From: Chiloscyllium plagiosum
Lineage: Eukaryota
Assembly: GCF_004010195.1 (NCBI RefSeq)
Contig: NC_057719.1
Span: forward strand, 5,208,412-5,262,985
Reading direction: 5' to 3'
Length of the DNA: 54,574 bases
Shown: positions 1-54,574 of the stretch, piece after piece
Numbering within the stretch: position 1 is the stretch's first letter
How the letters are laid out: each line of letters begins with the position of its first letter
Made by a program: the position numbers and the translations under genes
Notes under the pieces: generated by a model
What the model was told of the DNA's origin: nothing
Seen by the model: only the letters and a program-made list of their open reading frames with translations
Database searches by the model: none

Positions 1-75
1 CAAGCAAGGCCATAGCTGGGAATCCAATGCACAAATAAGTTTATTTTGAAAGAAAATTTTGAGTTGTGTTGAACG

Positions 76-1104
76 ATGAGCAACTGTACTGTCGACCACA
101 GTATCCACCAGATCCTGTTTCCCGCCGTCTACATTGGGGTCTTCATCATTGGCCTCCCGATTAACCTGCTGTCCCTGTATCACAGCTACCTACAGATCAG
201 GCAGAAGAATGAGCTGGGAATCTATCTCTGTAATCTGACCATCTCAGACCTGTTGTACCTCCTTTCCTTACCTTTGTGGATTCAGTACATGCTGCAGCAC
301 GATGACTGGCAATATTCTCGGGAACTTTGCATCTTCAGCGGTCTGCTCCTCTACCAGAATATTTACATCAGTATTGGCTTCCTCTGCTTCATTGCCATTA
401 ATCGCTTCCTTGTTGTGGCTTACCCTCTGAAATTTAAATTCATACACAGCAGGAAGGCAGCTTTGCTCATCAGTATTCTCATCTGGCTCAAGGAGATAGC
501 TGTCTGCACCATTTACATGGGCTCCAAGGTTCTCAGTAAAGACGAGGGGAATGATACCCTGTGTTTTGAACATTATCCTCTGCGCCTAAAGGACAGATAT
601 TTAAATATTTACAAACTCTCCATTGGCTTCAGCCTCCCTTTGATATTATTGATCTACTCTTACTATAAGGTGTTGAGAGTTGTGCACAAAAGCCATGGAC
701 TTGAAAGACAGCGGAAATTAAGAATAAAAAAATTGGTATCTGGGACAATCATCATTTTCCTGGCTTGCTTTGCCCCTTATCACATTTTCCTGATGGTTCG
801 AAGCATATTTGAGTATGACTGTCCCTTTGCTGACAGTATTTTTGAGGTTTACCATTTTGGGCTCCTGCTGATGAGCTTAAACTGTGTGGCCGACCCTGTT
901 TTGTACTGTTTCATATCACAGAGTTCCCAGAGCTGGTTAGCCAGGTTCCTGGATCCTGTTATCAATCTGCTTCCTTGTGGGAAAAAAGAAGAAATTGTGG
1001 CCCTTGAGATGAAGGGCAGCTCACCGCTTACAACTAAAACAAGTCTGTTACCTCAAAGACACCAGAAACAAGAAAAATATGAATACCAACACTCAAAGGT
1101 GTGA
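76..1104 (+). CDS. GPR68: GPR68/OGR1-like proton-sensing class A GPCR, paralog A (342 aa, single coding exon)
   Basis: 7TM ORF with GPR68-type motifs CTVDHSIHQ, NELGIYLCNLTISDL, QHDDW, LLYQNIYISIGFLC, WLKE, CFEHYP, CFAPYH, YHF, NCVADPVLYCF, recalled from human OGR1. Orthology versus lineage-specific paralogy is not resolved. Confidence 0.9.
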   Translation: MSNCTVDHSIHQILFPAVYIGVFIIGLPINLLSLYHSYLQIRQKNELGIYLCNLTISDLLYLLSLPLWIQYMLQHDDWQYSRELCIFSGLLLYQNIYISIGFLCFIAINRFLVVAYPLKFKFIHSRKAALLISILIWLKEIAVCTIYMGSKVLSKDEGNDTLCFEHYPLRLKDRYLNIYKLSIGFSLPLILLIYSYYKVLRVVHKSHGLERQRKLRIKKLVSGTIIIFLACFAPYHIFLMVRSIFEYDCPFADSIFEVYHFGLLLMSLNCVADPVLYCFISQSSQSWLARFLDPVINLLPCGKKEEIVALEMKGSSPLTTKTSLLPQRHQKQEKYEYQHSKV

Positions 1105-1316
1105 ACTGTTAATTAAACTTCTCCTGGTCTTTCAGTAAAATCCACACACATAGATGTGCTGGGGTCAGAGGACAAAGTATGAAGTGTAAAGGAGGCTTAA
1201 TTCAAGAGCGTTGCAATATAAAAGCAAAGTACTGTAGCTGCTAGTAATCTAAAATAAAGACAGTGAATCCCGGAGAATCTCAGCAGCTCTGGCAGCATTT
1301 TTATACAGAGAAACAG

Positions 1317-1356
1317 AGTTAACGTTTCGAGTCTGATGTAGCTCTTCATCAGAACT
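1317..1356 (-). ncRNA. Minimal type I hammerhead ribozyme motif within a Penelope pLTR-like fragment (~1225-1356)
   Basis: Minus strand reads AGTT-CTGATGA-A-GAG(ctacatcaga)CTC-GAAA-CG-TT-AACT: stem I AGTT/AACT, intact core, stem II GAG/CTC, palindromic AACGTT in place of stem III. Confidence 0.7.
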
Positions 1357-1357
1357 C

Positions 1358-1750
1358 AGTGTCTGAGTATATCAGCCTGTGTTAGTGTTTGAATGTCTAT
1401 GTGAACATGTGTGAGCGTATGTCAGTGAATGTGTGATGTATCTCTGTGAGTGTGTGTTTTAGAGTGACTGAGCATGTGTGTGTTAGTGTTATTGTGTGCA
1501 AGTCTGTGAAAATCTGTGTGTATGTGTATGTTTCTGAATGTGAGTGTGTGTCTAAGAGAAACAAGTATGTGTATGTGTTTGTGTGAGTATCTATGGGTGT
1601 GAATATCTATACGTATATGTGTTACTGTGTGTGCGTTTCTATATGAGTCTCTGTGTGTAACTGAGTGTATGAGTATCTATGTGTGTGTGTTACTGTGAAT
1701 ATCTGTGTGTGTTACTGTGCGTGTGAGTATCTATATGTGTCTGTGTGTGA
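1358..1750. repeat. Degenerate (TG)n-rich simple repeat
   Basis: Runs of gtgtgt/tatgtgt/gagtgt throughout. Confidence 0.9.
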
Positions 1751-2149
1751 TTGAGACATTTGAGCCCCATCTACCCAATCCACATGCATGTGGCAGAGCC
1801 TGCAAGTCACACATGGGATACATTAATCATCCCAGAACTCCCTGAAGCATTAAGGGATTACAATTATTCACTTCTACTGATCTGGCTTTGAAACTCCCTG
1901 TCGAGAGCTGTTCTATCATGGACTGCCTGAACAACTTCTCCAGCTCCAGTCGATCACCTTCCTGTCCTGGGTCCACACTTGTCCAAATGCCAAAAACTGC
2001 ACATCTTCTTTGCTGGCAGCTAGCTTCACCAAGCTAGGTATGTCCATGGATTTTGCCTGAGTTCTCATCTTGCTCAGTTGTATGGAGTAAATTCTGCTTA
2101 AGTGACTCCTCAAACCCCACTCTCAGCTGTATTGACCGATTAGTCACAG

Positions 2150-2495
2150 TCTAAGGACTGGGTTGAGGAGAGGCTTCTTAACTCAGGGAGTGGTCAGTCA
2201 CAGAAAGTGGTTGAGGTCAAAACACGGAGTTTTTTTGAGAAGAAGATCTGAAGGCAAAAGGGATCAAAGGGTATGGGGAGAAAGCAGAACATTATACGGA
2301 GTTGGATGATCAGTCATGATTACATTGAATGGTAGAGCAGACTCGAAGGGCCAAATAGTCTACTCTTGCTTCTATTTTCTATTTCTATTGCTGCTTTCTG
2401 GAGGTCATAATGTGTAAATTGACAGCTGTTCTTGGTCAGTATGGAAGGGTTAGACCAAAGGGTCTGGTTCTGTGCTGTATGACTCTATGACTCTG
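2150..2495 (+). mobile_element. CR1-type LINE 3' end fragments
   Basis: FFTQ.VV-like remnant, 'gggccaaatagtctactcttgc' 3' UTR, (ttcta)n and (ctatga)n tails. Confidence 0.7.
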
Positions 2496-2711
2496 TCCCA
2501 CGAAACTTCACAAAAATATCATGACTCAACACTCACCTCCAAAGTCTTCTGAGTGACCTTTGTCTGCTCAGGGGATCCCAGAACAAAGGGGTTTCACGTC
2601 CAACTGAGAGTTCAGGATAACGTCAGGAAACATTGCCTCACACAGAAAGTTAGTGAAAATCTGAAACTCTCTCCCAGAGAAGGGCTCAGAGGCTAGGCTC
2701 AACTGAAGAGT

Positions 2712-3015
2712 GGGTGGCACGGTGGCACAGTGGTTAGCACTGCTGCCTCACAGCACCAGAGACCTGGGTTCAATTCCCGCCTCAGGCGCCTGACTGTGTG
2801 GAGTTTGCACATTCTCCCTGTGTCTGTGTGAGTTTGCTCCGGTTTCCTCCCACAGTCCAAAAAAATGTGCAGGTTAGGTGAATTGGCCATGCTAAATTGC
2901 CCGTAGTGTTAGGTGAAGGGGTAAATGTAGGGGAATGGGTCTGGGTGGGTTGTGCTTTGGTGGGTCGGTTAGACTTGTTGGGCCGAAGGGCCTGTTTTCA
3001 CACTGTAAGTAATCT
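2712..3015 (+). mobile_element. HE1 tRNA-derived SINE
   Basis: ggcacggtggcacagtggttagcactgctgcctcacagc head, gggttcaattcc B box, gtgtggagtttgcacattctccc core, CR1-like tail. Confidence 0.9.
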
Positions 3016-3335
3016 GAAAACCGAGGTGAACAGGTTGCTGTTTGTCAAGGATATTATGAAATGGAATCAGTAAATGATCTTAAGATCTAATTTAATAGGA
3101 TAGCATGCTGAAGAAATTGGATGGTCTACTGCTAAGATCCTAATCACCATTTTTGTATGTTAATATTTGTTCATCTAAGTCTACATAGAATATAGAACAT
3201 CGATTGATTTGTTTTATAATCTCTTTTGTTTATACTTCCCTCCAAACCCTACCTCACTTTAGCAAAACCTTTTGGTCTGATTTCCTGGTGAACTTGAAGA
3301 CTGTAGCAGGGCGAGTATTCTCTTTATCTCTGGAG

Positions 3336-4320
3336 ATGGCCAATCAATCAGAGTGTGATAATTCCATCGTCTGTCCTCTCGATTACAGTATCTACCAGAG
3401 CCTGTTTCCCACCATCCACGTTGTGGTCTTCAGTTTCGGCCTTTTAGCTGATCTCCTGTCCCTGTATCACAGCTACCTACAGATCAAGCAGAGGAATAAG
3501 CTGGGAGTCTACCTCTGTCACCTAACCATCTCAGAGCTGTTGCACTTTGCCTGTCTACCCTTGTGAATTCAATACTTACTGATGAAAGATCATTGGATGG
3601 ACAGTGAGTTGCTGTGAGCATCGCATTCTTCTGTTGCATCTCTGTGGATTGCTACCTGCCAATGGTCCACCCTTTAAGACTCTACACCTCCTGAACTTTG
3701 AAACCCCCATTTCTGGTCAGTGCCATTGCCTAGATCAAAGAAATTGGAACCACTGTTTTCATTTTCTCCCACAATTGGGATTGTGAAAGATCAGAACAAT
3801 CACTTACCTTGTTTCGAACATTATCCGTTGTGGCCTTGACAAAGGAGAATAAACTAGGACCATCTCTCTGTGGGTTTCCTTTTCCCTATTGTTTTGTTGA
3901 CTTATTTCCAATCACCAGTTGTTAGCATCTATCTGCAAGAGTCAAGGCATTCAGCAAGATCAAAAGTTAAGGATCAAGAAATTGGTGTTAGGTGCCATTG
4001 TCATATTTTGTATTCACTTTGACCCTTATCACATCATGCTGCTGGTCAGAACCCTGTTTGAGGACATTTGCAGCTTTGTGAAGTCCTCATTCCATTCTTA
4101 CCACTTTGCGTTGCCATTGATCCATTTGAACTGCATGGCTGATCCCACCCTCTTCTCCTTTGTATCTGACAGCTCACATGGAATTCTGATGAGGAGTGTC
4201 TTGTCAACTTCCGTCATTGCAAACAGAAAGAGGAAAAGAAATGTTCAAGCACGGTTGTTGATCCAGAAACCTAGAGGATTGGACATTAACGTATTGACCA
4301 GTGTCACCACGGTGTATTGA
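3336..4320 (+). pseudogene. GPR68-like pseudogene (paralog B)
   Basis: ATG 3336 MANQSEC..SLYHSYLQIKQRNKLGVYLC..LPL then TGA at the conserved Trp (3564-3566); deletion in TM3; VSIAFFCCISVDCY; further stops and frameshifts; DQNNHLPCFEHYP; PYH and NCMADPTLFSF in ORF 3919-4320. Confidence 0.9.
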
Positions 4321-4332
4321 TAGTTCTTTCTT

Positions 4333-4560
4333 GTCTGAGTTAGAAGGTTACAGACTTGAGCATATAATCCAGGCTTCCAATGCAGTATGAAGGGACTGCA
4401 ACACTCTCAGTGGTGCCACATTTGAGTAAGATCTTAAACTAAGATCCTGGCGTTGCTCCTTGTTGGCCCTAAAAGGTTCCATGCCACTAATTAAAGAAAG
4501 GAAACAAGTTTCTCCCTACTCTAATCATGAAAGATTATCTCTTTTGCTGTTTCCATGTCT
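4333..4560 (+). mobile_element. Old SINE, probably DeuSINE/SacSINE1-like
   Basis: gacttgagcatataatccaggct..cagtatgaagggactgca..gtggtgcc resembles the shark DeuSINE 5' region as recalled; highly degraded. Confidence 0.45.
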
Positions 4561-4773
4561 ATTAATATCAACAATGTAAATCTCAGGAGAACATCTGCAG
4601 TGGAATCTTACAAAGTATATGTTTCCATGGAAAACAAAGCTAATGTCAATGCTGTTTTAAAAAGGTTGGGGAACAGACCGTACTGTTCAAAGTGCTTTTC
4701 TTAAGTTCTCTCTGAATGTTTATTTTGAATCAATCATATAATTAACCAATGCTTCAAAAACCCTTCCCAGATA

Positions 4774-4972
4774 TTAGACGCCTTTAATTTGAGGTTTGTC
4801 CTCATCTCCCTGTAAAATGGTTGAACGGTAGGGTTTGGGGCCTAGCTTTACTGCTCCTCTCCCTTGTAAAATTGCTGTCTCTTGTGTACAGCTGTAAATG
4901 TTTTTTGTAAACTATTTTGTAGTTTGTTTAATAAAATTAAAAAAAAAGGGGAAAAAAAATTTAGACGCCTTT
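4774..4972 (+). mobile_element. 5'-truncated polyA retro-insertion with 12-bp TSD (L1 3' UTR or retroposed mRNA end)
   Basis: ttagacgccttt at 4774-4785 and 4961-4972; AATAAA 4930-4935 followed by an A-rich tail. Confidence 0.8.
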
Positions 4973-5606
4973 TATATGGTGCTTCACCAGCCACTGCTTC
5001 CATTTTCTATGACAGGAATAATGTGGTGTTGAGACCACAACCAGAACAGTCATGACCTGAGTGATTAGTGAAGCACCTTTGAGGCCCTTCCTGCACCTAC
5101 ACAGTCCTCCTATCACAACCTATTCCAACGTATCTCAACCCAACCCAGCCTATCTCACCCCAACCCACCTCATCTAATTCCCAGTCTTCTCAGTCAATTC
5201 CGTTCTTGTTGGGCCAGTTAACTTCAAATGATTCCAGAGATTCTGCTGAGACTTGGGATTGCAATAGAAGAATCAGGGTTGGATTAAGGGTTTTGGGTGA
5301 TGGGACACTTTACATGAGGGGCATCTAGTGTTCATGTTAAGTTCTTTGAGGTCCGGTGTCACACACTGAGAAACAGAACGAACTTTGTTCTGTCCTGCTG
5401 CAACTATGCAGAGCCAATCCCTGCACCGTTTTTCACAACTTGTTACGTAGTTATCTGTTCTTTATGCTGAATAAAACTGCCTATTTTCAGAGGAATTCTG
5501 CACTGTGTGCCAATGCTCACTACAATTAGATGAACTCATTTCACATCGGAGTTTTGCAGATAGAATCACAGGAAAGCCTTCAGTTATCTGACTGAAGGAG
5601 CTTTAT

Positions 5607-5918
5607 GTGGAGTCTCAGTGGTTAGCACTGCTGCCTCACAGGGGCAGGGACCCGGGTTTGATTCCAACTTCAGGTCACTGTCTGCGTAGAGTTTGCACTT
5701 TCTCCCCGCGTCTGCGTGGATCTCCTCCAGGTGCTCTGGTTTCCTCCCACAGTCCAAAGATATGCAAGTCAGGTGAATTGGCCATGCTAAATTGCCCATA
5801 GTGTTAATTTCATTTGTCAGAGGGAAATGGGTCTGGGTGGGTTACTCATTGGAAGGTCGGTGTGGACTTGTTGGGCGAAGAGCCTGTTTTCACACTGTAG
5901 GGAATCTAATCTAATCTA
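5607..5918 (+). mobile_element. HE1 SINE
   Basis: Same head and core as 2712; (taatc)n tail. Confidence 0.9.
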
Positions 5919-6099
5919 AAAAAAACCCAGCACAGACGTATTGGGCTGAATGACCAATCTGATTGCTGTAGAATTCTATAAAATTAACACAGAGAACGCT
6001 GGTTACTCAAGGTCACATAGAGCAACAGTGTATTAATATTTAAACTGCAACCCATCCCAAAACTGGAGATTTTGAAAGAGACAGCTCAGGAGCAAAGGC

Positions 6100-6225
6100 A
6101 AGTCACAGCAGATCCTGGAACTTTGAAATAAAAATAAAAAAGAATTACTGGCTAACACTCAGCAGGTCAGGCAGCATCTGCAGAGAGAGAGAAACAGAGT
6201 TAACATCACAGGTCAGTAACCCTGT
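6100..6225 (-). mobile_element. Penelope pLTR-like fragment (degraded)
   Basis: cagcaggtcaggcagcatctg..gagagaaacagagttaac, homologous to 1225-1356. Confidence 0.6.
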
Positions 6226-6839
6226 CCAAATACCAATTCCCCAGTGATACTGAATCTTGTATTATGCTGGTATTGGCTTCATGGGTGAATTGGGTTAATT
6301 TATCAATACTTTTTGCAACTCCACAGAAATCTCATCCACTTTAAGCATCCTCTCAGGGCATTGCTTCAGTTCCAAACTTGCACAGTATTGCTTAAACACG
6401 ATCTGTCCTTGAGAAATCCCTGCAGTCCTGCCCATAAGTTGCCAATCTTCAGTGGCCCATGTAATAGACTAAAGTTTACCGACAGGCAGTTGAAGAATAA
6501 CCTGCATAGAATTATTGGCCTGGCCTCCTTTCTCAGCCACACTTACAATTTTGTTTTGATAATTTTGAAAGTTATTCTCAGAGTCTCCTCTGTTTTTCAG
6601 AATCTCACACATGGATTTGAGAATGTCCAATGTGATAACAGGAAGTAAACCTATCAGGAATGTTTCTTTAAAATTCAAGTATCAAAACACTTTGAAAAGC
6701 TTCCAATGTATCTAACTTCCCCACAGTTTGCACGCTAGAGATTTTGACTAATTTTTAAGACAATGTTGAAAACAATATTTATTTTATTTATATTCCTCTT
6801 TTTGTGCTGTACATCTCTATGACTATATGACTTTACAAC

Positions 6840-7240
6840 ATTCAGAGAACAGCACCTCTGACAGAACAGCACTCACTCAGTGTTGCAATCGAAATGTCAG
6901 TCAAGGTTTTGTTCTTAAGTCTCTGGAGCTTCTGATTCAGAGATGAGTGTGCTACTCATTGAGACGATAGCTGCTACAGAGATTTCTATGGTATCTTTCA
7001 CAACCTCAGAGTAGCCCAAAGCACTTTGCAGCCAATGATGTACATTCTGAAGTCTAGATCTCACTGCTTTGTCGAGGAATATGGAAGTGACTTTGAACAC
7101 AGCAAGATCCCACATTGCAGCAATGAAATACAACATCTTAGGCTTTGGGATGAGAGTTGGTCGGTTGGCACACTGTGCTCTCCTGATCAGACAGCAGTTC
7201 TGAAGCACTGATCACAGCACTCCAATGGCAATACTCCCTG
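6840..7240 (-). mobile_element. DeuSINE/SacSINE1-like fragments
   Basis: cccaaagcactttgcagccaatga..cacagcaagatcccaca..cagcaatg (Deu-domain-like, reverse) and gcacctctgacag..cagcactc. Confidence 0.5.
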
Positions 7241-7764
7241 GGTGCGCTCAGGATTAGGACCAACTGAAATCTAAAGAATTTAAAATGAATGCATCATATT
7301 GTGGAATAATTTGATGAAATCTTTTGTGTCGGTATTTTTAATAAACAGTTTATTTTTGCGGGTATTCTATTTATATGTTTTATTTCTGTACCACACTTCA
7401 TTCAGAATGAATTGTACTTATATTTTACTTAAATTGTAATTACTTTGTTGTTTCAACATTAAATGAAGTTGGTCAAATACATTTTGAATAAATTTTGATT
7501 TGTTTTGACATCTAAAACATACAGAACACACAACTTTGAGCAGTAAGTCTTGCATTTAACGCACAGAATGCATGTTCTGTTTGGGAAACTTGAGTTACCT
7601 GGGCCGAGGGAGATAGGAGGTATTGATTCCAGGACTTGTCGCTGGGACAGTTCATCCTTCTCTGACCTCATCTGATCAATTGTGAAGTGATTTCTACTCA
7701 CCAGAAATGATTGAATATACTGGAGTTCTTTTCTCTAGAAAATGGAAAGTTGATGTTAATACAA

Positions 7765-8300
7765 TCTAATACAATAGAGCACAGAAACAGGCCCTTTTGG
7801 CCCACCAAGCCTGCACTGATTTCTAATCCTCGTTTAGACCCGCTACTTATTGCCATGTGCAGTTCACTTTACCTTCATGTGTCTATCATGGTATGCCTTA
7901 AACATGGCGAATGTGCCTGCTACCTCCACCTGCACTGACACCTTCCAGGCACCCACCACCCTCTGCGGGAAACAGTTTCCCCACACTTCTCCCCTAAACA
8001 TGATAGAATGGACATATACAAGAGACAAGGAAGACCAGAATTAGGAGCCATAAATAGTCATCAATAAATCCAATAGAGAATTCAGGACAAAATTCTTTAC
8101 GCAGAATGTGGAACGCAGTACCATGGGCAATAGTAGAAAGAAATCCAATCAATGCCTTTAAGAAAACTATATCAATGTGTGAAGAGGAAAGGAGTCAAGA
8201 GAAATGGTGTAAGGATTAGACAAAGTATGTGAGGTGACTCAAGTGAAGCCTAAACATCAACCAATTGGGTTGAACGACTTACTTCTGTGCTGTAAATACC
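7765..8300. mobile_element. CR1 3' fragments (minus 7765-8000, plus ~8060-8300)
   Basis: agaaacaggccctt..ccaccaccctctg motif and a degenerate ttctttacgcagaatgtggaac segment. Confidence 0.6.
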
Positions 8301-8647
8301 ATATAAAACAATACAAAACAGACTGAATGATGTAAATTCAGATATTACAGATTGAGCTAAGCAAAATATTTCAGAAGACAGATTAATGGCAGGTGTGGTT
8401 GCGAGTAAAATATTGTTTGTATGGAGGAAATAAAGAAGATTCCAAAGGTGACTGTTGTAGATGAGGCTGAAAGATCCCAGTTATGGGAATGCCAGACAAG
8501 CTGAATGCTTATTAGGATCTGGCCTGAGAGACCATAATCTTTTAAAGAATAAAAGATGCGAAAGAACCAAAGGTAAGAAAATAAGTGGAGGATTCCAGGA
8601 TTAAATTTAAACAACAAAGAAGTTGTTATGAAACAAACCTGAACAAA

Positions 8648-8733
8648 GCCAGAAATCACACAATACCAGGTTGTAGTCCAACAGGTTTATTTGAAATCAT
8701 AAGCTTTCAGAATGCTGCCCCTTCATCACCTCT
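8648..8733 (-). mobile_element. Short pLTR/hammerhead-type element (one arm) with 15-bp TSD
   Basis: aaatcacacaataccaggttgtagtccaacagg..agctttc..cttcatca; flanks acaaacctgaacaaa 8633-8647 and acaaacttgaacaaa 8734-8748. Confidence 0.7.
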
Positions 8734-9162
8734 ACAAACTTGAACAAAACAAACCAAAGCAATAATGACCGATCATTGTACCGAAGAGGTAAGATTATGA
8801 TTCTAAACTATATGCTTTACAGATACAATTTAGATTCTAACAGTCATGATTAACATGAGGTGAGCAATCCCAAGAATAAATTAAAAAATGAGATAACAGA
8901 CAAAGCAGAGTTGAACCAACCCACAGGTTGCATGTTAAATGATTGATATGGTCCAGACAGATCCCACTTGGATGTCAGTAACACTGAGTCACAGGGCCTC
9001 ATTAAAACTTTGTTTCCTTTATCGTGATTCCAACTTTTCACTTTCAAATATCTCGCATTGGAATACTCTCAAAGCCCCTCTGACTTGACTTTGATAGCTC
9101 AATCTCTTCTGAGACCAAGTCGCTCAGGACAAGCAGAACATGGACTCCCAAATAGGCGAACT

Positions 9163-9507
9163 GGGTGACATGGTGGCTCAGTGGTTAGCACGGCTGCCTC
9201 ACAGGCCAGAGACCTGAGTTTGATTTCAGCCTCAGGTGAATATCTCTATGGAGTTTGCATGTTCTCCCTGTGCCTGTGTGGGTTTCCTCTGGGTGCTCTA
9301 GTTTCCTCCCACGGTCCAAAGATGTGCAGATTGGTGGATTAGCCATGCTAAATTGCCCATAGTGTCCAGGGATATGCAGGCGAGGTGGACTAGCCATGGG
9401 AATTTCAGGGTTACAGGGATAGGGTATGGGGGTAGGTTGCTCTTCGGAGGTGTGGTGTGGACTTGGTGGGCTGAATGGCCTGTTTCCACACTACAGGGAT
9501 TCTATGA
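9163..9507 (+). mobile_element. HE1 SINE
   Basis: HE1 head and core, ggattctatga tail. Confidence 0.9.
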
Positions 9508-9839
9508 TAATTACTTGCACAATTTCATGTTTCATCAAATGGCTAGCTTCACTAAGGTGCCACCAAATCTCTCTGAGTTACAATTGATTTTAGTCACATC
9601 AAGAAAGTATGGGCTACTTTCATCCCACTCTCAACTGTGCTAAACTATCATTGGCTCCCAGGCCGTCGTTTATGGTCTAACCTCTGAAATGGAGTCTGAA
9701 ATGGAGGCCTCACTCCCAGGGCTGCACCTGAGCCCTAATTAGCTGGATTCTGCAAAAAGGAATACATGTACTGCCTGGAGAAACTTACTGTTTCAGCAAC
9801 TCCCAGTTCCAGCATAGGGCTACAAGTGTAAGCCAACTT

Positions 9840-10915
9840 TCTGTCAGGAATCTACTCCATCTCCATCACATCTGTTCTGATGATGCCAACTTTGAAAAGT
9901 GAGCCTTTGAAATGTCCACCTTCTTCCCCAGTTGAGGATTCCCCAGCACCATAACTGACAGGGCCCTTAGCCAGGTCCAACCCATCTCCTGCATTTCGGC
10001 TGTCACCCCCTCTCTTTTTTTCCCGACAACAGCAATAGGATCCCCCTTGTCCTCACCTACTATCCCACCAGTATCCACATCCAGAGGATCGTTAACCTCC
10101 ACTTCCACAACATCCAGTAGGATGTCCCCAATAGACACATATTCCCCTCCCCTCCCCTCCCCTCCCCTCTCAGCCTTCTGCAAGGACTGTTCACTTCAGG
10201 TCACCTCTGTCCACTCCTCCTTCATCCCCAACACCATTCCCCACAGCTCCATGGTGCCTTCCTGTACAACCCCAGAAGGTGTAACACCTGTCCACTAACT
10301 TCCTTCCTCCTCACTGTCCAAGGGCCCAAACACACCGTCCTGGTGAAGCAGTGCACTTTACTTAAACCAGTCTACTGAATTCGCTGCTCACAATGTGGTC
10401 TCCTCTACACATGGGGAGACAAAATGCAGAGTGGGCAACCGCTTTGCGGAAACCAACATTCCATTGACAAAAATTACCCTGAGCTTCCAGGTGCCTGCCA
10501 CTTCAACACACCACTCTGTTCCCCAGCCAACATCTGTAACTCAGGCTTGCTGCAGTGCTCCAGCCAAGCTCAGAGCAAGCTGGAAGAACAGCAATAAGTT
10601 TCCACTTGGAGACTCTTCAGCCTTCTGGACTCAGTACTGAGTTCAACAATTTTAGGGTTTGAGCATCTTATCCCATGTCCTTACTCCAACACACAGGCCT
10701 TGTCATCACATGGACTGTTACCACACACAACCCATTGTCAGTTACTAGTGGTTCCCATTTTCTCAGGCTGACCTTTACCCATCCCTCTCTTTGGGCTCTA
10801 TTGCCACCTACTGTTTACTCCTCTCCCCTCCATTCACCCATCTCCTGCATAAATACCAGCCTATTCCTGGCTACCATCAGCTCTGAAAAACCTAAAATGT
10901 TAACTTGGCTTTCTC
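9840..10915 (+). mobile_element. Penelope-like element 3' part (RT thumb/GIY-YIG remnant plus pLTR)
   Basis: Frameshifted VKQ..VY*IRCSQCGLLY.GETKCRVGNRFAE GIY-YIG-like region at ~10340-10460; ends in a degraded ctaccatcag.tctgaa..aatgttaact pLTR. Confidence 0.75.
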
Positions 10916-10924
10916 TTGTTGCCA

Positions 10925-11382
10925 AGAAATGTTGCCAGGGCTGGAGGGTTTGCACTGTAGGGAGATGCTGAATGGGCTGAGGCTGTTTTCCCTGGAGTGT
11001 CAGAGGCTGAGGTTTATAAACCTTATAGAGGTTTATAAAATCACGAGTGGCATGGATAAATAGATAAGGTCTTTTCTCTGGCATGGGGAAATCCAGAACT
11101 AGAGGGTATAGGTTTAGGATGAGAGGGGAAAAATTTAAAAGGGACCTCAGGGGCACCTTTTTCACACAGAGGATGGTACGTTTATGGAATGAGCCACCAG
11201 ACGAAGTAATGGAGGCTGGTACAACTGCGACATTTAAAAGGCATCTGGATGGGTATATGAATAGGAAGGCTCTAGAGGGTTATGGGCCAAGTGCTGGTAA
11301 ATGAAACTAGATTAGGTCAGGCTATCTGTTCGGCATGGACCACCAAAGGGTCTGTTTCTATGCTGTACATTTCTATGACTGT
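10925..11382 (+). mobile_element. CR1 LINE 3' end
   Basis: SRTRGYRFRMRGEKFKRDLRGTFFTQRMVRLWN (ORF 11083-11304). Confidence 0.85.
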
Positions 11383-12189
11383 ATAAATATTTTTTCTAAA
11401 CTGCCATTAACTTCCCTCTGGAAATACACAGATAGACTGAAACCAGGAAGGTTTCTTCAGGTGTATCCATCTCCCTGATGATGCAGCCGGCTTCACACTG
11501 TCATTAATGTGGCTTCTACTTTCTGTATTCTTAATTTAGAGTCTTCTTTGAGCTGATGAATTGGACGAGCCTTTTACAGTTTGCTGAAACATTTTCAATT
11601 AATTAGGCTTTAACTCCCAAACAAACAATCTCTTGAGACTGTCAACTGTGCATTGTTAATCAAGCCACATAACTCAGTAGGTCATCCAGGTATGAATGTG
11701 TTGATGCAATGACCAAAAAGTCTTTTTCAACGAACTCAAAGTCATCCATTCATTATGAACAAACTAATTCTTAAAGCAAGTGGCAAACACTGATGAGCAC
11801 CTAAGCTATGATCTGGAATTAAAACTGTATCCCCTTAGTCCAATACACAGGTGCACACACAACACAAAAAAGACAGGTTTAACACTGTTTTTATGAAATA
11901 AAAAGCAAAATGGTTTTAAAAAAGTATACATCTGGGAGCAATGGGTGAAATATGAAGAATCCTCATATCTACTAAATTTCCTGTCAATGAAGCTGAATTG
12001 CTGATGGTCATAGATTGGCATCTAGTTCTGTTTGCATTTAACTTGGAATCAAGACTTTGGAGATTCAACACAGCCCACCCTTTCGGGCTTTAAGTGGCAG
12101 ATAGGAATTTGGAAATTCTATCGGGTTCTTACATACTTTAACTAAGATTGAGATTTCAGGAGGTACCAGTCTTTAACCAATTTGATTCA

Positions 12190-12640
12190 CGCCATGTGAT
12201 ATCAAGAAACGGTTAGTGCCATTGGATACTGCAAAGGCCCTGACAAGATTTGGCAATAGTATTGGAAGCATGTGCTCCAGAACTTGCTGTTCACCTAGCC
12301 AAGCTGTTCCAGTACAGTTAGAACACTGGCAGAAATTCACCAGAGATCCTCAGACAGCACTTTCTTAACCCACAACCACGTCCATCTAGAAGACAAAGGT
12401 AGTAGATATATGGGAACATCACCCCCTCCAAGCCACTCACCGTTCTGACTTGGAAATATGTCATCGTTCCTTCACTGTCATTGGGTCAATATCCTGGAAT
12501 TCCCTCCCTGAGGGCATTGTGGATCAACCCACAGCAGGTGGACTGCAGTGGTTCAAGAAGGCAGCTCAAGGGCAACTAGGGATGGGCAAATGAATGTTGG
12601 CCAGCTAGCGATGCCCACATCCCACAAAATGAATAAATAA
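12190..12640 (+). mobile_element. Older CR1-like LINE fragments, internally deleted
   Basis: tggatactgcaaaggc..ctagccaagctgttccagtacag; 3' end gggcaactagggatgggc..gaataaataaa; related pieces at ~31280-31390 and ~49290-49700. Confidence 0.6.
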
Positions 12641-12728
12641 AACAAAAGTCTTGCAGCTTCTGTGCCTACTCTGGAGTCTGTGAAGCAGAAGCATCAGCCC
12701 AGAAAATATTAGTACACAACCATTAGCA

Positions 12729-12959
12729 TAAAGTTAAAAATCACACAACACCAGGTTATAGTCCAACAGGTTTATTTGGAAGCACTAGCTTTCAAAGCAT
12801 TGCTCCTTCACCAGGTGGTTGTGGAGTTCAGAGCCACCTGATGAAGGAGCAGTGCTCTGAAAGCTAGTGCTTCCAATTAAACCTGTTGGACTATAACCTG
12901 GTGTTGTGTGATTTTTAACTTTGTACACCCCAGTCCAATACCAGCGTCTCCAAATCATG
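12729..12959 (+). mobile_element. Palindromic non-coding element with hammerhead motifs and 13-bp TSD
   Basis: ~89-bp inverted arms 12730-12818 and 12834-12922; CAC-CTGATGA-A-GGAGC(agt)GCTCT-GAAA-GC-TA-GTG at 12835-12869; TSD acaaccattagca 12716-12728 and 12960-12972. Confidence 0.85.
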
Positions 12960-13089
12960 ACAACCATTAGCAAAGCAGCCCACTAGTACTTTCAACACCA
13001 GATTTTCCAGCAATTAAGGCAATAAACGCCATCTCCTATCTCCTTGAAAGCTTTGTTTGTGTAAAGAGCTCACTTTTTTATTTTCTTTA

Positions 13090-13228
13090 CAGAGTGATAG
13101 AGTCAAATGTTGTAACTGTACCTGCATCTACCACTTTCTCTGGCAGTTCATTCTACATGAGAACCACTCCCTGTGTGAAAATGTTGCCCCTCAGGTCCCT
13201 TTTAAATCTTTCTGATCTAGTTTTGGAC
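13090..13228 (-). mobile_element. CR1 3' fragment
   Basis: gttgtaactgtacctgcatctaccact..ttgcccctcaggtcccttttaaatc. Confidence 0.7.
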
Positions 13229-14044
13229 AATGAACTAATGTAATTAAAATACTTCTTTAAGCCAAGGCGATGGCTGCAGTTTTATAAACCGTGTTACTGG
13301 AGCACATTATGAGCTGCATAAACAGTGAGAACTCAAGTAGACAATACAAAGCTGCTGGCTTTGAAACAAATATTCTAATTGGTTCCTGACCATGGTTTGT
13401 GCGGGTAGTATAAAGCAGAGATTTACCTCGCTTGCAAAGCAAAAGCATTAAAAAAATTCTTGCTGTCTCTCTCTCTTGCTCTTGCTGTCTTATATGGAGA
13501 CACTGGAAAGTCTCCAGAGACAGCTTGCTATCATCCACTCAATTTTCTCTACAAATTCCCTGCTGAAGGAGGGACAAAATGCCTTTAATGATAGAAAGGG
13601 TCAAATTCTCAACTAGTGAATGAAAGAGAACATCAGGGTGTTAATGGCCTCGTGTTGAAAGGAAAAAATTGAAAGAAACCATTGAAAGGAAGAGAAAGAA
13701 AGCAACTAATTGAATCCTGTGGTCCAGACTGGTGCTAATAAATTGTTTGCTTACTTTTTTTTAGATTAGATTCCCTACAGTGTGGAAACAGGCCCTTCGG
13801 CCCAACCATGGTTTTCTTTTTCCACCTTTAATATGCATGTCTTGTCCTAATTACCATTGCACAAAGACAATTTTTTTGTAATAACGTTATTTTCTTGTGA
13901 AGAGTTAATTTTGTGACCAAGGAGATTTCTTTTAGTATTGATTCAATATCTTAGAAATGCATCCCCTGTCGCCAATTCATCATCTGGCAATAAAACTGCA
14001 CCTATCCCCACATCCCTAGTATCAATTGATACTTAATGTTTATA

Positions 14045-14225
14045 AGAGGTAAAAACAATGACTGCAGATGCTGGAAACCAGATTCTGGATCAGTGGTGCT
14101 GGAAGAGCACAGCAATTCAGGCAGCATCCGAGGACAGGCAAAATCTTTTGCCCGAAACATCGATTTTGCCTGTCCTCGGATGCTGCCTGAATTGCTGTGC
14201 TCTTCCAGCATCACTGATCCAGAAT
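14045..14225. mobile_element. Palindromic pLTR-type element (second subfamily) with 13-bp TSD
   Basis: ~66-bp inverted arms 14080-14145 and 14162-14227, centre ttttgcccgaaacatc (3' half of a hammerhead); TSD cttaatgtttata 14032-14044 and 14226-14238. Confidence 0.8.
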
Positions 14226-14594
14226 CTTAATGTTTATAGTTAAGTCAGGAGCAGAGAACACTGGTACATTTCTTAAGATTGTCTTCAGATTCTCCAAAGC
14301 TGTTTGAAATTCTTTTGACCATACTAGTTTTACTTGTTTTTGCGATAAATTCATTAGGGGAACAAATCTGGCAGAAATCCTTCAACGGAAACTCTACATT
14401 TCATAAAATTCTCCTAACTTCCATTTTGATTTTGGAACAGAAATTCTAGCAAATCTTTTACTTTCACTGCTCTTTGCAACATTTGCCCTTGCCCTATGAT
14501 GTCCTCGGTAAGTTACCTGCGTTTAAGCATTACAGGGAGAAGGCAGGAGAATGGGAGTGAGAAACATGTCAGCCATAATCCGATCAGATCGGAA

Positions 14595-14758
14595 GGACAC
14601 CAGGTTATAGTCCGACAAGTTTATTTGAAATCACGAACTTTCTTCAGGAGTCCTGCGAATCAGCAGTACTCTGAAAGCTTGTGATTTCAACTAAACCTAA
14701 TGTCATGTGACTTCTGATTTTGTCCACCCAATCCAACACCAGCACCTCTACATTATGA
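14595..14758. mobile_element. Degraded palindromic pLTR-type element inserted in a CR1 3' UTR
   Basis: acaccaggttatagtcc..tctgaaagcttgtgatttc..ccaacaccagcacctc, same family as 12729. Confidence 0.65.
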
Positions 14759-14780
14759 TCAAATGGCAGCTCAGACTTGA

Positions 14781-14991
14781 TGGACCAAATGGCCTAACTG
14801 TGCTCCCACATCTTATGGTCTTTTGCAGTGAACTCACTTTCGGGAATAAATAATTACTGGATTTATAAATGACCTGGAAGAGGGGTTAGAAGGTTGGGTG
14901 AGCAAGTTTTGGACCAAATGGCCTAACTGTGCTCCCACATCTTATGGTCTTTTGCAGTGAACTCACTTTCGGGAATAAATAATTACTGGAT
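14781..14991 (+). repeat. Perfect 82-bp direct duplication flanking a 47-nt CR1 RT fragment
   Basis: 14781-14862 equals 14910-14991; insert 14863-14909 translates INDLEEGLEGWVSKF. Confidence 0.85.
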
Positions 14992-15059
14992 CAACTACCT
15001 GTATAAATAAGGCTTCCATTTCTGGTATATGCTTTCCCCAGATGCTGCTACGTACTGTA

Positions 15060-15960
15060 TTATATTATCCAAACAAACTACATAACCAGTTACAACTTGA
15101 TTCTTTGTTCTTGGAATGTATCTCAAGCATTTTTGAACCCAAATTACATGAATCAACATATAACACATTTGGTATAAGAGAAACTGACAGCTCTTGATGA
15201 CAACAGTTCTGGCCAGTATTGATCCAATAAATCAATCTTAATAAGGATTGACCAATCAATATAATCTTCTAACTAAGGGATTGGTTATGACTTATTTCTA
15301 TAAATGCATTTACTTTCCTGTAATCTATGCAGCACCTAATTGACCCATTAACTCTCAGAACAAATACCACTGCAGAAATCCAACTGTTTTGGCTATGTTC
15401 AATTAAATGATTTTCTAACATATATTGAATCTCTGAGCTTGATTTTAAGGACATAATTGAGAAGAATGCAGTTCATTGGTGCAGGTTCCCCTACTCCACA
15501 CTATATCTGGTTAAAATTGTACACTCAGTTTATCTCTAGACATTTCCTTGAAATCCGCAGCTAATTTTCCAAGGTCCTCCCATTTGCTTTTCAATAACTG
15601 TCCCAATATTTCAGTAATGGTTAACCGGACAAGAATTTATGAATTCTTGAAATCTCAATTACCTCTCTCTCACTGTCTTTATCATCCACCACTATTCTTG
15701 CCAGTTGATATTCTTGCTCCTTTCTTTAAAAATGTAGTAAAGCTCTATTGAATAGTTCCTCAAAACCTTGATTATTTGGGATGATTATGCTAAACCGTTT
15801 AAATCTGGATCTATTTGCCGAGCCTCAATTAAAGGAAATGTACTGAACATTTCTTTTGAATTATCCTTGTACTTAATGAAAGTTTCAACTGCCTTAATAT
15901 CTGCTCATGGTATTACTTTGACCCCTGGTGATGGACTTCCTTTAGTCATTGCTCTGGGCA
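15060..15960 (-). mobile_element. Highly decayed Ty3/Gypsy pol remnant
   Basis: EIQYMLENHLIEHSQNSWISAVVFV..GSIRCCIDYRKVNA (ORF 15269-15454) matches a Gypsy RT N-terminus; extent uncertain. Confidence 0.6.
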
Positions 15961-15977
15961 CCACACATAGGGTCACA

Positions 15978-16430
15978 GTGTCATAGAGATGTATAGCACA
16001 GAAACAGACCCTTCGGTCCAACTCATCCATGCCAACCAGCTATCCTAAACTAATCTTGTCCCATTTGCTAGCACTTTGCCCATATCTAAACCCTTCCTAT
16101 TCATATATCCATCCAGATGCCTTTTAAATGTTGTAGTTGTACCAGCCTCCACCACTTCCTCTGGCAGCTCATTCCATACACACACCACCATCTACATGAA
16201 AAATTTGCCTCTTAGGTCTCTTTTAAATGTTTCACCTCTCACTCTAAACCTATGCCCTCTAGTTCTGGACACCCCACCCCAGGGAAAAGACCTTGACTAT
16301 TTACCCTATCCATGCCCCTCATAATTTTATGAACCTTTATAAAGTCAGTCCTCAGCCTCCGACGCTCCAGGGAAAACAGCCCCAACCTATTCACCCTCTC
16401 CCTGTAGCTGAAACCCTTCAAACCTGGCAA
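15978..16430 (-). mobile_element. CR1 LINE 3' end
   Basis: LPGLKGFSYRERVNRLGLFSLERRRLR (ORF 16239-16430) and 3' tail. Confidence 0.85.
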
Positions 16431-16559
16431 AATCTCTCCATGATGCAGAAATACCTGAAATGTTTTTTGTGACTGTTAATCTCTTTAATCTCTCTTGGAT
16501 TACAGGGGAGGATAAGTTTTTTGCTCCTGGATGAAATTCAATCCTATCTATGGGTATAG

Positions 16560-17045
16560 AACTGCAAAATTCTACATTACGTAAGGGGAGGCCATTTGAC
16601 CCAATGCGCTTGTACCAACTACCCAGTAAGTCCCAATCTCCGGCCCTATCTCCCTAACTCTCTGACTCCATCAATTTCAAACAGATATCCAGCTGTCTTT
16701 TGAAACCTAACATGGAATCCACCTCCCCCACTCTCCCAGGCGGCACATTCCAAATTCTAACAACTCTCTGAGTAAAGAAGTTTCTCCTCATCTTACTCCT
16801 TGCTCTCTTGCTGACAATCTTGAAATTGTGACCCCTAGTTACTGACATAGCAACTAGTGGAAACAGAATAGCTTTCCTTATCCTGTCATAATTGTTCAGA
16901 ATTTTGAACACTTCAGTTAGGGCATTTCTTAATCTTCTCTGCTCCAAGGAGAACAAACCCAATCTCTCTAATCATTCCATGTATCTAAAATGCCTCATTC
17001 CTGGTATCATTCCGGCAAATTTCCTTTGATCTCTCTCCAGGGTTT
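16560..17045 (-). mobile_element. CR1 LINE 3' end
   Basis: GLFSLEQRRLR..TRGHNFK..NFFTQRVVRIWN (ORF 16654-16962). Confidence 0.85.
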
Positions 17046-17493
17046 TAAATTTCTCATCAGACTCTATCATTACTGTTCTGTATGTCAAGTCCCCCTCTAA
17101 GTGCACTTTGTACAAAACAATGGTTTATATATTCTCCACTAATTCCATTTATTAATATTTGGTTTTTAATGTACTCTCTGGAGGATTAATCATGCCTTTC
17201 TCCAACAAAAGATTTGCACGAGCTCCTGTATTCCTCAAAATAGTTATGGGATTAGCTGTATCATTTGAGGAATAAAAGGTGATTTTTCATAAAGACAGAG
17301 GAACATAGAAAATAGCAGCAGGTGTAGGCCATTCAGCCTTTCAAATTCTATCCATCCTTCACTATGATCATGGCCAATCATCCAATTCAGTCCCCTGCTC
17401 CCACGCTCTCCTCATACCCTTTGATCCGACCAGCCCTAAACACTTTATCTATTTCCTTCTTGAAATCATCTTGACCAAAATCTTTTATATCTC

Positions 17494-18147
17494 TGTTATG
17501 GACTAGGCCAGACCCCCTTACATTTCAAGAAAGTAGCCCAGATGCTAACTTTGCTAGTTGTTTTAAGCACCTGTAACGCAGATATTCCAGGAGAGATGCA
17601 GTTGGTCAAACCATGTCATTTCAAACAAAAACAGAATTTATTTACAAGATTACTGAATGAAACACAAATATCAGAATACTGATTGAATAACTTAACCTAT
17701 CAAAAAACCCGACAGATCATCCCAATTAATGATGCTGTTCCAATACTTGCAACAATCCTCGTAAACACCCCTTGGTAAAAAAGGAAAAATCAAACACAGG
17801 GTTTTACAGGAGAGAAGTCAGAGAGAGAGGACCAGCATGGACTTGCTTCTTGTGTCCAGCAGCTTCAGAAATGGCCTGACTGCTTTCAGTGAATAGCCAT
17901 AGTGCCAAAGACAAACTTAAATTAGAGATAAGCTGAGCTGGGAGAATTGGCCACTCCCCTTTCATTGTGCAAGTGTTTATTTTTAAAACTTAAAAGCCTT
18001 TTGCCTGAGGCAGTATTTGTTAGCTATAATCAAACTGACCCTAAAACCCTTCAAAGCCAGACTTTTCGGAGTCTGTGTCTTTTACAATCTCTCTGAAAAG
18101 AAAACCCAAGGACAACATAACCTTGTTAAAGGAGCAGCATTGTCACA
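17494..18147 (-). mobile_element. Solo LTR of the Gmr1-like family at 42995-48980, with 4-bp TSD
   Basis: Minus strand TGTGACAATGCTGCTCCTTTAACAAGG..GGCCTAGTCCATAACA matches LTR 42995-43686; TSD tctc 17490-17493 and 18148-18151. Confidence 0.85.
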
Positions 18148-18411
18148 TCTCTCATTGATGCTATTCACCTCTTCTGTGCTCACAGCAATGTCTACTTTTG
18201 GTCCCACAGTTGGAATTAAATCTACAATTTAAACTGATATGTTTTCATTCTGGGTTTCATTTCCAAAAATGGCATCTTTCAAAACCATATGAACTCCAGT
18301 AAATTCCATGGATTATCCATGCAACATATAGCATTCCAAATGAGGATATTCCATAAGATCATCAAATATTGGAGCAGAATTAGGCCATTCAGCCTATCAA
18401 ATCTGCTTTTT

Positions 18412-18743
18412 TTAGATTAGGTTAGATTAGATTAGATTACTTACAGTGTGGAAACAGGCCCTTCTGCCCAACAAGTCCACACCGCCCCGCCGAAGCGCAA
18501 CCCACCCAGACCCATTCCCCTACATTTAACCCTTCACCTAACACTACGGGCAATTTAGCGTGGCCAATTCACCTGACCTGCATCTTTGGACTGTGGGAGG
18601 AAACCGGAGCACCCGGAGGAAACCCACGCAGACACAGGGAGAACGTGCAAACTCCACACAGTCAGTCGCCTGAGGCGGGAATTGAATCCGGGTCTCTGGC
18701 ACTGTGAGGCAGCAGTGCTAACCACTGTGCCACCGTGCCGCCC
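18412..18743 (-). mobile_element. HE1 SINE inserted in a CR1 3' fragment (~18350-19100)
   Basis: (ttaga)n tail, full HE1 body; the CR1 continues on both sides. Confidence 0.9.
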
Positions 18744-19127
18744 ACCGTGCTCTGTCATTTGAGCATGGCTGATATGTTTCTCAACCCCTATCTCTTGTCT
18801 TCTCTCCATAACCCGTAGTCCCCTACCTAATCAAAAGCCTATCTAGTTCTGTTTTAAATATGCTCAATGGTTTGGCGTCCACAGCCTTCTGCGGCAATGA
18901 GTTCCACAGATTAACTATCCTCAGGCTGAGTGCTTCCCTCTCATCTCAGTTCTAAAGGGCCATCACTTCACTCTGAGGCTGTGCTTTTGGGTCCAAGTCT
19001 CTCCTATCAGTGGAAACACATTATCCATTCTTTCCAGAGTTTTCTGTGTTGGGTAAGTTTCAATGAGATTCTCCTGCATCATTCTAAACTCCACTGAGTA
19101 TATACCCAGCAGTAGACACTCATACAT

Positions 19128-20550
19128 TCATAGAGTCATAGGGATGTACAGCATGGAAACAGACCCTTTTGTCCAACCCATTCATGCTAACCAGATATCC
19201 CAATCCAATCTAGTCCCACCTGCCAGCACCTGGCCCATATCTCTCCAAACCCTTTCTATTCATATACCCATTCAGATGCCTTTTAAATGTTGCAATTGTA
19301 CCAGCCTACACCACTTACTCTAGCAGCTCATTCCATACACGTACCACCCTCTGTGTGAAAACGTTGCCCCTCAGGTCTCTTTTCTCTCTTTCCCCTCTCA
19401 CCCTAAACCTATGCCCTCTAGTTCTGGACTCCCCGACCCCAGGGAAAAGACTTTGCCTATTTATCCTATCCATGCCCCTCATGATGTTGGAAACCTCTAT
19501 AAAGTCACCCCTCAACCTCCAACGCTCCAGGGAAAACAGCCCCAGTCTGTTCAGCTTCTCCCGATAGCTCAAATCCTCCAACCCTGGCAACATCCTTGTA
19601 AATCTTTTCTGAACCCTTTCAAGTTTCACAACATCTTTCTGATAGGAAGGAGACCAGAATTGCACGCAATATTCCAACAGTGGCCTAACACTGCAACATG
19701 ACCTCCCAACTCCTGTACTCAATACACTGACCAATAAAGGAAAGCACACTTTCTTCACTATCCTATCTACCTGTGATTCCACTTTCAAGGAGCTATGAAC
19801 TGCATTCCAAGGTCTCTTTGTTCAGCAACACTCCCTAGCATCTTACCATTACGTGTATAGGTCCTGCTAAGATTTGCTTTCCCAAAATGCAGCACCTCGC
19901 ATTTATCTGAATTAAACTCCATCTGCCACTTCTCAGCCCATTGGCCCATCTGGTCAAGATCCCATTGTAATCGGAGGTAACCCTCTTCGCTGTCTACTAC
20001 ACCTCCAATTTTGGGGTCATCTGCAAACTTAGTAGCTATACTTCCTTTGTTGACATTCAAATCATTTATATAAATGACAAAACACAGTGGACCCATCACT
20101 GATCCTTGTGGCACTCCACTGGTCACAGGCCTCCAGTCTGAAAAACCCTAATCAGTTCTTGCCTTTCCAAATACATGTATATCCTGTCCCTCAGGATTCC
20201 CTCCAACAACTTGCTGACCACCAATGTCAGGCTCACTGTTCTATAGTTCCTGGCTTGTCCTTACCACCCTTCTTAAACAGTGGCACCACGTTAGCCAACC
20301 ACCAGTCTTCCGGCACCTCACCTATGACTAACGATGATACAAATATCTCAGCAAGAGGCCCAGCAATCACTTCTCTAGCTTCCCACAGAGTTCTAGGGTA
20401 CACCTGATCAGGTCCTGTCTATATGGACTTCAGGAGAGATTTTGACAAGGTTCCACATGGTAAAATGGTTAGTAAAATTAGATCACATGGGATTCAGGGG
20501 GAGCTAGTCAATTGGATACAAAACTGACTAGAAGGTAGGAGGCAGAGTGC
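19128..20550 (-). mobile_element. CR1 LINE ORF2 3' part, with an inverted RT piece at 20417-20550
   Basis: TSGVPQGSVMGP..YINDL..KFADD (19785-20126), LEYCVQFWSP (19315-19788); plus-strand YMDF..DKVPHG..RQ at 20417-20550. Confidence 0.85.
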
Positions 20551-23480
20551 CCTTGATCCCACTTCTGGGGCAGCTATGTTAGGGTGCTTAAGCATAGCCT
20601 CTGCCAATGGCTCAATCACCAACATAAACAGTGATGGTGAGAGGGGATAACGTTGTCCACCGTCCCTATCAATTCTGAAATGACTGGATCTTACACCCAC
20701 TTTGGAGCTGTCTTACTTCTTCCTATATCTCTTGCACTGTCAAGGGGGTGTTAAGAAAAGACACCTGTTCTGAGGTCAAACCTGGAAGTTCCAGGTTCTT
20801 AAAAGAAGATTCCATCTTAGCCCACAGATCTACATAACATTCCGACCAATATAGCTCAGAGTAAAAACTGCAAATGCTGCACTGATCCTTTTAGAGTCAC
20901 ACTTAAGAGTTTCAGTGCCTTCTCTAATTGATGCAATGGATTGGAGGGAGCTCTTCTTCCTGGCCAGATATGCCAGATATTTGCTTGGCTTATTGCCATG
21001 CTCAAACAGCCTTTGTTTCACAAAAGATAGTTCTCTCTTCACTGTCTGAGTGAGCACGGAGTTCAAAACAACTCAGAGAGCTGTGATCCGCTGCAATTTA
21101 GCCATTGACAGCCTGTCAGAATATACTGTCTCAGCTGCCTTCAACTGTGCTATGAGCAGACATTGCTGCTCTCCCTTCTGTCTGTTCTGGCTAGCCAAAT
21201 AAGAGATACTATCCCCCTGCATAGGCCTTAGCAGTCTCCCAGAATATAGACAGGTAACTAACCATTCCTGAATTGATAGCCAAGAATGCTTTGAACCCAC
21301 TTGAGAAGTACTCAACAAACTTACTGTCCTTGAGAATAAAAGGATCCATTAACCAATACCATGAACTTGTTCCGTTGCCCTTAATCTCAACCTCCAAATA
21401 CACTGCTGTATGATCGGAAATGGCTATGTTTCCAATTTTACAGGACATTACTGAAACCAGAAAAACCAAAGGAGCTAAAAAAGATCAATTCTGGTAAGAC
21501 ATGTGTGTGGATTAGAGAGAAAGGTGAAGTCCCTACTGTAGGGTAGAGACATCTCCAAACGTAAAGAACCCCAGCTCCATGCATAAGGCAACCAATTGCT
21601 TGGATTGTGAAGAAGCATTTGGAGGGACCTTTGGGCATTCTATCCACTCTGGGGTCCATGAGGCCATTAAAATCTCCCCCTATGATAGTATGTCGCATCC
21701 CAAGGGCAATCAACTTAGCAAGTGCATCTGTCAGGGATTTGAGGGAGTGTGCCAAGGGACAATAAACATGTATTAAAGCTTTAAGAATTACAAACTGCCC
21801 ATATTCATCTTTAACTTGATCTAATAACTTAAATGGGAGACTCTTCTGGACAAGTATGGCCAGTCCCCTGCTCTTAGTGGTAAAGGACGAAAAAAATCCA
21901 GTCAAACCCACCCTGCTGTAACTGTAGGTGCTCCTTATGATTAAGATGGGTTTCTTGCAACAGGACAATGTCAACCCTCTCCTTCCTGAGACTCGAAAGT
22001 ACTTTTTTTCTCTTGATTGGTGAGTGGCTCCCCTTAATATTCCAGGTGCACCATTTAAGGAGACACTTAGCCATTTCCCTCTATAACAACTATTGAACCC
22101 CCAACAGGAAGAACCCTATTTACAGCACGTCAAGTGTAAATAAATAAAGATTCGTAGAGTTTAAAAAATAATAACACTAAAACTACATGAACAAAACTTC
22201 CAAACACTACCTCTACTAAAAACCAACAAACTAAACCAATTATAGCATACAAAAAAACACTTGATGGTAGACTCTCTCCCCTGCCCACAGGGGGCACTTA
22301 CATTACTTCCATAACTCCTTCTAGCTTGAGCTGCGCCCCAAACTCAGGCGAAGGATAAACAACAAAAATAGGTATTATGAACAAAAAAATTTAAAGTGGG
22401 CACTTACCAGCCCCAAGCCTACCTTGACCTCAATTATCATTGTAAAAAAAATCAACAACACTTTCTGTAATAAAATAATAGGAAAAAAAGCAGAAGTACA
22501 CAAGGTTGAGGATAAAAAGGGAAAATAAAAGAGAGCCATTATTGTCCACGTTCTTTGGACCATCCAATCTATTCCACAGTGTCCAGGAAGTGCTTTTTCT
22601 GTGGAGTCAACTACATGCACAGACTCTTCATGATTAAAGTCAAGATTGGTGTGATGCTAGAAAAGCACAGAAGAATGGGCAGCATACGAGGAGCAGGAAA
22701 AAGCCCTTCATCAGGAACCAGAGTCTGCTGCTCAACCTCCTCCACACGCTTCCCAAGACTCTACTGCTCCTGCCCGGTGGCTTAGTGGTTAGCACTGCTG
22801 CCTCATAGAGCCAGGGACCTGGGTTCAATTCCTGCCTTGGGCAACTGTCTATGTGGAGTTTTCACGTTCTCCCCGTGTCTGTGTGGGTTTCCTCCGGATG
22901 CTCCGGTTTCCTCCCACCATCCAAAGATGTGCAGGTTAGGTGAATTGGCCATGCTAAATTGCCCGTAGTGTTAGGTGCATTAGTCAGGGGTAAATGTAGG
23001 GGAATTGGTCTGGGTAGGTTGCTCTTCGGAGGGTTGGTGTGGACTTGTTGGGCAGAAGGGCCTGTCTCCACTCTGTAGGTAATCTAATCTAATCTGATCA
23101 TGCTTCTGTAGCATGGACACGATTGGTTGCAGCCTGGCGCGACTCTCTACAATCGATGCCTTGATCATCTCCCGGAATTTCACGATCTCCGCAGCCAAGC
23201 CTTGGTGGGTAGGTGAGTCCATCGGGATTTCAGGGAAGGCAGCAGCTGCAGGCGCGTCCGATGCTGCAGGGGAGTGTCCTGCCTGTTGTGATTTATTCTG
23301 TCCTTTGCCTCTAGTCATCTTCCCTTACTAAAAACAAAGGGTGTGTCGCAACTCCACTAACATTAAACTATTGATTTTATTCAAAATAGCTTCGTTGGGG
23401 AGGGCAAAATTACCGTTTTGCCTGAGTTATGGTGCAGAGCTCAGCAAGGCAGACCTGTCAGATTGCCGCCATTTTGGATC
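20551..23480 (-). mobile_element. L1/Tx1-clade LINE: 5' UTR, partial ORF1, ORF2 APE and RT fragments, decayed
   Basis: TWNIKG.HSPIKRKKVL..DIVLLQETHL (22074), IIGGDFN, ISDH, FEHGNKPSKYLA, PLSPSLF.LVIEPLAEA; ORF1 start MTRGKG (23318); YY1-like CAAAATGGCGG near the 5' end. Confidence 0.85.
22775..23095 (+). mobile_element. HE1 SINE inserted in L1 ORF1
   Basis: HE1 body with (taatc)n tail. Confidence 0.9.
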
Positions 23481-23649
23481 CACCCACTCAAGCTTCAACT
23501 CTATTGAGACCCCAATAGTTTCAGATGCGAAATCTAGAAATCCTGATCTGTGAGAGCTGACCACACTTATTCAGGTTGTTTAAAAAAAACCAAGGTGTCC
23601 CCAGCTGTTTACTCTAGTGGTTCTGGTAGACTGTTCAGTGCCTCCATCT

Positions 23650-23834
23650 AGGCGGAAGTGGGTTAGAGTCAAGATTAGAGTGGTGCTGAAAAAGCACAGC
23701 AGGTCAGACAGCGTCCAAGGAGCAGGAAAATCGACGTTTTGGGCAAATTTTCTGATGAAGGGCTTTTGCCCGAAATGTCAGTTTTCCTGCTCCTCGGATG
23801 CTGCCTGAACTGTTGTGCTTTGCCAGCACCACAC
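23650..23834 (+). mobile_element. Palindromic pLTR-type element with hammerhead core and imperfect 15-bp TSD
   Basis: CTGATGA(23752-23758)-A-GGGC(tttt)GCCC-GAAA-TG-TC; inverted arms; tcagtgcctccatct 23635-23649 and tcagcgcctctatct 23835-23849. Confidence 0.8.
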
Positions 23835-23914
23835 TCAGCGCCTCTATCTCACAACCTCTCTTCAAAATCAAAACAGGACAAAATAACTTCTTAAAGTCAC
23901 AGCATTATCACAGT

Positions 23915-24113
23915 GAATGGAACAAGCTCCTAGAGGAAGTGGTGGATGCTGGTACAATTACAACATTTAAAAGGCATCTGGATGGGTGTATGAATGGGAA
24001 GGCTGAGAAGGATATGGCCCAAATGCTGGCAAATGGGACTAGGTCAGATTGGAGTGTCTAGTCGGTATGGACGAGTTGGACTGAAAGGTTTTTTTTTCAT
24101 GTTCTATGACTCT
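23915..24113 (+). mobile_element. CR1 3' fragment
   Basis: WNKLLEEVVDAGTITTFKRHLD and ctatgactct tail. Confidence 0.8.
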
Positions 24114-24452
24114 AAACTGATCCACCTATCCATCTAAGCAAAATGGAAATACTTGGGCCTTCAGTTTTCACTTCGACCCTCAGTACCTTCCTTTACAAAC
24201 TGAGAAGGAGATTTTGGGAATTCCCAGCTGTCCTTTATCCTCAGTTCTTCCCTTCCTTTCCCTCTTCTTTCATCCTTTTCAAGCTTATGGGGATGATGGA
24301 ATAAAGGTTTAATCTTATCTCAGCTCGTAATCATGAGCCCTCTCCATTACCTGGCAAACTGCTGCTACCCTCTAGTCTTAAACATGAGTACTAATCACCT
24401 GGAGAACAGAATTTCTGACAGAATGATTTCTCGGAGAGATTCATATGTAACA

Positions 24453-25640
24453 TTGAATTGAATTGAATTGAATTTATTGTCACGTGTACCGAGGCACAGT
24501 GAAAAGCTTTGTCTTGCGAGCAATACAGGCAGATCACAGAGTTAAGTAGCCGAGATAAATAAATAATGGGTAAATAGCAGGAAAAACAAAAACACAGAAA
24601 TAAACGCAGGTACAGGTGAATGTTAAGAGTTTGTGAGTCCATTTAGTATTCTAACAATAATAGGATAGAAACTGTCGTGAAACCGGCTGGTGCATGTGTT
24701 CAGGCTGTACCTTCTCCCCAGTGGGTGGAGGTTGTAGAGAAACATTGCCAGGGTGGGATAAATCTTTGAGAATGCTGGCGGCCTTTCCTTGACAGCGGGT
24801 CTGGTAGATGGATTCTATAGATGGGAGGTTGGCTTTTGTGATTCTTTTTGGCCGAGTTCACAATCTCTGTAACCGTCTCCGATCTTGAATGGTACAGTTG
24901 CCACACCAGGTAGTGATACATCCAGACAGAATGCTCTCGATGGCGCACCTATAAAAGTTGGCAAGGGTATCCGCTGTCATGCCAAATATCCTCAGCTGCC
25001 TGAGGAAGAAGAGACGTTGTTGGGCCTTTGTAACCAGGGCGTCCATGTGAAGAGTCCAAGAAAGCTTGTTGTGGATGACCACTCCCAGGAGCTTAACACT
25101 TTCCATTCGTTCCACCTCTCTGCTGTTAATGTGCAGGGGGACATGAGTAAAATCCTGCTGAAAGTCAATAATGGGTTCCTTGGTTTTGCTGACATTGAGA
25201 GCTAGGTTGTTCTCAGAGAACCATTTTTCTAGGTCTTCCACCTCCCGTCTGTAGTCTGTTTCGTCGCCATCTGAGCTTCGACCAACTATGGTCATGTCAT
25301 CAGTGAACTTATAAATAGCATTAGTCTGGCAACACAGTCATGGGTATACAGTGAGTACAGTAGAGGGCTGAGTACGCACCCCTGGGGGCTCCAGTATTGA
25401 GTGTTAGTGAGGATCAAATATTGTCCGCAATCTTCACTGATTGTGGCCTGTGGGTCAGGAAACTGAGGATCCATTTGCAGAGAGTGGGGCTTAGTCCGAG
25501 ATCACTAAGTTTAGTAATCAGTCTCGAGGGGAGAATAGTGTTGAAGGCTGAACTGTAGTCAATGAGTAGGATTCTTACGTAGCTGTTCTTGGTGTCAAGA
25601 TGTTCTAGGGAGGAGTGAAGGGCAAGTGATATGGCATTTA
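24453..25640 (-). mobile_element. Rex1/Babar-type LINE, 5'-truncated
   Basis: PQGCVLSPLLYSLYTHDC, NNLALNVSKTKE, KAQQRLFFLRQL, NFYRCAIESILSGCITTW; (caatt)n 3' tail at 24453-24475. Confidence 0.85.
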
Positions 25641-25999
25641 TTCTTAATGCCCATACTGAGTTATTGAAATTACTTTCCTTTACCCTTTCAATTTGAATTT
25701 AGGCCTGTACAGGTTGTTTCCTATGTTTCAAAACTATGTTTCAGAACTAAGTCGTATGTAGATTGATTTTTATTCTGCATTATGATTCAGGGTCTGCTGA
25801 AAATGATGTGTGAAAGTTTACCTTCTTTGCATGAACAGTATCCAGTTTTCCTTCAGCCAACTCATATCTTTTGTGGTGTTCTCAAACAAGATAAAGAATG
25901 TGCCCACACCCTTTTCCCCAAATTGTACAAATTTAAACATCACCTGACTGGACTTTTGCTACAGGCTTTTTTTCTCATTAGAGAAAGGCAAGAAGTGTC

Positions 26000-27825
26000 A
26001 GGAGTAAGGGTGATGAACTTAACAGCATGGATCAGTACTTGGAACTATGACGTTGTGGCCATTATGAAAACTTGGGTATCACGGGGCAGGAATGGTTATT
26101 GGATGTTTGTGGACTTAGATGTTTCAAAAGGAATGAGGTGGGGGTTAGGTAAAAGAGGTGGGGAAGTGGCATTGCTAATCAGGGATAGTAACACAGCTGC
26201 TGAAGGGGAGGTTGTTGAAGAGGGTGTGTCTACAGAGTCAGTGTGGATGGAAGTCAGAAACAGGAAAGGAGCAGTCACTTTATTGGAAGTTTTCTACAGA
26301 CCTCCCCCAATAGCAACAGAGACACGGAGGAGCAGATCAGGAGGCAGATTTTGGAAAGGCGCAGAAGTAACAGGGTTGTTGTCATGGGTGACTTTAACTT
26401 CCCTCATATTGATTGGAACCTCCATACCTCAAATAGTTTGGATGGAGCAGTTTCTGTCAGGTGTGTCCAGGAAGGATTCCTGATTGAATATGTAGATAGG
26501 CTGACTAGAGGGGAGCCATATTGGATTTGGTGCTTGGCCACCAACCATGCCAGGTGTCCGATCTCTCGGTGGGAGAGCATTTTAGTGATAGTGATCATTA
26601 GGTGGCACAGTGGCTCAGTGGTTAGCACTGTTGCCTTACAGCACCAGGATCCCAGGTTCAATTCCAGCCTCGGGCGACTGTCTGTGTGGAGTTTGCACAT
26701 TCTCCCTGTGTCTGCGTGGGTTTCCTCCAGGTGCTCCGGTTTCCTCCCACAGTCCAAATATGTGCAGGTTAGGTGAATTGACCATGTCAAATTGCCCATA
26801 GTGTTAGGTGCATGAGTCAGAGGGAAATGGGTCTGAGTGGGTTACACTTCAGAGGGTCGGTGTGGACTGGTTGGGCTGAAGGGCCTGTTTCCACACTGTA
26901 GAGAATCTAATCTAATCAACTCCCTGACCTTTACTATACTCATGGAGAGGGATAGGAGCAGATGGTATGAGAAAATGTTTAATTGGGGGAGGGGGAATTA
27001 TAATGCGATGAGGCAGAATGTAGGCCTGTACAGGTTGTTTCCTATGTTTCAAAACTATGTTTCAGAACTAACTCGTATGTAGATTGATTTTTATTTGATG
27101 AGGCACCTAAATTGGGAACAGATGTTCACAGGGAAATGCATGACAGAAATGTGGAGGTTGTTTAGGGAGTACTTGCTGGTAGTGCTGGATAGGTTTGTCT
27201 CACTGACGCAAGGAAGGGCTGGTAGGGTGGAAGAACCTTGGGTGACCAGGGATGTGGAATGCCTCATCAAGAGGAAGAAGGAAGCTTACTTAAAGTTGAG
27301 GAGGCAAGGATCAGACAGGGCTGCAGAGGGTTACAAGGTAGCCTGGACAGAACTGAAGATTGGACTGAGGAGAGCAAGAAGGGTGCACACAAAAGCTTTA
27401 GGATTAAGGAAAACCCTCAGGCATTCTACACTTAGTAACAAGAGGATGGCCAGAGGGAGGGGAGGGCCGATCAGGGATAGTGGAGGGAACTTGTGCCTGG
27501 AGTCAGAGGAGGTAGGGGAGGTCTTTAATGAATATTTTGCTTCAGTATTCACCACTAAGAGGGACCTTGGTGTTTGTGAAACAGACTGATATACTTGAAC
27601 AGGTTGATGTTAAGAAGGAGGATGTGCTGAAAATTTTGAAAAAAGTAAGGGTAGGAAAGTCCCCATGGGCCAGATGGGATTACTACAGCAAGCAAGGGAA
27701 GAGATTGCTGCCCCTTTGGCGATGATCTTTGCGTCCTTACTGTCCACTGGAGTAGTGCCAGATGATTGGAGAGTGGCAAATATTATTCCCTTGTTTAAGA
27801 AAGGGAATAGGGATAATCCTGGGAG
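26000..27825 (+). mobile_element. CR1 LINE ORF2 5' part (APE plus linker), decayed
   Basis: YDVVAI.KTW, GGEVALLI, VFYRPP, VVVMGDFNFP.IDW, EPWVT, NEYFASVFT, DWRVANIIPLFKKG. Confidence 0.85.
26601..26916 (+). mobile_element. HE1 SINE inserted in CR1
   Basis: HE1 body interrupting the CR1 just after the SDH codons. Confidence 0.9.
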
Positions 27826-28902
27826 CAAGCAGCATTAAAGGCAATTGAATCCTCACTAACTCAAATCACCCACCACATGGTGCATCTGGTCCCTATTGCA
27901 TTTCCACTAATTACAAATGTCACCTCAATATGTTCATTATCTGTTCCTCCTTACCTTTTGAACAAAACCTATTCTTAAAGTGAAGACCAACACTGGCTAA
28001 CACCATTCCAGGGCCTAGCCCTGTGGAAAGAATGGATACAATGTTATGACTTTGCATGTCGACTGGATTTCCTGACAATGAGGCTGATTTGCTGACACTC
28101 AAATGTGGATGATAGACATCCAGTTTAGATTGCAATTAGCATAGATTCTTAATGTTCCTTGGACACAATCCTTCCCTCTCGGCTTTACCAAGGTAGATAA
28201 GAACACTGGTATTTGGAAATGTTCAGGTTCCCAGGAACTTCTAACTGAGAAACAGGATTTCAGGACAAAGGCTTACAGCTTCCATTGTGTCTTCATTACA
28301 GGGAAGCCTGAAAAGAATTCATTGACTCAAAAGGTTTATTAGGCAGCCATTAACATCAAGACCCATTAGTCCTTTGAAAGCCTTAATTTCCGGTAATGAA
28401 GACATTGAGTCTGATCTCTTATCTCCTTCAAAGCGTTTTTTTGCTATTAGTACAAGGTTATTTGATTTCCAGTTTAAAATGATGGGCAAACCACAGCATG
28501 CATTAAAACTGTTGGCTTCATTCACAAGAAATTACAATAAAAGATCCTTTTCAATCCAAATAATGTCCAAAGAGTTCAAAAGCTTCCACTTTTTCCAGAT
28601 GGTCCATAAACATAAAAATACATATTCCCAACAGTAAACAAATGATGACCTTCAGATTGAATACATGTGACTAAGTAATCCCAGAAAGTCCATATTTATT
28701 GATCAATAATGTGCAATGATGTGCACATGATGCCGTTTCAACACAAGACCGACCCAGTATTGTGAAATCTAGATTCCATCCTAAGATATCCTCACCATGT
28801 GAGATATTCCCATATAGTATGGCATGAATGAGAAATCAAAAACCAACGAGAAGAGACAGGAATCTGGAAGTAGAAATTTGAATCAGGAGAAAGGGATAAA
28901 TC

Positions 28903-29222
28903 AGATTTAGATTAGATTCCCTACAGTGTAGAAACAAGTCCTTCAGCCCAACCAATCCACACCGACCTTCCGAAAAGTAACCCACCCAGACCCATTTCCC
29001 TCTGATTAATGCACCTAACACTATGAGCAATTTAGCATGGCCAATTCACCTGACCCACAATCTTTGGATTGTGGGAGGAAACCAGAGCACCCAGAGGAAA
29101 GCCATGCAGACACGGGGAGAATGTGCAAACTCCACACAGACAATCGCCCGAGGTTGGAATCAAACCTGGGACCCTGGTGCTGTGAGGCAACAGTGCTAAC
29201 CACTGAGCCACCATGCTGCCCC
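28903..29222 (-). mobile_element. HE1 SINE
   Basis: Reverse-complement HE1 head, core and tail. Confidence 0.9.
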
Positions 29223-29357
29223 ATTTGAAGAGCAGTTAAAAATCAGAGCAGGGCATTTTGGTGGAGTGTATTGAGGGGTGTGGTAAGTCGAGGAAGACAA
29301 TGAGGGCACTTATGGTACAGTGGTAGTGTCCCTACATCTGGGTTAGCATTCATGAGG

Positions 29358-29682
29358 GGAGGCAATGGCCTTGTGCTATTATCATTGGACTGATAATCCA
29401 GAGACCAATGTTCCCGAAGATCCTGGTTTGGATCCATTGCAGAGGGTGGAATTTGAATTCAATAAAAATCTGGAATTAAGAGTCTGATGATGACCATGAA
29501 TCCATTGTCAATTGTCAAAAAAACCCATCTTGTTCACTAATGTCCTTTAGGGAAGGAAACTGCCATCCTTACCTGGTCTGGTCTACATGAGACTCCAGAA
29601 ACAAAGCAACATAGGTGACTCTTAACTATCTTCTGGGATGGTCAATAAATCTAGCCAGCAATGCCCTCATCCTGTGAATAAT
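29358..29682 (+). mobile_element. Second tRNA-derived SINE family with CR1-like tail
   Basis: ggcaatggcc..ggtttggatcc head, ttcactaatgtcctttagggaaggaaa..cctggtctgg core, tail similar to the 12570-12640 LINE end. Confidence 0.7.
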
Positions 29683-30579
29683 TTTTGCTTAAATCCTATC
29701 CACTGGTAACATGTGTCATAAGTGCACAGGTTGTTTAAAAGTATGTTATTCTTACATGAAGACTGTGCAGTATCACCATTAAATGGAAGAGAGTGGGGTT
29801 CTGACTTTACAGCTTGTGGAGTATTGATATTAGGGTCAGCCTCAGAGGCAGTGAGGTGAAAGAATTCATTTTCAAACTGTATTCCAACCGGGAGTAAGGA
29901 GAGGAGGGGGCTTTCTGCTTCATATTGAGTGGGAGAGATTGTTGGAATGATGATGGATTGAACAGGATTGAGAAGTGGACTGAGAGATTGAAATGAAGAG
30001 GAAAAGATAAAAGGAAGAAAAGGGGAGGTTGGAGAGGACAAGACAGACTCAAAAAAGGGGGAGTAAAGCCACCAGGGTCCCAGAAAACCCCATGGCTGTT
30101 CTCTAGATGAAGAGGACTAGTGGTGAGATTAATCTGAGGGTCACCATGCTCCAAGTGAAGGGTGTGGTTGAGGAGTTTAAGGAAAGGGAGTGAACAGGTG
30201 AAGGGACAGTGGAAGCAGAGGGTGTGGATTGCCTGTGGACTGGGTCAACAGGCGGGGGTTTGAGGGCAGTTGAGAAATATTTAGGTATGTGACTATATGG
30301 CTTGGAAATCCAGATTTTATATTCAAAAGGTGACATTAAATTGTAAAATAAAATATTGCACCAATTAAACAGAAACTTATGTTTATTGTCAGAAAATAAT
30401 ATTCCTTTGGGATTGGTTGTTCCAACATTAACATTTCCCGTTCTTTTGTTCTCGGACATTGAGATTCTTTACTCGGGTCAACTGAAAAATTGTAAGATTC
30501 AGTGTGTGCAAGTTTGACTGTCTCCTGAGCTGAAGATGACAAGTCTGGTCTTGATCAGTCGGGATGTGATGTTAGCAAA

Positions 30580-31035
30580 GAAGGGGCGGGAAAGGAATCA
30601 AATTTCTCGGAAAGCTTGATCATTTGTTTGTACTTATCTCGGTTACAGCCTCTAAGTCTCGGAGATTCCTGCACTAAAGGGCACGGCGCTGTGATGTAGA
30701 GAGCTCTCTCTCTCTCTCTGACGGCTACATAAACTCATCTTCAGACCAGAAATGGTGCAGAAACAGCACAGGGTGTGTGTGTGGATGTAGATGGTGCTCA
30801 GTCTCTGTGAGAAGACGGTGATGATATAGATCGGTGTGAGTCCTGGTTTCTCCTTGACCCTTAAGCACTTGTTGTGAATGCCAGTCCGTGCAAATCGAGG
30901 GGGATAGAGGCGACTAACTGTAACGTGGAAAGAGTCGCCAAACTTCACATCGATCAATTCACCCAAGAAGGAAATTCCGGAACAGGTCCGACTGTCTGTC
31001 AGGAATAGACAACAGGGACTGACTCACAGGTAACA
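30580..31035 (+). promoter_or_regulatory. Candidate promoter/first non-coding exon of GPR68-like paralog C
   Basis: Unique, locally CpG-retaining DNA; GC box 30583-30590, GAS TTCTCGGAA 30604-30612, kB-like GGAAATTCC 30970-30978, AP-1 TGACTCA 31020-31026, donor CAG|GTAACA 31027-31035. Confidence 0.35.
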
Positions 31036-31404
31036 CTTCCATTGGTTTCTAACTATCCGCAGAACCCAGGGGAGAGAATGAAGTGTAGTGCACGAAGAGG
31101 AAGAGAAGTTGGCGGAAAAATCAGAGCTGAGTGATTTGATGACGGTTTTTGTTTCGAAGTTGTTAAACTGTGAAAGTGTCTCTGTTACTCTCAGCAATCC
31201 GCGGGACATGGACCTGGTGGGATTGGATCAAACACAGAAATTGCTGGAGATAGTCAGCAATTCTCTCTGTTTCCAGTAGCAGCGTGTGTACCATCTACAA
31301 GATGCACTGCAGAAATTCACCCAAGACCCTCAGACAGCACCGTCCAAACCCAGAACCACTTCCAGCTGGAAGGGCAAGGGCAGCAGAAATCTGAAAATGC
31401 AATA

Positions 31405-32038
31405 ACCCGAAAGAACTGCGGGGGCTGGAAATCTGAAACAATAATAGAAATTGCTGGAAAATCTCAGCAGGTCTGGCAGCATGTGCAGACAGAAATTAGA
31501 GTTAATGTATAGGGTCCAGTGACCTTTCATCAGAACTGATGGTAGCTAGGGAAAGGATGGTTTTCATACAGAAGATAGGGTACGGGGAAGGGGGGGGCAG
31601 AGATTAAACAGAGATGGACATAGACCTGAGAGAGGGAAACAGTTGAACAGCCAAAGGAGTGGTTAAAGATCTGTTTCTAGGGAATGAATAGTTACTAATG
31701 GGGACTAATAGCGACTGACAGTGGGTAGTGTGTTGGTAGCAGTCTGTATGATGCCAAAAGTCAAGACTGTGGTGCTTGATCAGGCTTTTGCTGGAAACGT
31801 CGATTCTCCTGCTCCTCGGATGCTGTCTGACCTGCTGTACTTTTCCAGCACCACACCCTTGACTCTGGTCTCCAGCATCTGCAGTTCTCACTTCCACCTG
31901 TATGATGCCAAGACCTGGTGTGTGTGGGCTGTGTTAAGGACATGGGAGAAAGTATCTCACACCCCAAAATTGTTCAACTCAATATTGAGTCCACAAAGCG
32001 ATAGAGTCCTCAAGTAGGAAATGATGTGCTATTCTTCC
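31405..32038 (-). mobile_element. Penelope-like element, 3' end and pLTR (segment 1 of 3)
   Basis: Reverse complement of the 10560-10915 region; degraded hammerhead gttCTGATGAaaggtcactggacc at ~31500-31536. Confidence 0.75.
31758..31897. mobile_element. Short pLTR-type element with 14-bp TSD, nested in the Penelope
   Basis: ggcttttgctggaaacgtcgattctcctgctcc..; TSD ctgtatgatgccaa 31744-31757 and 31898-31911. Confidence 0.8.
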
Positions 32039-33129
32039 TGTTATGATGTGGGTGTACTGTACCTTTAAAAGCGGAAAAAGCTAGCAGTATCCCCGACAGC
32101 ACTAACTGTTCTGAATAAGATACAATGTAACATGTCGTCCAGTAGCTAGGCTAGCTGGTTGCCTAGAAACAAAAACAAATTTGAATTAGGCCAATCAGTT
32201 TAAACTATACCCCCAAAGAAATACCAAACTCCACAATCAAGTTTGAATTTGGTATATTGACAACATTGAAAGCCAATGCCACAATCCGATGCTTTGGAGG
32301 TATAATTAAGGGGAAAATTGAACAGTTGAGACTGAACTGCCAAGCCACCAGCATGTACAGGCTGCCTAAAAAATAGCTCTCTTAAAGGTACCTTTATCGA
32401 TCAGTGACCAGTGAAACAGAAATCCCTAAGAAGAAGAAAAGAAGACACAGGAAGATGTAAAGAAAAGATTCAACAGCTGACTTGTTTTGAAATTTGAATT
32501 TTTGATAAATCTTAATCGGGATTTTATCAGACTCGTATTATAGAAGGGAAAGTAAAAGATAGGTTCGGAGAAGGAGTTATAAATAGTTGTTAACTAATTA
32601 TTCTCTGTTATACTTTAAGAAATAATGTTGTTAATTTTTACTTTAAGTTGTTCTGGGCCCCTCAACTTTTCACAGATTAATGCATGGGACAAATCCTTTT
32701 TGTGTTGCTGGTTTAAATTAGCCCCATGACATAACAGTTTGGGGGCTCATCACTGGGATTTGAACGGTTTCGGGGGCTTTTGTCCGTGATTTGAACAATC
32801 TGGGTCTTCAATTTGTGATTTGAACTGGTTTAGACAGATTTGAATAGATTTTGGGGGTACAAAAAATCCAGCAGATTTAAACACTTGCAGGTTAGCATTA
32901 ATAAAACGTACCATTTACATAAAACGTACGTGATGCAATTTGTTTAATTTTGTTGACTTGTGGTTGATTAAATTAATAGTGAAAGAAATAGCTCTTAAAA
33001 TTGATAGAGGTTCTGAGATTTGAAGATGATTCTCAAATTTGCCAAAACATTTTACAAGGAAAGTAAAAAGTCATACTTTTAGAATTAGCAAAGAAGTTAG
33101 ATTTGGGTTTAACCAAGGACAAAAGTAAA

Positions 33130-36100
33130 CATGGAACATAGAACAATACAGCGCAGAACAGGCCCTTCAGCCCTCAATGTTGCGCCAACCTGTGAACTAA
33201 TCTAAGCCCATATCCCCACACTATCCCATCATCATTCATGTGCTTATCCAAGGATTGTTTAAATCTCCCTAATGTGGCTGAGTTAACTGAATTGGCAGGT
33301 AGAGCATTCTGCGTCCTTACCACTTTCTGAGTAAAGAACCTGCCTCTGATATCTGTCTTAAATCTATCACCGCTCAGTTTGCAGCTATGGCCCTTCATAC
33401 ATGCTGATGTCATCATCCTAGAAAAACAACTTTCACTGTCTACCCTATATAATCCTCTGATCATCTTGTATATCTCTGTTAAATCCCCTCTTAGCCTTCT
33501 TCTTTCCAATGTGAACAGACCGAAGTCTCTCAGCTTTTCCTCATAAGACCTTCCCTCCAGACCAGGCAACATCCTGGTAAATCTCCTTTGCACCTTTTCC
33601 AATGCTTCCACGTCCTTCCTGTAATGAGGTGACCAGAACTGTACACAATATTCCAAGTGTGGCCGCACCAGCGTTTTGTATAGTTGCAGCATGATGGCTC
33701 AGAAACACAATCCCTCTACCAATAAAACCTAAAACACTGTATGCCTTCTAACAGCACTATCAACCTGGGTGACAACTTCCAGGGATCTATGTACATGGAC
33801 TCTAAGACCCCTCTCCACATCCACACTACCAAGAATCTTTCCATTGACGCTGTGCTCTGCCTTCCTGTTATTCTTCCCAAAGTGAATCACCTCACATTTA
33901 TCTGCATTGAATTCCATTTGCCACCTCTCAGCACAATTCTGCAGTTTATCCAAGTCCCCCTGCAACTTCTTCCACACTGTCTACCATTCCACCAACTTTA
34001 GTGTCATCTGCAAACTTACTGACCCATCCACCTATGCCTGCGTCCAAGTCATTTATAAAAATGACAAACAGCATTGGTTCCTAAACAGATCTTTGTGGCA
34101 CACCACTAATAACCGGAGTCTAGGCTGAATATTTTCCATCAACCACCACTTCTGCCTTTTTACAGAAAGCCAGTTTCTAATCCAAACTGCTAGATCATCT
34201 TCAATCCCATGTTTCTACATTTTCTCCAACAGCCTACCATGTGGAACCTTATCAAAGGCTTTACTGATGTCCATGTACACCACGTCAACTGCCCTACCCT
34301 CATCTACATGCTTGGTCACCTTCTCAAAAAACTCATTGAGGTTTGTGAGACATGACCTGCCCTTGACGAAACCATGTTGAATATCTGCAATCAAATTGTT
34401 GCTTGCTAGATGATTATAAATCCTATCTCTTATATTCCTTTCCAAAACTTTTCCTACAACAGATGTAAGGCTCACTGGTCTATAATCACTTGGGTCATCT
34501 CTACTGCCCTTCTTGAACAATGGCACAACATTTGCAATCCTCCAGTCCTCTGGTACTAAATCTGTAGACAATGATGACTCAAAGATCAAAACAAAAGGCA
34601 CCAACACCTCCTCCCTAGCTTCCCAGAGAATCCTGGGATAAATCTCATCTGGCCCAGGAAACTTGTCTACTTTCACTCCTTCTAGAATTGATAATACCTG
34701 TTCGCAACTAACCTCGATCCTTTCTAGTCTAATATCTCATATCTCATTCTTCTCCTCTACAATATACTCTTTTCCCTGTGTGAAAACTGATGAGAAATAT
34801 TCGTTTAGCACCTCTCCGATCATCACAGGGTCCACACACAACTTCTCACTTCTGTCTTTGACTGGCCCTATTCCTACCCTGGTCAACCTTTTATTCCTCA
34901 CATACCTATTAAAAAGCTTTAGGGTTCTCCTTTATCCTATTTGCTAAACACTGCTCGTGTCCTCTCTTTGCTCTTCTTAACTCTTTCTTTAAATTCTTCC
35001 AAGCTAATCTGTAACTCTCCATACCCTCATCTGTACTATCTTGTCTCATTTGTCACAAAAGCCTCCTTCTTCTGCGTAACAAGAGATGCAATTTCTGTAG
35101 TAAACCATGGTTCCCTTACCTTATCAGTTCCTTCCTGCCTGACAGGGACATACCTATCAAGGACACGCAATATCTGTTCCTTATTCCAGCTCCACATTTC
35201 CATTGTCTGCATCCCCTGCATTTTGCTACCCACTCAATGCATCCTAGGTCTTGCCTGAATGCATTATAATTGCCCTTGCCCTATCGATAACTCTTGCCCT
35301 GTGGCATGTACCTGTCCCTTTCCATCGCTAAACTAAACGTAACTGAATTATGGGCACTTCCTCCAAAGTACTCACCAGCAACTAAATCAAACACCTGGCC
35401 TGGTTCATTAACAAGCACCAGATCCAGTGTGGCCTCCCCTCCCCTTCGACATACTGTGTCAGGAAACCCTCCTGTACATATTGGACCAAAACTGAACCAT
35501 CCAACATACTAGAGTTATAGCATTTCCAGTCAATGTTGGGGAAGTTAAAGTCCCCATAATGACCACCCTGTTTCTTTCACTCCTACCCAGAATAGTTTTG
35601 CCAATCCTCTCTTCCTCCTCCCTGGAACTCTGCGGAGGCCTATAAAAAATTCCAAGCAGTGTGACCTCTCCTTTCCTGTTTCTAACCTCAGCCCACATTA
35701 CCTCAGTTGACGAGTCCTCGTCAAAAGTTCTTTCAGCCACCGTTATACTGTCCTTGACTATCAAGGCCACGCCTCCTCCTCTTTTACTGCCTTATCTATT
35801 CTTAATGAAAGATCTAAACTCTGGAACCTGCAACATCCATTCCTCACCCTGCACTATCCATGTCTTCGAAATGGCCACAACATCGAAGTCCCAGGTATCT
35901 ATCCATGCTGCAAGCTCACATACCTTATTTTGGATACATCTGGTGTTGAAGTAGACACACTTCAAACTAGCTTGCTGTCTGTCAGCACATTCCTGTGACA
36001 GTGAAATCCTGTCCCTCTCCTCCCTAATCTCATCCTCCTGTGCACTAGAACTACACCTCAGGTTCCTATCCCCCTGCTGAGCTAGTTTAAACGCACCTGA

Positions 36101-36587
36101 ATAGCACTAGCAAATTTCCCACCCAGGATATTAGTACCACTCTGGTTCAAGTGAAGACCATCCTGTTTGTAGAGGTCCCACTTCCCCAGAATGAGCCCCA
36201 ATTATCCATGTACCTGAAACCCTCCCTCCTGCACCATCCCTTCAGCCATGTGTTCAGCTGATATCTCTCCCTATTCCTTGCCTCGCTATCACGTGGCACG
36301 GGTAACAAACCAGAGATAACAACTCTGTTTATTCTAGCTCTCAGCTTCCACCATAGCTCCCTGAAACCCTGCCTTACATCCCTATCCCTCTTTTAACCTA
36401 TGTCGTTGGTACCTACGTGGACCACGACTTGGGGCTGATCACCCTCTCCCTTCAGGACCCCAAAGACACGATCTGAGGCATCACAGACCCTGGCACCTGG
36501 GAAGCAACACACCAACCGTGAGTCTTGTTCATTCCCAACAAACCTTCTATCTGACCCTCTAACTATTGAATCCCCAATGACTAACAT
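33130..36587 (-). mobile_element. CR1 LINE (~3.45 kb; ORF1 esterase-like end plus ORF2) inserted in gag of Gmr1-like element 1
   Basis: LVIGDSIVRG..VCCFPGARV..VVHVGTNDIG (SGNH-like ORF1), GIFYRPP, HGFVKGRSCLTNL, YMDISKAFDKVPH, RPHLEYCVQFWSP. Confidence 0.9.
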
Positions 36588-39500
36588 TGAAAAGCTTAAA
36601 TTGTAAGGGAATTACTCAAACACTTAGGTGTATCAGAGGAACAGACAAGTGCAGGAGAGGTAGAAAAACTTAAATTACAATTGAGGAAAATGGTGTTAGA
36701 AGTTAAACAAAGAGAGAGAGAAAGAGAAAAAGAGAGAAGAAAGAGAGAGAGAGGAGAGAGAAGAAAAAGAAAGAGAGAGAAAGAGAATTTGAACTTGAGA
36801 AATTCTGACTTAGCAAAGTCAGGTTAACAGGATGGAGATTAAAAGAGAATGTAGTGATATATACAAATATGTCAAAACTCTATCACATTTTGATGAGAAA
36901 GATGTTGAAACCATCTTTATTTCATTTGAAACATTGGCTAGGCAGATGGAGTGGTACAAGGATTTATGGGTAATGCTAGTTCAGACTAAACTGGTAGGCA
37001 GAGCTAATGAGGTATTTTCCACACTGTCAGATGAGGTATCAAGAGATTATGAAGAGGTCAAACAAGTTATTTTAAGTGTTTATGAATTGGTACCAGAAGC
37101 ATATAGACAATGGTTCAGAAATACAAAGAAGGAACCAGGTCAGGTTTATGTTGAGTTCGAAAGAATTAATTATAGTAATTTTGATCAATGGGCGCGTGCT
37201 TTAAAAATAGATAAGACCTTTGAGGCTCTAAGAGAGATTGTTCTGCTGGAGGAGTTTAAAAACTCACTTCCAGAGATAGTAAGAATTCACATGGAGGAAC
37301 AGAAAGTTCAGGAAGTGAGAAGGACAGCTGTTTCCATGCTGTACATCTCTATGACTCTATGGTGCATAAGACAAGCTTCCAGCCAGAATTTCGTCCTGTG
37401 TGAGATAGAAGTTGGGAGAAGGGGAGATCCTACACTACTAAAGAAAGAGTAGAGAACACTGGTAAGATTTTATCACAGGTTAAAGACTCTCAAGAGAGTG
37501 GACAGGAGGTGAAGGGCTCCTGTCTGAAACATTGATTTTCCTGCTCTTCGGATGCTGCCTGACCTGCTATGCTATTCCAGCACCACTCTAATCTTGATTG
37601 AAGAGGTGAAAGGCCTCAGGTATTTTCACTGTAATGGAGTGGAACACAGAAAATTACAGTGCTGGTGGTTTCAGAAGCGCACTGGGCACTACAAGCGAAG
37701 TGGCACTACAAGAAAAGATGTGGTAAAAGAAGCTAAGCCAGTGGCATTAGTGAAGGTAGTAAAAGAGACCCCAAGAAGAGCCAAGGAGCTGCAGGACAGT
37801 GCACAGCCTAGGCAGGGCTGGGTATGGAGTTAGTACCTGATTTGTACAAAGAATTTGCCTCTGTGGGTAAAGTCTACTCAGAAAGAACAGGGGGAGAAGG
37901 GCAAGAAGTTATAATTTTGAGAGATACAGGATCTAACCTGTTGCTGATAGTAAGGGATGAGCGAATATGCACTCTTTCTGATCTATGACCTGAGAGTGTG
38001 GTAATTTGTGAGATCGATGGACAGAAATTTAGTGTTCCCTATGTAAGGTCAGGTCGGAGTGCCAACTCAAGACTTGGGAAGTTACAGTGGGAGTGATTGA
38101 CAGAGTGTCAGTTCCAGAAGTTCAGTTTGTTCTTGGGAATGATTTAGCAGGATCCAAGGTGAGAGGGACACCCCTTGTTATGGAGAAGCCCAAGGAAGAC
38201 CAAGAAACTGAGGAGTTAAAACAGAAATATCCTGGTATTTTCCCAGACTATGCGGTAACCAGATCCAATTATCATAAGTCACAGCATGAAGCAAAAAGTA
38301 AAGAGAAAGATAGAGTTGAAATTCAGTTAGCAATAATGCTTGAAGTAATGGTGCAGGAAAAACCTGAACATGCAGAGGGTCAGACAGAAGTGTTTAGTCC
38401 TGAAAGATTAAGAGACTTGCAACAGCAAGACAAGATGATAAAAGATATATATGTGGATGTGTACTCAGCAAAGGAGGCAGAGAATATTTTAGAGGGTTAT
38501 TATCTGAAAGATAGAATCCTAAGGCAGAAATGGAGACCACGGGCAGGTTAGTGCATAGGAGAAACGTGGTTGATTTGTCCGTAGCATACAGACAGGAGGT
38601 GTTATGGGTAGCACATGAACTACTGGTAGGAGGTCACCTAGGGGTACAAAAGACTCAGGCTAAGGTACAAAAACATTTTTATTGGCCTGGAATGCACAAG
38701 GATGTGGTTAACCTTTGCCCCACATGTCATACATGCCAAATGGTAGGTAAGCCACAGGCAGTAATAAAACCAGCACCTTTGTTGCCAATTCCTGCATTTG
38801 AAGAACCTTTCATGTGGGTTACAATTGATTGTGTAGGTCCGTTCCCGAGAACTAAAAGTGGGAACCAGAACTTGTTAACCATAATGAATGTGTCTACAAA
38901 TTTCCGGAGGCAATTCCTTGGAGCATCAAGGCAAAAAAGGTGGTAGAAGAGTTAGTAGGTTTCTTCACATATATGGGCTACCCAGAGAGATTCAGTCAGG
39001 ACAAGGGCCAAATTTTACTGCTAGGCTGTTTAAGGAGGTTATGGATAGCTTAGGTATACAGCACTTTAAATCCAGGGCGTATCATCCTGAATCCCAGGGA
39101 GCTTTAGAAAGGTGGCATCAGACCCTGAAGACGATGTTTAGAGCATATTCTCAGGATTACCCGAATGATTGGGATAAAGGTATCCCATTCATATTGTTTG
39201 CTATTAGAGATGCCCCAAATGAATCTCGTCAGTTCATTTCCTCCGAGTTAATATTTGGGCATGAAGTGAGAGGCCCTTTGAAATTAATTCAAGAAAAATT
39301 GGCAGGACCAAAGTCGGAGATTTCACACTTACATTATGTATCGGAGGTGAGGGAGAGATTGAGTCAAGTAGGTGAATTAGCTAAACAGCACCTAAAGAGG
39401 GCACAGTGTAGAATGAAGCAGGTGGCAGATAAAAACTCTGAGACTCGGACATTTTCCCGAGGGGTTGACATGTTAGTACTGTTACCAGTGATAGGAGATC

Positions 39501-39636
39501 CCTTCAAAGCCAGGTTTAGTGGTCCCTATCAAATTGAGAAAAAGTTGAGTCAGGTGAACTATCTAGTAAAGATGCCAGATAGAGAAAACGGTATCGGGTA
39601 TGTCATGTGAACATGTTGAAACCGTATTATACTAGA

Positions 39637-39924
39637 TTAGATTACATTACAGCGTGGAAACAGGCCCTTTGACCCAACAAGTCCACACCGACCCGCCGAA
39701 GCGCAACCCACCCATACCCCTTACCTAACACTACGGGCAATTTAGCATGGCCAATTCACCTGACCTGCACATCTTTGGACTGTGGGAGGAAACCGGAGCA
39801 CCCGGAGGAAACCCACGCAGACACGGGGAGAACGTGCAAACTCCACAAAGTGAGTCGCCTGAGGCAGGAATTGAACCCAGGTCTCCGGCGCTGTGAGGCA
39901 GCAGTGCTAACCACTGTACCGCCC
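39637..39924 (-). mobile_element. HE1 SINE in Gmr1-like element 1, with TSD
   Basis: HE1 body; actaga at 39631-39636 and 39925-39930. Confidence 0.9.
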
Positions 39925-42255
39925 ACTAGAGGGAAAGAACTGGAGAATCAGGTGTTGGTTACTGCCCTGCAGTGTGAGGAATCAAATCGAGATGACATGG
40001 ATTTTGATGCGCCTCAAAATAGATTAGGTTAGCAAGCTATGTGTCTTAGGAGCATAGAACACAGTTGAAAGATTTGTTACTGCAGTATGAGGACATATGT
40101 AAGAATTAGATGGGGAGGACTAATGCTATTGTACATGAAGTAGATGTAGGGAATACTGCTCCGATAAAACAACATCCCTATCGGCTAAATCCTTTCAAAG
40201 CCAGACAGATCCGGATGGAGGTGGAGGTCAGGCTCAATGAGGACATTATCGAACCGAGCCAGAGTGAGTGGAGCTCGCCGATCGTCTTAGCTCTCTAACT
40301 GGACGGGACTCAATGATTCTGTGCTGATTATCGGAAGGTCAACGCTGTTACAAAATCAGACTCATATCCGATTCCTAGATTGGAGGACAGTATCAAGAAA
40401 GTCAGATAAGCCATTTACATCACCAAGTTGGATTTAATGCCTGGTTACTGGCATTTATCAGAGTAGGTGAAAGAAATATCTGTGTTTGTAACCCCAAATG
40501 GGCTCTATCAGTTTAAAGTGATGCCCTTTGGAATGAAGAAAGCACCCGCCACATTCCAAAGACTCATGATCAGAGTTGTGGCTGGGTTAACAAATTGCGC
40601 AGTATGTTTGGATGATGTAGTGATCTTTAGTAAGTCTTGGAAAGATCACATGGCAGAGCTCTTTGAACAACTATGAGAAGCAAAACTGGTGATAAACTTA
40701 AAGAAAACAGAACTTGCAAAAAGCAGAGGTGATGTTCTTCGGACATAACACCGATCATGGAAGGTTCACCCCACGGAACGCAAAGATGAAGGCCATCGAG
40801 GAATTTCCACGACCAACCTCAAAGAAAGAATTCTTAGGACTCAGTGGATTCCAACGGAAGTTTATTCCAAACTTCAGCAGTGTAGTGGCACCGCTAACTG
40901 ATTTGCTGAAGAAGAACACAAAGTTTCGGTGGACAGAACAATGCCAGACCATTTGAAAGCAATACTAACCACCAAACCAGTTTTAGCTACACCAAACTTT
41001 TCAAAACTTTTTAAAGTCGTCATCGATGCTAGTGATGTAAGGGTTGGAGCTGTACTCCTACAGGAAGATGATGATGGGATTGAACTGTCAGTTGTTACTT
41101 TTCAAAGAACCTCAACATCCACCAGAGGAAAGACTGCACGGTTGGAAAGGAACTATTGAGTTTGGTACTGGCCTTACAACATTTTAATGTGTATGACACA
41201 AACAATCTGTCGGAGATGGTTGTGTATGCAGATCACATTCCGCTTACATTCTTAGAACACTTTAAAGAAAAGAATATGAGACTATTTCGTTGGAGTCTTA
41301 TGTTACAGACATTTAATTTACAAATTATACATGCTGCGTGTCGTAAGAATGTAATCGCAGATGCGTCATTGTGGATTTAACTGTTAAAGATTAAATGAGA
41401 TTTGCATTAATTTAATGTTTTATATATATTACACACTTATGTGGGAAGAAGTTCAGGTGAAGTTAGATTAAAGTTATCAGTTTGTTATGGTCATGTGTTT
41501 AAAGAAAAATAGAAGCCATCTTTTCATTTCGATGGTTCAGGTTTTCTGAAGGGGAGAGGTGTAATGAAGATGTGGGTGTACCGCACCTTTAAGACAGTTA
41601 AAAGGTAGCAGAACTACCTGACAGCACCAAGTGTTCTGAATAAGATACAATATAACATGTGGTCCATCAGCTAGGGTAGCTGGTTGTCTAGAGACAAAAA
41701 CAAATTTGAATTAGGCCAATCAGTATAAATTATACCCCAAAAGAAATCCCAAACTCCAATCAAGTTTGTATTTAGTATATTGACAATATTAAAAGCCAAT
41801 GACACAATTGAGGGTATAAGAAAGGGGAAAATTGAACAGTTGAGAGAGAACTGCCAAGCCACCAGCATGGACAGACTGTCCGAAAAATAACTTCTGTAAA
41901 GGTAGCTTTATCGATCAGTGACCTGTGAAACAGAAATCCCTGAGAAGAAGAAAAGAAGACAGAGGAAGGTATAAAGAGAAGATTTGACAGCTGGCTGGTT
42001 TTGAAATTTGAATTTTTGGTAAATCTTACTTGGGGGTTTTATCGGACTTGTATTGTAGAAGGGAAAGTAAAAGATAGGTTAGAGGAAGGAGTTGCAAATA
42101 GTTGCTAGTTAATTATTCACAGTTATACCTTAAGAAACAAGTTGTTAATTTTTACTTGAAATATTTCTTGGCCTCTCAACTTTTCACAGATTACTGCACA
42201 GGATAGATATTTTCTGTGTAGCTGGTTTAAATCAAGCAGGAGGGTTTACCCCATG

Positions 42256-42994
42256 TTCCAGCTTGCTCTGAGCTGGGCTGGAGCACTTCAGCAAGCCTGA
42301 GTTACAGATATTGGCCAGGGAACAGAGTGGTGTGTTGAAGTGGCAGGCAACTGGAAGCTCGGGTAATTTTAGTCGATGGAATGTTGGTGTTCCGCAAAGT
42401 GGTTGCCCAGTCTGCGTTTTGTCTCTCCGTGTGTAGAGACCACATTGTGAGCAGCAAATGCAGTAGATTGGATTGAGTGAAGTGCGCTGCTTCACCAGGA
42501 TGATGTGTTTGGGCTCTTGGACAGTGAGGAGGGAGGAAGTAAACAGGCAGATGTTACACGTTCTGCAGTTGCAGGGGAAGGTGCTGTGGGTCTGTTGGGG
42601 GTCGGGAGGGAGGTTTTGGGAGTGGAGGAGAAGTGGCCCAGGGTCTCCTGCAGTCAATGTCCCTATGGAAGGTTGAGAGGGGTGGGGAACATGTGTCTGT
42701 TGGGGGTATCCTGCTGGAGATGGCAGAAGTAGGAGCTAATGATCCTTTGGATGTGGATGTTGGTAGGATGGTGGGTGAGGACAAGGGGGACCCTATTGCT
42801 GTTGTGGGAAGGAAGAGAGTGGCTGAGAGTGAAGTGCGTGAGATGGGTTGGACCCAGCTGAGGGCCCTGTCAATTACGGTGCTGGGGAAGTCTCGGTTGA
42901 GGAAGAAGGTGGAGATTTCAGAGGCCCCTATGTCAAAGTTAACATCATCAGAACAGCTGCAAGAGATGGAGGAACTGGGAGAATGGAAAGAGAC
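42256..42994 (-). mobile_element. Penelope-like element, GIY-YIG region (segment 2 of 3)
   Basis: CNCRTCNIC..VKQR..NPIYCICCSQCGLY (ORF 42232-42657); reverse-complement homology to 9860-10590. Confidence 0.8.
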
Positions 42995-45900
42995 TCTGAT
43001 GGTGCTCCTCCTTTAACAAGGTTAGGTTGTCCTTGGGTTTTATTTTTCAGAGGGGACATAAAGACAGGGGCTCTGTTTTGTCTGTGTTTACCTACTTGAA
43101 GAAACATCTTAAATAAAAACAAACACTTGTACAATGAAAGTGGAGTGGTCACTTCTCTCAGCTCAGCTTTACTCGGGTTTGGTATGGTTTGATTTGGGTT
43201 TAGTAGGGGAAAGTGAGGTCTGCAGATGCTGGTTTTAGTAGTCTGGGTTTAGTAGTCTGGCTGTTCAGAGCAAGCAGTCAGTCAGTTTTGAGGTTGCTGC
43301 TCATGGAAACAGCTCTATGGAAGAAAGTGTTCCATGCAGAATCTCTCTGCCATCTCTCTCTCCTCTGTAAGACCCTGTGTTTGATTTTACCTTTGTTGCA
43401 AAGGGGCGTTTACGGGGATTGTTGCAAATATTTAGAACAGCATCATTAAATTGGGATAATCTGTTGGATTTTTGGATAAACTAAGTTATTCTGTATTCTG
43501 TCCTCTTTTGTTTGTGTTTCATTTGTTACTTTGTGAATAAATTATGTTTTGTTTAAAAGTGAGGGGTTTTGACCAGCTGCATCACTCCTGGCATATCCAC
43601 TTACACCTGCTCAAAGCAACTCAAAGAGTTAGGGTCTGGGCGACCTTCTTGCACTGTTTTGAAGGGGTCTGGCCTGGTCCATAACAGATTGGGAGTTTTG
43701 TGCAGGATTTGTCCTATAATTCCGATTTGGGATTAGGATTGCTCAATGCAAAGGCAGCGAGTCATAGTTGTTCATGTCTTTTGTTCTGGATGTTGAATTC
43801 TATTGGTTTAAACAATGCTGGGGATAGCAATAGCTCTTTCAGTTACTAAGAGTCTTCTGGGGGCGGAAGAAGTGACTTTGGGGACCTTAGAAAAGGTAAG
43901 TAAGGCCAAGCTGCTGGGATTAGCCGACATACTGGAGTTGGATCTGCCTCCTTCCATCAGAAAAGGAGAGATAATTACAGCAATAGATCAGTGTTTTAAA
44001 TTGCTGAAAACACCACCAGAATCTTTGGAGGTGGGTGAAATTCAATTAAAAATGAAGCAGTTTGAGTTAGCGGCAAAAGACAAGGACAGAGCAAAAGAAA
44101 TGAAACTGTTTGAACTACGATTAAAAGCTGAGGAAAGAGAAAAAGAATGAAAGACCCTTGCAGAATAAAAAGTATAAGGGAGAGAAAGAAAGAGAGAAGA
44201 GAGGGAAAGAGAGAAAAAGAGAGAGAGGATAGAAAGAAAGAGAGGGTGTTTGAAGATCAGAAATTGGCACTTAGACAGGAAAGTCAGTTTAAATGGATGG
44301 GGATGAAGACTGAACATAAGCTCAGTGAGGAAGAGAGTGAGGATGAGCAAACCCATGGGAACCAAAGGCCTGGTGAGAAACTGTTTAAATATATTCATGC
44401 ATTGCCTAAATTTGATGAGAAGAATCCAGAAGCCTTTATCATCTCATTTGAGATGGTGGCTAAAAAAATGCAGTGGTCAGTGATTATGTGGGTTTTGTTG
44501 ATCCAAACAAAACTTGTATGTAGAGCTCGTGAGGTGCTCACATCACTATCAGAGGAGGTATCTGGGGTGTGTGAGAAGGTGAAGAAAGCCAGTTGAAGTG
44601 CATATGAGCTTGTGCCAGAAGCCTACAGACAACGTTTCAGGATTTTAAGGAGAGACTCTGGTTTGAAAGTATCAAAGAAAGTAACTATAATAGCTGGATA
44701 AGGGCACTCAAGCCAATGATGTTCTTAGAGACACAATTAATTTGGAGGAAAAATCACTCTCTGAAGTAGTGAGAATTCATGTGCAAGAGCAGAGAGTTAA
44801 AATGGTAAGATTAGCAGCTGAAATGGCTGATGATTATGAGTTGGTTCATAAATCACTGTTTGGCTTCAACATCAATTTCAATCCGCAAGGGATAGAAACT
44901 GGGGGAAAGGTGGATCTCGGTGAAGATCACAAGGATAAATTACCACAGGGTAAAATGGAAACCCTTGAAGGGGAAAGAGAGCTTAAAAAGCTCTGGTGTT
45001 TTCACTGCAATAAGGTAGGCCGCATGAAATCAGTATTGGTGTTTGAGAAAAAGCACTGGGAAGAGAGATGTAGGAAAACAGATAAGCCAGTGAATTTTGT
45101 TGGAGGGTAACGGAAAGCACAGTGGAGGGTAAAAAGCTGCACCAGAATGTACAACTGGTTGGAGATTGGTTAAGGAGGAAGTGCCAGATCTTTTCAAACC
45201 GTATACCTGCAAAGGGTATAGACCAGGAGCAGCAGGTAAAGAGGTTTCAATTTTACGAGATACAGGATCCTCTCAGTCTTTGATGTTGAAAGTTGAGGCG
45301 ATGTGTACCCTTGAAGGACTATTGCCAGAAAAAGTGCCAGTAACAGGAATTCTCGCTGAGACTAGAAGCACTCAATTATGTAGAGTGAGGTTAGGGTGTC
45401 CAATGAAAGTTATGGTTGGAGGACTGGACAAACTTTCAGCTGCTGGAATACAATTTGTCCTTGCTAATGATATCGCTGGTTCACAGGTAGGAATGTTGTC
45501 TGCTGTGTTTGAAAAGCCAGTGGAAACTCGGGTTATTGCAGGACACACATCCTGGGATTTTTTTGTGACTGTGTGGTAATGAGGTCACCAAGTCACCAGT
45601 GGAAACAGGAGAGATCAAAGAGTACAGATAAGAAGGCTGAAGTGGAATTACCAAAGACCCTGTGTGATCAAATGGTTGTCACAAAACAGGAGCAGATAGG
45701 TGACAAACCAATTGTATCAAAAACCATACACAGTAGAATCTAGATATACCCCAGTGTGCAAATATCTGAAAAATGATGTGTTAATGAGGAAATGGAGACC
45801 ATCACATTTTCAGGTAGTTGAGAAATGGGCAGAAGTTCATCAAGTCATGTTGGAACATATGAGAACTAGGAGCAGGAGTAGGCTGTCTGGCCCCTCGGCT

Positions 45901-48900
45901 GATCTTTTCTTGGACTCAGATCCACTTGCCCACCCCTTCACCATATCCCTTAATTCCTTTATTTAAAAAAAAATCTTCCTTCCCTTTAAAAACGTTTTCT
46001 GAAGTAGCGTCAACTACTTCCCTCGGCAAGGAATTCAATTAGATTTACAACCCTCTGGGTGAAGAAGTTCCTTCTCAATTCAGTCCTAAATCTGCTCCTC
46101 CTAATCTTGAGGCTATGCCCCCTTGTTCTAGTTTCACCTGCCAGCGGAAACAGCCCCTCTACTTTTATCTCATCCATTCCGTTCATAATTTTATATGTTT
46201 CTATAAGATCCCCCCATCATTCTTCTGAATTCCAATGAATATAATCCCAGTCTACTCAATCACTCCTCATAAGCCAACCCCCTCAACTCCGGAATCAACC
46301 TAGTGAACCTCCTCTGCACCCCCTCTAGGGTCAGTATATCCTTTCTCAAGTAAGGAGACCAAAACTGCATGCAGTACTCCAGGTGTGGCCTCACCAGCAC
46401 CTTGTACAATTGCAACATAACCTCTCTGCTTTTTAACTCAATCCATTTAGGAATGAAGGACAAAATTCCATTTGCCGTCCTAATTACTTGTGCCTACAGA
46501 CCAACCCTCTGTGATCCAAACACAAGGACACCCAGGTCCCTCTGCATAGCAGCATGCTGCAACTTTTTAACCATTCAAGTAATAATCCTTTTTACTGTTA
46601 CTCCTGCCAAAATGGATGACTTCACATTTATTAACATCATATTCCATCTGCCCACTCATTCGATGTATCTATGTTCCTCTGCAAAGTTTCACAGTCCTCT
46701 GCACACTTTGCTCTGCCACTCATCTTAGTGTCATCTGCAAACTCTGATACCCTACACGTAGTCCCCAACTCCAAATCATTGATATAAATCAGAAATAATT
46801 GCAGTACCAACACTGTTCCCCGACACACACCACTAGTTACTGATTGCCAGCCAGAATAACACTCATTTATCCCCACTCTTTGCTTCCTGTTGGTCAACCA
46901 TGCTAATACTTTACCCTGAATGCCATGCATCCACACTGCCAATGATTTATAATAAGGAGGTGTTGCGGGTGATGCATGAACTACCAATAGGTGGTCATTT
47001 AGGTGTGAGGAAAACCCAAGCTAAAATACAAAAACATTTTTACTGGCCTGGACTGCACAAAGATTTAGTTGAATTTTGCAAGACATGTCATACATGTCAG
47101 GTAATTGGAAAACCACAGGCAGTAATAAAACCCGCATCTTTAATACCTATTCCTGCATTTGAGGAACCTTTTTCAAGAGTCTTAATTGATTGCGTATGAC
47201 CCCTTCGTATAAGAAAATGTGGGGATCGGTATTTGTTAACAATAATGGCTGTGTCTGCTAGATTTCCAGAGGCTGTTCCACTATGCAATATCACAGCAAA
47301 AAGGATTGTGGAGCAGTTATGCAAATCTTTCACTAACTATGGACTACCCACAGAAATACAATCAGATCATGGTTCAGATCAAACGTCACATCAAAATTAT
47401 TTAAGAAAGTTATGGACAGCATAGGAATAAAACAATTCAAATCTACTGCACACCATCCAGAATTGCAGGGAATGCTATAAAGGTGGCATCAGACATTAGA
47501 GACCATGTTGAGGACATGTAGTCAAGAGTATCCAGATGACTGGGACAAGGAAATTCTGTTTATACTTTTTGCGATCAGAGATGCATCAAATAAATCAACC
47601 AAATTCAGTCTATTTGAATTAGTTTTTGTGCAGAAGTGACAGGATACTAAAATTGATTAAGGAGAAATTGCTAAGTCAAAATTCACATAGTGCATATTTG
47701 TATATATGGACTCCAGACAAAGACATCTCACAGAATTGTCACGTGAATATGCTCAAAACGTATATTGACAGGGAAGGAAAGCCAAAGGAGATTGTGTGAT
47801 TGGTTACATCACAGAGTGAAGAAATAAGTTCAGAGGATTCTAAATTGGACATTCCTCAAGTTAAATTGGACAATGAGGAAGTTGTCAAAAATTGTGATAA
47901 TTTATTGCCTTACCTTCCAGAGGAAAATCAGAATGAACTGAAATAATTATTGCTACTGCATGGGGAGATGTGTGGAAATAAGTGATTTTGCCAATGCCCA
48001 AGTCACCTTCCTGGGCCATGTTGTTGGACATAGACAAATGGTCCCACGGGATGCAAAAACAAAGGGAATTGGGGAGTTTCCCAGACCATCGACAAAAAGA
48101 GCTGTATTGCAATTCCTGAAATTGAGTGGATTTTATCAAAAATTTATACCAACCATTAGCAGTGTGGCTGCTCCACTCACTGAATTACTAAAGAAAGGCA
48201 AGACGTTTCAGTGGACAGTGGATTGTCAGAAGGAATCTGACAGTCTGAAAGCTGTATTAACCACTGCCCCAGTATTGCCACGTCTAATTAGGCAAAACCA
48301 TTCAAGGTGGTTATCGATACGATTGATGTGAGTGTTGGTGCTGTGCTCTTACAGGAAGATGATGAAAAGATAGAAAGACCTACAGATATTTGTCCAGGAA
48401 TTGAATTTTCATCAGCAAAAATATTTGACAGTTGAGACGGAGACTTTGGGCTTGGTGTTGGCATTACAACATTTCCATGTTTATCTTACCAGTAATGTAT
48501 CTGAGCCAATCATATACACTGATCATAGCCCATTAAAGGTTGTGGAGAAATTTAAGGACAAAACTTCCAGATTGTTAGGTTGAGCTTGTTGTTATAGTAT
48601 TTCAATTTGAAAACTGTGCAAGTAGCAGGACAAGGAAACACGATTGCCGACACATTGTTGAGCTGCAAATGTAATACAGAGGCGTTTGATGGTGGGAGTA
48701 AAACAGACTGTAATAGAATTTACTGTGCATATTTGCATGATTATTGTCAATGTAACGTATATATGTTGTAGTGTACTAACAGTGTAAGATTAAGGGGTTT
48801 TAAAATGAAGCCATCTTTAAATATTGATAGTTCATTTTTTATAAGGGGGAAGTGTGACAGTGCTGCTCCTTTAACAAGGTTATATTGTCTTTGGGTATTT

Positions 48901-48980
48901 TTTCAAAGGGGTTGTAAATGCAGAGGCTCCGTTTTGACTGCATTTATCTACTTGCAGAAGCTCTTAAGTTTGAAAACTTA
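42995..48980 (+). mobile_element. Gmr1-like LTR retrotransposon 2 (RT core deleted, 3' LTR truncated)
   Basis: 5' LTR 42995-43686 ending ATAACA; gag LPKFDEK..LIQTKL, CFHCNKVG; protease ILRDTGS; integrase GGHLGVRKT..CHTCQ, EIQSD; VTFLGHVVG/RNase H 47990-48650; PPT 48843-48852; 3' LTR from 48853. Confidence 0.9.
45852..46932 (-). mobile_element. CR1 LINE inserted in the integrase of Gmr1-like element 2
   Basis: QRV.IN..SGWQSVTSGV..YINDL..FADDTK; RPHLEYCMQFWSP; the integrase frame resumes at ~46935. Confidence 0.88.
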
Positions 48981-49029
48981 AGGTTTGGAAAAAACTTAGG
49001 TGAGAGTGAGCTGGAAATTTGATGCAAAA

Positions 49030-49292
49030 TAAATTTTGCCAATTCCAGACAAGCGAGGGAAGTATCACCGACAATGTCATTGATGTATAAAAGAATGAGC
49101 TGTGGGGGGATGGCTGGAATAGGACAGGAACAAGGAATGTTCCACATGCCCCATAAAAAAAAAACAGTCATACATGGGTCCCACAGAGATATCCATGGCC
49201 ATCTCTTTGATTTAAGTAAAGTGAAAGGAGTTAAAGGAGAAGTTGTTCAAAGTGAGGATGTGCTCGGCCAGGCAGATGAGGGTGGTGGGAAA
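49030..49292 (-). mobile_element. Penelope-like element RT core (segment 3 of 3)
   Basis: TTLICLAEHILTLNNFSFN..F, GPMY..FF, LYINDIVG on the minus strand. Confidence 0.7.
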
Positions 49293-49819
49293 CGGTACCA
49301 TCCACAGGGCACACTGCAGAAACTCAACAAGTTTAACATCACATATACACAGAAGCCCAACCAACCAGATGGACAATAGCAGCAGATACTTGGGAACACC
49401 ACCACATGCAAGGTTACCCCCACACCAAACACCACCCTGACTTGGAAATACACTGCCATGCCTAATCACAACTACTGGCAGATCAGCCAGTGGAATGAGC
49501 TGGGAATCTAGCTCTGTCATTTCTCAAACTATATTGACATTCCTTCAGTTTTGCTGGGTCAAAATCCTGGATCTCCCTCTGCAACAATCCTTTGAGTATA
49601 ATTATCTACAGGAATTCAAGAAGGCAGCTTACCATCACCTTCTCCAGGACAACTGGGCCAGACAAATAAACATTTTGTATTTTGAAAAATTGCAATGCTA
49701 ATGTGGAAAGAACACATGAATGAGGCAGGTTCTCTGGAATTTTCACACAGCTGACACTGGCACTGTGAACACATGCCCTTTTTGTCTGCTTTACCTTCAT
49801 GATGATATTGTTTAATATA

Positions 49820-49840
49820 TTCTCTGCTTTTACCCCTAGG
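49820..49840 (+). promoter_or_regulatory. Candidate splice acceptor for the coding exon of paralog C
   Basis: ttctctgcttttacccctAG|G, with AG at 49838-49839, 120 nt upstream of the ATG. Confidence 0.5.
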
Positions 49841-49959
49841 GAGACATATTTCAGGGAAGAAGTATTAAATACAAAATTATATCAAAGTTTGAGGACTGCA
49901 AACTCAGGAGCTCCTGAAAAACGTTTACTGGACAGATCTTTCCAGGGTTGGATTGAACG

Positions 49960-50907
49960 ATGAGCAACTGCACTGTCGACCACGAAATCCACCAGATCCT
50001 GTTTCCCGCTGTCTACATTGGGGTCTTCATCATTGGCCTCCCGACCAACCTGCTGTCCCTGTATCACAGCTACCTACAAATCAGGCAGAAGAATGAGCTG
50101 GGAGTCTATCTCTGTAATCTGACCATCTCAGACCTTTTGTACCTCCTTTCCTTACCTTTGTGGATTCAGTACATGCTGCAGCACGATGACTGGCAACATT
50201 CTCGGGAACTTTGCATCTTCAGCGGTCTGCTCCTCTACCAGAATATTTACATCAGTATTGGCTTCCTCTGCTTCATTGCCATTAACCGCTTCCTTGTTGT
50301 GGCTTACCCTCTGAAATTTAAATTCATACACAGCAGGAAGGCAGCTTTGCTCATCAGTATTCTCATCTGGCTCAAGGAGATAGCCGTCTGCACCATTTAC
50401 ATGGGCTCCAAGGTTCTCAGTAAAGACGAGGGGAATGACACCCTGTGTTTCGAACATTATCCTCTGCGCCTAAAGGACAAATATTTAAATATTTACAAAC
50501 TCTCCATTGGCTTTGGTCTCCCTTTGATTTTATTCCTCTACTCTTACTTTAAACTGTTGAGGGTTGTGCAAAATCTCCGTGGGTCTGAACGACAGCGGAA
50601 ATTAAGAATAAAAAAGTTAGTATCTGGGATAATCATAATTTTCCTGGTTTGCTTTGCCCCTTATCACATTTTCCTGATGGTCCGAAGCATATTTGAGTAC
50701 GACTGTCCCTTTGCTGACAGTATTTTTGAGGTTTACCATGTCGGGCTGCTGCTGATGAGCTTCAACTGTGTGGCCGACCCCATCTTGTACTGTTTTGTCT
50801 CTCCAAGTTCAAAGGGTTGGTTAGCAAGGTTTCTCGATCCTGTTAGCAAGCTCCTTTCTTGTGCAAAAAGGCAAACAATCACAGATGAAAACCTCAGTTT
50901 GAATTAA
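49960..50907 (+). CDS. GPR68: GPR68/OGR1-like GPCR, paralog C (315 aa)
   Basis: Intact 7TM ORF; 5 aa differences from paralog A over residues 1-185; shorter, different C-tail. Confidence 0.9.
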   Translation: MSNCTVDHEIHQILFPAVYIGVFIIGLPTNLLSLYHSYLQIRQKNELGVYLCNLTISDLLYLLSLPLWIQYMLQHDDWQHSRELCIFSGLLLYQNIYISIGFLCFIAINRFLVVAYPLKFKFIHSRKAALLISILIWLKEIAVCTIYMGSKVLSKDEGNDTLCFEHYPLRLKDKYLNIYKLSIGFGLPLILFLYSYFKLLRVVQNLRGSERQRKLRIKKLVSGIIIIFLVCFAPYHIFLMVRSIFEYDCPFADSIFEVYHVGLLLMSFNCVADPILYCFVSPSSKGWLARFLDPVSKLLSCAKRQTITDENLSLN

Positions 50908-51519
50908 TATTGAACCCATCTCTCAAGCTCATTCAGTTGAACAGTTTGCATTGTAATAGCGCCTTTAACATAGTAAAACATTCTCACATATTTAACAAGG
51001 ATTGAGTAAACAAAATGCAGCACCAACAGGGAGAGAGCTGTATGAGAAAAAACAGTGAGTTTGTTGTTCTGTCATTTTCAGTTTTGTTCTACTTTAAATC
51101 GTTTTCACCTCACTCTTGCCATTCAAATCCAAAACTATTCCATTGTCATCCCTCAGGTGTCTGGAGTGAAACACTGCAAACATTTTAAATTGATGTTTTC
51201 ACTGAATTTGTTTCAACAGCTCATAGCACATGTCTGAGACAGGTGGGACTTGAACGTCAAACATCTGACTCAGAGATAGGGTCACTGTCACTGCATAACC
51301 AGAACTGGTTCTAGTCCCATTGTCACTGAGATGTCTCCAAAATTTTTGAGGGAGCCTTGGTGTCTGGGCATCAATAAATGGAGCAAGCCTGAGTTTGCAG
51401 CTCCCTCTCCTGACAGTTCTGAAAACTGCAGGCACTGTCAGCAGGGTCACAATCACTGATTTGTATTCTCATCTTTTATCAACAGTGCAGGAGGCCAGTA
51501 TAAAGTTGGTATCAGCTGT

Positions 51520-52157
51520 ATCAACTTATGAGCAAAGCAGTAGAACAGACAGACCTAGGGGTTCAGGTACATAATTCATCACATATACATAGGATAGTCA
51601 AGAAGGCATTTAGCTCAGACCTTTGAGGATAGGAGTTGGGACATTATGCTAAAATTGTACAGTACATTGGTCAGGCCTCTTCTGGAGTACTGTGTGCAGT
51701 CCTGGTTGGCCTATTACAGGAAGGATATTAATAAAGCTGGAGAGTGGTCAGAACAGATTTACCAGGATGTTACCCTGCTGAGGTCAGGTCTAACCCATAG
51801 CTCCACCTGAGCCATGAGGAGGGCAAACAGGAAGGTCGCAAACCCACTCTGAGCCAGAACTAGGGGTCACAGTTTAAGAATAAAGTCATTCAGGATTGAG
51901 ATGAAGAAGAATTTCGTCACTCCAGAGAGTTGTGAACCTGTGGAATTCTCTCCCACTGAAAGCTATTGGGGCCAGTTCATGGGATACAGTCAAGAGGGAG
52001 ATGGACGTGGTCCTTGTGGCTAAAAGGATCAAAGGGTATAGTGTGAAAGTGGGAGTGAGACACTGAAATTATATGATCAGCCATGATCATATTGAATGGT
52101 AGTGCAGGCTCAAAGCGCCAAATGGCCTACACCTGCACGTTTTAAAATGTTTCTATA
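51520..52157 (+). mobile_element. CR1 3' fragments
   Basis: LVRPLLEYCVQSW, RTRGHSLRI, VVNLWNSL remnants and 3' UTR. Confidence 0.75.
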
Positions 52158-54154
52158 ACTCCTGTTGCTGTTGGCCCTAGTCTATCCGCACTGAATGTCC
52201 ATATCTGAACATGGGGCATTTCTGAAGGACAGTTCAAGAAAGGCATGGCTTTGGGATCGGGTCAAACGCTGTCGTTTCGATACAGAGAACATCAAATGAC
52301 TTGGCATGAGTTTCAGCAGGACTACAAAGGAAAATAAGACTCTGTCAGTGTGACAACCCATGTCAACATATCAAGAAGGGAAGTTTGATGTTAGATTTAC
52401 CAGAAAACAGGACAGAAGCCAACAGGAAAGATCCTGACAAAGCGTCAGAAGGAGACCTTGGATCAACTGGAGATGGACACTTTGGGGTGATTATGGAACT
52501 AATTACTAGAGACATTTTGAACAATTATACTAAATAATTAGGATTTTCTGGGAGCAAACGAACAATGCAACATTTTTTTCATCTTCTTTTCACCTCTTTA
52601 TCAGCCTATTAAATCTGCCATCATTCACTGGAATCAATGTAAATTGTTTTCAAATTGTAATCATCAATAAATACAGCAGATTCATTCAATAAAGTGAACA
52701 AATAATCATTGTAATTCATGGATTAAAACAAGCTATAAATCTGAGCAATTTCATAAGGAACTTTCTGAATGAAATATGAAACCTCCCATAGATTGGAAAG
52801 TTTTTAGTTTGTTTGCCGAATTCCTGTTTGAAGTTACATGTAAAAAGACCTTCTCCCAGAGGAAGGAGTTAATTCAGCACAGTTGGGAAATTGTTTGCAC
52901 AGGGTTTTGGTTTAAAAGTTTCGGATTAGTCTTTGACTCAAACCTGAATGAAATATTTGAAGCTGAGAAAATCTAAACTTAAGTGTAAATAATCCAAGGA
53001 AAAGGTCCATCAAACTCTCAATGCCCAAAATTTAAAGAAATGGGTTATCAAAGAAGTCTGATTCGTCCAATAATACCACCTGCTGGCATCATAACACTAC
53101 AATTTAATGACTATAATGATTGAGGAGGTAGCTCACCACCAACTGGTCCAGGATAATTAAGCATGAACCATAAATGCTGGAAAATCCACATGAATGAAAA
53201 GAAAATCAGACATTTTATACATGCATAATATGGACTATTACATGAGATAAGTTGTATTTCTTGGAAGATGAACAACTGTGGTGAGATTAGATGGTAGTTT
53301 TTAGGATTTTGAAAGAAATTGAAAGGTTAGGTCGTGAGATTTTCCATGAGTGGAGAAACTAATTATAGCATCATAGAATTATTACTGTGTAGTAGAAGGC
53401 CATTTGGCCAATCATGCCTGTACTGGCCCTATTATCTAGTGCTAATCTCCTGCCTCATACCCATGGCAGAGCAGACCAATACTTAGTTATACTCACAAAA
53501 TCACAGCAAAATCATTCAGGACAGACATTAGCAGACATTTTATCACAAATAAACTTTACATTTTTCGCCACCTTTATAAATGGATACATAGCCAATGTCG
53601 ATGACGTTTGCATCCTGGACATTATGATCTCAGTGATACGTGGAATAAAACCTGAAGGGTATTCTGCAACTGTGACATTGATAATCAAACCTCTACACTC
53701 CATCCACATATCAATTCAAATATAAAAATTGCCAATTGCTTCTCTGTTGTATCATTATCCAAAATAAAGAAAAATCCCCTTGGCTTCCTCAGTAAATTCA
53801 AACAATCTGTTTATTATGAACAAAACTTATTCTTAAAGCAAGTAGCAAATACTAATTAACACCTGAGCAATCATTCAGAATTGAAATTTGAGCGATGGAA
53901 TTGTATAATAAAATTTATATTTTAAAAAATCTCTGCAAAAGTAAGGATTTCAAAGAAAAGGCAAAAGTGAAAAAGAAACACGGGATAAAATGTGATGACT
54001 CCTCACATCCCCAGACAGAGTTTGTGTCAATGAGGATGAATAACTGATAGATGTCGATCAATGTTTGATATCCAATTCTGCAATTAAGTTTGTTTTGAAG
54101 CTCAGCATTTGATACCACCCAACCCGTCAGGATGTACCAGATAGGTAGAAATAT

Positions 54155-54574
54155 TAGAAGATAGAACAAAGAACAGTACAGCACAGAACAGGCCCTTCAG
54201 CCCACGATGTTGTGCCGACCACTGATCCTCATGTATGCACCCTCAGATTTCTGTGACCATATGTATGTCGAGGAGTCTCTTAAATGTCCCCAATGACCCT
54301 GCCTCCACAACTGCTGCTGGCAACGCATTCCATGTTCTCACAACTCTCTGTAAAGAACCCGCCTCTGACATCCCCTCTATACTTTCCTCCAACCAGCTTA
54401 AAACTATGACCCCTTGTATTAGTCATTTCTGCACTGGGAAATAGTTTCTGGCTATCGACTCTATGCCTCTCATTACCTTGTATACCTCAATTAGGTCCCC
54501 TCTCCTCCTCCTTTTCTCCAATGAAAAAAGTCCGAGCTCAGTCAACCTCTCCTTATAAGATAAGCCCTCCAGTC
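54155..54574 (-). mobile_element. CR1 LINE 3' end (runs off the window)
   Basis: agaacagtacagcacagaacaggcccttcagccc tail and reverse-complement ORF2 C-terminus. Confidence 0.8.

Follow-up and report, generated by a model that had tools for sequence, protein, structure and literature searches.

Genomic context and anatomy of the insert

The window, that is the whole stretch of 54,574 nucleotides that was analysed, looks by its repeats like shark DNA. It contains GPCR genes in tandem (7tm_1), two decayed coding remnants of Penelope-like elements (PLEs), SINEs, and pieces of LINEs and LTR retrotransposons. The GPCR cluster (73-1104, 3189-4320 and 49957-50907) comprises a broken copy and two intact single-exon 7tm_1 genes that are near-identical (96% over 300 nt). 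At least 8 copies of a tRNA-like SINE of the HE1-like kind are found at 2700-3020, 5600-5920, 9160-9510, 18420-18760, 22760-23100, 26590-26920, 28900-29220 and 39630-39920, while decayed LTR-retrotransposon pieces occupy 36800-39600 and 43000-48300, with an integrase zinc-binding domain at 38515-38943. The focal insert (12729-12959) has the following features.

12716-12728, unstranded: left copy of the TSD, 13 bp, identical to 12960-12972 with 0 mismatches
12728-12827, minus strand: inverted, tail-less arm, a 5′-truncated PLE terminal repeat of family A
12783-12817, minus strand: decayed copy of the minimal hammerhead motif, with A6>G at 12811 and further changes at 12795 and 12800
12828-12833, unstranded: junction filler of 6 nt between the two arms
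12834-12924, plus strand: direct arm, a 5′-truncated PLE terminal repeat of family A
12835-12869, plus strand: minimal type I hammerhead, a sequence motif with its predicted cut after A12866
12876-12881, plus strand: poly(A) hexamer ATTAAA (AATAAA in the other arm), read from the sequence
near 12894-12896, plus strand: family poly(A) site, from A-tailed read ends
12925-12959, plus strand: one-sided tail, 35 nt, 71% A+C
12960-12972, unstranded: right copy of the TSD, 13 bp, identical to 12716-12728

From left to right, the order is thus TSD, inverted tail-less arm, filler, direct arm, tail and TSD. The initial annotation had described a 231-bp insert with a perfect 13-bp TSD and a hairpin of about 89 bp, which is borne out, with hairpin arms of 91 bp (12728-12818 against 12834-12924) that are unlike at 5 of 91 positions. 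The hairpin reaches -163.1 kcal/mol (z = -21) and none of 200 shuffles was equally stable, while an exact repeat longer than 10 bp at the spacing of the focal TSD was found at 0 of 500 random window positions. The inverted arm, whose outermost base (12728) also belongs to the TSD, reaches past the hammerhead core by about 13 nt on its upstream side, compared with 4 nt for the direct arm; the tail ends 114 nt past the start of stem II. At the junction, 12827-12834 exactly matches the reverse complement of the stem II region at 12854-12861. In 2 x 54.6 kb, this 8-mer is present 4 times; judged by sequence, the patch is probably a templated insertion.

Related inserts and the three families

Further inserts, single arms and coding remnants of the same kind are scattered along the window.

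1220-1360, minus strand: end of family C in which the minimal hammerhead motif is intact (core at 1352, 5-bp stem I)
8648-8733, minus strand: family A-related single arm, tail-less, 15-bp TSD, beginning at U4 of the core
9855-10890, plus strand: decayed remnant of PLE coding sequence (RT end and GIY-YIG) that leads into an end of family C type, 79% to the remnant at 42256-42971
14045-14225, unstranded: family B two-armed insert, tail at left, 13-bp TSD, lacking the 5′ half of the core
14597-14762, unstranded: family A-related two-armed insert with nested arms and the tail at right, without a clear TSD; absent from the initial annotation
22634-22717, minus strand: single arm of family B whose hammerhead is crossed by an internal deletion of 17 nt
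23650-23834, unstranded: family B two-armed insert, 15-bp TSD; the plus arm keeps the core, with a 2-bp stem I
31758-31897, unstranded: insert of family B whose inverted arm is short, 14-bp TSD, nested in a family C PLE copy
37510-37602, plus strand: family B single tail-less arm with a TSD of about 12 bp that overlaps its own 5′ end
42235-43010, minus strand: second decayed PLE coding remnant, 44 protein matches at E<=0.001

Family A is represented by the focal insert, 8648 and 14597, while 14045, 23650 and 31758 belong to family B, which gave no BLAST match to family A. What had been taken for two subfamilies is therefore two families, and among the related inserts that had been credited with TSDs of 13-15 bp, the TSD lengths stand but only 8648 relates to the focal family. 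These TSDs measure 15 bp in 8648 (1 mismatch), 13 bp in 14045 (0), 15 bp in 23650 (2) and 14 bp in 31758 (0), and the length varies from 12 to 15 bp over six inserts in the window. The target of 31758 is present once in the paralogous family C copy near 10700. A full core is kept by one of these four inserts (23650); 8648 is without core base C3, and 31758, too, has lost the 5′ half of the core. The centre junction differs in 5/5 two-armed inserts in the window.

The three families have the core in common and differ in stems I and II and in the palindromic tetramer. These stem changes were read by eye, the MAFFT alignment of eight motifs having placed stem II of family B out of register. The same core with different stems in three families indicates that the motif is conserved in the parents.

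As separate observations, the last 8 nt of the 8648 TSD (8640-8647) match the tail-less end of the element, compared with 1-2 nt in other inserts, a sequence match suggesting primer-template pairing at the start of reverse transcription. In a single case, the tailed (left) arm of 14045 starts at 14145, the base after the predicted hammerhead cut of family B.

Hammerhead motifs of the focal insert

The plus-strand motif consists of a 3-bp stem I, the core, an extra A, a 5-bp stem II, GAAA and the palindromic tetramer, and such motifs numbered 0 in 30 Markov shuffles of the window. Motif and cut base (A12866) are as first described and the core bases are kept, but the hammerhead reported there as complete has a G.U in place of the conserved G10.1-C11.1 pair, a decay at a CpG. 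On the minus strand, the variant core noticed earlier is indeed present as A6>G, accompanied by two more changes (12795 and 12800) that fall in stem/loop II. In contig set X1, a C at 12858 is carried by 59% of the contig depth and the core letter at 12811 by 88%; the family majority letters restore both the G10.1-C11.1 pair and A6. No hammerhead was matched at E<=1 in an Rfam scan, which is what minimal variants would lead one to expect; the scan returned 7 weak matches to hairpin-type families below the gathering score.

Folding predictions argue against the earlier proposal of a ribozyme available on either strand. Forcing the hammerhead stems would cost 54 kcal/mol on the plus strand, 51 on the minus strand and 46 in the nascent plus transcript, and the predicted pair probabilities of these stems are 0 in the whole hairpin, whereas for a single arm alone the predicted cost is just 3 kcal/mol. 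Most of the tail-proximal start site of reverse transcription would be buried as well. A co-fold of two hammerhead pieces gave a duplex through stem II in place of the active dimer and is uninformative on this point. Each strand bears one hammerhead, downstream of its own antisense copy. The two arms meet at their 5′ ends; whichever strand is transcribed, the antisense arm comes out before the sense one, and so the hammerhead would be zipped up. With the minus core altered in addition, the focal hairpin is predicted to bury its ribozyme motif instead of offering it on both strands. In PMC4209133, monomers of minimal hammerheads did not cleave, and hammerhead cleavage was not required by an anole PLE in vitro according to PMC11167929. 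We infer that the focal hammerhead is a passenger, inherited from the terminal repeat of the parent, where it is conserved.

Probable origin from a Penelope-like element

The initial annotation had proposed a PLE origin, a minimal type I hammerhead and TSDs from PLE-type integration, and all three are supported. PLE insertions take the form of an inverted 5′-truncated copy together with a 30-40-bp tail at one end (PMC8557442, PMC3846280 and PMC8969392). We therefore regard the focal insert as very probably a dead, one-off insertion of a high-copy shark PLE, family A. An RT/GIY-YIG coding remnant joined to a hammerhead-bearing end was seen for family C, while for family A the ORF was not reached. 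The junction of the family C end with the RT/GIY-YIG remnant scored 139 against 31400-31900, a score attained by 0 of 551 random stretches; a shorter comparison, of family C with 10840-10930, fell short of significance, as 178 of 1955 random stretches scored no lower. Among 10 of the 44 matches to 42235-43010 that were scanned, GIY-YIG was found in 8 (1 above the Pfam cut-off, most just under it) and RVT_1 too in 3. Pfam on single frames of the PLE remnants gave 0 of 3, Atlas returned nothing at 0.9 and the word-index protein search 0 matches. Family A motifs had 0 matches in metagenome contigs and viral contigs, and the coding parent was not found there.

Family C copies lie at 31410-32038 and 9855-10890. 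The family C coding remnant also carries a CxxC-type linker before GIY-YIG, given as a Neptune/Nematis trait in PMC8557442.

Centres and ends across the family

Contigs matched to the focal region numbered 104,282, 86,326 and 130,023 from three organisms. In contig set X1, the depth is 1-8 million in the arms and 6.5 in the left flank, and drops towards the centre to about 1,000-1,700 at 12826-12828; summed depth is not a copy number, and the contrast between arms and centre is at least three orders of magnitude. Other letters dominate the contigs at 12831 (7,400/7,999) and 12833 (7,176/8,948), and about 500 depth units at 12828-12831 come without the other letters listed, which leaves room for a focal centre that is not single-copy.

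At least 855 joint rows were obtained, and the skip joints among the 15 rows listed are distinct in 14/14 cases, other rows being not necessarily inversions. Among these listed skip joints, the left breaks lie at 12760-12813 and the right breaks at 12835-12904, with an overlap of 0-5 nt; each listed joint was seen in 1-5 contigs per run at a depth of at most 288, and extra letters stand at the joints in at least 456 rows. Some centres are nonetheless shared, as 10 of the 14 listed skip joints recur in two or three runs and some listed joints reach 14-44 times the flank depth (91-288 against 6.5). For instance, the joint 12760>12838, with the same extra base, has a depth of 91 and 99 in two organisms, and 12782>12867 one of 288. 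Such multi-copy centres may go back to old insertions held in common, to duplication of flanks, to microhomology used repeatedly or to small sets that were re-amplified. The outer ends, on the other hand, recur: loose ends with unlike flanks pile up at 12728-12733 and at 12924, and the end of the tail recurs too. Fixed outer ends together with variable centres indicate that the hairpin is made at each insertion. No empty site for the focal insert was among the rows listed, the left flank being covered in one organism of the three.

The depth is lower at 12826 than at 12815, which suggests 5′ ends just upstream of the core, a reading that edge effects of a short reference confound. We also considered a pile-up of arm starts at the cut site, as 2 of the 14 listed joints end at 12867; this was set aside, as a common 2-nt insertion at 12866 can cause it.

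A model for the formation of the hairpin

Taken together, the insert consists very probably of PLE end-pieces that were joined at insertion, and we consider it probable that the joining followed two separate primings at the target. Under this model, the PLE RT/GIY-YIG protein would nick both strands of the target 13-15 nt apart, leaving two 3′ ends, and each free 3′ end would prime reverse transcription on an element RNA, one at a tail-distal site (about 12959) and one at a tail-proximal site (about 12924-12927). Each cDNA would run for 90-130 nt and often break off close to where the hammerhead begins, probably near the 5′ end of the RNA; microhomology or a brief templated patch would then join the two cDNA ends, and the outcome would be a hairpin flanked by TSDs. 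There is precedent in the anole, where the PLE protein cuts and extends both strands and reverse transcription starts at two sites bounding the tail, in an A/C-rich stem-loop 111-118 nt past the stem II start (PMC11167929). Moreover, PLE transcripts start in the terminal repeat (PMC6765202 and PMC2377424), so that run-off at the 5′ end of the RNA is the simplest cause of arms stopping near the hammerhead, a cause with which the data are compatible, if confounded. The initial annotation had named random 5′-truncated inverted PLE ends as the picture that would count against it; that picture matches the data, except that the truncation may not be random.

The strongest competitor keeps the same PLE origin and lets the inverted arm arise by self-priming, the cDNA or an antisense template folding back and copying itself, as has been proposed for the head-to-head junctions of rotifer PLEs (PMC3846280). 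Some of the inserts would suit it well. The arms of 14045 are identical at 63/64 positions and have a private deletion in common, which indicates one template or two RNAs of one source, and the focal junction bears the 8-nt reverse-complement patch of stem II, a filler that can equally be read as a sign of patching at the joint. The nested inserts 14597 and 31758 fit fold-back and two primings alike. However, 3/5 of the two-armed inserts (12729, 14045 and 23650) are non-nested, their tail-less arm reaching further 5′ than the tailed arm; as each arm then has sequence absent from the other, neither is a plain copy and a plain fold-back of the cDNA cannot make them. The focal arms also differ at 12775/12877, a non-CpG site, where the right-arm letter at 12877 has a depth of about 2.7 million and a similar amount is found on the left arm with the other letter. 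Both letters are thus common alleles, and two templates are likely, on the evidence of one site. Added to the extension of both strands by the anole protein, these arguments leave self-priming a rather unlikely origin.

A bolder extension of the two-priming model, and one that we hold to be improbable, is that two-armed PLE insertions are built from two RNAs delivered together to one cut site. On this view, cutting would matter less for the conservation of the dimer-type minimal hammerhead than a part in RNA pairing, by which two templates are loaded on a dimeric RT/GIY-YIG protein, a role which may be likened to that of the retroviral dimer-initiation palindrome. If this is true, such delivery would have left its natural record in the millions of shark stubs, in the form of mixed subfamily alleles between arms, as hinted at 12775/12877, of non-nested arms and of 5′ ends just before the hammerhead.

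Other possible origins

The locus had first been read as an independently mobile palindrome, that is a non-autonomous element transcribed and re-inserted whole by PLE proteins, with a ribozyme on either strand. Each insert does have its own TSDs, and the centres shared between runs above single-copy depth (91 and 99; 288) are what re-amplification would give; by themselves, terminal repeats are able to mobilise unrelated DNA in trans (PMC3846280), and putatively non-autonomous PLEs occur in Chlamydomonas (PMC8557442). Against this, the centres differ in all five two-armed inserts of the window and in all 14 listed skip joints, the largest joint listed holds less than 0.01% of the peak arm depth, and no centre fixed across many unlinked copies was found among the joints listed (depth at most 288 against millions). 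Descent, duplication of flanks or repeated microhomology can give multi-copy centres as well, and the predicted hairpin would hide both the hammerhead and, largely, the tail-proximal start site. A palindrome moving as a unit is therefore very unlikely.

The retrozyme-like character claimed at first fares worse. A non-LTR retrozyme would be a self-cleaving repeat spreading through circular RNA, and metazoan retrozymes (PMC7229834; bioRxiv 10.64898/2026.07.22.740005) are, like the focal insert of 231 bp, short and non-coding, with a type I hammerhead, a derivation from PLE ends and long TSDs; they are also present in the one cartilaginous fish sampled. Yet retrozymes are same-strand tandems releasing circles, and this defining feature fails here, the shark insert being an inverted pair with one motif per strand. 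Its hammerhead is furthermore minimal rather than canonical, of the kind whose monomers stay uncleaved (PMC4209133), and is predicted to be buried in the hairpin, so that a retrozyme is highly improbable. Finally, the long terminal inverted repeats of a MITE or another DNA transposon would account for a long inverted repeat between direct repeats, but this origin can practically be dismissed in view of asymmetric ends with a 35-nt tail on one side only, a TSD length of 12-15 bp that is not fixed, TSDs around single-armed copies, the gradient of 5′-truncation depth and the variable centres.

Comparison with known elements

The initial annotation knew of no description of this architecture in sharks. 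Both the inverted 5′-truncated copy with a one-sided tail and paired hammerheads on opposite strands are in print for other animals, and no published account of shark family A was found in the literature searched, a search that most subscription journals lay outside of. The shark family is thus a further case of a described class, its architecture, its motif and PLE-derived hammerhead stubs being known in other animals. With the insertion units of endonuclease-bearing PLEs, it shares head-to-head 5′-truncated ends, a one-sided tail of 30-40 bp, a TSD and microhomology at the joint; it differs in that both halves are stubs, no ORF lies between them and the family is extremely abundant. Its TSDs of 12-15 bp compare with 8-10 bp in rotifer PLEs (PMC3846280).

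The minimal hammerheads of metazoan PLEs (Cervera and De la Pena 2014, PMC4209133) have the same core, the extra base before stem II, palindromic positions 15-16 and no helix III, and occur likewise as dispersed single motifs; in Schistosoma, they are also paired on opposite strands, 100-700 bp apart. Unlike those motifs, the focal one has a stem I of 3 bp and G.U at the conserved G10.1-C11.1. With PAc (Poseidon of Anolis carolinensis; Frangieh et al. 2024, PMC11167929), the shark copies have in common a tail rich in A/C that lies between two recurrent 3′ ends, about 114 nt past stem II, and both include sequence upstream of the cut site, which indicates that uncut RNA is the usual template. 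Unlike in PAc, no open frame starts at stem II in the shark insert.

On its own, the focal insert is a fossil stub of a described class and of little weight. The family, however, offers two-armed miniature copies in very large numbers; counts of nested arms, shared alleles and joint sequences among them could tell double priming from fold-back. The question matters, since PMC8557442 describes the origin of the inverted repeats and tails of PLEs as unsettled.

Transcripts and the family poly(A) site

RNA reads were taken from a single-cell poly(A) run of the same species, in which 3,626 reads matched, at the level of the family and not assignable to the focal copy. A-tailed loose ends numbered 510 at 12893, 664 at 12896 and 304 at the mirror place 12756 (at least 1,478 of 3,626 reads), placing a poly(A) site of family A about 12-15 nt past the hexamer and 28-30 nt past the predicted cut. 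This site is upstream of both start sites of reverse transcription; RNAs ending there could not template an insertion, and cleavage would remove their tail. It seems that a poly(A) site in actual use comes with the family A end, and host transcripts running into a copy could be affected by it.

Most of these A-tailed reads continue upstream across 12866, with a depth in that direction of 1,797 at 12877 and 1,591 at 12851. Reads crossing this position represent uncut RNA, the cut products being too short to see, and no peak of RNA starts or ends at the cut site was found in this poly(A) run, where a 3′ product of 28-30 nt would be lost.

An excess of A>G/T>C changes (45/49 places against 27/27) is not read as RNA editing, as all types of change rose. 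The 2-nt insertion at the predicted cut site is carried by 508 of 2,027 RNA reads (25%), compared with 2% of the DNA depth (organism A), and the family A reads may come from few loci.
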